Assembly (NCBI GenBank): GCA_965649825.1
Contig: OZ287712.1
Location: forward strand, 248,001-312,000
Reading direction: 5' to 3'
Length of the DNA stretch: 64,000 nucleotides
Source: Penicillus capitatus
Taxonomy: Eukaryota > Plantae > Chlorophyta
Shown here: positions 1 to 64,000 of the stretch, in pieces
How the letters are laid out: every line of letters starts with the position of its first letter
Position numbering within the stretch: position 1 is the stretch's first letter
Notes under the pieces: model-generated
The model's input: only the letters and a program-made list of their open reading frames with translations
Database searches by the model: none
What the model was told of the DNA's origin: nothing
Translations under genes and position numbers: made by a program

Positions 1-2790
1 ACGGCTGCTGACATGTTCTTTCATCCTGCTCGGCGACATCAGCTTCGACGCGCCCTGTCCGGTATGTAAGTCCGGAGTCTCTGCATTGCATGTGTTCTTT
101 GTACAGGTAGGTCTGTGTCTCTTGGCAGTTCATTTGACTGTCGTACTTCGGTTGGGATCGGCCAGGAAGCTAGCTGTTTCGCCGAACAGGCGCATGATGG
201 ACCATGCAATCTCGTTCCCTACACTGGACCTAGAATCATCACTCTTCGTGCTCATACCTCGGTCGCGGTGCCACACATCCATGTGACTCTGATAGGAACA
301 TCTGTCCACTCACACATGGCTGGCAACGTCCCTCGTTTGGGTGGTCTCTTGTGACAGGCATCGCAGCCGGAGAAGGAAAGTCGATGAAGACGTTAAAGAC
401 AGATCGAAGTGGATCGTATCATGTGCGGTCGCCAAATACTGCATCTGACAGATGCATGGTCTCCTGACGAGCAGCGAAAGCCAAGATGCCTTCTCTCAGT
501 GACCGAGGTCGCCGAACTCGACTCGCCTGTTCCTCATTGGCAGTCAAGATTCGCACTGTCCTGTCGAGGGCAGGAATGCTGTCGCCGATCTCATCTTTGG
601 ATTGCCGTCGAAGAACCCTGTTTCTGGAGCAGTCGGAGACGGCATCCTCCTGATAGGCATGTGATGAGTGATTGTCTCACAGATCCCTCTCGATCGGAGA
701 GAGGACTTCTGTAGCCTTGGAGAGCCAACGAGTCAGGTGATGCTGTGCTGAGTCACTCTGGTTCAGCGATGTGACAGGACCAGAGTTGTGTGAGAGTTCA
801 TGATTCAAGGGAGAGATCGCGGCATCGCTGTCCGAGCGATCAGGAAATGCGCATCTCGCGTGTGACTTTGACGATCTCTGGATGGCAGAGTCTCCGAATC
901 CAGCAGATGATGTGACAACAGCAGCCGGATCGGACCCTCAAGACTTCAGATGCAGAGGATCTCAGCTGGTTGCCGGAGTCTGTGAGAATCCGTATCCGCT
1001 TGCAATTGTAGAGAAGTCGAGCAGCCTCGATCAGACGCCGTCAGTGACCTCTCTCAGCGCGGGACGTGCCACCGGTCCTACCAGACAGCAGACGCGTGGA
1101 GGATCGACCTCAGAGTTCGATCTCATCGTCTCGGTTGCGCAGCTCTCCTGCTCCAAGCGAAGACGCCTGTCAGCAGCATGCCTGCACGCCGCGATGAGAT
1201 TTCACCTGGGCTCTATTCCCGGCCAAGTCAGTCGTTCCGGCACCACCAGTTTCTACCCTGAACTATTTCTGGTCTGCTTGTCATGGATGCGGTGCTGCCA
1301 CCCGTATCATAACAGCAAACGCGTGCTGACACGTTTTCTGGCCTCACTTTCGTGGATATCTCATTTATCTGGAGTCTGGTGCTTTCCTCTGACTTTCTTT
1401 CCTTTAACCTAACTGGCCCAAAAAAGCCTCCAGCTCCCAAAATTCTCGCGTCCAATTTCGGAAATAGACAACGATGTGACTGGATCCGGTGCGCGCGGCA
1501 CCCACTCTACGGTTAGCGACCATTCGCCTCCCACCGCCTGCGGAGGCGGTCGCTCGACGAAGCGGGAGCGTTACCCAGCCCTCGCATGGCCACGACGGAA
1601 AGGGAAGAGAGCTGCGCTCACGCCTCTCGTGAAGCGTGCCGAGCTCTCGGACGCGACGACGGAGTCTCTCGCTCCATCCTTCGCCGGTAGACAGCGCGAG
1701 AGGATGCGTCACATGCCACGGAGGCACAGACCTCGTTCGCGCTCCTTGGCGGGCAGCAAGAGATCGTTTCGACGAAAGGCCAACGCCTCGAGGGAGATCC
1801 ATTTCGTCGGTCGGCCAGCGCGCCGCCCTTCTTGGACATTTAAGATCGGACCGAGAGACCAAGACACGCGCGAAAGACCGCCGATTCTCGCGCCGCTTGC
1901 GGAAGGAGGTCGGGGAAGCACCTTCCTATCTGCTCGCACACGCGATGCGCTGCTGAAGCTGGAAGTGTTGACAATGTTACACGAGTCCACCAGAGAACAA
2001 CGTCGTCTGGGTCTGCAGGAGCTCAGTTGCCGGTCATCGGAAGAGCACAGGCGTGTCTGGGTCCATCGACGACTGTCCGCAAGGCGAGGTGTCTTCCATC
2101 TCTCTATGAGTATTCTCTGCGACGTGTACCTGTGCTGATTCTGCTCTGGTTGTTGGGGCTGATCTAGAAGAACAGAGTTTCGAGTGCTTTGTCACTTACC
2201 TGCTCCGTGTGACAGTGTCGTTTCGATGGATGCATCTGGGCCATTCAAATCATCCAGAAGAAGTCCCGTTCGTAACCTTCCGATCCATAGTGGACAGGGT
2301 TTCTCATTTGAAAGTGTGACTATCTGTGCATGTATCGTAGACAGTTTTGGACGCTCTAGTGTCGAGGATGTGTGCTGAGCATCGGAGAATCATGGATCCG
2401 GTGTCCAGATGCCTCTTGTGGTGGAATGCTATGACCGACGTCTATAGCGACCGAGAACACGGATGAGTTTGTACCTCTCCCGAGCTTTGCAGAGATCTGG
2501 GTCTTGCGACGTCGAGTGGATCACATCACGATCAGTCGTCATCTCTTGAAGGACGAGACGGACTTCGGTGCTTCTGGAGAGCGTCGAAGGAGGAAGGTTG
2601 CACAACGGAGTCTGTTCGCGAGCTCTGCATTTTTGCAAGTGTGCACAGGAGCGTCCACACTATATAGATAACCTGAACTCTTCAATGCTGTTGGGTTTCT
2701 CGTCTTTGAACTTACCACCGCCGTGTCATCCATATCGACAAGGCACCAAGATGGATGGTTCGTATTATGATGAAATCGGTTGCCATCCAT
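1..2790. repeat. Dispersed/segmental repeat R, copy 1 (runs off left edge) plus shared spacer
   Basis: Position 1 (acggctgctgacatgttctttcatcctgctcggcgacatcagc) aligns to 16692 and 50732. Colinear with 16692-19480 and, up to ~1650, with 50732-52430. Confidence 0.9.
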
Positions 2791-3617
2791 GTTCTGAACT
2801 GCTCGAGACGAGCATCATCATCCCACAACTCTATCTCAGAGTTTGAATTACAGAAAGGACGACGATGACGATGTCAACAAACGAGTCGTCTTGCTGTGCC
2901 AATGAGACTCAGACGGAACCACGCTATCGAATGTGTATTTCGACATCGAGTCAACAGATCGATCGCAGAAGAGAGGAGGATACATCGCACACGTCAAATC
3001 AAAGTTCGATTACATCTGGACATACGCCATTCACTGCAGTGACAAATGGACTGCTCATTTGTATCGAGCATGCTGATAGATTCATGTAAACTGTGGCGAA
3101 CTGGTAAATCTCGGAACCGTGCTTCAAAATGGTGGGGCTGCCGAAGTCCAGGTTTCTCAAGAAAGACTATCTTTCACACAATGCGCCTTCATTGTTATGC
3201 AACTAGCCTCCACTGTTACACCAAAGAGGTCGTCTTCAAACAGATTCTCGATTGCTGGGCGCCGTATGATAAATGTGGTACAAAACACTGATGCAGGTAA
3301 ACAGCAAAAGTTCCATAGTCTTTCTTAGTTTATGCGTCTTTCATGACGTGTCCTTATAGTCAGCGACACGTTTACGACTTATGTATGTGAGGATATCCGG
3401 CTTTGCAGAGATTCTGACATAAGCCGACACTTGTTGGTTAGCCAAAACAGTAAAGAGAACAACTCGCATGGGAAAAACGACCAACACGCTATCCATACTG
3501 GTTCATGCAATGAAGAATTCACACAACTTGATTGCATTTGTGAGTGACAAACAAAAACACACCACTGATTCCATGGATTCAGAAAAGGTGATGCCCATTA
3601 AGCTAATGTGAAGCGAC

Positions 3618-6600
3618 TTAAACACTGGAAGAGGGACCTGGATTGTTAGGCGGATTGGAAGGTTCGCCGGTCCGTTTGCGACACAAGCGTCCAGTGCATT
3701 GCCTCACACGCGCAAAAAGAAGAGCCCTCAAGACACGGAAGGTGCTCCAATCCTGGACACCTTCCATGCCTTGGTCTTCAAGGACAGCCTTCAGATAGAC
3801 TTCAGCAGATTTGACGAAGGCGTAGGAGAGAACAAGGAAGAACCCACAGATCGCCATGGACAGCAAAAGCGTGAGGAGAATTTTGACAGCATCAGAGGTG
3901 CGATCGTCATTGAAGAACAAACCGGAGGCGAAGGTCAGCTGAGACACAACCAAAGACGCCGTCTCGAAGCCGTTCAGAAAACCATAAGGCTCGTCGAAGG
4001 GCTGACAGGCACCATGGACATAGTTTGCGAATGTGAGAATGCAAACAGCCAGAATCCCTTGGATGTTGGTTCCCAAGGGATAGGAGAAAGCAACCACGAC
4101 AGTCAGAACAGCCTTTCTGAGCATCACTACGGATTCCCAGAAAATGAAACGCTCCTTGTATGCACGGTACAGGAACCCGGTGGCGTCAGAGAGCCAAGGA
4201 TTCTGACCGGGCTCCTGGGAGCGTTGTCTGATCAGGACATAAGCCAGGAAGACAGGTAATCCAGAAGAAAAGATAATGAGGACAGGCCAACCTGCAGTTG
4301 AGGTGAGCACAATATGAGATCCCTCATAGCATTTTAGGGAGGTATCCAGCGCCCAGTACCTTTCGGTATGCTCATCTTCGAAGTCAACGGAATCATGTAC
4401 TCTGATGCAGTGAAGCGTGTTGACCGCTGTCTTCGTGATGGACACGTAGGTAAGGTAAGCAACGGCCAGGAAACTGAGTAGTGCTCTCTTCGCGAAGTAC
4501 CAGGTGTTCTCTTTTTGGTTCCGCGTCAAGAAGATCCAGAAAATGACGTAGAACAGAAATATGCCTGCAGGGATGAGAAGGTGGACGACGGATCGCATGA
4601 CGGATCTGGGTGGATCGTTGTGTCGATCAAACAGGCAGTCCACAGACAGCGCGATCCCTGCAGAGGCAGCTCCGCTCAGGAAGTCTATAAGACACAAGAG
4701 ACCGTCGGCAAGACATTCTAAAGATCAGAAGACAGAAAACACCTGCTGCGAAGAGCAATGAACGCATCCAATTGGTCCAGTTCAGATTGATGATTGCAGC
4801 TGCGGCGATCACCTGAAGGAAATTGATGCCGATCTATGATACAGAGCAAGTCTGATATTGGAATGCGTCAAAAGGATTTGCCTTGAAGATTTCGACGACT
4901 GTTCGCTTGGCGACCGTCGGATCCGCGATTGATGCATCATTCCTCGATGCGGATTCAGGCAAATCTGGACGATCACCTTCTGACGTTATCTCTCCTGTGT
5001 GCGTCGTTTCTACCAGCTCGAAGTGGCCTGGAATGTCGTTGATCGAGATTCTTTTCTTCGAAGTAACAAGACGACGATTTCTTCGACTGACTCGATCGGT
5101 CGGATTTTGATTCGCCACAGGCATCTGTGTGTTCAAGTTGCTTCTGATTGCGAAGCTGGAGAGAAGGAACAACACAAGGATGGAAGCCACAAGAAGCATC
5201 GCCGTCTCAGCGTCATGGTGGCATTCGTCGCATTCAAAGGACCAAGAGCGTCCATAGCCAGAATCACATGCGCCACAGAGGAAACCAGTGTAACCCTAAT
5301 AAGGTAGAATAGTCGACAACCGGCATCGCTGAGAGTAGCCTCACTTTTTTGCACTGAGCCGCGGAGTATTCTCTGTCTAGAGTCTCTTCAATCTCGCAGG
5401 TTTCCATTTCGCTCGTCAAGTCGTTCAAAGCATCTTCTCGGCCATTGAAGTCACACGCCTCTCTCGAAACACATTGCTGGACGTGACGTGAACAGGGGGT
5501 TCGATGCCAATAGCCCCTGTTTGGGTGGATGACATCCGTGGTACAGTTACCATTCTCTGGACAGGGCCGGCACGTAGATGCATCCTGGTCAAAGTTGTAC
5601 TGCGATCCACTGCAGCGGACAAAGAGTGTCCCATTTCGCTGCACAAACTCCCCAAGCTGACACTCTCTGACTTCGACTTCGACGGAGAGCGGCTCCAGAC
5701 TGGGTTCGCTGAAGTTCATTCGGATCTCGTATCGGCCTGGACGCTGGAATCCGGAGATCGGCGGGAAGCTCTTCCGCTTCTCATTCACCTGCGTGTTGAA
5801 CTCTCCAGAGAACAGACCGTCCGGAGAGTACATCGTTGCCTGGACAAATGCATCCCCTTCTCCGATGGCCGGACTCTGTCCGTACCCGTCCACGATCTCG
5901 ACAAGAAGCATCGGAAGAGTGTCTCCGCTTCGATGGTTCCCAGAAACGAGTTCGTTGTTCTCGACAGGCCGTTCACTGTCGTCTTGACCATTGCCGATCG
6001 CGAATCCGCTGACGGATCTTGCATACGAGGCAATGACTGGACCGTACAGATCGGCTTGGTTGGTCGTCCAGTCTGGGCACACATCCTTGGTCGATTCCAA
6101 CATCTCCAATTCTTCTAGAGAGTCTGCCTGGTACAACTCAGGAGGCGTTTCTGTGTCTTCAGGAGAGCAGGAGTAACGAAGGATGCTGGGGTCCTGTGTG
6201 AAGATGGCACCTCCGGATGTCTTAGCCCGATTGTTTGAGAAACTGCTGGCGGTCACTGCCACAAAGGTGCAAGAAGCATCTGATCTCGTGCAGTCTTGTG
6301 GATGGCGTTGAGTGGAAACATGCACTGCACCTATGACACACTCATGAGAATTGTTCTGCTTTCAAACTATGAAGACACCTCCAAGATCGGCACTGTTGTT
6401 ATTGAATGTGCAGTTGTTCAGCTGCAGTGACAGAGACTGGGGCTCGGAGGAACCAAAAGCGATCGCTCCTCCATGTCCTTCTGCTTCGTTGTCACTGAAG
6501 ACGCACCCGGAGCACAGAAAAATGGGTGTTGCATCCGCCAGAACAGCTCCACCATCTTCCGTGGCTTCACACTTCGCGATCTGAAGTCCATCAGCTGTGA

Positions 6601-9600
6601 GATTTGACTCAGTGAGCCAAATGCCTCCGCCATGGGTTGCTCTGGAGTTGGACAGCGAAGTGTTGAAGATAATCGCCGAACTGTTCGGATTCAATAGGAT
6701 TGATCCCCCGAAACGGGTAGCCTTGTCATCTGTAAAAGAAGATTCTGTCAATTGCAATTTGGAGCGATACGCAGCGATGGATCCTCCAACAACTGCCTGG
6801 TTTTCTTGAAACCGAGTCATGTTTGCATCCATCTCAGAGTTCACCATAAAAACAGCACCTCCGGCCGAAGTTGCTGTGTTGTTCTGAACGGTGGAGTCAT
6901 GAAAGAACACTTGTGTTTGTTCGTCGATGAAGAGGCAGCCTCCGATGTCAGCTCTGTTGTCGCGAAGAGAACACTTCGTCACGTTAACAATGCTCGATGC
7001 TGTACTGTGCAGGAATCCTCCTTCAACTGCTGCTTCATTGTTTACGACCGTTCCACCAATAACATTCAGTCCCCCTTCAACGAGGAGAACGCCACCAGCA
7101 TATCTCTGAGCACGATTGGACGACATCCTGGAGTTCTCGAGAACAACTGAACCATTACTGGAAATACCGATTCCTCCGCCATTCGTGGAGGCGTTGTTGG
7201 AATCGACGATGCAAGTCAGCAAGTGCACCACCGTCCTGCTTTGAACATCCAGACCACCACTGTTTGGAGCCGAATTGGATTGCAAGACAGAATCGGACAG
7301 ATTGAATAGAGTTCTGCTCGAGCAACTGATTCCTCCTCCTTCATCATCGGCAGTGTTGCCTTGGATGGTTAGGTTGCTCGCACTCACGTCGCAGTTGACC
7401 AAATCGAAGGCACCTCCAGCACTGGTAGCACGATTAGACAAGAACAGAGAGTCCAGGATCGTGGTCTCGCTCTGCTCGCAAGCAAAGCCTCCGCCGTCTT
7501 CTGCACCAGCTCTATTTTCGGTAAAGTTTACGTTGAGAAGTGTGGTGGGAACACGTGTGACATGCACTCCGCCACCCAATCCAGCGGCATTCTGCGATAC
7601 GAAGCAGTCCGTCAGGCTGATCGTTGCATCCCGAGCATCCACGCCTCCCCCAGAGATTTCTGCGCTGTTCCCAACAAAACTATCATTATCCACGTCTGCC
7701 TCTGCATCCTCGACCATCAAGGCGGCACCTTCATTGGCCTCGTTTCCTGTATAGCTGCATCTGCGAGACTCGACGCTGGAGTTCTTGACTGAAAGTCCTC
7801 CTCCTTTCACTTGAGCAGAGTTCGCTGACCATGTCACTTCTTCCAGACGAGCGTTGCTTTCCTCGCGGATCTCTGCTCCGCCACCGTCGAGAGTTGCACT
7901 GTTGTTAGAGAAGACGCATCGGCGAACGAGCAGACCATCCAAGGAGCCGCAGTCGAGGCCTCCGCCCGTCCTGGCAGAATTGTTGTTCACTGTGCATCTG
8001 ATGAGTTCCATCTGAGCAGATGCGGAGAGGACGATACCTCCTCCCTTGTCGCGCGCGACATTCTCTTCGAAGGTCGTGTCCACGATCTTGCTCACCGAAA
8101 CGCCTTCGCAGTGAATGGCACCGCCGTTGTCTGCAGTGTTCTTCGTCATAATGGATCCGCGGACAGCAAGATCCCTGGATGCAGATATCTGCAAACAGCC
8201 ACCGTCTCTAGCCGTGCTGTTGCTGCAGTCCAGTGCGGACAGCCTCGACGAGCTGCTCTCCGTAAGGAGAATGGACCCTCCTCTTCCCGATGCATTGTTG
8301 TTGCGGAAGATGGAGGAGATCAGCTCCAGGATGCCATTGGAGACAAGGAGAGCGCCTGCGTCCGTTGTAGCCGCGTTGTCTTGGAAGGAGCAGCCGTCGA
8401 TCGTCAGATTTCCATCGAAAGAGGCAATGGCGGCCCCGTTCTCTGCGGCATTGGACGTGAAGCTGCAGTTGGAGACTGAGAGGTTCTGTGTGAAATTCGA
8501 CAGGATGGCAGCTCCAGAGAACACGGCGGAGTTCTCGCGGAATGAACTGTCGACGACAGTGGCTGCTTGAACGCGGTCTAGTAGGAGAGCGGACTCTGTG
8601 GAGGTTCTGATATCGGCATTCCTCATGTCGAGGCTTCCTTCCACGACGCGAAGAACGGCGAGTTCGTTCGAGCTGGCGGTCAGATCTTCCACCGATGACG
8701 AGGAACCTGGTGGAGACGACATCAATGATAAAGGTGAGTTCTCTCCGGATAATTTTATGTTCCTCCGGAGCCTCAGTCCTCTCAGATCGTTCTCCTGCGC
8801 CAGTCTGGCAAAGCACTGATCGCCGCAAGTGTTGTTCGAGAATACGACATCGATCATCTCTACGGAAGCGCACAACGAGGTGGAAGCAGAGAGACCACTT
8901 GCTCTATTTAGCGAATTGCGTCTGAACGCCACGTGATGTAAACTGATCTTCCCCAGAGGACTCTCTGGGAGACAGGTGTCAACCTGGACGATGGATGCGC
9001 CTTCTGTGTCCAACGAACAGCCGCGAAAGACCACGTTGGCGAGGAGCACATTGTGAGACCTGCACATTCATAACTGTCAATCGCCTTGTCAGATTGGCAG
9101 TTGCCGTAATTGGATCTACCTTATGCGAAAGACTCCATCTTCTGTGGGGCATCTGAATCGAACTTTCCGGTCTGCCTTCGGGAAGATGCCATCGATGGGA
9201 TCGGTTGATGGGACGTTGGAACTCAGAGTGAGATTCCACTGCACAACAATTCGAGCAGGCACTCGTATCTCGTCTTCGGCACTAAGAAGGATGACATCGT
9301 TCTCCCTGGTGCAGTTGATAATGACACCGAGGTCTTCCGACAGGTCTTCCAGTGCTCTCGAGTCAATCAGCCACGTCCTTGTCTCTTCGTCCAAAAGGTC
9401 AGATATCTCCTGTCGCGTCAGCTGACACTCCGCATCTGATCACACCATACACAGCTCTGATGGGTCCACGGTGCAGGCCGCATTACCTTGAGCAGCATCT
9501 CCACGGGATCCTCTTTGCAGTAGACCGCGACCAGTCGAGCGTTCCTGAGAACAAATATGTTATCTGCTATCTCCGGATGACGAAGGGGAAGTAGATACCT

Positions 9601-9937
9601 GAGCAGTTGTAGCAGAACCAGTCACTCCTTGCGTCCACGCTGGAAGGCGTTCACTGTGAGCCTCTGGCAGAATGCGGACATAGTTAACCGCCGTTCATTG
9701 CACCAAGGAGCGAGAACGCGATGCAGAGAAAATGCAAAGTAACGACGATAGAAGTTTGTCAGCCAAGCGAGCGTTTTCCGAGGTGACGTTTGCTGACTCA
9801 CTTTCCGAAATATCAGACTCTGCGAAAGTGACGCGGAACTCTTTGTAGGAGTGCGGTAGGGCTTGCGCAAACGTCAGGAACACGGAGAAAAGGAATATCG
9901 CGGTAGGACACCCGTGCGCTTTGACAGCGAAAGGCAT
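3618..9937 (-). CDS. Large secreted/surface beta-helix (Pmp-like, pectin-lyase fold) repeat protein with Cys-rich linker and C-terminal multi-pass TM domain, copy 1, multi-exon
   Basis: Signal peptide MPFAVKAHGCPTAIFLFSVFLTFAQA from ATG 9937. ~900-aa exon (6362-9067) of GGA[I/V]...FxxNxA repeats; CRPCPENGNC/GYW Cys-rich region; TM region with DTSLKCYEGSH. The internal exons I checked splice in frame, including a GC-AG intron at 4834-4881; the 5'-most exon junctions are less certain. Confidence 0.85.
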
Positions 9938-11572
9938 CTCCCTCAATCTGCCGCTTCGACTGTCAGGTTTAGCCCTGCGCGTAAGGAAACTCGAGCCGTC
10001 AGATATCTTCTTCTGCTTTTCGGATTCGACCAAGCTGGTCAACATGTCTTTCTCGGCAAACGAGCTTAACAAACAGACTTATGCGAAGTCGAATTGCACT
10101 CCAGCGTTTAAGTAGTCACTTCAGATGAAGCTTCCGGACAGTGGACTGCGAACATGAATAGGAACAAAGGTGAGAAACAGTGACAGGCGAATTGGCCGAG
10201 AACCTGACAACCCGTGTCCGACTTCGACCGGCGGAAGCTGCATCCATCTGTCGAAAAGCCGCGTTGGGTCGAATCTGCGATATCGCGACGGAATCTTTCA
10301 CGTCACCGGATAGTTGTCTTGAAGAAAAGCCAACCGACTATTACAGACGCTCCTGTTTTTACAAGCTCGTCTACAAATATCACTGATACCATCTATACCT
10401 GTGTATGCTCGTTGTTCATATCCACTCGTTTGCCGAACTCTAGATGAATGACATTGTCCTACCTACGTTCGATAGAGTCACGCACGGAGACAAGACTCCG
10501 TTTAGTTTCCTGCGAAAGTGTAAAGTGTTTACCTGCCGTGCTGAAAATCGCGTTTTCCCGTGCAACTACGTCGCTGTGGAAGTTACCGCTGAGCGAGCGA
10601 GACTCGTCGCTACTCATCTTAAGTAACGTAACGTGAGAGACAGCCAGAACACGAAGGAACGTGTGTCTAGTGTGTAGACGACGCGGCTCGCCTTGCTGCC
10701 GACCCTTTTGGCGAAAGCTTTATACAAAGCGGCACCTAAAGCATTATCTATTCCTTGGTCCCGTTTGTTTGTTCGTCGCCGTGTCGTCCGCGGGAAACGA
10801 GCTGACGTCATCGATGCGACGTGTCTTCTGTCATTAGACTTATTACAAAGTTTGAATTGTCATTTCTATAAGGTATGAACAAAAGCAGGAGGCCATTCCA
10901 GTGTTGTGCATCTGCGTAGTAACTACAAGCGGATCAATAAGCATCCTGGTTTTCTGACAGGTTTGTTCCATTGAGTGGAGATTTCTATGATACTCAGTTT
11001 AGTCATGAATATGCGGATGATTAAAGAACGTATGGGAAAAGGCTGCAGTATCACTCTCACTGTGAAAAGGTCTTTTCAAATCTCCCTTTTCTTTTTGTCA
11101 TGTGAAACGGAGTGGCCGTTTCTTCTGTTTAGCTTACCTTGTGTCCAGCGCAGGCCTTGTCGCTCGGGTTCTCGACGGAGATAACAGACTGCCAGAGTAT
11201 GCGCGATGCTGTAGGAGAGACTGAGCGACGAGCTGGTCGTGTGTCGCAGGTCCAGTGTCAGGGGCACGTTCGACCACGTTCGTTGCCAAGGTATGGTTGA
11301 TAACTGTATTCGCAGCGCCGACGCTCTAGGAGTGATATCAACGACGGACGAGACGGGCACAAAAAGATGGCAGTCCGGAACGTAAAATTCGGCAAATGGT
11401 TTCGCGTGCCGCGTGCGGCGTCATCTTTCGTGTCGCTCTCATTGTACTTGCGGAATTGACAGACACGCAGCTGTCTATCAGCTATACGTACGAGCCTAAA
11501 ATCGATGCGAACTTCACAGCCCGTATGACACAGTTTGGAAACTGTCGTGAAGATGTTATGGAGCCGCTCGGG

Positions 11573-11579
11573 TATATAA
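11573..11579 (+). promoter_or_regulatory. TATA box of small secreted protein gene
   Basis: TATATAA ~98 bp upstream of ATG 11677. The paralogous site near 34718 reads TATGTAA. Confidence 0.5.
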
Positions 11580-11676
11580 GCGACGCAAAAGCATTCCTGC
11601 GTAAAGTGTTTATTCCGTGACGCAAACGGCGAAGTCGATTCGTGAGCACTGTCCCTTCGCCGTGTCGACTTTAGTC

Positions 11677-12167
11677 ATGAAACGTTACATCCTTTGCCTC
11701 GTGAGTCCCGCTAACCTCGCGGGTGTTAAAGTCTCTACTTGACTGACGTATGTTTGTTTGTTGCAGACCGTCGCCGTTTTGTGTTGTTTCGCTTTGTGCA
11801 ACGGTAAACCTTTGAACGCGAAGTTCGTAATAGGGTTGAAAGTGGATGTGTCTTCGCAGCGTCACGAGTCGGGATGGGAGGCATCGTGGGCAGCGGTGCT
11901 TTCGACGGAAAAGGACTCGAGGTCGCACTCCGCGGAAGACACTTATCGAAAAGCACGAGCAAACCGAAAACCACGCCACCTCCATCCTCCTCAGAAAGCG
12001 CGAAAAAACCGAAAACCACTCCACCTCCATCCACCTCCGCCAGCACTAAAGGTACCGCATCGGCCACGGCGGCGCGACGGTTAACGTCACGGAAACTACA
12101 GGTTCTGATAAAACCACTTTCGCAGTCGTCAACTGTAAAGATCGCTGTGAGTTATGTTCATTTATAA
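11677..12167 (+). CDS. Small secreted Pro/Ser/Thr/Lys-rich (HRGP-like) protein, copy 1
   Basis: Exons ATGAAACGTTACATCCTTTGCCTC|gtgagt..ttgcag|ACCGTC..AACG|gtaaac..tcgcag|CGTCA give MKRYILCLTVAVLCCFALCNASRVGMGGIVG...RGRHLSKSTSKPKTTPPPS...RRLTSRKLQ. 3' end uncertain. Confidence 0.65.
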
Positions 12168-13277
12168 CCAACGTAACGCTTTGTCAAGTCAGGTTTCTAC
12201 GAGCCAAATTTGCCATGTTGCATGAACAATTACGTTTAAAGCCAAGGGATGTGTATAAACCGATGAAACGCTGGTTGATTGTTTTGAACAGAATGACATT
12301 TCATCAAGTCAGGCTTGGCGGAGCCATGGTTATTCCGTTGTCATTAAAACAAACGAATGTGTGCAAACCCAATGAAACTCCGGTTGCTTGCTTTGAGCGA
12401 CCTTTAAAACGTTGTTTGATAAACCAGACGCAAGACTACAATTGCATCGCTGTTGGCTCCTCGTTATACAGACGTCGTGTCTGGTATGACGCCGATAAGA
12501 GCATCGATTTGACAATAACGTCGCTCGATTGTTCGATCATGTGTTCGCATTCTGCTCTACTCTGACGGTCTTTTCAAACCCCACGCGCTTGGTAGAGGCC
12601 CTGAACTGACGATCCGCTGCTGTCACTGACCCATTGATAAGGACGTCATCGTCGAGGTTGAACGATCCTGTGAAACGCAGCGATCGTCAATCAGCAAGTA
12701 TCTTCTACACAAATCCGACTGCGTCCATCGTGCAATGTCGCCGCCGACTGTCCGCCCATCCACATTCGTCCCCGGCTACGTTGAAGAATGCGACGAAGTA
12801 GCAGGTTGAGGGCCGAATGGTCCAAGTTGTTGGTGTTCTCCTCGATTTGAAAGCAACCTTCAAAATCGCAATTGGAGTCGAATTTAAGATATCCTGTAGG
12901 CTGCGTGTCGGTGTCCTCACGAGCAAGGGAATCCTGTTTCAGGCAGGACGTTTTAAAACTCGTTGCCCGGGTGCCGAAAAACACCAAAGGCCGAATCACG
13001 ACGGCAAGAATGGCTTCTCTTAGTGACCAGTGTGCTTAATGGCAACGATGGAAGCTAACCGAATGCTAGTCCCTATCACATGATGTTTCTCTTTCTTCAG
13101 TGCAAGTCAGAAACTCTGTGCGGACCTTCGAACGTGATGATGGATGAGCATGATACAAACCACTGTTTTCCCACTTCTAAAACATGACAAGACCCCAGTG
13201 TCCTTCTCTGTTTAACGCGAATAAGTGAGCACGATGTCCTCAGCACATTCGCCTACTGAGTCTAGTAAAATGAACGA

Positions 13278-16200
13278 ATGGCATCTCGTGGATGTCATTG
13301 AGTTTTCTAAACCCGATTCTGATCACCTGAAGAATTGTGTAAAGCACACGTGGAATCCCTGTAGCTGTGGCGGAAAGGTATATAACTGACAGAATCTACT
13401 CTTGCTTCTTGCGAGACGCGCACGTATTACCCTCTATTTGTTCTTGCAAGATTTCTTTTGTCACCAGATCGTGGGGATGAATGACGACGATTGTCCACCC
13501 ACCCATCTGAAAACAACGAACGAGCAAGTTGTATGTACAGGAGGACGAGTCCACCGTCTTCCGACATGCGATTCGAATCGGTGTGCCTGTCCGAGCCTGT
13601 TCAGAATGTCCAGAAATCTGTCACATCAAGCAGATCATTGGCGACCAGAATCGCATGTCCCGTTTTTTTATGTTTTTTGTAACCATATCTCTGCGTCCAT
13701 TCTCTCACTGTTAATCAAAAGAGCTTGAAGTTGTATCAAGGTTCTTAGCCATAGACACAGAATTCTCTACGAATCGCTCAAATCCGAGACGTTTGCCAGT
13801 CTAATGTCATCATCCAGACACGCCACTCGCAGAGAATTATACCTTTCGCAACTGGTCGCCAGGAAGGTCGACTGCAAAATGGCATCAGATGCGAATTCAC
13901 AGAGCTTCTCTTTCAGCCCGCTTTTTTGATCTCCAAGAGCACACGAGGATTGCCACACGCTAGATATTCAACCGTTCTCGCGTACGAAACACCTACCCTT
14001 CGCTCTTGCGCCAGGCGTTCGAAAGCCGTTTAGACAATACAGACGACACGATCATCAATGTCCCGCCCATCGTCACGTTCAAAGCCAAGATACCGCAGAA
14101 CAATCTCATACAGCCAACTACGGTGTTTTCCCACTTATTCGCAGCTCAGGCCTCCGCGCCTGTAGCGCCTTGGCTCATCCTTCTCAGCGAGCCGCGCGTG
14201 TCTTTCTTCTGCGGGTCGGCGTAACGAGTTCGGACTCCCCGCATCTGCCGCGGTATCGCAAAGCACGCTGAGCATGAGGTGAGGAGCGAACGACAAGAAC
14301 GATGGTCCTGTTCGTCTCGCCAAAGAGAATTTGCGCATGCCGTTCTGCCGGGAGCAATTGGCGGTCCTGATGAGAAGGAGCACGAACGCAGCGTTTTTCG
14401 GGTGCGACAGGGAGCAAGCAGACCGCCTGGCGATCGTGGCCATGAAGACGCCGTCGGCCGTTTCTCGTGATCGTCGCGGGGGACGCGCGTCGTGCAAGCG
14501 AGTTCAAAAAACGGCTGCGATGCTTAAAGATCGAACATTAACAGGTAACCGGATTGTTCCAGAGGGTCATGCAAAATCTCCAGAACTCATGCCCGGAAAG
14601 AATGCGATCGGCTTCTCATCCGTCAGGCGACGCGTTCTGGGCAGTAGCCTCTCACCCAGCCTGGTGCGAGGACTATGTCGCGTGGATGGTCGTAAAATCC
14701 CCTGCATGTTCCAGGGGGTACAGTGAGGAAGAAGTCCCACACATTAAGCCCTAAATACAGCCAGTCGGTTTCGATTCTTGACTGAATAGATCCGGTAACT
14801 AACCTTGCTCAACACATACGGTTGCGGTGCAGTTTTCCAAATCAACCGCAGAGGTCTCGAATTCAGGGGGGACATCGTATCTCTGATCATCGACTTCACA
14901 TACGACAAAACCGCAGTGAACATGAGGTTTTGTCGCAAAGCTATTCATCCATACAAGGGAGGTCCTGGTTGACGTGTTCTTCTTTCAGGAAGAGTATGCC
15001 GACGACGTGGCCACTCTCGTCGACGACCGACTCCGTGGTGGGGCGGTAAGCAGTCGCCTGCCAGAACACCAGACAGTCACCATTAGGTTGCTGTAGTGGA
15101 CGGGAATCTTGCTGCGCGGAGGCAGAGAAGGGCAACAAAGAAGAATAGAGCTGCGTTGGCAGACATGGTGTTCAAGACAGAGTCCGAAGAACCTGAGAGA
15201 GACAGATGCACAAACGCGCAAAAGGAAAAAGGCGATGGTCGAGAACTCTGCTGGAATTTATACCATGAAGCTACAGTCAGCGGCCTGAATCCAAACAGCA
15301 TGCCAGAAGCGACGTGTCCGAATTCGGCAGTGCCTCGTTGGCCGACGAACGCATTTGCCAATTCGGTCGTATTCGTCGACCGCGACCCAGCAGCTGCTGT
15401 CGCATGGAGAGCTTTCTCAGGATGCATTCGGCAACAGCCACGATGTGACTTGCTCTGGCGCGCATGTGCCGAACGGTTAGCCTCCATTTCTCTCCCAGCG
15501 CGAACCGAGGCAGTGTGTCTGCGAAGGCGAAACGCGGACGACCGCCTTCCACGATCGCTGCGAGACAGAGAGGGGCTAATAGCTTCCTCAACGGGGACTT
15601 GGCCGACCGCCCGGACGCAAGGACGCTGTGTCCTGCTGCCATTTCTCGCCGATGCCACAGCTACCAAAAATGGCTTAGGCGCCGCGGACGAATGACTGCT
15701 CTCTCGCTGTCCGCGGTGGCAAAAAAGAGGTGCATGCGAGAAACACACCCTAGATAAAAAGATGATCTACGCCGCCGATGACGGACGTGTCACCTGCGCG
15801 TTCGTTCGACACGGCGCGTAGGAAACGGACACTTCACAGCTTGTCCTTTCCGTCTGCTGCACTGCGACAGGCGCATCTTCGACGTGGTAATCGGCGTCGG
15901 CGAAAACTCGTCCGTCCAGAAGGATGGACGGGACTCAGAAATTCTGCCGCGATCCCTCGTTCACCGGCGCCGGTTTACAGGCGAATAACTGGCCGTCTGC
16001 TCAGGCCGAGTCCGGACGCCGCGTCTGCGAAGCGCCTTTTGGCAGCCGGCGCGGTCACCAGTCACCCCGGGCGATGATGCTGCCGTCCGAAGCAACGGAC
16101 TCCGAGCAGCGCGACAGCGCGTTCTCGCGTTTTCGGCGGACGAGAACGAACGTCTTGCCGCGCCGATCCTTCTCCCGCTCCACACGCGCATTTCCCATGC

Positions 16201-19200
16201 GAATGACGCGAGAAAGATGGCGAATGAAGGCGTGGCACGTACGTAGGAGATCGTGGACCAAGGTCATCCGATGACCGAAGGTGCGGTGCACAGAGCACAA
16301 CGACTCTTTCTCAGACCACGTCGCAGCTATTTGGAGGCAGGGGACGGAGAATCCTCGGTTCTGCCGGAAACGGATAGCTGCTGTCTTGCGACGCGCATGG
16401 ACGGCGACGCTGTCTTGCGACGCGCATGGACGGCGACGCTGTCTTGCGATCTTTTCAGACGAGCGAAGGTCATCTCACCGTAACCCGAACCAGACGCGTT
16501 CCGGTCCAGACGGCACATGTCGGCAGAGCGGCGTCGGAGTCGCGGCGCCGAAAGAGATTCCGCAGTGAACGCCGACTCCTCGAGAATCCCGCTCTGACGA
16601 CGGCGCGCCACCTGCCACGGGACTGCCGATTCCCACATGTCGAGGCGGTGGTGGATGGGAGTCGTTCAGCTGCAGCATCACTCGACATGTGATGGCTGCT
16701 GACGTGTTCTTTCATCCTGCTCGGCGACATCAGCGTCGACGCACCTTGTCAGGTATGTAAATCCAAAGTCTCTGCATTACATGTGTTCTTTGTACAGGTA
16801 GGTCTTGTCTCTTGACAGTCCATTTGACTGTCGTACTTCGGTTGGGATCTGCCAGGAAGCTAGCCGATTCGCCAAACAGGCGCATGATGGATCATGCAAT
16901 CTCGTTCCCTGCACTGGACCTAGAATCATCACTCTTCGTGCTCATACCTCGGTCGCGGTGTCACACATCCGTGTGACTCTGATAAGAACATGTATCCACT
17001 CACACATGGCTGGCAACGTCCCTCATCTGGGTAGTCTCTTGTGACAGGCACCGCAGCCGGAGAGGGAGGTCGAAGAAGTCGCTAAGGATAGATCGAAGCA
17101 GATCGCATCATGTGCGGTCGCCAAATACCGCATCTGACAGATGCATGGCCTCCTGACGAGCAGCGAAAGCCAAGGCCTTCTCTCACTGACCGAGGTCGCC
17201 GGACTCGACTCGCCTGTTCTTCACTGACAGTCGAGATTCGCACTGTCCTGTCGAGGGCAGAAATCTGTCGCCGATCCCAAAACTTCTTTCTCTCTCTGGA
17301 GCAGTTGGGGATGGGATCTTCCTGGCTGAACTGTCTGTGTGGCCATCTCACAGATCCCTGACGATCGGAGAGAGGACTTCTGTAGCCTTGGAGAGCCAAC
17401 GAGTCAGATGATGCTGTGCTGAGTCACTATGGTTCAGCGATGTGACAGGACCAGAGCTGTGTTAGAGTTCATGTTTCAAGGGAGAGATCGCGGCATCGCA
17501 GTCCGAGCGATCAGGAAATGCGCATCCCGTGTGTGACTTTGACGACCTCTAGTTGGCAGAGTCTCCGAATCCAGCAGATGATGTGACAACAGCGGCCGGA
17601 TCGGACCCTCAAGACTTCAGATGCAGAGAATCCCAGCTGGTTGCCGGAGTCTGTAAGAATCCGTGTCCGCTTGCAGTTGTAGAGAAGTCGAGCAGCCTCG
17701 ATCAGACGCCATCAGTGACCTCTGTCAGCGCCGGACGTGCTACCGGTCCTACCAGATAGAAGATGCGTGGAGGATCGACCTCAGAGTTCGATCTCATCGG
17801 CTCAGTTGCGCAGCTCTCCTGCTCAAAGCGAAGACGCCTGTCGACAGCATGCCTGCACGCCGCGATGAGATTTCACCTGGGCTCTTTTCCCGGCCGAGGC
17901 AGTCAGTCGTTCCGGCACCAGTTTCTACCCTGATCTATTCTGGTCTGCTTGTCATGGATGCGGTGCTGCCACCCGTATCATGACAGCAAACGCGTGCTGA
18001 CACGTTTTCTGGCCTCACCTTCGTGGATATCTCATTTATCTGGAGTCTGGTGCTTTCCTCCGACTTTCTTTCCTTTAACCTAACTGGCCCAAAAAAGCCT
18101 CCAGCTCCCAAAATTCTCGCGTCCAATTTCGGAAATAGACAACGATGTGACTGGATCCGGTGCGCGCGGCACCCACTCTACGGTTGGCGACCATTCGCCT
18201 CCCACCGCCTGCGGAGGCGGTCGCTCCACGAAGCGGGAGCGTTACCCATTCCTCGCATGGCCACGACGGAAAGGGAAGAGAGCTGCGCCCACGCCTCTCG
18301 TGAAGCGCGCCGAGCGCTCGGACGCGACGACGGAGTCTCTTGCGCCATCCTTCGCCGGTAGACGGCGCGAGAGGATGCGTCGCATGCCACGGCGGCACAG
18401 ACTGCGTTCGCGCTCCTTGGCGGGCAGCAAGAGATCGTTTCGACGAAAGGCCAACGCCTCGAGGGAGATCCATTTCGTCGGTCGGCCAGCGCGCCGCCCT
18501 TCTTGGACATTTAAGATCGGACCGAGAGACCAAGACACGCGCGACAGACCGCCGATTCCCGCGCCGGTTGCGGAAGGAGGTCGGAAAGCACCTTCCTATC
18601 TGCTCGCACACGCGATGCGCTGCTGAGGCTGGAAGTGTTGACAATGTTACACGAGACCACCAGAGAACAACATTGTCTGGGTCTACAGGGGCTCAGTTGC
18701 CGGTCATCGGAAGAGCACAGGCGTGACTGGGTCCATCGACGACTGTTCGCAAGGCGAGGTGTCTTCCATCTCTCTATGAGTATTCTCTGCGACGTGTACC
18801 TGGGCCGATTCTGCTCTGGTTGTTGGGGCTGATCTAGAAGAACAGAGTTTCGAGTGCTTTGTCACTTACCTGCTCCGTGTGACAGTGTCGTTTCGATGGA
18901 TGCATCTGGGCCATTCAAATCATCCAGAAGAAGTCCTGTTCGTAACCTCCGTTCCATAGCGGACAGGGTTTCTCGTTTGAAAGTGTGACCGTCTGTGCAT
19001 GTATCGTAGACAGTTTATAGACACTCTAGTGTGGAGGATGTGTGCTGAGCATCGGAGAATCGTGATTCCGGCGTCCAGATGCCTCTTGTTCTGGTAAAAT
19101 GCTATGTACCGACGTCTATAGCGACCAAGAACACAAACAGGTTCGTGCCTTTCTCGAGCTTAGCAGAGATCTGCATCTTACGACGTCGAGTGGATCACAT

Positions 19201-19480
19201 CTTGTGCGTGTCATCGTTTGAAGGACAAGGAGACCTTTGGTGCTTCTGGAGAGCGTCGAAGGAGCACGGCTGCACATCAGACGATACTCATAACTTGTGA
19301 TGTGCATCCCCGCAGGTGTGCACAAGAACGTCCACACTATATGGATAATGAACTCTTCAATGACGCTGGCTTTCTCGTCTTCGAGCTTAAAACCGTCATG
19401 CTTATCATTGCCGACAGGGCAGCAAAGCAGGATCGTCTCTTGCATGATGAAATCGGATGTCGGTCACGCGATGAAGAAAT
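13278..19480. repeat. Repeat R, copy 2 (decayed gene remnants)
   Basis: 13278-14140 aligns to 44864-46375; 14140-18320 aligns to 48322-52430; 16692-19480 aligns to 1-2790. Confidence 0.9.
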
Positions 19481-19585
19481 ACGGATATCGCCCCCCGTCG
19501 GCCAGTCTGCCCAATGCCCCACTGTCACGTACAGCAAGCCCGCAGCCTATTTTGGCAGTAGTGATGCTGGAGACTATACTATCAA

Positions 19586-20086
19586 GTGCATGCCATAGGC
19601 CCTCGCAGCGAAACAGGGCCAGCCGATGCGGGCAGCGGGCCATTGACTATCGCAGCCGGACAGGGACTCTCAATTTTCATCGCGCAGCCCAGCGGCAGCG
19701 ATCCCAAAGTATCGGGCTATGTCAATGCCTCCACGGAGAAAGACTCTCAGACCACCTACTGGATGGAGATGATGAGGAAGGCCAACAATGGCCTCAGCAG
19801 TTTTGTCGACCTCAATCATGTGCGCCCCAATACTGCCGACCTGCTCCTGCTGAGCACCAGGCCCATACCCTAAGACCCTGGCGGTTTCGTTCGTCAGCTG
19901 TTTTTCAACATGGGGAGTGGTCGAATGGGCGATGCCCAGAACCAGCAGAGCACGGGGATGAGACTGATCAACCTGCCGCTTTCGCGAACGCTGGCCGCTG
20001 AGCAGCACCTGATCTGCGGATTCCACACGGCAGACGTGTATGTGCCCTACCACCATGAACTGATTCGCAACGTTAAAGCTGCGTAA
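19586..20086 (+). pseudogene. 3' part of a prokaryotic/phage-like gene of unknown function (in-frame TAA at 19871)
   Basis: One frame continues through the stop: ...TTYWMEMMRKANNGLSSFVDLN...*DPGGFVRQLFFNMG...YVPYHHELIRNVKAA*. No introns; begins near the end of host homology. Confidence 0.35.
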
Positions 20087-20098
20087 AAGAGTTTCTCG

Positions 20099-20527
20099 AT
20101 GGGGCACAAGGAAACGGAGAAATTGATAGCCAAGGCTATCGCCACGGCGCAAGCCCCTCTAATTGAGAAGATTCAGGCCCTTGAGCCCAAGCAGGCGGAG
20201 TTCGAGGAAAATCTGCGCAAGACTGGCCGGCGAGACCTCTCGGAAGCGATTACAAAATTGGAGTGCGACTTAAAGACAATCAGAGAGCGAGAACATGGTC
20301 AGGCGCCTGTAGAACAGCAGGCAGTGGAGTCCCCGTGCCCCGCTTTCCCGGATAAAGACCAGGTTGGCGAAAAGGTGGAGCTGTATTGCCAGAAGTATGC
20401 GGATAAGGGCGATTACGCGACTACTACGAATAAAGGCAAAATCAATTGGCAATCGGGCATTGCCGAATTGCCCTACAAGTGGGCCCGCGAGCACTGCGAG
20501 GGACAGCCTTCCGTGCGCCTGGCGTAA
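20099..20527 (+). CDS. Phage-like hypothetical protein (N-terminal coiled coil)
   Basis: Intact 142-aa ORF (LIAKAIATAQAPLIEKIQALE...GKINWQSGIAELPYKW), tightly packed with its neighbours in operon fashion. Confidence 0.55.
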   Translation: MGHKETEKLIAKAIATAQAPLIEKIQALEPKQAEFEENLRKTGRRDLSEAITKLECDLKTIREREHGQAPVEQQAVESPCPAFPDKDQVGEKVELYCQKYADKGDYATTTNKGKINWQSGIAELPYKWAREHCEGQPSVRLA

Positions 20528-20552
20528 TCCATTGTAAAAAAGGAGCATGAAT

Positions 20553-21004
20553 ATGAAACGAAAAGAGATCATTTACATCGACGATTTTGGTCGCTGCGGT
20601 TGTTATGTGTGGCCTTCCTGGCGATCCTGGCCGAAAGGCATCTGGAGCGGTCCCTGGAGCGCGAGGAATTCGCGCTTATCTATCACGAGGCTTTGCAGAA
20701 AGGCCACGTCTGGCACAACGGCCATCCCACGGACGGCAGCCGGGGGGACTGGTGCCGGTGCTATGTGGCCCACCCAGTGGTCCTGGGCAATCTTATCCCG
20801 GAGCGTGTGGGATTGTGTCTGCGTCTCAAAGTGGTAGAGCGTCGCCTCATGCCGAGGCGGGACTTTACGCTGATCTGCTACAACACGAAGTGGGGCCAAC
20901 ACTTCGCCCTGGGTAACTCGGAGGGCAGCGAAGTCGTCAATCCCGATCCGGAGTTGCCGCTTCCGCGTGTGGACAGCTACCGGGTTTTTAAACTGGCGAC
21001 ATAA
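20553..21004 (+). pseudogene. DUF261-like papain/C39-fold peptidase (putative endolysin), one frameshift near 20600
   Basis: SD AAGGAG 20540-20545, ATG 20553. Reconstructed MKRKEIIYIDDFGRCGC/LCVAFLAIL...IYHEALQKG...CYVAHP...GQHFALGNSEGSEVVNPDP...DSYRVFK. This matches my recollection of the spirochaete DUF261 pattern (GC..L, CY..P, HF, SxRVF). Confidence 0.6.
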
Positions 21005-21054
21005 ACAACAAAAAGACCGGGGTGAACAATGAACTTCTCAAGGAGGGGATTTTT

Positions 21055-21284
21055 ATGAAGAGCGGACGCAAATATAGCGTGATCGTGATGGTGAGCGTGC
21101 TCATCAGTCTGGGCATGGTGGCCGGCGTGATTGCCGCAATCAACGAGGCGAACTTGCCCTGGCTGGCCACTACTCTGCCCATCCTAACCAGCGTGTATCC
21201 CCCTACATGGAAGCCAATGCGGTGCAAAAGAATACGCAAGCCAAGGTTGCAAAACCCAAGGCCAAAGAGCCAGAGAGAGGTTGA
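21055..21284 (+). pseudogene. Holin-like two-TM protein, one frameshift near 21195
   Basis: SD AAGGAGG 21040-21046, ATG 21055. MKSGRKYSVIVMVSVLISLGMVAGVIAAINEANLPWLATTLPILTSV/(V)SPYMEANAVQKNTQAKVAKPKAKEPERG*: two hydrophobic helices and a basic tail. Confidence 0.55.
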
Positions 21285-21286
21285 GA

Positions 21287-21466
21287 ATGAAAAAGTTTGT
21301 TTTACTACTGGGGGCACTATTAATCCTGTATTCAGGGCGGGTTCTACTACTCACACTTAAATTTGTGGGAGTTCTTTCCTGAAGTTGGGGCTTTGTTCTA
21401 CTTCCTTCTGAGCTTGTGGGCACCATAGTAGCGATTGCTTTAATCTTTTGGGGTCTCTTAGGTTGA
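21287..21466 (+). pseudogene. Small hydrophobic membrane protein, frameshifted
   Basis: ATG 2 nt after the upstream stop. Fragments MKKFVLLLGALLILYSG / NLWEFFPEVGALFYFLL / LVGTIVAIALIFWGLLG* lie in shifting frames. Confidence 0.35.
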
Positions 21467-21486
21467 GCCGGGAAGGATTGGCGCTG

Positions 21487-21753
21487 ATGGTCTGGGTGAT
21501 TTTGAGCGCCGCCCTGGGAATAGCCGTGGGCGGTATCTGGCTAGGGCGCAAGTGGGGCTTGCAAACAGGACGGAAAAGGACAGAGCAAACCCTGTCTGAA
21601 CAACGGTCAAAATATAACAAAGTCCTGTTTGAAAATGAAATGATCAACGCAAGCAAAGATCGCGCGTTAAGGGAGATAGGCGATGCGGATACGGAGGAAG
21701 AAGCCGTGGTTGTTGTCTCCGGCGTTACTGACGACTGGAATTCTGGTCGCTAA
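21487..21753 (+). CDS. Inner-membrane-anchored coiled-coil protein (i-spanin-like)
   Basis: SD GAAGGA 21472-21477, ATG 21487. N-terminal TM (MVWVILSAALGIAVGGIWLG) followed by a helical segment. Confidence 0.5.
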   Translation: MVWVILSAALGIAVGGIWLGRKWGLQTGRKRTEQTLSEQRSKYNKVLFENEMINASKDRALREIGDADTEEEAVVVVSGVTDDWNSGR

Positions 21754-21845
21754 TTGACGGGGATACGCCAAACACTGGCGCGCCGCGTGCGCGCGAACGC
21801 GTATGCGAAGGCGGAGGAACTGTAAACAGCCAAAGCTAAGACTGA

Positions 21846-22178
21846 TTACATGGTGAGTCCAGTCACTTAAGTACCCTCGGCGCCTGCGGACCGCTGTCAT
21901 ATCAGGAAGCGGACAGCCTGTCCGGTCCGCGGGGCCGCAACCGTTGTCCTCTACCCGTCACTAATTGCGCTACGGGAATCCAGCAAGAAGCGTCTCTGCC
22001 GAGACCCCAGAGACTGCAAATTGCAAGCGTCGACGAGCTGAGAGAGGCGACCTTAAACAATGACATCACAGATCTTGTCAAGATTTATGTGCGTGATATA
22101 GCTGAGCTTACGGCTTACGCAAGGAAACTGGAGGCCTTGCTTAACGCGGCAGAAGGGCAACGGGAAAGGGAAAGATGA
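21846..22178 (+). pseudogene. o-spanin/lipoprotein-like ORF with damaged 5' end (not in ORF track)
   Basis: Open frame ...LPVTNCATGIQQEASLPRPQRLQIASVDEL...RDIAELTAYARKLEALLNAAEGQRERER*. Its TGA overlaps the next ATG (ATGA, 22175-22178). Confidence 0.4.
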
Positions 22179-22426
22179 CAGATAATCAGGAAATCATTAC
22201 GGAGCTGCGCGAAATATGCTTTGAGCTTAAGCACCTATCAGGACAGTGGGACAAGACTTTTGCGCACCTTGAGGAAGTTATTGGGCTGTGTCTCACCAAA
22301 CACGAAAAGCGCCCGGGGTCCCTGGAGAGCTTGACGAGATCAAACGAGCGCAAGCTGGTCTCGTTGGTCATGGCGATTGCCAATGCCGCAATGGTGGCGG
22401 CGGGCCTGCTGGTGAGGCTGCTCTAG
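22175..22426 (+). CDS. Coiled-coil plus C-terminal TM protein (XhlA/holin-like)
   Basis: 83 aa, with HEKRPGSLE then the TM segment LVSLVMAIANAAMVAAGLLVRLL; translationally coupled start. Confidence 0.5.
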   Translation: MTDNQEIITELREICFELKHLSGQWDKTFAHLEEVIGLCLTKHEKRPGSLESLTRSNERKLVSLVMAIANAAMVAAGLLVRLL

Positions 22427-22524
22427 TATGCTGTTAGTTACGGGAGAATATAAGATGATGATCAAGGTTTTTGAGTTTGGCAAGTAATGGCAACGATCAG
22501 AGCCGAAGCATTCCGCCAATTGTA

Positions 22525-22760
22525 CTGCGCTATCGTGTCTCTATCAGTACCGAGTCCTGCGCTATCGTGTCTACAATCAGTACCGAGTCCTGCGCTATCG
22601 TGTCTACAATCAGTACCGAGTCCTGCGCTATCGTGTCTACAATCAGTACCGAGTCCTGCGCTATCGTGTCTACAATCAGTACCGAGTCCTGCGCTATCGT
22701 GTCTACAATCAGTACCGAGTCCTGCGCTATCGTGTCTACAATCAGTACCGAGTCCTGCGC
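22525..22760. repeat. 33-bp tandem array, ~7 copies
   Basis: Unit ctgcgctatcgtgtctacaatcagtaccgagtc: six identical copies, one 32-bp variant and a 6-bp tail; no spacers. Confidence 0.95.
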
Positions 22761-22859
22761 GAACAGCCCAGTAGCCACAGTCAGGAAAACCAGGCTCACC
22801 CAAGACAGGTAGCCTTGCAATTGGTAACGCACGATCAGGTTTAACATCTTTTGGGTCAT
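22530..22859 (-). pseudogene. Bacterial-type secreted protein fragment with expanded (AQDSVLIVDTI)n repeat
   Basis: MTQKMLNL...YLSWVSLVFLTVATGLFA-QDS resembles a signal peptide with a cleavage site. The coding strand of the array is ambiguous. Confidence 0.3.
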
Positions 22860-23318
22860 GATAATCTCAATGCGCCGACCAACATTCCTCTCGATGCCTC
22901 TTCTCGAAATCACCTTATTACATTCTACGGCCGCATCATTCTGAAACAGTGTATTTCCTCATTCAGCACCTCAATGTGCCGCCTATTTTCCCCTAGGAGA
23001 AAAACGCCAGCTTCCCGTGTGGGCCTTCAGCTATGTTCAGTTATTCGTTTTGTTTTTCCATCTGAGACGGAGCCAGCTGCTCATCGGTCTTCGCTTGCGA
23101 TGGGCAGTAAGTCCTGTCGCGAAGTACGACAACTGCTGACGCGATTCTTTCCGACTCTGTTTTCCATGGCGTTGTCTCGCTACTCCGTTCAAACGAATAG
23201 TGCCGAGTCAGAAAGGTCTTTGCTGGAATGAGACCATGATTACCAAATAAACGAACACAGCTTGCCTTAGGTCTAGCTGTTTATTTTTGATTCCATTTGA
23301 CTTGCGTCTCTACTCAGG

Positions 23319-23567
23319 CTAGAGATAGGGAGTCAGATGGAAATTTTCTTTAACACTTATATCTTTTTCTATGCTGTTTTCGTGGTTTCTTTTTTCGAGC
23401 TTCCACCCTGGCCGGGGAAGCTTAAAATTAGAGGGGTTTTTCAGACCAATCACTGTCATAAGGATTGAAATTTCATTGCCTTCAACTCTGACGGAGTCAC
23501 GATTTGCACCAATATTCGCAACCACACTCCCCGTCTCTATCCGCGTCATCGCATCTCGTCCATCCAC
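23319..23567 (-). pseudogene. FkbM-family methyltransferase-like fragment (internally deleted)
   Basis: VVANIGAN resembles the D(I/V)GAN SAM-binding motif; VEGNEISIL and RPGWKLE resemble the DVEGxE and RP..LE motifs. Spacing between them is much shorter than in intact proteins. Confidence 0.35.
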
Positions 23568-23871
23568 AAAAAAACCAAACTTTAATATGAACCATATTTT
23601 GGGCTACATGCGATTAGGCTCAGTACTCATATCCAGAACAAGACGATTGTCGCGATCTAAATTGCCGATTTAAAAGTGTGCGCGTAACGATCACATCGCA
23701 TCGCAATACGCCGCCAGTCTTTCAATTTAGCAAAAATATCCTCAACTTTATGGTGCTTTTTATAACTCGTTTTACAATATCCTATTGGCTCCTTACGATT
23801 CCTGCGACAGGGAATACAACTCCCAATATTCTTATCTACAAGCATTTTTCTTACTCTTGAGCTATCGTAGC

Positions 23872-24119
23872 TGTCGCCTGGCGATGGGACTACTGCCTTG
23901 TTGTTGAGGGGTTCATGTGTTTAGGGGGCGTCTGCTGTCTAGTCATAAGGGCCAAGGGACCATTTCTTGTGGCTCTGACGGCTCACTAAGTCACCTGCCT
24001 AGGAAAGTCACGTCACCACGTGGGTACTTAATTAGGAAATCGGACCCTTCCAGACCTGCTCTGTAAAATAACGAAGTCTTCCGCTGTTAACTCGTTTGAG
24101 CGCGGCGCCTCCGCTGACA
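23872..24119. mobile_element. Solo-LTR-like insert A (248 bp)
   Basis: Starts TGTC, ends GACA; flanked by direct repeat GTAGC (23867-23871, 24120-24124). Excision restores ADRGY-DSSRVRKML in frame. Confidence 0.8.
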
Positions 24120-24202
24120 GTAGCCTCGATCCGCAATCAGTACTTGCGCCGCCGGCAACTTAGAAAGCAAAACGTTTGCACCTTTGAAATCGCTTCTCTG
24201 AC

Positions 24203-24601
24203 TGATACGCGCGAATATCGAATTGTTAAAACAGACAGACGTTTGTTTCCTGTCAGAATGACTAGAGCAGTCACATCGTGACTGCCTAGATTTCCGAGGG
24301 TTCTGTCTCCGAGATGGCACTTACTAAGGGTTAACGTCACCTCAGAGTCCTTTTCCTATGGCTCTGAGAGGCTGGTGACTCACTTGTCCTGTCACTATTA
24401 GCACATAAATCCGTAGACGTGGCCTTGTAGATACCTTGCTCTGTAACACAGTGAAGACTTCCCCTGACATTTCCAAAAGGATGATGATTGTTTTGATAAC
24501 CCCCTTTTATAGTATTTTTCTGCATGACGTTATGATGGCGTCATGCTTCATGTCACGTTGTGACCTTCTCCTTCAGTTCTTCTCCCCTCCTGACAGTGAC
24601 A
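24203..24601 (-). mobile_element. Solo-LTR-like insert B (399 bp)
   Basis: TG...CA termini; direct repeat CTGAC (24198-24202, 24602-24606). Excision restores SEGQ-RSDFKG in frame. TATAAAAG on the minus strand at 24504-24511. Confidence 0.8.
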
Positions 24602-26652
24602 CTGACCTTCGCTCAGATGCAGCCGAATCGGACGCACCCTGCACCATCGCTCAGAACATGCAATTTGCTATTCATACCTCCAAAGATATTGAACGGTACG
24701 CCCGATCAAGCGTGGCTAGTTGCCCCTTTTTCAGGCTTGATGCCATACGATGTGCCTTCAGATGAGTGGCGTCAATCATCAGCATATCCGCCTCTGCAGC
24801 ATTTGGTTTGACCAGTTCTTCGAAGATATTCTTGAAAACACCGTTCTTGACCAGCACACAAAACGATGTAAAGTGTTTTAAGGGGTCGTATTCAGGCGAT
24901 GCATCACACCAGCGTGAACCATTGCCAATAATGAAGATAATACCGCTGAGAACACGTCTGTCATCGACCCTGGGACGGCCGTGTGTCTTTGGGAAATGGG
25001 GTTTAAGACGCGATATCTGCTCATCGCTCAAACAAAATAGATTGCTCATGGGCAGGCTCTGTTTTAGAGATATTGAATCGCTTTACTTTCCTGAGGTCAA
25101 TGGTTTCTGAGCCTAACGCTGTACCAGCTGGAGACGGGGAGGAACGAAATAGCTATACTGCCACTGCTTATTGCGCATAGGTGGTGGTTGCAGCTTTGCT
25201 GTCAGCATATGGTCTGCCGGTTCGGGTGCTAATCTCCACCCGGACAGCCGTCCTTTTTAGTTTTTTTTTTAATCCTTCTTCGCCTTGCTGATTTGTAAGC
25301 GCCAGGGCTTCACTAGATCGCTTTGCCTTCTGTCGAAAAATAGCCGAAACAATTAAACACACTCAAATTGGTTTTTGTTCGATCATGCATGCACACACAG
25401 CCCTCCGATGAAAAACAGCGGTCAGTTCCACGATCTCAGTCATTGCTTAATAGCAAAGGTGAAGAACTGCTCCGACAACATCAGCAATGCACACCATCTG
25501 GCAATGGCCATCTGAGGTAAACAAGCATCTTCAACTGGCACTGAGGCAAAAGACCGTTCGTGCGATGTAGATAACTTGAACTCTGTAATGCTGCTGAGTC
25601 ACTCGTCTTCGAACAGAACACTGCCACGCTCGTCCTTGCCGACAAGGCAGCAAGAAAGTATGGTTCCTTTCATGATGAAATCGGATGTCAGTCATGTGAT
25701 AAATGAAGTGCTCGAGACGAATGATCTTCCCACATCTCAATCGCAGAATTCGGATTACTGAACGGACAACGACAACGATGTCAACAAAGAGTCGTCGTGC
25801 CAAGCTGATGAGACTGAGACGGAAGACGTCTGCATTGCCGTACGACGTTATCGTGGACTCCGTTCTCTGTCCTCGGAAGGGCATTGTCCCAGAGATTGTT
25901 CTGATCCTCATTAAATACTTGCAGCAGGTGATGCTATTCTCCCAGGATGGTAGGATTGTTTTGTTTGTGGCGACTGAACCACGCAACCCGAATGTGCATT
26001 TCGACATCGATCTGACAAATCGATCGCAGTCGAACGAGATACTTCGCATACGTCAAATCGAATGTCGATTACATCTGGATGATACACATCGTTTACTGTT
26101 GTGACAAATGGAACTTCTCATTTGTACGAAGAACACTGGTTCATGTAATCTGCGTAAAACTAGTAAATCTCGGAGCCATGCTTCAGAATAAAGGAGCTGC
26201 CGAAGTCCAGGTTTCTCAAAGAAGACGATGTCTTTTGCAGATTCATTCAAAGCCTCCGCTGTGACGACAGAGAGGCCATCTTCAAACTGATTGTGTATTA
26301 CTGGACGATAAATGACACATGCGATACAAAACACTGTTGTGGGCAAAAAGGAAGAGATTCATGATCCTTTTTATGTGTTTTTCAGTACGCGTCCTCATAA
26401 TCAGCGACACGTTTAAGTCTTAAAGAAGATATCCGGCCTTTCATCGATTCTGACTTAAGCCGGCACTTGTTAGTCAGCCAGGAGAGCAAAAAGAACAGCC
26501 CTCATGGGAAGAACCTTTGTCACTGTACCCAGACTGACTGATGCAGTAAACGATACACTAGACTTGCGTTTATTCAACTGAAAAAAGACAAACTCCTGAG
26601 ACATAGCAAACAGAAAAGGTGTCATACATCTAAGCCACTGATGTGAAGCGAT

Positions 26653-29600
26653 TCACACACTGAAAGAGGGGCCTGGATTGTTTGGCAGATTGGAAGGTTC
26701 GCCACTTCGTTTGTGGCACAAGCGTCCGACGCATTGCGTCACACGTGTAAAAAGAAAAGCCCTCAAGACTCGGAGGGTGCTCCAATCCTGGACACCTTCC
26801 ATGCCTTGGTCCTCAAGGACAGCCTTCAGATAGATTTCCGCAGATTTGGTGAAAGTGTAGGACAGAACAAGGAAGAACCCACAGATCGCCATGGATAGCA
26901 AAAGTGTGAGGAGAATTTTGACAGCATCAGAGGTGCGATTGTCATTGAAGAACAAACCAGAGGCAAAGGTCAGCTGAGACACAACCAAAGATGCGGTCTC
27001 GAAGCCGTTCAGAAAACCATAAGGCTCGTCGAATGGCTGATAGGTAACATGGACATAGATTGCGAATGTGAGAATGCAAACAGCCAGGATCCCTTGGATG
27101 TTGGTTCCCAAGGGATAGGAGAAGGCAACCACGACGGTCAATACAGCCTTTCTGAGCATCACTATAGATTCCCAGAAAACAAAACGCTCCTTGTATGCGC
27201 GGTACAGGAATCCGGTGGCATCAGAGAACCAGGGATTCTGACCGGGTTTCTGAGAGCGTTGTCTGATCAGGACGTAAGCCAAAAAGGCAGGTAGTCCAAA
27301 GGAGAAGATGACGAGGACGGGCCAACCCGCAGTTGCGGCGAGCAGAGCATGAGATCCTTCATAGCATTTCAGGGAAGTATCGAGTGCCCAGTATTTGTCA
27401 GTATGCTCATCTTCGAAGTTGACGGAGTCATGCACTCTGATGCAGTGAAGCGTGTTGACGGCTGTCTTGGTAATTGACACGTAGGTAAGGTAAGCAACGG
27501 CCAGGAAACTGAGTAGTGCTCTCTTCGCGAAGTACCAGGTGTTTTCGTGGTACTTTCGCGTCAAGAAGATCCAGAAAATGACGTAGAACAGAAATATGCC
27601 TGCAGGGATGAGAAGGTGGATGATGGAACGCATGACGGATCTGGGTGGATCGTTGTGTCGATCAAACAGGCAGTCTACAGAGAGCGCGATCCCTGCAGTA
27701 GCAGCTCCGCTCAGGAAGTCTGCAAGACACAAGAGAGTGTCGCCAAGAGATTCTTGAATTCAGAAGCCCCATAGCATACCTGCCGCGAACAGCAATGAAC
27801 GCATCCAATTGGTCCAGTTCAGATTGATGATTGCAGCTGCGGCGATCACCTGAAGGAAATTGATGCCGATCTATGATACAGAGCAAGTCTGATATTGGAA
27901 TGTGTCAAAAGGATTTGCCTTGAAGATTTCGACGACCGTTCGCTTCGCGACTGTCGGATCCGAGATTGATGCTCTTTTCCTCGATACGGAATCGGGCAGA
28001 TCTGGGCGAGCACCTTCTGACGTTATCTCTCCGGTGTGCGTCGTCTCTACCAGCTCGAAGTGACCTGGAATGTTGTTGGTCGAGATTCTTTTCTTCGAAG
28101 GAACAAGACGACGATTTCTTCGACTGACCCGATCGGTCCGATTTTGATTCACCACAGGCATCCGTGTGTTCAAGTTGCTTCTGATTGCGAAGCTGGAGAG
28201 AAGGAACAACACAAGGATGGAAGCCACAAGAAGCATCGCCGTCTCAGCGTCCCGGTGGCATTCGTCGCACTCAAAGGACCAAGAGCGTCCATAACCAACA
28301 TCACAGGCGCCACAGAGGAAACCAGTGTAACCCTAATAAGGTAGAATGATTGGCAATTTCATTGCTGAGAATAGCCACACTTTTTTACACTGAGCCTCGG
28401 AGTAGTCTCTGTCTAATGTCTCTTCGATCTCGCAAGTCTCTATTTCATTCGTCAAGTCGTTCAAAGCATCTTCTCGGCCACTGAAGTCACACGCCTCTCT
28501 CGAAACACATTGCTGGACGTGACGAGAACAGGGGGACCGATGCCAATAACCCTTGTTTGGGTGGATGACGTTCGTAGTACAGTTACCGTTCTCCGGACAG
28601 GGCAGGCACATAGATGCATCTGAGTCAAAGTTGTATTGTGATCCACTGCAGCGGACACAGAGTGTCAAGTTTTCTTGGGCGAACTCCCCAAGCTGACACT
28701 CTCTGACTTCGACTTCGACGGAGAGCGGCTCCAGACTGGGTTCGCTGAAGTTCATTCGGATCTCGTATCGGCCTGGACGCTGAAATCCAGAGATCGGCGG
28801 GAAGCTCTTCTGCTTCTCATTCACCTGCGTGTTGAACTCTCCAGAGAACAGACCGTCCGGAGAGTACATCGTTGCCTGGACAAATGCATCCCCTTCGCCG
28901 AGGGCCGGACTCTGTCCGTACCCGTCCACGATCTCGACAAGAAGCATCGGAAGAGAGTCTCCGCTTCGGTGATTCCCAGAAACGAGTTCGTTGTTCTCGA
29001 TAGGCCGTTCACTGTCGTCTTGACCATTGCCGATTGCAAATCCGCTGACGGATCTCGCATACGAGGCAATGACTGGACCATACAGATCAGCCTGGTTGGC
29101 CGTCCAGTCTGGGCACATATCCTTGGTCGATTTTAGCAGCTCCAGTGCTTCTAGAGCGTCTGTCTGGTACAACTCAGGAGGCGTTTCTGTGTCTTTAGAC
29201 CAGCAGGAGTAACGAAGGACGTTCGGATCCTGTGTGAAGATGGCACCTCCGGATGTCTTGGCTCGATTGTTTGAGAACGTGCTGCCGGTCACTGCCACAA
29301 AGGTGCAAGAAGCATTTGATCTCGTGCAGTCTTGTTGATGTCGCTGAGTGGAAACATGCACCGCACCTATGGCACAATCATAAGAGTTGTTCTGCTTTCA
29401 AACTATAAAGACACCTCCAAGATCGGCACTGTTGTCATTGAATGTGCAGTTGTTCAGCTGCAGTGACAGAGATTGGGGCTCGGAGGAACCAAAAGCGATC
29501 GCTCCTCCATGTCCTTTTGCGTCGTTGTCGCTAAAGACGCATCTGGAGCACAGGAAGGTGGATGACGCATTCGCCAAAACAGCCCCTCCGTTTTCCTTGG

Positions 29601-32600
29601 CCATGCAATCGGAGATCTTGAGTTCATCAGCTGTGAGACTTGATCCAGTGAGTAAAATGCTTCCGCCACTCATTGCTTTGGAGTTCGATAGCAAAGTGTT
29701 TAAGATTGTCAATGAACTGTTCAGTGTTGCTGCGATTGATCCCCCAGCGACGGTAGCCTTGTCGTCCGTGAAATTAGACCTTGTCAGTTGTAACCTGGAA
29801 GTCTTCATGACGATGGATCCTCCGATGGCGCCCTTGTTTCTTCGAAAAGTTGTTGCATCTGCATTCATCTCAGCGTCCTCGAGGTAAGCGGCGCCTCCGT
29901 CGCTAACTGCTTTGTTGTTCTCAATTGTACAGTCATTAAGAAACACTCGCGCCTGCGTTTTAATGTATAGGCAGCCTCCAGTATCGGCTTTGTTGTTTAG
30001 AAAGGAACAATTTGTCGCCCGGAAGATGCTCGATAATTCACTGTACAGGCACGCTCCTTTCCCTTCCACTTCATTGCTCACGATCGATCCACCAATGACA
30101 ATCATTTCCCCTTCATGGAGACGAACTGCACCGCCACCTATGAGTGCGCGATTGGACGATATCCTTGAATTCTCCAGAACAAGTTTGCTGTTCGTGTAAC
30201 AACTGATTCCTCCAGCAGCTGAAGTGACGGTGTTGGACTCAACGATGCATTTCGATAGGTGCGCAAGTGTCTTGCTTTGAACGGTCAGACCCCCACTGTC
30301 TGGGGCCGAATTGGATTGCAATACAGAATCGGATAGATTGAACAAGGTTCTGCTTGAGCAACTGATTCCTCCTCCTACGACAGCAGCATTGTTGCTGCGG
30401 ATGATCAGATCGCTGCCAGCCGCGTTGCACGTGGCCAAGAAGAAGCCGCCTCCTTCTACAGTGGCTTGGTTCGACAAAAACAAGGAGTTCAGGATCGTTG
30501 TCTCACTCTGCTCGCATGCAAAGCCACCTCCGTTTTCCGTATCAGCTCTGTTTTCTGTGAAGTTTACGCTGAAAAGTGAAGTGGAAACGCGAATGACATG
30601 CACTCCGCCACCCGAGCCAGCGGTATTCTGTGATACGAAGCAGTCCTTCAGGCTGATCGTCGCAACCAAAGCACCCACACCTCCTCCAAAGATTTCTGCA
30701 GTGTTCCCAACGAAACTATCATTATCCACATCTGCTCTTGCTTCTTCGACCATTAAGCCAGCACCTTCATTGGCCTCGTTTCCTGTATAGCTGCATCTGA
30801 CAGACTCGACGCTTGAGTTCTTGACGGAAACTCCTCCTCCTTTCACTTGAGCAGAGTTCGCTGACCATGTCACTTCTTCCAGACGAGCGTTGCTTTCCTC
30901 GCGGATCCCTGCTCCACCACCGTCGAGGGTAGCGCTGTTGCCAGCGAAGACGCATCGGCGAACGAGAAGATCGTCTGAGGCGCTGCAGTCAAGGCCTCCG
31001 CCTGTTCTGGCAGAATTGTTGTTCACTGTGCATCTGCTAAGTTGCATCTGAGTGGATGCGGAGAGGAAGATACCTCCTCCCTTGTCATTTGCTGCATTCT
31101 CTTCGAAGGTCGTGTCCACGATCTTGCTCTCCGAAACGCCATCGAAGTGAATAGCACCGCCGCTGTCAGCAGTGTTCTTCGACATCACGGATCCGCGGAC
31201 GACGAGATCCCTCGATGCAGATATCTGCAGACAGCCACCGTCTCTGGCCGTGCCGTTGCTGCAGTCCAGTGCAGATACCCTCGACGAGCTGCTCTTCGTC
31301 AGGAGGATGGACCCTCCTCTTCCCGATGCATTGTTGCTGCGGAAGATGGAGGAGATCAGCTCCAGTATTCCATTGGAGACATAGAGAGCGCCTGCGTCCG
31401 TTGTAGCCGCGTTGTCTTGGAAGGAGCAGCCGTCGATCGTCAGATTTCCGTCGAAAGAGGCGATGGCGGCTCCGTTCTCTGCGGCATTGGACGTGAAGCT
31501 GCAGTTGGAGACTGAGAGGTTCTTTGTTGAATTCGACAGGATGGCAGCTCCAGAGAACACGGCGGAGTTCTCGCGGAACGAACTGTCGACGACAGTGGCT
31601 GTCTGAACACGGTCCAGCAGGAGAGAGGACTCTGTGGAGGTTCTGATATCGGCATTCCTCATGTCCAGGCTGCCTTCTACAACGCGGAGAACGGCGAGTT
31701 CGTTTGAGCTGGCGGTCAGACCTTCCACCGATGACGAGGAACCCGGCGGAGACGACATCAACGATAATGACGAGTTCTCTCCGGACAGTCCTGTGTTCCT
31801 CCGGAGCCTCAGTCCTCTCAGATCGTTCTCCGGTGCCAGTCTGGCAAAGCACTGATCGCCGCAAGTGTTGTTCGAGAATACGACATCGATCATCTCAACG
31901 GAAGAGCACAACGAGCTGGAAGCAGAGAGGCCACTTGCTCCGTTAAGCGAATTGCGCCTGAACGCCACGTGATGCAGACTGATCTTCCCCAGAGGACCCT
32001 CCCGGAGGCAGCTGTCAACCTGGACGATGGATGCGCCTTCTGCGTCCAATGTACAGCCCCGAAAGACCATATTGGCGAGGAGCACATTCTGAGACCTGTA
32101 CAGTCATAACGGTCAGTCACTTTGCCTGGTTGGCAGTTGCTGTGGCTGGATCTACCTTATGTGAAAGACTCCATCTTCTGACGGACATCTGAATCGAATC
32201 TTCCGGTCTGCCTTCGGAAAGATGCCATCGATGGGATCGGTTGATGGGACGTTGGAGCTCAGAGTGAGATTCCACTGCACAACAATTCGAGCAGACACTC
32301 GTATCTCGTCTTCGACATTCAGTAGGATGACATCGTTCTCTCTTGTGCAGTTGATAATGACACCGAGGTCTTCCGCTACGCCTTCCAGTGCCCTCGAGTC
32401 AATCAGCCACGTCCTTGACTCCTCGTCTAGCAGATCTGATATCTCCTTTCGCGTCAGCTGACACTCCGTATCTAATCACACCATACACAGTTCACAGTTT
32501 CGGTGAGACTAATGCATCGGTTGTTGTATTACCTTCTCCAACGGCGCCACGGGATCTTCTTTGGGATAGACCACGAGTCGCCGGGCGTTCCTAAGAACAA

Positions 32601-32979
32601 ACCATCATCCCTTTCTCCGAATGCTAAAGGGAAGGTAGATACCTGAGCAGCTGCAGCAGAACCGGTCACCTCTTGCGTCCACTGTGAAAGTCGTTCGCGG
32701 CGAACCCCTGGCAAAACGCGAACGTAATCAATCGCTGTTCATCGAACGAAGGAGCGAGAATGCGATGCATCGTAATGCAAATAATGACGACAGTTTAAGT
32801 TGCCAGCCAAGCATTCTTCTGAGACGACGTTTGGCTGACTCACCTTCGGACTGAAGACGCTCCGCGAAAGAGACAAGGATTTCTTCTCGGGACTGAGCTG
32901 CGGCTAGAGCAAATGTCAGCAGCAGCGAGCAAAGGAACATCGCGGTAGGGCATCCATGCTTTCTCGCAGTGGAAGGCAT
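26653..32979 (-). CDS. Large beta-helix (Pmp-like) surface protein with multi-pass TM domain, copy 2
   Basis: Exon-for-exon paralogue of 3618-9937. Signal peptide MPSTARKHGCPTAMFLCSLLLTFALAAA; same GC-AG intron (27871-27918). Confidence 0.85.
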
Positions 32980-34807
32980 CTCCTTCCATCTGTCCCTGTG
33001 ACTGTCAGGTCTGCCGCTGTGCGTAGGGAAACAAGATCCGCCATGTGTGCCTTTTTGGGCTTTGCGTTCAACCGTGCTGACCAACATGCCTCTCTGGCTA
33101 AAAAATCTGAACAAGCGACTATGATAATGCGAATCGAAATCCAGCGTTTAAATATGCTCTTTAGATGAAGCTTCGGGTCGGTGGACGACGAACATGAATA
33201 GCAACGAAGTTGAGAATCAATGACCACTGTTATGACCGAGAACTTGCCAGCTGTGTTTGCGTTTGGCCAGCACTTGCATCCATTGTCAGGAGGTCGCCAT
33301 CTCCCCAAGGCTACGAAGACACCCGAACGAAATCTTAGACAGCGCGTGTCAGCAATTCTGAAACACTAACGTCGGCTTCTCGCGCTTTTTCCTTTCCTCA
33401 CATGACCAGGCATTATTCCGACCATGCCTGTGTTTTTGCGCTGGCCATGTTCATTCGCCTGTTGAACTTCAAATGGCAGTGTTGCATGGAAACTTGGTGA
33501 AAGAGCTCCTAAAGTTAGAGACAAACGACTTCTTCCATTTCTCGCCGAAATTGTTTAGTTGCCGTGCCGAGAATCATGTCTACGCGTCTAAACGTGTTGC
33601 CGGCCGAGTGACATAGGCAGAGAGAGCGGCGGATCGTGCTCACTGTGAAATGCGCAAGACGGTCATGACCTGAAAGGAGGCTCGGGCTGTGGACGACAGA
33701 GTTTACTGTACTACTTGCCCCCTCAGCGGTAAGGGAGTTACGCCGAGGAAGCGCTTCGAGCACTGTCGTCACCTGTTAGTTTGTTCGTCATTTTGTTCAC
33801 CATGACATCGGTTGACGTAACCGATGCAAAACCTTCTCAGTGATTCTCTTCTGTCTTCGTCGGATAAAAGTTATGAATAAAAAGGGTATGCATATCTGTG
33901 ATATCAGGACAGCGTTGTGCATTTGTATTAGTGCAACCTGCTGATCAGAGTACCGGTTTTCAAGTAAGGTCAGAAATAAAGCGCTTTGATCCCCGCGGTT
34001 CACTTGGCTGCATTAGGGACATGAAGATAGAGAAATAAACATACAGCAGAAAAACAGACACCATAGAATATGAACAATGAATACCTAAACCGCACCTTTC
34101 TCGAGTGCAGATTTTGGACATTATATTCGTAGTCATGACGATGTCTTTGACAGGCCAAATGGATGTCGCGCAGGAAGTTAGTTAATCATGCAAACATCCA
34201 TCCGATCCTGTTAAGAAGTCTTTGGTGTTCTCTCTTCTTTTTCTCATTGTGACATTGATGGTTTCCGTTGTCCAGTTAAGGATTCATGTCAGTCGACAGC
34301 GCCGCTGTTCGCATTGCTGCTGCGATAGATGTGATACGGCTTCAGAATGTGTAGCACAGCACTACAGGGTGAGGCAAGTGGCTGGACGGCTGCTTCGAGT
34401 CGCCGGCAAGAGGTGCTTGCTGTCGTTTTCCTCGCCAGAATAGACATGCAAAACGGTGTGAACGATGCAAAGACGTGGATTCTTCAAAAGCTGTTTTACA
34501 ACAGTTCGGACACAGACAAGAGAACTCGAAACGGTAGCAACTTGACGAATGGCTCCGCATGTCGTGTGCCACGTCATCCTTCGTGTGGTTCTTACGTGAT
34601 TTGCAACTCAGCAAACACGCAGCTGTTAGTCACCGACACGACAAGGCAGACAGCACTGCGAACTTCACAGCATGCATAACGCCATTCAGAAACCGTGACA
34701 TCATAGAACTGCGCGGGTATGTAAGCAGCGCGAAAGTACTCTTCGCACAAAGAGTTCATTCTGTGAAACAAACGGCGAAGTCGATTCGTAAGCACTGTCC
34801 CTTCGTC

Positions 34808-35609
34808 ATGTTGATTCTGGTCACAAAACCCTATATCTTTTGCCTTGTGAGTACCGCCAACGTCGCGTTTGTTAAAGTCTCCATCTGACTAACCGAAGGA
34901 TGTCTTTCACAGATCGCTGTGTGTTGCTTCGCATCATGTGAAGGTAACGGTGAAACACAAAAGTTTTAGTAAGATCGGAAGTGAATGTGTTCGCGCAGCG
35001 TCGCGTGTTGGCATGGGAAGTATTGCAGGGAAAGGTGTCTTCGTCGGAACAGCAGTAAAAGACATACTCCCTAGAAGACACTTATTGCAGCGAGAAGACG
35101 CTTCTCCGAGCGCCGACCCTCCGGCATCCGCTTCTCCGAGCCCGGACCCTCCGGCATCCGCTTCTCCGAGCCCGGACCCTCCGGCATCCGCTTCTCCGAG
35201 CGCCGACCCTCCGGCATCCGCTTCTCCGAGCCCGGACCCTCCGGCATCCGCTTCTCCGAGCGCCGACCCTCCGGCATCCGCTTCTCCGAGCGCCGACCCT
35301 CCGGCATCCGCTTCTCCGAGCGCCGACCCTCCGGCATCCGCTTCTCCGAGCGCCGACCCTCCGGCATCCGCTTCTCCGAGCGCCGACCCTCCGGCATCCG
35401 CTTCTCCGAGCGCCGACCCTCCGGCATCCGCTTCTCCGAGCCCGGACCCTCCGGCATCCGCTTCTCCGAGCCCGGACCCTCTGGCATCCGCTTCTCCGAG
35501 CGCCGACCCTCCGGCATCCGCTTCTCCGAGCCCGGTCCCTCTGGCAGTTGTTATTAACGGGGTCTCTATGGCAGCTGATATTAACGGGGTCCCTCCTCCC
35601 TGGATTTAG
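34808..35609 (+). CDS. Small secreted Ser/Pro-rich (HRGP/extensin-like) protein, copy 2
   Basis: MLILVTKPYIFCL|IAVCCFASCE|ASRVGMGSIAGKGVF...RRHLLQREDASPSADPPAS... with the same intron positions as the 11677 gene. Confidence 0.65.
35100..35546 (+). repeat. 30-bp coding tandem array, ~15 copies, encoding ASPS[A/P]DPPAS
   Basis: Unit gcttctccgagc(gcc/ccg)gaccctccggcatcc with two interspersed variants. Confidence 0.95.
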
Positions 35610-37192
35610 TGATATTTTGACTGTCAATGTATAAATCTTGTATGTCTGTCAAAATGCCAAAAAGAACATTGATTCGATGTTAGAACGGCTCGATTATTAA
35701 ATCTTCTCTTTTGCATTACTATCCATATGGACAACTTTTTCAAATGCTCCTCGGGAGCGTCCATCTCCGACCCATCATCTCTCCTGTCCCTGGCAGTCAT
35801 GAAGACGCCATCAGTGTCAAGCGTACGCGTTATAACGCAAGAACAACTCGAGACCTTTCCAAACAGATACGGCTCTGTCCATCATTCTAATGCCGGCCAT
35901 TCGTGCATACAGTAGCATTCGTCTTTGGCTAAGTTAAAGCAGTACGAAGTGGCATGCAGTTTGCAGACCTGAAGTTGTTGAGAATCCCGACGTTCTACTC
36001 AATCTCGAAGTGCCTTTAAGTATCGAAGCAGACAAAACAACTTTGAGTCGTCCAACAGTGCAGCGCGTCGGGCATCCACGACAGCAGGAGATTTTCGTTT
36101 TGGCAGCATGTCCTAAGAGTCGCTATCTGGGCCATGGTGAACGTTCAAGTCTAAATCGCGACGCCGAACTCTGCTTCTTCCAGTGATTTGTTGGCTTGTT
36201 CGCCCGGATGCCAACGTAACTGAAGGCCCTAGGGTCTGATTTTGTTATATGACGTTTTGCTGTATTTACCTTGTTTGATGCTAACAGATCATAGAGTGGA
36301 GTCTCTGTTCATGATGCTGTCGAAACTGTCTTTTGCAGACCGCTGTCTCCATATCTCATTACTCACCGAGCGTTGTGTGCCATTCTAGACGAAGACCTAA
36401 GAGTGAGGATAAGGTGTTTTCAGCGAAATCAGTCATGGAGTCTAATGAATGATTAACTGGCATCGCATCGTCTGGATGTCGACGACCGTTTTGAAATCTG
36501 ATTCCTACGACTGGGAGCATCAGCGTTCAAGGGCACTGGTCAACCAAATCTACTCTTGCTTTCGGGTGCGAAGCGCATGCATCGCTGCCCTCTGTTCATT
36601 AGCTTGGGCGAAGATCACTAGCATTAGCGACGATGATGAGCTAGCCGTTTAATCATATCCCAGTCGGTATTGGACACTTCTCTGTCGCACATTTCTCACT
36701 TTGAAGAAAACGAATTCCAGGATTCGGTGATCCCTCCCAGTTTTGAAGAATCCCGCTGTTCCATAGACTTCTGATCGCCATTACCGGCGGACTGCACAGA
36801 CAGTAGACGATAAGAGATGTTGGAGGGTGTCGTCGACCTTGGCTTACAGTCGAACGTGGCCGCGTGTCCACAGAGTCGATGGTGTGTTCCCCGTCTTCGC
36901 TCGGACTCGGCGATGTCTACCATCCACAGCTGTGCGTTCGTTCGACGCTGAGCAAGAGGCCCACTTGGTTCTTTTTAGGAGTCGGCGTGCGCGTCTTGGT
37001 ACGCCGACTGAAGAAATGCCTTTTGGCTTTCGTGGCGGCGCGTGTCTTGTCGTGGCGTCGAAGGATGTCTTATGAAATGTGTAGCGATGCGATGCTCTGG
37101 TGAAACGAACAAGGAGACGACAATCGATCGGTGCTCGCAGGCAATGACTCATTAAACCTTGGGCGACGCCGATCTCGACGTCGTTGGCCACA

Positions 37193-38777
37193 ATGCCGAG
37201 TCATCTCATCTCAGATGGCTTCCTGCGGACACCGACGGCGTCACGACGCTGCGCATCGCGAAGTGTAACGCGGCATTTAGGAGTGACGCGAGGCGTCGGG
37301 AGAACAGATCGTATAACGCACACGGATCCGTCTGCGAAAACGCAACAGATGCGACGTTTCTTGGAAACGGCGCCATACGTGCCGCCTTCGTGGGCATCGA
37401 AACTGACAACAGTGGTAACGGTCCCTCACTCTCGGCGCATTTTGCTAAAATTTACGTGCGTTCAGGTACCGGAGGAGAGAATTGCGTTGGGATTGCTTCC
37501 GACGCCAATCCATCGATGGAAACTCCCAAACGTCCCATCCGATTTGGACGTGTGGATCAAACGCGATGACATGAGCGGCAATGAGCTCAGCGGAAACAAA
37601 GTGCCAGCTGCTTTGCACGGTATGCTGCTCATTAGGGAGTGACGGGTCGCGGACGGCAGGTTCGCAAATTGGAGTTCCTTCTTGCCGATGCCAAGAAGAA
37701 AGGAGCCGATTGCGTGATCACGATCGGAGGCATTCAGTCGAATCACTGTCGAGCAACGGCCGTCGCCGCACGTTATGTGGATCTCGATGCGCATCTCATT
37801 CTGCGCTGCAGCGAACGCGAAGCAGAGACTGATCCCGGACTGGTGGGCAACTTACTCGTCGACAGAATGGCCGGCGCATATATTCATCAAGTAAAGCGAG
37901 AAGACGCCCTCTGTGATGCTCTCTGCTAAAAGAGTGCTTGTTCAGGTCACGAAACAGGAGTATGCGTCGCAGGGTTGGCGCAAATTGACATCTCGATTGG
38001 CGGCGGATCTGAAGGAGAAAGGACATCGACCGTACGTGATACCGGTCGGTGGATCGAATGCTCTGGGGACATGGGGCTACCTGGAATGCATGAATGAGAT
38101 CCGCCAACAGGAGGATCCGCAGCTGCCCTTCACCGACATCGTTGTGGTGCATCCAAATCTATTCTCGAGAAAAGAACAAACAAACCAGAGTCGTTCAGGC
38201 ATGTGGCAGTGGAGCGACAGTGGGCGGATTGGCATTGGGCATTGCTCTGAGTGGAGCACCCGTTATACTGCATGCCTATGGCGTGTGCGACGATCCTGCC
38301 TATTTTTACAGAGAGATCCGGCAGATGTATGAAGACTTGGGTGCATTGCCCTTGTTAGAAGGGAGCAACGTCGAAGATCTTTTCTTGGCCGTACAAGCCA
38401 GAGGAGCTGGATACGCCATCAGTCGTCCCGAAGAACTCGAGCTTATCCGAGTCTGCCCCGACTGCCTTTTCTCACCATGCGACTGTGTCCGGTTTCAGGA
38501 TATCTCAACCTCGACAGGAGTGATTCTCGATCCAGTGTATTCTGGAAAAGCCATCTTTGGATTTCTGCACGATGTCCGAGAGCATCCGGAGAAGTGGAAG
38601 GGGAAGCGAGTGCTGTTCGTGCACACGGGCGGTCTGCTGGTGAAGATCTCTTTCTTCTTCTGCCATGCAAGGAATGCCTGTTTGTGGCAGGGAACCTATG
38701 CCAAGTGTGACCAACTGCAGCCACTCGTCCAGTCGCTTAGCACACTGCACAGATGGCACGAGGTGGAGAGCATGTGA
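37193..38777 (+). CDS. DCD: D-cysteine desulfhydrase (PLP-dependent, ACC deaminase/DCD family)
   Basis: PTPIH, IKRDD-SGNK|VRKLEFL, GGIQSNH, IPVGGSN, ACGSG, DPVYSGK and HTGG. The S and T at the diagnostic positions fit DCD rather than ACC deaminase. Confidence 0.92.
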
Positions 38778-39074
38778 CGTCCCATCAAACGACGCAGAGC
38801 CGTCCGTCCCTCTCTTCAAGCTCTTCCCAGATGTGTGATTAAACTGCCATGTAACTATGTGACAGAAGCGGCTGTCGACACTGGAAGCTGCCGCCGAGAC
38901 GGGGGCACCCTCGATCGCTATCGAATTCGCGGCGGCCGAAGCGTTTTTCTCCGCCGATCCGAGTCGAACACCGAACACGGCGTTCATCTCCATGAACCAA
39001 ATTTCGATCGATCGATCGTCGCTGCTTCTTTGCCCCGCATCGTGGTCGTGAAAGATAACCATTAACTTCGTCAG

Positions 39075-40084
39075 ATGAAGGCCGCAGGCAAGACGTCCTT
39101 CGCAGGAGTCTCCCTCGCGTTGCCCGCCACAATCCCGCGATCCACACCTTCGCGTCCGGCCGCCACCGTCGTCCGTGCACTGAATGTGACAAACCCTTCT
39201 CTTCTGCAGAAGGCGAACGATCATGTGCGACTGAATTTCTCGTCGAGAAGGTTTAGCGAGTCTAGTCACGGGCGTGGGCGTGTGGTTTACAGCCGAAGCA
39301 GCGCAGGCCGCCTACGGAGATCCTGCTAATGAGTTGGGGAAAATGACGGACACTTCAGGTAGCGTCGATCCATCCGGCTAAGCGGACTCGAATGTGGCGT
39401 CCAGGGTTCAGTTCATCCCTTACGTTGGCGAGGGATTCGCACTTAAACTCCCTTCGAGGTGGAATCCGTCGAGGGAACGCGAATTTGCCGGAGTCGTTGT
39501 TCGGTACGGACCTCTCCAAACGCGCCGCCACCGGTGAAGGCGACGGAGAGTGCTTAGGTACGAAGACAATGGCGACGCCGTGACAAATTTCTTGGCGATC
39601 ACGCGTGATACCGATAAGAAATCGATATCAGACTACGGCTCCGAAGAGGACTTCCTGAAAACGACGATCGCTCCTCTTCTGGGACAGCAGGTCCTTGCAG
39701 GCAGGACACCAGTGGCCTTAGCTCTTTACCGTAGCGATATCGGTGTCTTGCATAGGGGAGACAATGTCTGAAGGAGGCTTCAAACCGGGTATCGTCCAGA
39801 GCGCCTCTCTCTTGGAAAAGTCCCAGACCGCGGACAAAAACGGCAAAAACTTTTACACTTATAACATTCTCACCAGGTTTCTCACTCTTTTCCTTACTCT
39901 GCTGTCTGAAGGAATGCTTTGCAGATCTGCGGATGGAGACGAAGGCGGTCGTCATCAGCTCTTCTCCGCCACGGTGTCCAATGGGAAGCTGTTCATTCTG
40001 AAAGCGCAGTGTGGAGACAAGAGATGGTTCAAAGGGATCAAAACAGATGTCCAAGGACTCGTCGACTCCTTTATCGTCGCCTAG
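39075..40084 (+). CDS. PSBP: Photosystem II oxygen-evolving enhancer protein 2
   Basis: Transit peptide, AYGDPAN, LPSRWNPSRE, YEDNGDA, KSISDYGS, SEGGF, TR|SADGDEGGRH, AQCGDKRWFKG. Confidence 0.93.
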
Positions 40085-40193
40085 ATCCGATGCGCCCGTC
40101 GATTGGATCGCCGGCGGCAGGAATTCTTTTGAAAAGAGACCGACGTTCTTTCGATTTTTGTAACGAGAATTTGTGTTTCGTGTGATGTGGTTA

Positions 40194-41272
40194 TTATCTC
40201 TTCTTGTAGAGACAGGGTTTCAGTGTTGGCCACTGGATCTTCATCTTGCGAACCACGTGCTTCACTTTCTTGAAGACGAATACGACAAAGAGTGGAGAAG
40301 GCTTCTTTGCCAGGACACGCTCAAAACCGAGCTTCTCGATGGCGTCCACAAAAGCATGGTAGTCTTCCTTTCCCGACGGCGTCGCAGCGAAGCGGCTGCA
40401 GACCTGCGGATACCGTTTTCGATGGCCTCGCGAGAATGGAGGGTCGAACCTCAGCGATCCACAGAATCCCCTGCAGTTTCAGAACACGTGCTGCATCGTT
40501 CAGACACTCGTGGTAGTCCGTTCCCATCAGCGACAGCGAAAAGATAGCGATATCGTGCGAAGCGGATCCGAGTGGAGAGTGCGCCATGTCGCAGGCAATC
40601 ACTCTGGGATCCGTGGCGACCAAATCCAAGGACGTCACATCCTGTGCAGATGCTTGGCGCCTGTACAAGAAAGTCAGATGTCATGCGTACGTGTGCGACA
40701 TTGGTTTTCATGATTCTGGCATCACCGCAGCCGTAGTCGACCACTTTCTGATGCGGCGTCTGTTTCCGCAGCCAGCGGACGGCAACATCGACTGGCTGAA
40801 CACTCCAATGCCGCATGCTTTGCAAGTAGCCGAGGTGGTACTCGCGAAACAGCGATGCGTTGTTCTGGAACCGCTTCCAGGAGTCTCTCCCGGAGGATAG
40901 ATACAGACTCTGGTTCAGAAATCGGAAGTGGCCTCCCCGTAGACGCTCCTCGAATTTCGACATCAGTTTCGAGGTCGGTAAGGACGAAGATGGGCCAGAC
41001 GCATTCCCGATCTCCAGATCCTCCTCTGACGCAGCGGACGATCCGTTCGACGCATCTGCTGCCTTGGCAACCTGTCGGTGCGTTCTGCTAGGCGGCTGAC
41101 GGCGCTTCTGTTTTCTCCGTTCGAAGCGAGTCGTTCGTGTTCTGGACGTGAGTGTCTGGGAGCGCTTTTGATCGGTGTGGCGCTTGGAGATCCTTCTCAG
41201 CCTCGGTGCGTCTTTCTTCGACCCCTTCACCTTCTTCGAGGAGAACGAGCGCTGTCTTTTGTTCCTTCGCAT
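40194..41272 (-). CDS. RRP8: Ribosomal RNA-processing protein 8 (25S rRNA m1A methyltransferase)
   Basis: RLRGGHFRFLNQSLY, FREYHLGY, DYGCGDARI, ACDMAH, FSLSLMGTDY, IAEV and PCLYKKR*. Confidence 0.92.
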
Positions 41273-41515
41273 AGATGCCAACGGACAAACTCTATCTGAC
41301 GAAACGTGGGGGGTGGATACATCGATCGATGGATGCTTTTGAACGTGGACTCGGATGACGATCCGATTCTGGAGCTTGTGCGGACGGACATCCCGAGTGC
41401 TGACCAGGTAAGTCATGCGTGCTCCATGACCTTCTTCGACGAAGGATGCTAGATGACGCGTTTCAGAGCGATGACAACTTTCTCAACCCCTCTGCCAAGA
41501 TCTCGAAGAGAAATG

Positions 41516-42998
41516 TCACTCTTCGCTCAGCATCGCAAGGGAATTGAAGAATTCCGGATGCTCAGATCTCTTGTCTGTCCACTCCTCTCTCATTTGGAAG
41601 ACGAAACGATTTCGAATGTGCGCTTTTGAAGGACAACCGCACGTCACGACCGACCAGTAAACTGAGACGACAGTTGAGAGTACTTCCGTACTTCCACGCT
41701 GCGAGGTAAGTGCAGATTTCGCATCTTTCAGACACTGACCAGTATTACAGAAAGAAGGTAAAAGGAGTCGGTTCCAGTACACAGAGCAGGCGCAGTGTTT
41801 TATCTCCTACGAGTTGTTCAGACCCATTCTCCTCATTGCGTACTCCTTTGCGCGTCCAGTTAGCTTCTCTGCAAACCTCTCTGCGCTGTTTCGATACATG
41901 GCGTGTGTGATGCCGGTGTGCCGAGAGACGAGCTGAAGATGCGGTCCGACGAAAGCGACCCCATCGGCATTCCGTCCACTGACCAATCCACCCCACGGGG
42001 CGGCCATCGACTTCATATTCAGCAGTGGGCGATACGTTGAACGCGTATGTTCTTCGGGGAGAAGAGGTCGACGTCCATCCACGTTGAGAGCCGCCGCAGA
42101 CAAGTTCCACTTCGATGCGTTCCGCAGGCTGGGCGCCGATGCGGTGGAAGGCAACAGAATGCCGCTCGCAGCTGCCTTCTGCAGCAGCTTGTCGTTCTTC
42201 ATCTGAATCCTCTGGGCCCTGGGAAAGGCGAACTCGCGACAAAACGCGTAGGGGACAGGATGGCACACCGAATGGCGGCTTTGATGGCATTCTTCTCTGC
42301 GCGCTCATCTGCGGCAACCTGGGCGTTGTGTGCGCGCACCACCCCAGCCGTCTTGCCTCTGAAATTTGTCACTCCCCGCTGACCCAGTTCCACCAACTTC
42401 TTCGCAACCTGCATCGCACTTCGGCATATCTGGATCATTAGCGATCGAGACGCGCCTCTTTGAGGGTCTTCGATTGTTTGTAGTAGATGGTGTCCGGTGG
42501 ATTGTACAGCATGGAGTTGTCGAACATCAGCATCATGTCCTCCAGCAGCTGTTCCCACGACAGATACTGCCGTTCTGTGAATTTCTTCCGCATCGTGGTG
42601 AAGTCCATCGGATTCTTCACGATAGCAGAGTAACCCGGGGCGAGGTCGTCGGTCACAGGATCCCGAAAGAGCTCCTGTCGGTCCTGTTTCTGCAGATGGT
42701 CGATCACGCGCTGCATGTCGGAGTAGTTCGGTCTGGGCGGCGCCGGCGGCGGAGCTGCTTCGGATGACGTCGCCGACTCCGCCACAGGCCGTGACTCGCT
42801 CTTCGGCGAGGGCGGTCGAGCCGCATCCTGCTGGGAACTGCCCGAGCGGTGCTTCTTGGCCTTCTTGTTATGTCGGTGGCGGTGCCGGCCACTGTCGTCG
42901 TGACGATGCTTCTTGCGTTTCTTGTGCTGAGGCGAGACGATGAGTTGCCCTGGCGATGTCGCATTGGGAAGCTTCAGTTTCACCTTCAGACCAGTCAT
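41516..42998 (-). CDS. Bromodomain-containing protein (BRD7/9-like)
   Basis: KLKL motif and bromodomain LFRDPVTDDLAPGYSAIVKNPMDF..NSMLYNPPDTIYY. 3' exons are approximate. Confidence 0.8.
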
Positions 42999-43046
42999 CT
43001 CGGGATAATAGAGCACGCCGTCGCGTCGATGGACTAGATAAGAAAG

Positions 43047-44557
43047 ATGCGATCGGCAACCCTGTTGTCGGCCCTGTCGAGGACGCTGCTCTCAAAGCCC
43101 GGCCTCCTGTCCCTTTCAGACCATGTCCTGCAGGCTTCGAAGAGACGTCCACACTCCTGCGGCAAGAGATGTCTTCAGAACGGCTGGTTTCGCTGTCAGA
43201 GGCGGGGAGAAGTGCCGAGGTGCGGACGAGACAGAGTGAGTGGTGTGCTGTGCTAGTTCCGGTGCGAGTCCCGGGGAACCGCGATCTCAGGAGAAAGCTC
43301 TCGTGCCCCCTGCCGTCTTCCGGAGAATTCGCGATGCCGCTGTCTCCCAATACCTGCCGCTGTCATTGATCTCCCTGATGGCCTTTGGATACCTTCTCCC
43401 GCAGCCCGGATGCTTCTTGGCCGACGCAGACTTCATGAAGTACTGCACGTTCGGCGTCTTCGTTGCGTCAGGTAGATCGGATTCGGTTCTCGATCGCTCC
43501 GTTCCCGGAGAGTCGACTGCTTCGAGGGTTGCTGCTGGAGAAGAGAGAGGCAGCGAAGGCCCTTGGCTCGAGGGGTGGCATTCTGTACGGAATGTCATCG
43601 ATTCTGCTGCTGACGCCTCTCGCTGCGCCGGTCATGATGCTCCTGCCGGTGAAGCCGGCGGAACTGGCACTCGGACTGGCCGTCTTCATGCTGACACCTA
43701 CAACGCTCTCGACCGGCGTGACGCTCATTCAAGCAAGTTTCCGTCCGCCTTGTTCGATCTCGTGTCGACAACGAGTGTCTTCTGCAGGCAGCTCGGGCGA
43801 ATGTCGCCATGGCGCTGCTACTGACGCTGTCGAGCAATTTCGTCTCCGTCTTCACAATGCCCTTGACGATCTCGTGGGTGATGGGAAAGATGACGAGCGG
43901 AGCCGTCGCCCTGTCGCCTCTAGTTCTGCTGAAGAGCTTGATGCTGACGGTCTTGGCACCCACGCTGGCTGCATACGCCTCGAAGACCTCGATCAGAGGT
44001 TCGTCAGCGTCCGTCCCGTGACTGCTGCACGTCTTCGGTGCAGGGGGAGAGAACTGGGTGCGACAGAGAAGGAAGATCGTGTCAAGTCTGGGAAGCCTGT
44101 GTCTGGTGTTGATTCCTTGGATGCAAGTCAGCAGAGCATCGATGAGCGGCGTGACAGTGGACCCTTTGCAGCTGACCGCGACCGTCGGTGTCGGCATCGC
44201 CACACATCTGATCTTCTTCGGCGGAAACAACATGCTGGCAAACGCACTCCGTCTCGGTGGCGCTGCCAAGACAGAGGACGGTAGGAGCTTCCACCAGCAT
44301 CGCCTCTTCGACTCGTGCCTTCTGTATGCGTGGCAGTCGTGGCCCTGAGGAGGGCCATCGTTCTTATGAGCAGTCAGAAGTCCGTGACCATAGCTATTGC
44401 TGTTCTGACACAGCTCTCCGCACACCTGGGACCTGAAGCCATCGGGATAGCCTGCGTGCCCTGTGTCTTGGTCCACCTATCGCAGACAGTGATCGATTCC
44501 TTTATCGCCTCGAGGTGGATGAAAAAACACGAACATGAGGAACACGGTGGGCACTAA
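43047..44557 (+). CDS. Plastid bile acid:sodium symporter family protein (BASS4-like)
   Basis: Transit peptide, multiple TM helices, PTTLSTGVTL, SQKSVTIAIAV, CVLVHLSQTVIDS; GC-AG intron at 43733-43787. Confidence 0.85.
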
Positions 44558-45067
44558 GAGCTCCAACGGAACTCTCGCAGAAGGATCCATCGGCATGCAC
44601 TCCAATGCGGGCTGTGTTTGTTTTAGCAACGCTTTCGATTCTTCACATTAATGCTTCTCTTCGAATTGATAGTTTCGATTTGTCAGACCAGATGGGCACA
44701 ATGAAGGCATTCCCGACTGTATAAGGGAAGTCGCATCAAAACCTCTAACAGACATATTGATAGTCTTGTCACTACAAAAGGGGGACAGTTGCACTGTTGA
44801 GGACATTCTATTTCTAAGGTTTTTCACTGATGCGTGTGTTTGCTCATCGACAGCGCGACATTGATGGCATCTCGTGAATGTCATTGAGTTTTCCAAACCC
44901 GATCCTGACGACCTGAAGAATAGCGTTGTACACCTGCCATCCCTGTAGCCGTGGCGGAAAGGTATATAACTGACAGAATCTCCTGCTGCTTCTTGCGAGA
45001 CTCGCGCGTATTACCCTCTATTTGTTCTCGCAAGATTTCTTTTGTCGCCAGATCGTGGGATGAATGA

Positions 45068-45612
45068 CGAAACACAAGAGCCGTCCGGACACTACATATT
45101 CGGCACTAGACTTTTCTGTTCAAACGGTCATCATCAGTCGAAGAAATGCAACAATTCTAGGCCGAAGAAACTGAGTACCCTCCGAGCTTTTATAAAGTCT
45201 AAAAACCCTGTGTTCTGGTCTACACCAGTACTCTTTAGACGTCTGTAAACAAGACGATAACGGCATCTCTCGTCTAAATATGTGTTTACTAGATACAACG
45301 AAGGAATATATATCGCTGCAATCCTGGCGGTCAATGTGAAGGCAAGGATTAAATTAATCGATTGTTGTTGCATGATAGTCTCTTTTTAAGAGTTCATTAT
45401 TTCGAGTCCGATTGCGGCTGCGCCGGCCCTCACAGCAACATGCATCTATGTCCCTGAAGGTTTGCCAAAGACGAACGGCGGAATTTCCAGTTCTTGGAAA
45501 ACACACCCACTGCCCCAGTAGTTCATCGGACTCTATCCAACAACCATCATCTTTGCCATGATCGGCAGTCAGTCTTTCGGTTATTTCACAGGGAGAACGA
45601 TTAGGGTGTTCG
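45068..45612. mobile_element. 545-bp insertion with apparent 3-bp TSD (TGA) and ~7-bp imperfect TIR
   Basis: Empty site in copy 2: gatgaaTGAcgacga (~13475). Filled site: TGA[cgaaacac...gtgttcg]TGA. Confidence 0.4.
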
Positions 45613-47209
45613 TGACGACGACTGCCCACCCGCTCATCTGGGAACAACGACCGAGCAAGTTGCATACACTGGAGGACACGTCCACCGGCTTCCGATGTGC
45701 GATTCGAATCGGCGTGCCTGTTGTTGTGTCATTGCAATTAATCGACTATGCCCCATAAAAACATGGGCCCATCGAGTACATTGCCATTGTGACGATCTGT
45801 AGGAAAGTCTGATTCTGTTTTTCACTGTGCACTGTCTGAACCGGTTCCGAATATCCAGAAATCTGTCCCGTCAAGCAGACAATTGGCGAACTAGAATCGA
45901 ATGTCCCGCTTCTTTTTCTTTTCGTGACCACATCTCCGCGTCGATTCTCTCACTGCAAATCAAAAGGACTCGAAGTTGCACCAAGGTGCTTGGCCACAGA
46001 CACGGAATTCTACACGGAACGCTAAAATTTTGAGATGTTTGCCAGTCCGGTGTCATCATCCAGACACGCCACTCTCAGAGAATGCTTGTCCCACAAGCCG
46101 CCAAGGAAAGTCGACTGCGAAAAGGCGTTAGATGCGAATTCACAGAGCTTCTCTCTCGGCCCGTTTCTTTGATCTACAGGATCACACGATGCTTTCCGTA
46201 CGCCAGATCTTCTAACGCCCTCGCGTATAAAACACCTACTCTTCGCGCTCGTGCCAGGCATACGAGAGCTGCTTGAACGATGCAGACTGCGCGATCATCA
46301 ATGTCCCACCCATCGTCACGTTCAAAGCCAAGGTACCCCCAGAACAATCCCACACGGTCCACCACGATGTTTTCTCGGATATCCGATCCTTCGCGTCTCT
46401 TCGCCATCTACAAGAAGGTGACGATCCGATCGAGTGACACGAAACAGATAACGCCTCATGACGTAGAATGCTAACGATGCAGCAGACCCTCTGGCATCTC
46501 TCGTCTTGCAGGGTGGCGGCTGCTATTGCCAAAGAGGCTGACGTCGAACAACTGCTTTTTGGCTTGGCGTGAAAGTGTGATCATCTCACTCTTTGACACA
46601 CACCACTGCCTGTGCTGCACACACCTTCAGAATGTTCAACAAAGGCGAAGAGGGGCGAGATGGTCACGTTGCATTGCAAAGTGTGACGTCGATGCAGATG
46701 GAGTGAGAAATCGCGGAGTGTGAGAACGCAGGGTCGTCGGACGGATGGTTCGGTGCTCGACAGCAGCCACGGCGGCGGCGTGCCGCTCGGCGTCAGGCTG
46801 GAAGCACGGCAGGCAACACAGGGACGGGAAGCGGGGGTCCTTGGAGCGAGCGTTGGCCAAGACGCAGACTGAAGGTTCCACCGGATACGGGAGGGATACG
46901 GTGAAGCGGGTTCACCACCAGAGATTCCATGTCGTTTCTCTGCCCCCCAATCCGACAGAGAGATCCAGTTCCGGTCTTCGGGAGATACCACGCTCGTGCT
47001 CGGTGTCGAAATCGCGTAGTTCGAGACGCCTGCATGACGCATGTGCGAGGGCTTGGATCTGCGATGACCGTTACCGTGTCAAGAAGAATGGATGCCATTT
47101 GCCGAGAATGCAAGGGACGGAGCGCGTGCCGCTGCCGGCAACGACAAACAAGGCGTCCAAGACCACGCGAACGCGCCTGTGGGAGCTGCGTAGAATCATC
47201 AAGTAATAC

Positions 47210-48069
47210 ATGTTCACAAGGAAGAGGAGGAGCGTGTTCTCACCGCAGAGCAGTATGTGTCTTGTGGGGCTGGGTGTCTGTAGTCTGCTCTACGTGGGGG
47301 TCCTTCAACTGGCCCTCAGAATCAAGCCTGGAGGATCCCCTGTCCTCTCAGCAGCTCGGGAGACATCACCGGAGAGCACTCCCGAGCCTCGGCTACCTCC
47401 CACCGGACTCTACGCCTTGGTCCTGGAAGGGAACCCGGACCAGAACATCATGCTGTGCGGTTTGTTCGTGCAGGGGGTCGTGGAAGACATCGACGGCGAG
47501 CCGAAGGATCTGTCCGAGTTTGCAGGGAATGTCTCAGTGGTGGTGAACGTTGCCTCGCATTGCGGCTTCACCGAGACAAACTACAGAGGCAAGCCTGATG
47601 ACGTGTGACTGCGAGCGACGTGCTCAGAGACGCTGTTGTCCAGGGCTGCAGGACCTCTACGACCGGCACCGTTCCGATGGATTCACCGTTCTGGCATTCC
47701 CTTGCAATCAGCCTGGAAACCAAGAGCCAGACGAGTGTCCCGAGATCAAGGCATTCGTCGAGGCAGAGTACCACGTCACCTTTCCAGTGTTCTCCAAGGT
47801 GTGAGCCAATCTCCCAAGAGGCCAGCTGAGATGTCTCTGCTGCGCAGGTCGACGTCAACGGACCGAACACGAACGCCGTCTTCAGCTTCCTGAAGCAGCA
47901 TCTGCCGAGCGGTGAAGGACAGGAGGAGGCAGTGGACTTCGATCTGCCGTGGAACTTCCAGAAGTTCCTGATCGGCCGAGACGGCATGCCCCGAGATCTC
48001 TTTCCTCGAGAATTCGCCCGGGAGAGACTCGAATCTGCCATTGTCTCGCTGCTGCACTCGGAACAGTGA
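47210..48069 (+). CDS. GPX: Glutathione peroxidase (Cys type, N-terminal TM/signal)
   Basis: NVASHCGFT (TGC Cys), FPCNQPGNQEP, WNFQKFLI; GC-AG intron at 47589-47643. Confidence 0.9.
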
Positions 48070-51000
48070 CTGTCTTACAGTTATCCATCTGTAGAATTGG
48101 CGTTGCCCAACATGTGTGACCGACCGAGTCTTCATTTCTGGAACGACGCGCCATCGCCCAGTTCTTCCTTGACCGACGAACGGGAAGAATGTCGAAGGCT
48201 GATGCGCCGAAGGTCGCGGCCTTGCTGGCGTGGAGGATCGCAAATGCACCAGGCACGCCTTCTCATTCAAGAAATGTGTGTCTCGTCGAACAGGATTCCG
48301 ATGTCGAGTCCCTAAAATTGTCCGTAGCTCAGGCCTCCGCGCCTGCAGCGCCTTGGCTCGTACTCTTTTGCGAGCCAAGCGTGTCTTTCTTCTGCCGATA
48401 GGTATGCCGAGTTCGAATTTCCCGCATCTGCCGCGGCATCAGAAAGCACGGTGAGTATGTGAGGAGAGTGCGACGAGAACGAGGGTCCTCTTCGTCTCGC
48501 CGAGAGAGAATTCGCGCCGGCCGTTCTGCCAGGAGCGATTGGCGGTCCTGATGAAAGGACGCGCCGAGTCAGCGCTGTTTCTCGCATGGAAGGCAGCAAA
48601 CCGCCTGGCGATCGTGGCCATGAAGACGCCGTCGAACGCTTTTCCGATCGTCGCAGGTGGCACGCGTCGCGAAAGCGAGTTCGAAATACGGCTTCGATGC
48701 TCATTAAATCAAACATTAACAGGTAACCAGATTGTTTCAGAGTGTCATGCTAAATCTCCAGAACTCGTGCCAGAGAGAATACGGTCGGCTTCTCGTCCGT
48801 TAGGCGACGCGTTTAGTAGCAACTGCCAGTCGCCCAGCCTCGTTCCGTAACGTAGGTTGGATGGTATTGGAATCCCCTGCATCTACGGGCTCCCTGTTCG
48901 TAGTCCCATAAAAAAAGACCTACATAGAGCCAATCGCATTTGACACTCGACTGAAAAGATCCGACAACTAACCTTTTTCAAAACATACAAGTCTAATGCA
49001 ATCCTGTATACAATCTGCGCCACCCACAAATTCAGGGCAGGCGGTGCATCTGACATCGTAGCCTACACACACGACACCACATGAACAAAAGGTTTTGTCG
49101 CGCAGCTATTCATCCATACGGGTGAATGTGTTGGCGCGTCCTTCTTTCAAGAACAGTTTGCCGACAACGTGGCCACTCTCGTCGACGACCGACTCCGTGG
49201 TGGGGCGGTTAGCAGTCGCCTGCAAGAACACCAGACAGTCAGTCACCACTGAGGGTTGCTGTGGTTGGAGGGAATCTTGCTGCGCGGAGGCAGAGAAGGG
49301 CGGCGAAGACGAGCAGAACTGCGTTGGCAGACATAATGTTTCAGACGGAGTCCGAAGAACCTGGGAGAGACGGATGCACAAACGCGCAAAGGGAAGTGGC
49401 GATGGTCGAGAACTCTGCTGGAATTTATACCATGAAGCTACAGTTAGCGGTCTGAATCCAGGCAGCAGGCCAGAAGCGACGTGTCCGAATTCGGCAGTGC
49501 CTCGTTGGCCGACGAACGCATTTGCCAATTCGGTCGTATCCGTCGCCCGCGACCCTGCAGCTGCTGTTGCATTGAGAGTTTTCTGAGGATGCATTCGGCA
49601 ACAGCCACGATGTGACTTGCACTGGCGGCGCGCATGCGCCCAACGGTTAGCCTCCATTTCCCTCCCAGCGCGAACCGAGGTAGTCTGTCTGCGAAGGCGA
49701 AACGCGGACGACAGCCTTCCACGTTCTCTGCGGGACAAAGAGGGGCTAATATCTTTCTCAACGTAGACTGGGCCGACCGTCCGGACTCGAGGATGCAGTC
49801 GGTTGTTGCCATTTCGAGCCGATTCACAGCGACCGAGAATGGCTTGGGTGCCACGAACGAATGACTCCTCTCTCGCTGTCCACGGTGACGGACAAACAGG
49901 TCTAGGCGAGAAACACAACCGAGATGTACAGATGATTTGCGCCGCCCATTACCGACGTGTCACCTGCTCGAACGCTCGCCGTGGCGCGTAGGGAATGAAC
50001 ACTTTCCAGTCTATCCGTTCCGTCTGCTGCACTATAGCTCGCGCATCTTCGACGGAGGAATCGGCGTCGGAGAACAACGCATCCGTCCAGAAGGATGGAC
50101 AACGCGCTGAACTTCCGCTACCGTCCCCCGTTTACCAGCGCCCGTTTGCAGGCGAATACCTGGCTGTCTGTCCGTCCGAATCCAGAAGCGGTGTTAGCGA
50201 AGTGCCTTTTAACAGCCGGCGCGGTCACCCGTCCATCCGGTCGATGATGACGCCGTCCGCGCCAACGGACTCCGAGCAGCGCGACAACGCGTTCTCGCGT
50301 TCTCGGCGGACGAGAACGAACGTCTTGTCGCGTCGATTCGTCTTCCGCGCCATAAGCGCATCTCCCATGCAAATGAAACGAGAAAAATCGCGAATGAAGG
50401 CGTAGCACGTACACAGGGGATCGCGGACCAAGGTACCCCATGTACGAAGGTGCGGCGCACCGAGCACAACGGCCTTTTCTCAGACCACATTGCAGCTCTT
50501 TGGAGGCAGGGGACGGCGAATCCTCGGTTCTGTCGGAAACGCAGAGCCGATGTCTTGCGACGCGCGAAGACGACGAGGCTGGCATTCGATGTCTGTGGAC
50601 ACGCAAAGGTCATCTCACTGTAACCTGAACCAGACGTGTTCCAGTCAAGTCGGCACGCGACCTGCCGCGGGACTGTCGATTCCCGCATGTCGAGGGGGTG
50701 GTGGGTGGGAGTCGTTCAGCTGCGGCATGTAATGGCTGCTGACTAGTTCTTTCATCCTGCTCGGCGACATCAGCTTCGACGCACCTTGTCCGGTATCTAA
50801 ATCCGGAGTCTCAGCATTGCATGTGTTCTTTGTACAGGTAGGTCTTGTCTCTTGACAGTCCATTTGATTGTCGTACTTCGGTTGGGATCTGCCAAGAAGC
50901 TAGCTGTTTCGCCGAACAGGCGCATGATGGATCATGCAATCTCGTTCCCTACATTGGACCCAGAATCATCACTCTTCGTGCTCATACCTCGGTCGCGGTG

Positions 51001-53214
51001 TCACACATCCGTGTGACTCTGATAAGAACATGTGTCCACTCACACATGGCTGGCAACGTCCCTCATCTGGGTGGTCTCTTGTGACAGGCACCGCAGCCGG
51101 AGAGGGAGGTCGAAGAAGTCGCTAAGGATAGATCGAAGCAGATCGCGTCATGTGCGGTCGCCAAATATTTCATCTGACAGATGGATGGCCTCCTGACGAG
51201 CAGCGAAAGACAAGAGGCCCTCTCTCACTGACCGGAATCGCCGGACTCGACTCGCCTGTTCTTCATCGACAGTCAAGATTCGCACTGTCCTGTCGAGGGC
51301 AGGAATTCTGTCGCCGATCCCCTCATTGGATTGTCGTCGAAGAAACCTGTTTCTGGAGCAGTTGGGGATGGTATCCTCCTCGCTGGAGTGTCACGTGTGG
51401 CCATCTCACAGATCTCTGACGATCGGAGAGAGGACTTCTGTAGCCTTGGAGAGACAACGCATCAGATGATGCTGTGCTAAGTCACTCAGGTTCAGCGATG
51501 TGACAGGACCAGTCTCGTGTGTGAGTTCGTTCCTGCTTCAAGGGGGAGATCGCGGTATCGTTGTCCGAGCAAACAGCAAATGCGCATCTCGCGTGTGACT
51601 TTGACGACCTCTGGATCGCAGAGTCTCCGAATCCAGCAGATGATGTGACAACAGCAGCCGGATCGGAGCTTAGACTTCAGATGCAGAGAATCCCAACTGG
51701 TTGCCGGAGTCTGTGAGAATCCGTATCCGCTTGCAGTTGTAGAGAAGTCGAGCAGCCTCGATCAGACGCCGTCAGTGACCTCTGTCAGCGCGGGACGTGC
51801 CACCGGTCCTACCAGATAGAAGATGCGTGGAGGATCGACCTCAGAGTTCGATCTCATCGTCTCGGTTGGCAGCTCTCCTGCTCCAAGTGATGATGTCTGT
51901 CAGCAGCATGCCTGAACACCGCTATGCAAAGCATCCTTTTAAGATACAGCTGCACTCTTTCTCTGCACTCGCGATGAGATTTCACCTGGGCTCTTTCCCG
52001 GCCGAGGCAGTCAGTCGATCCGGCACCAGTTTCTACCCTGATCTATTTCTGGTCTGCTTGTCATGGATGCGGTGCTGTCACCGTATCATGACAGCAAACG
52101 CGTGCTGACACGTTTTCTGGCCTCGCCTTCGTGGATATCTCATTTATCTGGAGTCTGGTGCTTTCCTCCGACTTTCTTTCCTTTAACCTAACTGGCCCAA
52201 AAAAGCCTCCAGCTCCCAAAATTCTCGCGTCCAATTTCGGAAATAGACAACGATGTGACTGGATCCGGTGCGCGCGGCACCCACTTTACGGTTGGCGACC
52301 ATTCGCTCCCCGCCGCTGCGAAGGCGGTCGCTCCACGAAGCGGGAGCGTTGCCCTGTCCTCGCATGGCCACGACGGGAAGGAAAGGGAGCTGCGCTCACG
52401 CCTCTCATGAAGCACGCCGAGCGCTCGTGGTGCACCCTGCGCTGCTGTGTTTCTTCTCCTCGAACATACATAGCTTGTTAAAGGCAAACAGTCATTTATC
52501 AGAAAAGTGATGTTTGCAGTCAACTCGAGCGTCGGACGGAAATGTTAGCGACCGAGAGCAAGTTAGAGGATAAACAACAAACAAAGTTTCCAACCTCACG
52601 TGAAGCAACAGAACAAATTTCTTCGCATCCAAAATCGCATCTCCTGCCGTCTGAGAGGCAACGAAACAAATCATTTGGAAACCACTTGTACAATTCGCTC
52701 AGAAAAAAGGAATTCCTTACGATATAAGAGTTGAACTTCCGCTTGTGCGGTCATTCTATCACAAAATAGCTATTGGTTTCTTTGATTGTGTCGACACTTG
52801 CGTCACGGATGTCTTGGTACTGTCCTCGTCGCTACTGAAGTATCAATTATTTAAGCATCTTCGTCGCTGTCGTGGAAAGAGGCCACGACCAAACAACACC
52901 TGACACGTTTGCGGAAAGCCGTGACTAGATCGTCTAGAACACGAGGCGTCCAATCGCGGTTTCTATGCCTACAAAGGAGTTAAACCAAAACATGTGCGTC
53001 TTACAATGTCACCAAGATACTGCATATACATACAACGCGTTTTTAGTCCACATCCGTCGCCTTTTTGCACAAGGTCCCGTTTGCAACAACTCCGAGTCAA
53101 CCATCAACTTGACAATAGATATACGCTTGACCCACGCGCCAAAAGTCTTCCAATTCGCCATTACTTCTTACCCTATCTTTGTTTCCTGTCTTGTGCTGTC
53201 GGGCGGTTTCGAAG

Positions 53215-54252
53215 CTAAGGATCGATACCGAACCTCAAGTCGGTATCAGACAAGAGTATTCTATGGGGCGACTGAAAGGTGCATGCAACGATGGCCCTCT
53301 GCACTCCCGGTGGGTACCCTTCGACAACGACCGTCAGTATCTCTTCTCTCAGGGGAAAAGCAGGAAACTCGAACTCCTGAATGTGTAGGGCGTCACGTGT
53401 ATAGGCGGCAAGGACAGCTTCACTATTCGGCGAAGGAGGGAATACAAGAGACGTCCCATCATCCAAGAACACGGTCACCTTCCACCCTCCCGGCTCCGTC
53501 CCTTCCTCCCTAGAAGGCACGCATTCCGGCGGGAGCTTCGATCGGGACGTCGGCACAGTGGATCGTCTAACGGAACGGTAGACAGCATTTCGCAACGGAA
53601 CACAAGAGATGGGGAGCGGTCCATGAACGCCGTTGCCGCCTCTTGGGAGAGTGATGCATCTCGCAGCCTCCTTATGAGCGGTACCGCCTGCATCAACTGT
53701 CCACCGAAGGCCTCATTGACCTCGAGGTCACAGTCATGACTGAAGCGCAAGCAAGTGTGCCTTACTGGTATGAAGTAGAACCTGAACACGTCTTCTGTTC
53801 CTGGACGCATTTTCAGCGACATCCACCAATCCTCATCTTCCCATGTATCTACACAGTGCTGAAGGCATGTCTCTTGGCCGTCCAGAGGACGCACGTGTGC
53901 AAAGCTGCCTGCTCTGTGTGACCATTCCTCGAGGAGCGTCTTTGGTCACCCACCAGTCCGTTGGTGGGTTCCACTCGTATCTCCTCTCGAGGCGCAGAGC
54001 TTCGTAAGAGGTATCCCGAAGCAGGTTGCGTTCAAAAATCGAGTGATAGCGTCGCAAAGGCGAATTGGTGGCCGAGCATCCATCCTTCAGAAGCTGGAAC
54101 AGTGGCAGCGGGATATTGCGATGGAGTTCGAACAGCGCAACGTCTTTCCATTTGTGACACACGAGCAACGCACTCTGCACCAGTTCCTGAACGGTTAAGT
54201 GCCGGAACACACGGGTCAATACGCCGTCGTTCAACAAAACGGACTCCATCGT
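53215..54252 (-). CDS. F-box protein with FBA-like domain
   Basis: N-terminal F-box (LNDGVLTRVFRHL..LVCHKWKD), RNLLR and GYPPGV motifs. Exon joins are inferred. Confidence 0.6.
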
Positions 54253-55353
54253 CCACGCCAAACAGTCCATTCGTGCGTCCGTACAGCCGCTGAGCTGTCT
54301 GCTGCGGATAGGACACGGTCTTCTTTCGCTGCGAATTTGTATCCTCTACGTAAAGGCCAACCCATCTCCGACAGTTCAGTTCTATATGCGACATACCTGT
54401 GCCGAGCACGGTGGTCAAGGAGTGAAGGTGAGTACCGACATGGGAGCGCGTGTCTTGGTTCTTGACTTGAAGGTCGAGGCGTCATTTTTCGTTGTCTGTA
54501 AACGACGGTGTGAGCATCGTGGGCGACGTTGTTCAAGGTATCGCATCTGTACGACGATCATCTACCTGAGTCGCCATGTTTGTCTTCCGAACTGGTGACC
54601 GTATCATTTGACGAAAAAGACTCTGATCAGACGCGTCGACGAACGGCCAACGCCCACGCGCCAACCAAACACCGTCACAAGGTAGAATCGTTTTTCGTTC
54701 CGTCTTTTACGTCGAGTTCGTCCATTCAAGACAGTTAGTGCATTCAGAACGGCCCTCAAGACCTTCCTTCCGCATGTGCGTCGTTGCTTGTACAGCACGC
54801 AGCGGAAGAATTCTGCCTCTCTTGACACAGAGGGTTCAGATGCCTACAGACAGAGACGCACTGTCTAATACTCGATGCGAGTGTCGAAGCTATTCGTTAT
54901 TGGATCGCGCAAGTGCACGTCAACCTTAGAGATACACGAAACCGAACGTCACAGGCTCATGGCTGTCAGCACAGGGACAGATTCGGCAGGCGGCTCGGAA
55001 AAGCGCGAAATACAGACAGGCATCAGCGAGTGGATAGTCTACAGAAGATGACGTCGCTCGCGCGAACAGATAACCCTACGAGCTCCGTTGGGTGGCGGTC
55101 GTCACATCAAACGACGATTCAAACTGCGTCCGCCTGCCGCATGAACCGTCAAATCATATAAACTTCGCTTTGTCATCCTTACGTATGATATTGGTGTGAG
55201 GTGCCGTTGCCCTTTGGCGTTGTTGTATCTGCTTGTTTAACATACACGTTACTCGAATCGAAGCGAAGGCTGAACGGCGCGTCTGCGTTACAGAAGTCTC
55301 CTTTTCCATTTCGTTCCCTTGTCTTGGGTTTCACGAGTTGCTCCGTAACGGAG

Positions 55354-56502
55354 ATGGCCACAGCGACGAAGAAATGCGTAACCTGTGGCGGTGATGTCAA
55401 CGGGTGCGTCAACAGGATTCCTGTAACCCTGTGCTGTGCCCACTGCTGCGAGACGAGGCTGGCGGAAGGCCAACGACCCGTCGTGCCCAAATCAACGGCC
55501 ATGGAACTCTACCGATGCAGAAAGGAAGACTTGCAGCGTCTCTCCCATCTGCCGGCGAACAGTGGCGGCGCGTGCTGCCTTGGCGACTACTATCTCACTG
55601 CCGAAGTACGATACCTTGGCAGTCTTCGAAAAGCCGCGGAGATGAAGCTGCTGGAGGAGCTGGAGGAGAAAAGACGTCAGGAGCTGCTGGAGAAAAGGGA
55701 GGAAGCGTTGAGGAGTTTAGGCATGGAGAAAAGAGAGTTTGACAGTGAGACCAATAAGACGCTCATGATTTTTCTCCTCGGAGATTTTCTGAGACAGCGA
55801 CATCCGAATGTCCGCCTAACAGAGCTCAAGGCTCGGTATGCTGCCATATCTCGAGTGCGCGAGGTTTTGCACAAGTGCTGTGGAGCGCATCCCGGTGCCG
55901 CTTTCGACTTTTGTGTCCAGAATCCAGACGCTGGCCCTGCTGAATTTCAGGAGCTGAAGGACAAGATGCGAAAAGTGTTCCGCATGGAGGGCGAAAGAAT
56001 CTTCCGTTATCTCACGCGATCCGAGCGTCTCGGTCTGCGGAGAACACCTCTCCGAGAAGACGTCTTCCACAGTGACGTCGGGAGAAACGGAATTCGACGG
56101 TGTCTTGTAGCGAGGGTAGGCAGAGAACGGGCGGAGGAGATTTTGGACCACCCGGACAGTCAGAGACGCATCTGTCGTGGTGGCGAAGAATCTAAAGTGG
56201 CCACAAAACTGCTGGAGTTCTGGAACGAGAGATGCGACCCGGAGGAAAGGCGTCAGAGACTGAAGGCGGCGTTTGCCGAGAGAGGACGGTCTATGCAGTC
56301 CAGCATGCCTCAATGCCAGCAGTACATTGCGGGGACGGTGGATTACGACCCCGAAGAGCTCATTCTTTTGGACACGGTACAGTGGAAATCGCACAGGCGA
56401 CGCGGCTACAGTTTGTTCAGCGACAGAGTCCGTGCCTTGGAGCACCGTGTCACACGTGTCTTCTGTACAGAGTGGGCGGGGTACCATCGATTCTCTCTTT
56501 AA
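55354..56502 (+). CDS. Intronless protein with N-terminal CxxC..CxxC finger and XPA-like helical domain
   Basis: CVTC...CAHC, VPKSTAMELYRCRKEDL..YYLTAEV; paralogue at 59471. Confidence 0.75.
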   Translation: MATATKKCVTCGGDVNGCVNRIPVTLCCAHCCETRLAEGQRPVVPKSTAMELYRCRKEDLQRLSHLPANSGGACCLGDYYLTAEVRYLGSLRKAAEMKLLEELEEKRRQELLEKREEALRSLGMEKREFDSETNKTLMIFLLGDFLRQRHPNVRLTELKARYAAISRVREVLHKCCGAHPGAAFDFCVQNPDAGPAEFQELKDKMRKVFRMEGERIFRYLTRSERLGLRRTPLREDVFHSDVGRNGIRRCLVARVGRERAEEILDHPDSQRRICRGGEESKVATKLLEFWNERCDPEERRQRLKAAFAERGRSMQSSMPQCQQYIAGTVDYDPEELILLDTVQWKSHRRRGYSLFSDRVRALEHRVTRVFCTEWAGYHRFSL

Positions 56503-59470
56503 TCAAGGCGCTTTGTATGTCTCTGTGTGAAGCACGAGTGGATGGATGGCTCCTCGGAAACTGAACGATATTTGTTCTAGCATGTCCCATCCTGGCCATG
56601 CGCCGTTGCTAAGGACGGTTGGCGCATCGTTTATAAAATCTTTTGCCTTGCCGCCGGCGAAAAGTGGACAATTGCTCCTATTTAGAATAATCCCATTTGC
56701 TGAATCAAAATGGACGTGCTTTCACGCTTGCTTGATAAGTTGTTAACGTGACCCTTAATGCCATGTAATGCTTCGAAAGATTCTCGGCAAAGGAACGCAT
56801 GCAGCCCTGGAGCGCGCTCGTCGTTTAGTGACCCTTCCTCGCTTCCAGTTCAGCTCGACTTGAGAAATTCGCTATGCATGCGGAAGCCAGTTCGATGACT
56901 CGGAGGAGGGCAAAGACGATAAGTAACAATAGGCGACCGTATACGGTCTGGCGTTTAGGTGCTGATGCAGCATGGTCGGTACCAAAATGACCTTCGACGC
57001 ATTGTCTACCTACCGTCTCTATCCTGGTTTTATTGCAATAGGCGCAGCGTTTGAGTCTTTCGCTAACTCGTCACCATGTCTTGCTCTTCATCCCATCTCC
57101 GTATCTAGTACAGTTCGATGAGTCTGTCCCGAAATCGTATTTATATGACATTCATGTTTAAAGGTAGACATATCCATACCCGGAATGCATTAGAGCATTT
57201 CTTCGGGTGGGCATTCACCACTAATGGAGAAAGCTGTCCATGACCGTCCTATCAACGTCGACTCAATTTGTATTGCTGATGGGACAAGTAGCGCAAGGCC
57301 TTTTCGTCGAAGCAGCAATAGTTGCGCGCAAGGCTAGGCTTCGGCATAGCGGACTTCACCATCCCTTGCTCGAATAGATGAAGATAGAAAACAAACAGCG
57401 CCTTACTGACAAGAGGGTGCTTATCAAACATATCGTCCGATCCCATACCTGTCACCGGCGCCGCGCTCAGACGAACTACACAGCGGAAGGCTTTGTTGTG
57501 TTTACAGAGCAGGTAAAGAATGGTTTAGACTGTCACTTATGTACTCGCATGGTGACGTGACTTCCCTAGGCAGATGACTAATCCTGCTGCCGGAACCACA
57601 GACAAAGGTCTTAGACGCACTTTAACCTCGTCTGACAAGACATTCAACGCCCCCTGAGCAAATGATCCCCTTCGCAACAAGACAGTCACATCGACAAAGG
57701 AAAATCTTGGCGACAATACCGTCCACAAGGCGAGCGCATTTGGTGCGTATCTCCGGAAACGTTGTTCTGAAGAATTACTTACGTCGAGGTAGAATGCCAC
57801 AAACACAGAGATGGATTACAAACGAGACAGAATTTGATACAGGGGTGCGGATAAGTATCTAGGTGTTGATGTGACCCAGAAGGGGACAGCTGTCCAGATG
57901 GTACGACGGCGAAGCTACAACTGTCCCCTACGACAACTTACGATCAAAATCATCTTGAAAAAATGAACATTAAAAACGGACGCGCATGATGACAGATTTG
58001 TAACTGCGTTCTGTACGTTTCTGCATACGAACAGCAAACCGCAAACGCGCATTGCTTCAACTTTCCGAACGAATCTCACAGCACCGTCGAATGTGGAACA
58101 TCACGGTGTGAGAAACAACAGTCGCTATGACTGACGCCCATATCAACGCAACTCGAAGAAGAAACATTGGACCGACGCGGAAAACGGGCACTCGAACAAT
58201 CGATCTTTTGAAGACAGACAATCATCCGCACAAAAAATGGAGATCTTATAGCGTCGGTCTCTAATTGCCTCATGTCGCCCATTTCACACGGAGACTTGTC
58301 TACATCAAACGACCGATGAGCGAATCCAACGCCGATTCTCGTCCGCTTTCATGAATCGGACTTAATCTTCGCAGTTGCGATCAACTCCTTCCTGGTGCGG
58401 TTTCGAAGATTGGACTCTTTTAGAAACGACAGCCTTGATCCGGTCTTCCGAAGTCTTCTTTGTTCGTTTGTTCGCTTTTAGTCACTTCGCATTCGAACGA
58501 CGCAGAAGCATCTGGAAGCTACACTGATTCCTGTCGATCTCCGCGTGACGTAACCACGTCCTTCCGATGTCAGTTGTTTACGTACGTAGTATCGAACTGC
58601 GAGTGGTCGTTGCGGAGACTTTTGCGCGACGGCTGTCATCTTTTTACGTTCCCAGGCATTTCTTATCAGAATGAACTGACACTAGCAAAGCTGCTGTCGC
58701 CTTCGACGGAATGTATAAAGCCACATAAACAGCGTAGACAACCCAAACCAAAAAAGTGTTAACTTACTACTTGCCAGTGAACAAGGCATCTTGCCCTTAC
58801 AATCGATTTTCTGCGACGCCATATTGTATGTCGTTAGCACAGATGACAACGTTCCCGAACTGCCCGAACTTCGATCGACGTCAGGACGCAGATTTCGTAG
58901 GAGGGATGACGTTCGTCCATACGCGGCACATTCGATATGGGTCACGATTTTGATCCTTTGTCAAACAGAGCATTTCTTTCGCCTCTCTCCATCGCGTTCT
59001 TCCTACCTCCCACTGAAATCGCCATCCAACACAGCGGCAATCGTCATCCAACCTCGACGACAGAACAGATGTCTTCTGGATCATCATCCAAGAGTTGCAT
59101 CTGAACATCCCCTCACTGTAACCGCGACGGGCGATGAAGTCGCGTACCCGTACGGCGCATCACGTGCGTTCGACTCTGTTCAAGTGAATACGCGATTCGC
59201 CAGAGAATGCAGAAGCGCGTGATGCGTCCTGCGACGTTCCTACACGTACGTCATTCTGGCGGCCAATCTCGGCACGACCATGCAGACGAATCGTCGTCAA
59301 ATGTATACCGCCTCGGACGCGTTGCCGTTCTCTCTGACTGAAGCACAGGCGAGGTATTGTCTCGCTGTTGACGTGCCGCTAACCGACGTCATATCTCGTC
59401 TTCATTGCCGAATGGAAATCGTCTCGACTGTTTTGCTTTAGTCTCGCCGGTGTTTCCCTCGCTAGAATTT

Positions 59471-60448
59471 ATGGAACCGCACGGGGAACCGAAGACATGC
59501 GCGAGATGCGGCGGAAGTGTCGTGGGCAATTTTCGAGGTCTCAAACTGACGGTCTGCTGTGCGGATTGCTGCGAGAAGGCGAGAAGGGAATCGGGATTCT
59601 ATTGTGTCTCATGGAGAGAAGCACTTAACCAATTCCACTGTCGCGTGAAGGACCTCAAACTCCTGGTCTGCAAGAAAAAGGACACGCCCAGCTGTCGCTG
59701 CTACCGAAACAACTATTACCTTCTCGCCGAAGTGCAACAGTTGGGACGACTGAGGAAAGCAGAGCACAAACCAAAACAGTCCGTGCGGTATGGGATACAG
59801 GACGAGGTGCTGACAAGAAGAAAGCAGAACCTGTTGAAATCGTTGAATCTCGATCTGCGCGATTTCCTGGACGAGCGAAACCGAACGCTGATGATCTTTT
59901 TGATCGGCGACTATCTTCGCCGATGGAAGTCGCAGACGAAGCTCGAAGATGTCAAGAAGAGATGGAAGGCGCTGCCACGTGTTCGCGAGATTCTGCAGAG
60001 CTGTCCGAAAGCCCACCCCGGCGCCGTCTTCGATTTCTGCGTCGCCCATCCGCAATCCGGGGCGACTGAGTTTCGGCAGCTCAAAACGAAGATCCGTTCG
60101 GTGTTCTATACCGAGAGCAGAAAGATTCTGAGCCATCTCAGCCGTAAAGACCTGACGGCACTGGTGAACACGCCACTGAGGGATGAGTACATGGACTACT
60201 GTACCGGAGATACCCGGTCGACCATCGAAGGGCACCTTTTGCAAATTGTCAGTCCAGATCTCGCCTACGATATCATGAACCGTCCTGACTGGCCGGAACG
60301 CGATCTCTGTAGCGGCGAATACGAATTGCGTGATGCCAAGAGACGGTGTCCATCGTCCGAAAAGGGAAGGGAAGATCTGGAGAAGGCGTTTGTTGACAGA
60401 GGACTCTCGTCGCGTCTATGGTCGAGTCGATGGCAGAAGTATCAGTGA
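59471..60448 (+). CDS. Paralogue of the 55354 protein
   Basis: CARC...CADC, YYLLAEV, TLMIFLIGDYLR and AHPGAVFDFCV are shared blocks; shorter C-terminus. Confidence 0.75.
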   Translation: MEPHGEPKTCARCGGSVVGNFRGLKLTVCCADCCEKARRESGFYCVSWREALNQFHCRVKDLKLLVCKKKDTPSCRCYRNNYYLLAEVQQLGRLRKAEHKPKQSVRYGIQDEVLTRRKQNLLKSLNLDLRDFLDERNRTLMIFLIGDYLRRWKSQTKLEDVKKRWKALPRVREILQSCPKAHPGAVFDFCVAHPQSGATEFRQLKTKIRSVFYTESRKILSHLSRKDLTALVNTPLRDEYMDYCTGDTRSTIEGHLLQIVSPDLAYDIMNRPDWPERDLCSGEYELRDAKRRCPSSEKGREDLEKAFVDRGLSSRLWSSRWQKYQ

Positions 60449-61725
60449 GAGCGAACCAGCGTCGAACGTTGGCGCACAAGCGCCATCCACTGTGCCGTTT
60501 AATGACTCTGTCGCTTTGGGCGCTGGCTAACGTAAGGTGGTTGGTCGCTTGACGTTGCACTTAAATAGATGTCTGTAATATACGACAACAGGCGAAGGGG
60601 AGGCTGTCACGATTGCATTTGGGTACGTATGGAATATGTGTGTGCGTGACAGGAAATGATGGATTTTCTGTGGGGGGGGCGTTTTCCATTGGAGATCTTT
60701 GCGGTGTGTCAAATTCAAACACGAAGAGACCGGCGGATTTGAAACATAGTAGTATGCGTATTTCTTTGCGTCGACGTTGTACACGCTCCGCCGATTGGAT
60801 CGGAGCATGATGTGACATTTAGTATGCTTTTATTCACTGGACAAACCGGCCATCGATGTCTCTACTCTTCGCGATCGCCATCTCTACTGGATTAACGAAG
60901 CAGATCGGTCGAACTCGGATGAAACTCTGTGAAGCAGCGACGTCTCTTCGTTGTTTTGGACCGGAAGCCCGATCAGAGAACACGCGTGATGTGCTCAGCA
61001 TCGCTGATTCGTTGTCGCTAAACGTCACATCAGCGGATGCTGATGGAGCACATGTCATTCTAAGGTGATATACCCTCCCTGATACAATCCCTTTTGGCGC
61101 ACCGGCAGCATGAAGGCGTATAGGTAGGTGCACAGAGCTTACTAATATCGACGCGATGCGTAGATACAATGCCGCTTCTTAATAACGAAGCTGCTGAGTA
61201 GTTTTGTCGGAAACGAGGGTCGATCTGTTTTGTCGCGTTTCGGTTTGGAGGACGCCGAGTGGCTTCTCTCTTCATTCTGTGCATTGTCTGTCTTCGCGAT
61301 CTCTCAATTCTGAACAGCGGACTTTTGTGACGCGTTTTGCTCCATATCGTTCAGACTTTTATCCAGAAAGGGACGACGCGTCGCTCAAGGGTTCGTAAAG
61401 AGAAAGTACCATCGAACAGAAAACGTCGTCGGTGTGAAATGCCGTCAGTCCAGAGTCCTGTCGAATACTCCATCGGCGAGATCCGCGAGGCCGCTGTGCT
61501 TCCTGACCGCAACATCCAGCAACAACAGATGCGTTTAACCAACCATCGTCCGAGCTCAACTGTTCATCACAAATCTTCTTGGATAATCACGTAAGTCATT
61601 TATTGGAGACACTCCCACTCTATCCTACTCCTTTTCGACCATGGAGGGCGTTTGTCTGTCGGACTGTGCGACATGACGATGCGTATGTGATTGTTCGAAG
61701 GTTGTTGTTATTTTGAAGAAGTGAC

Positions 61726-63386
61726 ATGGATTCTGCCGAGTACTCGGGTCTACGTCAGTTCCTTCTCAGTCAGAAGCCTCGGAAGGACAGAGTCCATCGA
61801 GAGGTACCGACCAACGCCTCGCGTTCTCTTCCTGCATTTCACGGTCTGTCGACGTCAGTTATGGGAGTCCAACGGCGCCACGTACAGCGCCTACCGAAAA
61901 TACCTACAGTCCGTCAAGGCACCGTTCGCCTATCGCATTTCACTCTTTCCCGTGCAGTCACGTGCGGGAGTTCGGTTTTCCAGATGAGAAGGAACTTCAA
62001 AGTCCTTCCCTGGCATTGGCCTCGCGTCAGCAGACCTTCCCCTTTCAGCAGAGTCCGCCACAACCGTCCGAGGCATTCTCAGGTGTCATCATCCCTTCCA
62101 GCCTCCCATCCTCTCATCGATGCTCACAACAGGCGTCCACGCCATCATCGATGGCTGCGATTCTGCCATCTCTGCCATGTGTTATGGATGTCTCTCGACG
62201 ACCCAGGTGGCGTTTGGCACGATGGAAGGCAGCGTCTGGCTCCTGCACCTGCATCAGAGTGGATTCGAGCTCAAAAAGGTCGCCCAGATGCAAAGGCCCT
62301 TCGAGATGTGTGATATCCTGCTTAGCTGCTGAGTCACGATGCCGAGATTCGTGGTGTGGATTGGTCACGAGACAACAGTCTCTTGCTGAGCTGCTCCATC
62401 AATGGCTGCGTTTGCTTGACACATGTCGAACAGGCACATGTCTGTCGAAAATGGATTGCCAACACACGTACCACGTGTTGCAAGTGTGACCTCTGTATTG
62501 CACACACTGATGAAGATCTCACTCTTTCTAGGTTCCACCCATTGAATCAGAACATGGTGATCGTGGGCGGCGGCGGCAGTATCTATGTCTTCAACTGCAG
62601 CACAGGAGCACAGGTGCAGTGCCTGACGCCTATTCCAGCCCCCACGACCTACATCACAGGTCTCACTCTTTGTATCTCACTCTTTTCATGAGGTCGGCGC
62701 AGAGATGGTGTGTACGGGGTCTTATATGTTTGTGGGGGACTCTGTTGGAGTGCTGCGTGTGTTTCGGCTAAAATTCGAGAAGAATCTGCTGCAGCTCTGT
62801 TCACTGGGCAGTCCCTTTCCTCATCCCTTTAACACCGCCGCCGCTGTCGCCGGCATCGACACCCGAAGCTACAGCAACACGTGCAAAGGCCAGGCGGCAG
62901 TCGTCTCGTACGAAGATGCCACGCTTGGCGTCTACAAAATTGGCATCTCTGTGACTCCCTTCCCAACACCGTCGGCAATTCGACATATCCTGTGTTTTTA
63001 GGTCCATCCCAGAGTCGAGCTCTTCAGTCAGTTGGAGATGGGTCCCATCGATCGTCGAGTCAAGGCGGTTTGGTGTCCAGCAATGGACATCGATCAGCCA
63101 GAACACATCGCCATAGGAGGAGAGCACGCCAATGTGCATATCTACAACCTCACTTCACAAGGCCCACTCCTCCTCGTCAACGCTCTCTCCGTACACACTA
63201 CCTTTCTCACTCTTTCACACCCCTTGCATCTCACTCTTGTGTTGTCTCCAGGCACATGAAGCCCCCGTTATGCGTGTTTGCTGGAGCTACGATGGCCACA
63301 GTTTTATTTCGGGCGATGAAAGTGGGACACTGATTGTGTGGAAGCCCAAGTCTAAGGGCAATGCGATGCACCGTTCGTACGGCTAA
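61726..63386 (+). CDS. WD40-repeat protein (WDR13-like), multi-exon
   Basis: DWSRDNSLLLSCS, FHPLNQN and AHEAPVMRVCWSYDGHSFISGDESGTLIVWK. Confidence 0.8.
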
Positions 63387-63563
63387 TGTCTGCATGACGG
63401 CGTCTGTTCCATCTTGTTTGTTCGTGCGTTGTGCGCGCGTACGTATGCACGCTTCATTTGTACGGTGCCATTCAGTCAGTTAAGAGAGTTTCTTTCAGCT
63501 TTGTTCAGCAACGAGCCTTGCACAGACCGCGCGCACTTTTGAATTAGCGCCCCCGTTCCTTCA

Positions 63564-64000
63564 ATGTCGTCAAATCAAGGCGTCGCCGCGTCCACAGCAG
63601 CCGACTTAGAAGTCGGTGGTCATGAAGACTATTCGTTCACTTTTTCCGAAGCGTCTTTAGCCACAGCCGGCAATTCTTTTTTCGTAGAGCCCTCTCCCCG
63701 AGAAGGCGAGACGTCGACGGACGACGTTAAAATCGCGTTAAAATTCCTCCTTACGAATGTCGCCGCGGGGATCGTTATTGGGAAGGCCGGAACAAACATA
63801 ACGCTTTTGCAGGAAGCATCTGGAGCACGCATCCAGCTCTCACGCAATAATGTCTTCTATCCAGGGACGGCAGAACGCGTTCTTCTGCTCACGGGCAGCG
63901 TTCGAAGCGTCCTGGTCGCGCTCTATCTTATCCTAGTCAAACTCACTGGGCGCACAAAATGGCAAGCAGCCAAGTTGGGAGATGGAAGCGGTGGCGAAGA
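63564..64000 (+). CDS. KH-domain RNA-binding protein (BTR1/Nova-like), truncated by the window edge
   Basis: ATG 63564; LKFLLTNVAAGIVIGKAGTNITLLQEASGARIQLSRNNVFYPGTAERVLLLTG. Confidence 0.85.
   Translation, partial: MSSNQGVAASTAADLEVGGHEDYSFTFSEASLATAGNSFFVEPSPREGETSTDDVKIALKFLLTNVAAGIVIGKAGTNITLLQEASGARIQLSRNNVFYPGTAERVLLLTGSVRSVLVALYLILVKLTGRTKWQAAKLGDGSGGE

Follow-up and report, generated by a model that had tools for sequence, protein, structure and literature searches.

A probable spirochaete-derived insert with prophage late genes and an IS5 element in a eukaryotic chromosome

Introduction

Most known cases of dead bacterial DNA in eukaryotic chromosomes come from Wolbachia and Rickettsiales. 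In the grasshopper Chorthippus parallelus, Wolbachia DNA including phage WO has been described in the nuclear genome (PMC4675112), and for Volvox carteri strain EVE a ~9-kb rickettsial insert in the nuclear genome has been described (PMC4324946). The locus described here lies in a 64,000-nt stretch of host DNA (the window, whose coordinates are used throughout), which comes from an intron-rich eukaryote, likely a green alga. It resembles the Chorthippus inserts in that pieces of a bacterial chromosome including prophage genes are present in a nuclear genome in several haplotypes, and it differs from them in its spirochaete donor, its non-arthropod host, its Herelleviridae-type capsid gene and the 6 kb of insert seen. 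With the Volvox insert it shares a short multi-gene bacterial stretch, in the nucleus of what is here only likely an alga, that can be read as the trace of a past symbiont; that insert is rickettsial and its abstract names no prophage or insertion sequence, whereas the present one consists mostly of prophage and IS5 DNA of spirochaete type. Bacterial and prophage DNA in eukaryotic nuclei is of a known kind; neither a spirochaete donor of eukaryotic chromosomal DNA nor such a host-spirochaete association was found described in the literature searched.

Results and Discussion

Extent and organization of the insert

Foreign DNA extends from ~19,476 to ~25,545 of the window (~6 kb) and is situated between two different host repeat-unit copies (Table 1). 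With good, though not complete, confidence it is regarded as DNA whose closest relatives are spirochaetes of the Candidatus Haliotispira prima family, likely made up of chromosome, part of a prophage and an IS5 element, and which is located in a eukaryotic chromosome, where it likely has no function and is decaying. A preliminary description had confined a phage-like lysis block to 19480..22430; the block is real, but the extent given was too small. The paralogue of the right-flank repeat unit contains Chlam_PMP repeats at 6365-9067. Entry was likely as filler DNA at a break where two different copies of the host unit became joined, because the borders show no target duplication and the 158 bp common to both flanks are only 73% alike.

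Inspection of the sequence agreed with the preliminary description in that the ORFs are intronless, tightly packed and on the same strand, in the order coiled-coil ORF, peptidase-like, holin-like, small transmembrane (TM), N-anchored coiled coil, lipoprotein-like and XhlA-shaped, with an ATGA stop/start overlap at 22175. The Shine-Dalgarno motifs reported at 20540 (AAGGAG), 21040 (AAGGAGG) and 21472 (GAAGGA) are also present. Their counts (2, 1 and 1, against 1.24, 0.32 and 1.89 predicted by the frequency in the window itself) are not above chance, and their weight lies instead in their placement 7-9 nt ahead of starts confirmed by homologues. Pfam and PHROG scans of 18 + 14 further frames in 22,340-25,600 gave no credible match.

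Table 1. Features of the insert and its flanks (window coordinates)
Feature	Position	Strand	Remarks
Host repeat unit, left flank, truncated copy	16694..19475		90% to window 3-2782; homology stops near 19475
ORF A, major capsid protein gene, 3' third only; phrog_752, Herelleviridae-type family	19473..20086	+	5' part missing
ORF B, open 142-aa orphan, N-terminal coiled-coil-like part	20099..20527	+	86% to P0008
ORF C, DUF261-like papain/C39-fold cysteine peptidase, likely endolysin	20553..21004	+	Frameshift just 3' of catalytic Cys motif
ORF D, holin-like small membrane protein	21055..21284	+	In this allele, frame broken near 21201
ORF E, small two-TM protein, internal stop	21287..21466	+	phrog_1374 (unknown function) E 0.0065; 2 TM
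ORF F, Rz-like (inner-membrane spanin) candidate, open	21487..21753	+	N-terminal TM 1-19; phrog_1403 Rz-like E 0.071, weak
ORF G, Rz1-like lipoprotein candidate	21683..22178	+	Overlaps 3' end of ORF F; host repeat inserted between signal peptide and Cys
206-bp high-copy repeat	21755-21960		Ends in TG..CA, with inverted termini of 7 bp and a 5-bp target duplication
ORF H, 83 aa, coiled coil and C-terminal TM (62-80), XhlA-shaped, open	22175..22426	+	30% to same-slot gene of G002 cassette
3' end of virion structural (neck-type) gene	22516..22844	+	37/38 aa identical to end of 342-aa G003 protein
3' end of convergent bacterial gene	22940..23019	-	75% DNA, 16/25 aa to gene facing 342-aa gene in G003
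IS5-family insertion sequence	23618..25113	-	Inverted termini, TA flanks; cut by two host-type repeats
248-bp TG..CA insertion within IS5	23872..24119		5-bp target duplication; absent from G003 copies
399-bp TG..CA insertion within IS5	24203..24601		5-bp target duplication; absent from G003 copies
Further G003-like DNA right of IS5	25133..25265	+	78% over 136 nt
Host repeat unit, right flank, another paralogue; gene with polymorphic-membrane-protein repeats	25546..33224		77-84% to window 2662-10184

Capsid fragment and ORF B

The lysis cassette had been supposed to follow tail genes, but the gene upstream of it is a fragment of a major capsid gene and not a tail gene. ORF A, which has a frame break near 19590 and a stop at 19871, matched phrog_752 (E 2.9e-4, profile positions 336-470 of 475), a capsid family of the Twortvirinae, the match to the Twort/SPO1-type major capsid being weak. 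By tblastn at E<=10, seven of nine records were annotated as major head or capsid proteins (best E 0.05), and ORF A is identical to the capsid of the spirochaete prophage G033 at 47 of 166 residues, with none of 500 shuffles scoring as high. phrog_752 was found in 25 of 401 Spirochaetota genomes. None of 784 candidates matched when ORF A was compared with longer proteins. Searches of phages by tblastn with ORFs A and C (E<=0.01 and 1), of viral contigs with queries C, A, A2 and A3, and of genome contigs with A2 returned nothing. A match to Shiga toxin A (E 0.26) was at chance level and was outweighed by the capsid evidence, and the one metagenome locus (L001) proved to be a 15-residue match within an unrelated 588-aa protein and was set aside. 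The Herelleviridae are large virulent phages of Bacillota with a full marker set; the insert is not placed among them because only a fragment survives and all close relatives are in spirochaetes.

For ORF B, Pfam and PHROG scans detected no family match, and it shows no resemblance to the 109-aa protein that occupies the corresponding slot in G033. Shuffle tests of that pair, and of a short ORF at 22455 compared with the neck protein of G033, fell short of significance or were marginal (402, 25 and 9 of 500). The closest relatives of the block, at 72-86%, are P0003, an intact relative of ORF C, and P0008, the ORF B relative, each on a 480,931-nt contig.

Peptidase ORF C

Intact relatives of ORF C, P0003 among them, show 54-72% identity, and a Gly-Cys and a His are invariant in 51 ORF C-related sequences. 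The DUF261-like gene of the preliminary description was borne out as a distant relative: DUF261 (PF03196) was matched by 28 of the 51 aligned relatives at E<=0.01 and assigned by Atlas at 0.98, although the broken ORF C itself gave nothing with Atlas. The gathering threshold of the family was not reached, P0003 scoring 13 bits against 26.1 and the window piece having no match. Apparent mentions of DUF261 in PMC7291426 really refer to DUF2612.

The list of structures similar to a model of intact P0003, rather than of the broken copy, was headed by C39/papain folds, namely PCAT1 (8vp3; Z 7.4, rmsd 3.2, 109 aligned) and ComA (5xe8; Z 7.0), with the pseudomurein endoisopeptidase PeiR (8z4h) at Z 5.9. 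Peptidases of this fold have the Cys/His pair in common with the ORF C relatives but differ from the P0003 model in that identity is only 12-15% and all Z scores are below 8. Foldseek against the PDB gave no match at E<=0.001 and a profile search of PDB sequences none below E 0.2; a single-sequence fold of ORF C (pLDDT 37) was not used. No endolysin family in Pfam or PHROG matched ORF C, and P0003 gave nothing against phages and one chance match against plasmids. Judged from sequence and model, ORF C is likely a putative endolysin.

Membrane and spanin-like ORFs

ORF D is 57% identical over 49 aa to the gene that immediately follows the peptidase at two prophage loci of G004. It had been described as a two-TM holin-like protein and lies next to the putative endolysin; only one TM exceeded the hydropathy threshold in the piece scanned, and no holin or other family match was found in Pfam and PHROG. 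ORF E has no homologue at that place in the relatives' loci. ORF F has a predicted N-terminal TM followed by a coiled coil that would be periplasmic, the anatomy of an i-spanin of Rz-like type, and is 36% identical to a Haliotispira homologue that matches three Rz-like PHROGs (best E 1.2e-4). ORF G starts within ORF F and encodes a hydrophobic stretch and then a Cys, thereby resembling an o-spanin in anatomy only, with no spanin family match; it is 50-53% identical to overlapping lipoproteins of G001 and G004. An Asn before the lipoprotein Cys was considered as a spirochaete signature and discarded, the homologues having Ser or Ala there and the literature consulted lending no support.

The lipoprotein gene is split by the 206-bp repeat and not by a single-base slip; the frames agree across a 211-bp gap, and a natural allele without those 211 bp exists. 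ORF H has the coiled coil and C-terminal TM of an XhlA-like protein, as had been proposed, but no match to Pfam XhlA (the haemolysin/holin family PF10779) at E<=1. Apart from the weak match of ORF F, Pfam and PHROG gave no lysis-role family match for ORFs C, D and H or for G as a spanin. In the donor, the cassette would be a two-membrane lysis module, as anatomy, order and homologues suggest: peptidase C, once released by the holin-like D, would cleave the peptides of peptidoglycan, and fusion of the inner and outer membranes would fall to the overlapping pair F/G.

Right half of the insert

The neck-type gene end shows 90-95% DNA identity to G003, a 2.4-Mb genome in one contig, where the complete 342-aa protein is related to a phrog_1004 protein of prophage G033. 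An internal 33-bp unit has expanded to 7.2 copies (22525-22760); reading this repeat as a minus-strand secreted protein was rejected, as G003 puts the coding frame on the plus strand. The insertion sequence has DUF4096 (E 9.2e-11) and a DDE transposase, and its short inverted termini are flanked by TA, as is characteristic of IS5. It is 78% identical in amino acids and 82-92% in DNA to the best copies in G003, the one genome of 401 in the class with this IS5 at E<=1e-15, which contains at least 22 mostly broken IS5 matches. An alphaproteobacterial origin (top 15 plasmid matches 55.6-59.2%, with 25 of 959 records at 60-80%) was replaced by this 78% match.

Relationship to spirochaete prophages

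On sequence grounds the insert is of bacterial origin and its phylogeny is nested. Homologues of ORF C occur in all four genomes of the Ca. Haliotispira prima family, and four of the five genomes that match at E<=1e-5, out of 401 in the class, belong to this family. A tree of 43 rows placed the window's ORF C in a starred 11-row clade (97/96) which includes all five Haliotispira-family rows and both Spirochaetota MAG rows. Prophages of the family repeat the order peptidase-holin-Rz-Rz1 at 31-57% identity: two G004 loci have C-D-F-G, G002 has C-F-H, and in G001 F and G overlap. The capsid match and these same-order homologues inside spirochaete prophages bear out the proposed fragment of a prophage late region, and the homologues, the tree and the G003 DNA matches narrow the suspected spirochaete donor to the Haliotispira family.

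Two types of spirochaete prophage can be compared with the insert. The Mu-like prophages of Ca. Haliotispira prima (NZ_CP123443), G002 and G004 resemble it in a DUF261-like peptidase, a holin-like protein and overlapping Rz/Rz1-like proteins in the same order at 25-57% identity. They differ in having their own Mu-type transposase, terminase and portal and in being without phrog_752 and ORF E, and the Haliotispira cassette differs further in an extra C-terminal domain on the peptidase and an extra 146-aa gene. With its phrog_752 capsid, and with no Mu genes found in it, the insert is not assigned to the Mu-like type. The G033-type prophages resemble it in combining a phrog_752 capsid, a phrog_1004-type structural protein, a DUF261-like and an Rz-like protein in one late region (protease-capsid-neck genes-DUF261-like-Rz-like in G033 itself). 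They differ in that capsid identity is only 28%, neck genes precede the lysis genes and ORF B has no detectable homologue.

Residence in the host genome and decay

The insert is physically linked to host DNA. Among contigs from short-read runs of two studies, with one possibly being the window's own sample, a 223-nt X1 contig spans the left junction at depth 131 against 125, a 2,932-nt X2 contig extends over 19398-22540 with depth 27, the flanking host contigs having 33-37, and an X2 contig covers 25033-25605 across the right junction. Relatives of ORF C, ORF F, the IS5 and a host gene each lie on a 702,701-nt contig.

The insert is also decaying with host-type insertions in it. The 206-bp repeat has a summed depth of 13,597 against ~130 in X1 and is present or absent among alleles, being skipped by the X2 contig while X1 and X4 contigs cross its ends. 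A second copy of the 248-bp insertion lies at 57457-57686 (71%), and the 399-bp insertion has a summed depth of 2,552 in X1. The alleles are 1-2% apart; 37 listed differences were classified (those of X2 being shown in part), and the 32 in ORFs comprise 25 nonsynonymous against 7 synonymous (pN/pS ~1.1-1.4), an omega of 0.2 being rejected for the insert ORFs (p<1e-5). The insert segregates as several alleles and carries the stops, frameshifts, internal deletions, minisatellite and three host repeat insertions that it gained after entry. It is itself very likely functionless.

Alternative explanations

It counts against a single prophage of the Haliotispira family that no relative has the whole block, that the family's lysis cassettes lie in Mu-like prophages, and that the neck genes stand before the lysis genes in G033 but after them in the insert. 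The stretch from the capsid to ORF H could instead have come from a phage particle or another spirochaete and been joined in the host to a G003-like chromosome. The left 3 kb gives only short DNA matches of 66-77% in G003 and G004, against 75-95% to G003 on the right (neck-gene end, convergent neighbour, IS5 and DNA beyond), the join near 22,516 is abrupt, and neither capsid nor ORF B was found in the four Haliotispira-family genomes. Such a patchwork is nevertheless considered unlikely: ORF C groups with the same family, and the first G003-like piece is the end of a same-strand virion structural gene of the capsid's phage type, so that a single prophage that underwent an internal deletion accounts for both halves.

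An assembly chimera, or contamination by a bacterium living with the host, is scarcely credible and already largely refuted. G003-like bacteria may occur in host-associated samples, and among the pieces listed no contig spans the whole insert, the minisatellite at 22540-22731 being unbridged. However, contigs cross both junctions at about host depth, a host gene is found on the 702,701-nt contig of another allele, G003 is matched at 75-95% rather than near 100%, the genes are broken, and three TG..CA elements, high-copy or repeated in the window and one of them polymorphic, lie inside bacterial genes with target duplications. Because the junctions are bridged, pN/pS is slightly above one and these insertions are present, the DNA is read as a neutral relic captured by the host, as first proposed. 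It is very unlikely, though slightly less so than a chimera, that one or more of ORFs B, F and H were domesticated by the host, with an antibacterial or membrane-active role for instance, and that the rest is hitch-hiking debris. All three are full-length open frames, but short ORFs remain open by chance at 1-2% divergence, differences are 6 nonsynonymous against 2 synonymous in ORF B and 2 against 0 in ORF H, the peptidase, as the only likely enzyme, is frameshifted, and no introns or host-type leader were seen.

Implications

The insert likely records a close past association between host and spirochaete, and would be a molecular fossil of association with one marine spirochaete family. Only tentatively, it is suggested that the host lineage had an intimate, perhaps intracellular, G003-like spirochaete of the Haliotispira family, that the insert is a first identifiable spirochaete-to-eukaryote nuclear transfer, and that DUF261-like papain-fold peptidases are the endolysin shared by spirochaete prophages with two unrelated kinds of head. 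The junctions offer PCR targets, and the presence or absence of the insert could serve to date the transfer across host populations. A candidate function is also suggested for DUF261-like proteins, as the gene occupies the endolysin slot of spirochaete prophages and its product is predicted to have a C39/papain-like fold.

Host setting and residence of the block

The host DNA of the window is that of an intron-rich eukaryote, with a PALP-family gene interrupted by short introns and a BRD7/9-like bromodomain and Methyltransf_8 gene also present. The host may be a green alga of the Ostreobium kind, in which repeat-protein expansions of this sort occur. Comparison of the window with itself revealed a tandem array, in which 16694–19459 matches 3–2782 with 90% identity and 25546–33224 matches 2662–10184 with 77–84% identity, and the stretch of ~19,476–25,545 was found to have no counterpart in the intact host repeat unit. 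A 158 bp stretch common to the left and right flanks is just 73% alike, so the flanks represent different paralogues. No target duplication was detected around the whole insert.

Features of the window and of the inserted block (ORFs on the forward strand; start positions only for ORFs B to H)
Feature	Position	Description
2.8-kb unit	3–2782; 16694–19459; 50734–52427	Three copies, 88–90% identity, deeply covered by reads; may be a transposable element of the host
Tandem paralogues	3621–9067; 26653–32085	84% identical; large intron-containing gene, polymorphic-membrane-protein repeats and multi-TM C-terminal part
ORF A	19473–20086	Capsid-like
ORF B	20099
ORF C	20553	DUF261-like; frameshifted
ORF D	21055	Holin-like by position only
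ORF E	21287
ORF F	21487	N-terminal TM
ORF G	21683	Lipoprotein, overlapping ORF F
ORF H	22175	XhlA shape
Purine motifs	20540; 21040; 21472
ATGA overlap	22175
G003-like DNA	22516–22562; 22719–22852	90–95% DNA identity
IS5	23618–25113
30-bp tandem repeat	34,938–35,638	About 20 copies, encoding a Pro/Ala/Ser-rich frame
Two long open frames	55201–56502; 59405–60448	Related-looking; N-terminal Cys clusters; no Pfam match; exact match of the second on a 702,701-nt contig

Part of the block was contained in five sequencing runs from two studies, none of them listed as RNA, and four runs (X1–X4) were compared with the window; no single piece covers the whole insert. A 2,932-nt contig of X2 covers 19398–21749 and 21961–22540 with 32 differences from the window, while 25033–25605, containing the right junction, is also covered by an X2 contig. 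The left junction is crossed by a 223-nt X1 contig. Read depth, which does not equate to copy number, was 27 for the 2,932-nt contig against 33 and 37 for the flanking host contigs, and 131 for the X1 contig against 125 for the host. Contigs crossing both junctions support capture by the host, as suggested in the preliminary description, rather than an assembly chimera. Relatives of ORF C, ORF F, the IS5 element and the host gene from 59471 all lie on contigs of 702,701 nt, which are likely to be one and the same. It should also be noted that a low-depth X3 contig runs from 21128 back to 19746 across 35 intervening letters, and a second departs from the block at 20567; these are possibly rearranged copies of the insert.

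Capsid gene and probable lysis cassette

The preliminary description was correct on the positions of the same-strand ORFs, of the ATGA overlap and of all three purine motifs. Shine-Dalgarno-like motif counts are not above chance; the three motifs stand before starts confirmed by homologues. A Pfam scan of ten pieces of the block gave no match above threshold, and in PHROGs the matches of ORFs E, F, G and H were weak. ORF A matched the major head protein family phrog_752 (E 2.9e-4, profile 336–470 of 475), the capsid family of the Twortvirinae, and seven of its nine matches to phage records (E ≤ 10, best E 0.05) fell in genes annotated as major head or capsid. The cassette thus follows a capsid gene, and not tail genes.

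The DUF261-like assignment of ORF C was supported at the level of a distant relative, with 28 of 51 aligned sequences (47 of 66 representatives and relatives P0003–P0006) matching DUF261 at E ≤ 0.01 and DUF261 clusters ranked at 0.98 by Atlas, although the intact relative P0003 reached just E 0.11. A Gly-Cys and a His are invariant in this alignment. The structure model of P0003 (pLDDT 96.9) gave no match with Foldseek; in a wide structural search C39 and papain-type peptidases ranked first, none reaching Z 8 (PCAT1, Z 7.4, rmsd 3.2, 109 aligned; ComA, Z 7.0; PeiR, Z 5.9). ORF C is predicted to have been a cysteine endopeptidase endolysin, a likely role in the donor. The Haliotispira homologue of ORF F matches Rz-like families. 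ORF D had been called holin-like, which holds for its place in the cassette, and ORF H has the XhlA shape ascribed to it without a family match. The cassette cannot work as such in the host, because ORF C is frameshifted, the allele in the window has a split ORF G, and the signals are of bacterial type.

Relatives of the cassette in spirochaetes

A search with ORF C gave five proteins from eight candidates, including the identical ORF and a second allele on a 702,701-nt contig, intact P0003 at 72%, and others at 54–56%, one of them from a Spirochaetota MAG. For ORF B (two matches from 18 candidates), a relative at 86% lies on a contig equal in size to that of P0003. A five-sequence ORF C profile retrieved 66 representatives; the ten looked up included this MAG and Ca. 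Haliotispira prima, on whose chromosome the ORF C homologue heads a cassette with homologues of F (36%) and G (53%) that overlap as in the window. In G004, another genome of this family, the order C-D-F-G occurs at two loci (C 48–49%, D 57%, F 31–37%, G 50%), and G002 has homologues of C, F and H. Homologues of ORF C were present in all four genomes of the family as against 5 of 401 genomes of the class. A 43-row tree (31 of the 66 representatives, P0001, P0003–P0005, P0009, P0012 and six rows from genomes, after removal of fragments, of long fusions and of the allele with the frameshift) placed ORF C in a starred 11-row clade (97/96; bootstrap not quite settled), which also contains each of the five family rows and the two MAG rows. 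Together with the DNA matches to G003 below, these results substantiate the spirochaete origin that had been raised as possible. In Ca. Haliotispira prima the DUF261-like peptidase is fused to a second C-terminal domain (L005:10001-10993, 330 aa), and another copy opens an 848-aa frame (G001:C1:3027580).

The cassette loci of G002, G004 and Haliotispira are Mu-like prophages, and the Herelleviridae-type phrog_752 capsid was found in none of the four family genomes and none of six in the order, but in 25 of 401 Spirochaetota genomes, G033 among them. Several strong phrog_752 matches in Spirochaetota carry one TAA within the matched part. A prophage of the spirochaete genome G033 (G033:C12, L043) has, in this order, a protease, the phrog_752 capsid, a 109-aa gene, phrog_772, phrog_1004, a DUF261-like gene, a 246-aa gene, an Rz-like gene and a small lipoprotein-like gene. 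Its capsid shares 47 of 166 residues with ORF A, above 500 of 500 shuffles.

Right half of the block

Through its right half the block ties the donor to the family member G003. The G003-like DNA corresponds to the 3′-terminal part of a G003 gene encoding 342 aa (37 of 38 residues identical), whose product is related to the phrog_1004 structural protein of G033; a 33-bp unit is single in G003 and 7.2-fold in the window. The end of the adjoining convergent gene is also conserved between the two. The IS5 element shows 78% protein and 82–92% DNA identity to the best G003 copies and was found in one of 401 class genomes (E ≤ 1e-15), while its best 15 plasmid matches reach 55.6–59.2%. Beyond it, another 136 nt are 78% identical to G003. 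Since a prophage gene, a chromosomal neighbour and a resident IS occur together, we infer that the source of the block was more probably the chromosome of a bacterium than a free virion. G003 itself (e.g. L021, L036–L041, L054), a single contig of 2.4 Mb, carries an orphan structural gene of a phage and no fewer than 22 matches to the IS5 transposase, the majority of them broken by stops; it has the appearance of a spirochaete restricted to a host and with a decaying genome.

Decay and later insertions

The 211 nt absent from X2 consist of a 206-bp repeat with TG..CA ends and a 5-bp duplication, and they separate the signal peptide of lipoprotein G from its Cys. The repeat has roughly hundredfold background depth. 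Its ends are crossed by X1 and X4 contigs and X2 is without it, and it therefore represents a presence/absence polymorphism. A second and a third TG..CA element, each with a 5-bp duplication, interrupt the IS5 exactly where the G003 copies run on unbroken; several 5-mers tied in the duplication scan, and those at the G003-defined borders were chosen. Alleles differ in stops and frame breaks, with 32 of the 37 listed differences lying within ORFs (25 nonsynonymous, 7 synonymous). The pN/pS of 1.1–1.4 fits neutrality and not an omega of 0.2. The block is a real, neutral relic.

Comparable insertions

The literature searched, in which subscription journals are thinly covered, yielded no account of spirochaete DNA within the nuclear genome of an alga, and the main text of an Ostreobium genome preprint (10.1101/2020.07.21.211367) contains neither "phage" nor "spiroch". 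The name Haliotispira occurs in one record of that literature (PMC11092123). Such relics are already known as a kind, the donor of this one being unusual and well resolved. The grasshopper genome with phage WO and Wolbachia DNA (PMC4675112) and Volvox carteri with its 9-kb rickettsial stretch (PMC4324946) are reported to hold inserts of this kind.

What the first reader, a model, noticed from the sequence alone, without database searches (positions are those of the whole stretch)
23617..25113. Bacterial IS5 element hit twice by LTR-type inserts: in-sequence evidence that bacterial DNA lives in an algal nucleus
Seen: both IS ends are present. Two unrelated inserts (248 and 399 bp) each have TG...CA ends, no long inverted repeats and perfect 5-bp TSDs (GTAGC, CTGAC). 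Removing them restores the transposase frame at both sites and gives an 840-bp element. Known: TG...CA with 4-6 bp TSDs marks eukaryotic LTR retrotransposons and solo LTRs, and short two-ORF elements with a TA target are typical of IS427-group IS5. Inference: host retroelements inserted into this DNA after transfer, which argues for genuine HGT over contamination and sets an order of events (IS arrival, two LTR insertions, solo-LTR formation).
Basis: partly seen in the sequence, partly recalled or inferred. Interest (0 to 1): 0.9.

Follow-up and report, generated by a model that had tools for sequence, protein, structure and literature searches.

The report
Dead bacterial IS pierced by algal LTRs
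A decayed 840-bp bacterial jumping gene (IS5 family, IS427 group) sits in the nuclear DNA of a green-lineage alga and was later hit twice by the alga's own retrotransposon LTRs, which shows real bacterium-to-alga DNA transfer rather than contamination, though similar rare cases are already published.

Summary
Window 23617-25113 is an IS5-family, IS427-group insertion sequence. Its ends match those of Paracoccus ISPaes2, TA flanks both sides, and its transposase is 53-64% identical to alphaproteobacterial ones. It is split by a 248-bp and a 399-bp insert, each with TG...CA ends and a perfect 5-bp duplication. Removing them gives 840 bp.

The LTR reading is now supported by outside evidence. A profile built only from copies in another algal record finds insert 1 (E=1e-31), a third copy at 57450-57715 (E=3e-29) and the core of insert 2 (E=2e-9). 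That record is mislabelled in public databases as a bacterial MAG. In it the same sequence occurs as paired 98.8%-identical LTRs around a gag-like ORF, with a 5-bp duplication.

- The two inserts are related, not unrelated.
- The transposase stays broken after insert removal (at least six frame-breaking indels and a stop).
- No bacterial gene flanks the IS.

The host carries a genuine PsbP gene and eukaryotic genes. A metagenome contig of the same sample is identical across the IS at the same 17x depth label as its neighbour contig.

This is a new example of a rare but published kind (IS5 in a rotifer, IS607 in protists). Interest is moderate.

The parts
23615..23616 (.). TA flanking the IS (putative 2-bp target duplication, copy 1)
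   Evidence: ISPaes2 and the metagenomic IS in L001 are flanked by TA in the same way (PMC3832669). It cannot be proven to be a duplication because no empty site is available.
23617..23871 (-). IS segment 1: the right inverted repeat and the C-terminal part of the transposase (aligns to residues 170-250 of bacterial P0001). Contains a TAG stop.
23872..24119 (+). Insert 1: a 248-bp solo LTR, TGTCGCC...GCTGACA, with the 5-bp duplication GTAGC at 23867-23871 and 24120-24124.
   Evidence: It is 77-81% identical to the L067 paired LTRs and the L086 solo LTR, and the profile built from outside copies gives E=1e-31.
24120..24202 (-). IS segment 2, between the inserts: 83 bp including one duplicated copy of GTAGC. 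It aligns to residues 144-171 of P0001 and includes the DRGYD region.
24203..24601 (+). Insert 2: a 399-bp LTR-type insert, TGATACG...AGTGACA, with the 5-bp duplication CTGAC at 24198-24202 and 24602-24606. Its core, 24278-24469, is homologous to the same LTR family.
   Evidence: Profile from outside copies E=2e-9. nhmmer against insert 1 E=3e-5.
24602..25113 (-). IS segment 3: the N-terminal part of the transposase (DUF4096; residues 1-145 of P0001, with several frameshifts) and the left inverted repeat GGCTCAGAAACCATTGA.
25114..25115 (.). TA flanking the IS (copy 2)
57450..57715 (-). Third member of the LTR family: a 266-bp solo LTR. On its own strand it reads TGTCGCC...GGTGACA. The 5-bp duplication is ATACC on the + strand, at 57445-49 and 57716-20.
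   Evidence: Profile from outside copies E=3e-29.
19349..25703 (.). A roughly 6.2-kb stretch that is absent from the paralogous unit 1 and carries the IS. It is bounded by 127-nt direct repeats at 19349-19475 and 25577-25703 (76% identical). The origin of the non-IS part is unknown.
   Evidence: The non-IS part has no Pfam, PHROG, plasmid or phage match.

Best explanation
An IS427-group, IS5-family insertion sequence of alphaproteobacterial type became part of a nuclear chromosome of a green-lineage alga. It lies in a region rich in segmental duplications. It is now a fossil: single copy in the sequence available, with a transposase broken by at least six indels and a stop codon.

While it sat in the algal chromosome, two LTR retrotransposons of related host families integrated into it, 83 bp apart and in the same orientation. 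Each integration was made by a retroviral-type integrase, which leaves TG...CA ends and a 5-bp target duplication. Each element was later reduced to a solo LTR by recombination between its two LTRs.

What is shown:
- the identity of the IS, its ends and its decay;
- the exact insert boundaries and duplications;
- the homology of the inserts to real paired LTRs in a related algal record;
- the eukaryotic context.

What is inferred:
- the route of entry, either the IS transposing by itself out of transient bacterial DNA or arriving as a passenger on a larger fragment;
- the reduction to solo LTRs;
- the timing of decay relative to the LTR hits.

The element has no present function.
For: IS identity:
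- Pfam and NCBIfam assign the pieces to IS5-family transposases.
- Of 1640 homologues, every named one among the best 120 is bacterial. Identity is 53-64%.
- The best hit, P0001, sits in a bacterial gene context.
- DNA identity to that IS is 70% from end to end.
- The inverted repeats and TA flanks match ISPaes2 (PMC3832669).

Inserts:
- The boundaries are fixed by alignment to the bacterial protein.
- A third copy with a 5-bp duplication lies 32 kb away, in a part of the window with no similarity to bacterial sequence.
- L067 holds a complete small element: LTRs of 247 and 245 bp at 98.8% identity, termini TGTCGCC...GCGACA, duplication AGATG, a TGG primer-binding-like site, a purine-rich tract, and an internal ORF with a CX2CX4HX4C knuckle.
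- L086 holds a solo LTR with duplication GACTG.
- A profile built from those outside copies alone recovers all three window elements.
- A related alga has a complete gypsy-type element with identical LTRs and a 5-bp duplication.

Host and contiguity:
- The window encodes Rrp8 and a PsbP exon with E=1e-27 to photosystem II OEE2 structures.
- Its PMP-repeat genes have relatives at 72-77% identity on contigs of a related alga (L058, L059), and weaker relatives (24-29%) in named green algae.
- Algal homology resumes 211 bp from the IS end, at 25325.
- The metaMDBG contig ctg335351_17x is 100% identical to window 14672-35049, including the IS and both inserts. Its neighbour contig carries the same 17x label.
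- E. coli genomes have no match, so a cloning artefact is excluded.
Against: - No empty site was found in a paralogue or a relative, so the TA duplication and the route of entry remain untested.
- No autonomous element with reverse transcriptase and integrase carrying these particular LTRs was found. The L067 element has a gag-like ORF only, and its zinc-knuckle match is below threshold (E=0.048).
- Insert 2 matches the family only over its central 190 bp or so.
- The records that supply the LTR evidence are labelled as bacterial MAGs. My claim that they are eukaryotic rests on four 8-kb loci and one 6-kb locus.
- The two assemblies that agree probably derive from the same reads, so they are not independent.
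- The IS-bearing contigs are labelled 17x, whereas a 702-kb contig of the same sample with 91-97% similar sequence is labelled 37x. The IS may therefore be in one haplotype or one strain only.
- The host species was not identified.
Confidence: 0.85

Rival explanations
1. The IS is bacterial contamination or a chimeric join in a metagenome-derived assembly. It is not part of the algal chromosome.
For: The sequence comes from a mixed sample: ENA metagenome assembly ERZ25074695 holds identical contigs. Alphaproteobacteria with such ISs commonly live alongside algae. The depth label is half that of another contig of the sample.
Against: - Only 840 bp is bacterial.
- Both sides continue into blocks that are repeated elsewhere in the window and in related algal contigs.
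- The IS is decayed, with six indels and a stop.
- It carries two inserts of an LTR family that is otherwise seen only in eukaryote-like loci.
- An identical 20-kb stretch occurs in a 52-kb contig with the same depth label as its neighbour.
Confidence: 0.03
2. The two inserts are bacterial mobile elements, for example IS3-, Mu- or Tn7-like miniature derivatives that also have TG...CA ends and 5-bp duplications. On this view they entered the IS in the donor bacterium before transfer.
For: TG...CA ends with 3-5-bp duplications also occur in bacterial IS3-family and Mu-like elements (general knowledge). The family motif does hit records labelled Putridiphycobacter and Botrimarina MAGs.
Against: - Those loci have GC of 47-54%, fragmented ORFs, and Kelch+TYW2_N, JmjC, zf-CCCH and EF-hand domains. 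One of them also matches the LTR of the algal gypsy element. Wybutosine synthesis genes are not bacterial (general knowledge).
- In L067 the sequence forms paired direct repeats around a gag-like ORF, not inverted repeats.
- The inserts have no terminal inverted repeats.
- The specific 24-mer is absent from 185,579 prokaryotic species genomes.
- No listed plasmid match covers the inserts.
- A third copy lies in algal sequence far from the IS.
Confidence: 0.04
3. The element is not a recent bacterial import. It belongs to a eukaryote-resident lineage of IS5-related transposons (PIF/Harbinger, ISL2EU or an unrecognised algal IS5-like family).
For: IS5 is the prokaryotic relative of PIF/Harbinger (PMC3673617).
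Against: - Amino-acid identity of 53-64% and nucleotide identity of 70% to bacterial elements is far above the level seen between superfamilies.
- The inverted repeats are nearly those of ISPaes2.
- The element is 840 bp with one transposase gene and no second Myb-like ORF.
- P0001 lies among bacterial genes.
- No other copy is present in the window or in the algal loci fetched.
Confidence: 0.05
4. This rival concerns the route of entry only. The IS did not transpose into algal DNA by itself. It arrived as a passenger on a larger foreign fragment, namely the roughly 6.2-kb unit-specific stretch 19349-25703, which integrated by end-joining or recombination.
For: - The IS lies in a stretch that the paralogous unit lacks, and that stretch is bounded by 127-nt direct repeats.
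- The stretch has a run of same-strand small ORFs with no known domain.
Against: - Nothing else in the stretch resembles bacterial, plasmid or phage sequence.
- On the right side, homology to a related alga resumes only 211 bp from the IS.
- TA flanks both ends, as expected after transposition.
Confidence: 0.45

Closest known systems
ISPaes2 of Paracoccus aestuarii plasmid pAES7 (IS5 family, IS427 group)
   Same: About 55% transposase identity. Near-identical terminal repeats: GGCTCCAGACCCATTGA in ISPaes2 against GGCTCAGAAACCATTGA here. TA on both flanks and a similar size (PMC3832669).
   Different: ISPaes2 is functional and sits in a bacterial plasmid. The window copy is in a eukaryotic chromosome, is frameshifted and stopped, and is interrupted twice.
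Single-copy IS5-like transposon of the bdelloid rotifer Adineta vaga (Gladyshev and Arkhipova 2009, as cited in PMC3673617)
   Same: A single-copy, silent IS5-family element of prokaryotic type in a eukaryotic nuclear genome.
   Different: The host is an animal and the IS5 subgroup may differ. I did not read that paper. The window copy is heavily decayed and carries nested host LTRs, which give internal proof of residence.
IS607-like sequences in 14 eukaryotes, including Ectocarpus (PMC3673617)
   Same: Rare transfer of an IS from prokaryote to eukaryote, with the same concern about contamination, which that study addressed through eukaryotic flanks.
   Different: The IS family and transposase chemistry differ (serine recombinase against DDE). 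Some IS607 copies amplified in their hosts. Here there is only one dead copy.
Solo LTRs and small non-autonomous LTR retrotransposons (TRIM/LARD-like) of eukaryotes
   Same: TG...CA termini, 5-bp duplications, LTRs of 245-400 bp, and a paired-LTR relative with a primer-binding-like site, a polypurine-like tract and a gag-like ORF.
   Different: No autonomous partner for this family was seen. Insert 2 shares only the core of the LTR.

Membership tests
IS5 family, IS427 group | DDE transposase of the DUF4096 + DDE_Tnp_1 type | tested here: met
   Pfam DUF4096 E=9e-11 and DDE_Tnp_1 E=1.5e-10. NCBIfam transpos_IS5_3 scores 66.5 and 93.9 bits on the two pieces. Each piece is below the whole-protein cut-off of 110, because the gene is split.
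IS5 family, IS427 group | Short element (about 0.8-1 kb) with terminal inverted repeats like those of group members | tested here: met
   840 bp after insert removal. The ends align with ISPaes2 and with the L001 IS.
IS5 family, IS427 group | TA target duplication | tested here: inconclusive
   TA is present on both flanks, as for ISPaes2 (PMC3832669). No empty site is available, and a 2-bp match has a chance probability of about 1/16.
IS5 family, IS427 group | Intact transposase (an active element) | tested here: not met
   Six indels that are not multiples of 3 and one TAG stop relative to L001 and L005, in addition to the two inserts.
Solo LTR of an LTR retrotransposon | TG...CA termini and a 4-6-bp target duplication | tested here: met
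   Insert 1 GTAGC, insert 2 CTGAC, third copy ATACC. All three have TG...CA ends.
Solo LTR of an LTR retrotransposon | Homology to direct repeats that flank an internal retroelement region in a genome of the host lineage | tested here: met
   The L067 element has 98.8%-identical LTRs, duplication AGATG, and an internal ORF with a CCHC-type knuckle. Insert 1 is 77-78% identical to those LTRs. For insert 2 this is met only over its core (E=2e-9).
Solo LTR of an LTR retrotransposon | An autonomous partner encoding reverse transcriptase and integrase with the same LTRs | not testable with these tools
   No reverse transcriptase in the window. The whole host assembly could not be searched. A gypsy-type element of a different LTR family exists in a related alga.
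Solo LTR of an LTR retrotransposon | Absence from true bacterial genomes | tested here: met
   The specific 24-mer has 0 hits in 185,579 species genomes. The extended hits of the looser motif fall only in loci with eukaryotic features inside records labelled as MAGs. The remaining hits are chance.
PIF/Harbinger or ISL2EU (eukaryotic relatives of IS5) | Element of several kb, usually with a second Myb-like ORF, and only superfamily-level similarity to bacterial IS5 | tested here: not met
   840 bp, one gene, and 53-64% identity to bacterial transposases.

The most novel reading that the evidence does not exclude
The IS transposed by its own transposase directly into algal nuclear chromatin, making the TA duplication there. 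The source would have been DNA delivered transiently by an associated alphaproteobacterium; at DNA level the plasmid hits are mostly Paracoccus and other marine alphaproteobacterial genera. The silenced foreign DNA then became a preferred landing pad for host LTR elements: two of the three LTRs seen in 64 kb fall inside these 840 bp.
Probability: 0.2. Interest if true: 0.7.

Novelty: new member of a known kind. Interest (0 to 1): 0.45.

Why it matters
Transfers of bacterial insertion sequences into eukaryotic nuclei are rarely documented. [quoted passage not shown] Such claims are always open to the charge of contamination. Here the sequence carries its own proof of residence: two integrations by host retroelements inside the IS, together with heavy decay. 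This adds an algal case from the IS427 group and gives a clean way of arguing from nested insertions.

The case also shows a practical trap. The obvious control, asking whether the inserts occur in bacterial genomes, returns hits, because algal chromosomes are filed as bacterial MAGs in a reference genome set.

The element is a dead single copy with no sign of function, so its biological consequence is small.

Tried and rejected
1. Exact look-up of the 901-aa ORF returned nothing, because the gene call on record starts at a different codon. It was reached later through P0125.
2. The specific LTR 24-mer gave 0 hits in JGI metagenomes and in prokaryotic genomes. The looser motif gave 49 metagenome hits and 1 viral hit, none of which extends beyond the motif, so they are chance.
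3. I looked for an orthologous or paralogous empty site for the IS. Unit 1 of the window lacks the whole 6.2-kb stretch, and the relatives L058 and L059 lose homology at 25325, so there is no empty site.
4. I looked for reverse transcriptase or integrase in the window with the L059 gypsy proteins and found none.
5. Pfam, PHROGs, plasmid and phage searches of the non-IS part of the stretch (19460-23616) found nothing.
6. Rfam found nothing in the window.
7. I asked whether TGTAA, conserved in all the LTRs, also marks the 3' ends of the window's ORFs as a green-algal poly(A) signal. It is not enriched, so I dropped the idea.
8. For host identity, the best named relatives of Rrp8 are land plants and Astrephomene, at only 34-42%. 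This points to the green lineage but does not resolve the species.
9. A cloning artefact from E. coli was rejected, because E. coli genomes have no match.
Full report
**What is at 23617-25113**

The sequence shows an element bounded by GGCTCAG.../...CTGAGCC, with TA outside both ends. Two blocks interrupt it.
- Block 1 is 23872-24119, 248 bp, TGTCGCC...GCTGACA. GTAGC lies immediately before it and again immediately after it.
- Block 2 is 24203-24601, 399 bp, TGATACG...AGTGACA, flanked in the same way by CTGAC.

Removing each block with one copy of its duplication leaves 840 bp.

**The 840 bp is a bacterial-type IS**
- The minus strand encodes the two halves of a DDE transposase. Pfam finds DUF4096 and DDE_Tnp_1, and NCBIfam finds transpos_IS5_3.
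- A conceptual fusion of the pieces finds 1640 homologues. The best 120 are 250-264-aa proteins at 50-64% identity, and every one that carries a name is bacterial. Most are Alphaproteobacteria such as Caulobacteraceae, Hyphomicrobiales, Sphingomonadales and Rhodobacterales.
- The best hit, P0001 at 64%, lies on a metagenome contig between IMPDH, rhodanese and SLAC1 genes, which is a bacterial context.
- At DNA level the insert-free element aligns with that IS from end to end at 70% identity.
- Among plasmids, the named relative is ISPaes2 of Paracoccus aestuarii at 55%. Its ends, TA|GGCTCCAGACCCATTGA...GAGTCTGGAGCC|TA, are almost the same as the window's TA|GGCTCAGAAACCATTGA...GAGTACTGAGCC|TA. 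ISPaes2 is described as a functional IS427-group, IS5-family element bordered by TA direct repeats (PMC3832669).
- E. coli genomes contain nothing similar, so this is not the known artefact of a cloning-host IS jumping into a library clone (the artefact is discussed in PMC3673617).

**The IS is a fossil**

Against L001 and L005 the coding region shows three separate 1-bp deletions, a 2-bp deletion at the A-run, a 10-bp insertion and a 2-bp insertion. It also has TAG where the bacteria have a tyrosine codon. The 125-aa 'OrfA' stays open only by chance across three compensating deletions. Because of this decay, the 'two-ORF' appearance cannot be told apart from a programmed frameshift. The closest relative has a single ORF.

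**The insert boundaries are independently fixed**

tblastn of P0001 against the uncut window gives pieces covering residues 1-117, 100-134, 136-145, 144-171 and 170-250. The last three end exactly at the insert edges. Their 2-residue overlaps correspond to the duplicated 5 bp. Neither insert has terminal inverted repeats beyond 4-7 nt.

**What the inserts are**

Inside the window there is a third element at 57450-57715 on the minus strand. It is 266 bp and reads TGTCGCC...GGTGACA on its own strand, with a perfect 5-bp duplication (ATACC on the + strand). It aligns with insert 1 at 71% in BLAST and 80% in a global alignment. Insert 2 shares a core with both: nhmmer gives E=3e-5 against insert 1, and the motif TGCTCTGTAA-N7/8-AAGNCTTCC occurs three times in the window against 0 expected. 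The two inserts are therefore related, contrary to the finding.

The decisive evidence came from the scan of prokaryotic reference genomes with that motif. Most of the 29 hits are chance. Five loci extend to most of the element: L067, L086 and L088 in OZ245997.1, titled 'MAG: Putridiphycobacter sp., chromosome 1' (6.93 Mb), and L068 and L087 in CBDHGO010000004.1, titled 'MAG: Botrimarina sp.'.

These loci are not bacterial in character.
- Their GC content is 47-54% and their reading frames are fragmented.
- Pfam finds Kelch plus a TYW2 N-terminal domain, JmjC/Cupin_8, zf-CCCH and EF-hand. The first three fit a eukaryotic wybutosine-synthesis gene, a pathway that bacteria lack (general knowledge).
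- L088 also matches the LTR of the gypsy-type element of a related alga.

I conclude that these are algal sequences filed under bacterial names.

In L067, read on the reverse strand, the sequence occurs twice as direct repeats of 247 and 245 bp at 98.8% identity, TGTCGCCAAGAT...CCGGCGACA.
- The whole 1.8-kb unit is flanked by AGATG on both sides.
- Two bases after the first repeat comes TGGTTTCGGAGCG, which looks like a primer-binding site.
- A purine-rich run, GGCGGGAAGCGTGG, precedes the second repeat.
- The interior is one 385-aa coiled-coil ORF ending in CYSCRCKGHLAEDC, a CX2CX4HX4C knuckle. Pfam zf-CCHC scores only E=0.048, below threshold.

That is the anatomy of a small, gag-only LTR retrotransposon. 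L086 holds a 265-bp solo copy flanked by GACTG. A profile built from the L067 and L086 copies alone finds exactly three places in the window: insert 1 (E=1e-31), the copy at 57450-57715 (E=3e-29) and the core of insert 2, 24278-24469 (E=2e-9).

Separately, the related alga of sample ERZ26696514 carries a full element with protease, RVT_1 and rve domains. Its 157-bp LTRs are identical to each other (TGTTG...CTACA) and it has the 5-bp duplication CTTGC. Integrase-mediated insertion with exactly these hallmarks is therefore active in this lineage.

Insert 1 is a solo LTR. Insert 2 is best read as a solo LTR of a diverged sister family, with longer U3-side and U5-side ends. No autonomous partner with these LTRs was seen, and the window has no reverse transcriptase.

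**The host and the surroundings**
- The window encodes an Rrp8 methyltransferase exon. It also encodes a PsbP exon that matches photosystem II OEE2 chains of green algae and plants at E=1e-27.
- It has two copies of a PMP-repeat gene. Relatives at 72-77% identity lie on megabase-scale metagenome contigs with eukaryotic features, and weaker relatives are in Cymbomonas, Bryopsis and Tetradesmus.
- The best named relatives of Rrp8 are land plants and the volvocine alga Astrephomene, at only 34-42%.
- 'Green-lineage alga' is therefore supported, but the species is not identified.

The window is built from repeated blocks. Unit 1 is A (3-2782), B (2912-10184), C and D. Unit 2 repeats these, but with about 6.2 kb between A and B and about 9.8 kb between C and D.

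The IS lies in the 6.2-kb extra stretch. That stretch is bounded by 127-nt direct repeats at 19349-19475 and 25577-25703, which are 76% identical, while unit 1 has a single copy of this repeat. Apart from the IS, the stretch has no match in Pfam, PHROGs, plasmids or phages. On the right side, homology to the related alga resumes at 25325, which is 211 bp from the IS. Only the IS itself can therefore be called bacterial.

Whether the IS jumped in by itself or came with part of this stretch is open. I give passenger arrival about 0.45. Most of the rest goes to transposition by the IS itself. The more specific chain in the novel reading, with a named kind of donor and LTR targeting as well, gets 0.2.

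**Assembly support**

ENA metagenome assembly ERZ25074695 holds contig ctg335351_17x (52 kb). Its fetched 20.4 kb is 100% identical to window 14672-35049, including the IS and both inserts. Contig ctg277496_17x is identical to window 1-11088. The reads are probably the same as those behind the window, so this is not an independent replicate. A 702-kb contig of the same sample is labelled 37x and matches the window only over 39004-44605, at 91-97%. The IS-bearing arrangement may therefore be heterozygous, or may belong to a less abundant strain.

**Comparison with what is known**

[quoted passage not shown] The same paper cites a single-copy, silent IS5-like element in the rotifer Adineta vaga as the other likely case (PMC3673617). 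The present element is another example of that rare kind, in an alga and from the IS427 group. What it adds is internal proof of residence through nested host LTRs. It is not a new kind of system and has no visible function.

**Unexplained**

Two of the three LTRs found in 64 kb lie inside one 840-bp element, 83 bp apart and in the same orientation. If three insertions fell at random, two or more in this target would have a probability of about 5e-4 (my estimate). Possible reasons are targeting to silenced or lower-GC DNA (the IS is 45.5% GC against 52.4% for the window), or simply survival where insertions do no harm. I could not test either.

**Verdict**

Novelty is 'new member of a known kind'. 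Interest is 0.45.

Noticed in passing
L067, L086, L088 (OZ245997.1) and L068, L087 (CBDHGO010000004.1): Records in the prokaryotic reference genome set, titled as Putridiphycobacter sp. (a 6.93-Mb 'chromosome 1') and Botrimarina sp. MAGs, contain eukaryote-like sequence. The features are GC of 47-54%, fragmented ORFs, Kelch+TYW2_N, JmjC, zf-CCCH and EF-hand domains, and LTR retroelements. They are probably algal chromosomes mislabelled or wrongly binned as bacteria.
   Followed up: partly
window 3-2782 / 16694-19459 / 50734-52427; 2912-10184 / 25972-33224; 13278-16516 / 44864-50656: The window is a mosaic of large segmental duplications at 77-90% identity. They form two units, each ordered A-B-C-D, and each unit carries a PMP-repeat gene of about 900 aa and a 359-aa multi-pass membrane ORF.
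   Followed up: partly
window 39004-44605: A 5.6-kb segment with the Rrp8 ORF and a PsbP exon is 91-97% identical to part of a 702-kb, 37x contig of the same sample (L007), where bromodomain ORFs lie just upstream of Rrp8. Synteny breaks sharply at both ends, and also against L008. It looks like a duplicated copy inserted between blocks C and D.
   Followed up: partly
L059:528-5355: A complete Ty3/gypsy-type retrotransposon in the related alga, with gag-protease, RVT_1 and rve domains. Its 157-bp LTRs are 100% identical and it has the 5-bp duplication CTTGC, so it inserted very recently.
   Followed up: yes
window 22510-22806: A near-perfect tandem array of a 33-bp unit, about 8 copies, inside the IS-bearing stretch.
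   Followed up: no
window 35099-35546: A tandem array with a 60-bp period, 92-98% identical between copies. In one frame it encodes a repeated proline/alanine/serine-rich peptide (ASPSPDPPAS...).
   Followed up: no
window 19349-19475 and 25577-25703: 127-nt direct repeats, 76% identical, bracket the 6.2-kb stretch that holds the IS. The paralogous unit (2662-2918) and the related alga (L059 16216-16366) each have one copy. This is consistent either with insertion accompanied by a long duplication or with loss by recombination in the paralogue.
   Followed up: partly
window 23872-24601: Two of the three LTRs seen in 64 kb lie within the 840-bp IS, 83 bp apart and in the same orientation. This may reflect an integration preference for silenced or lower-GC foreign DNA, or survival only in dispensable DNA.
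   Followed up: no
window 20099-22426 (+ strand): A run of closely spaced small ORFs on the same strand (142, 131, 101 and 83 aa; coiled-coil, and one with a C-terminal hydrophobic tail) lies next to the IS. They were called as genes in the metagenome contig but have no Pfam or PHROG match, and their origin is unknown.
   Followed up: partly
ERZ25074695 contigs ctg335351_17x and ctg277496_17x against ctg340425_37x: The IS-bearing region carries half the depth label of a large contig from the same sample that has 91-97% similar sequence. This suggests a haplotype-specific or strain-specific arrangement.
   Followed up: no
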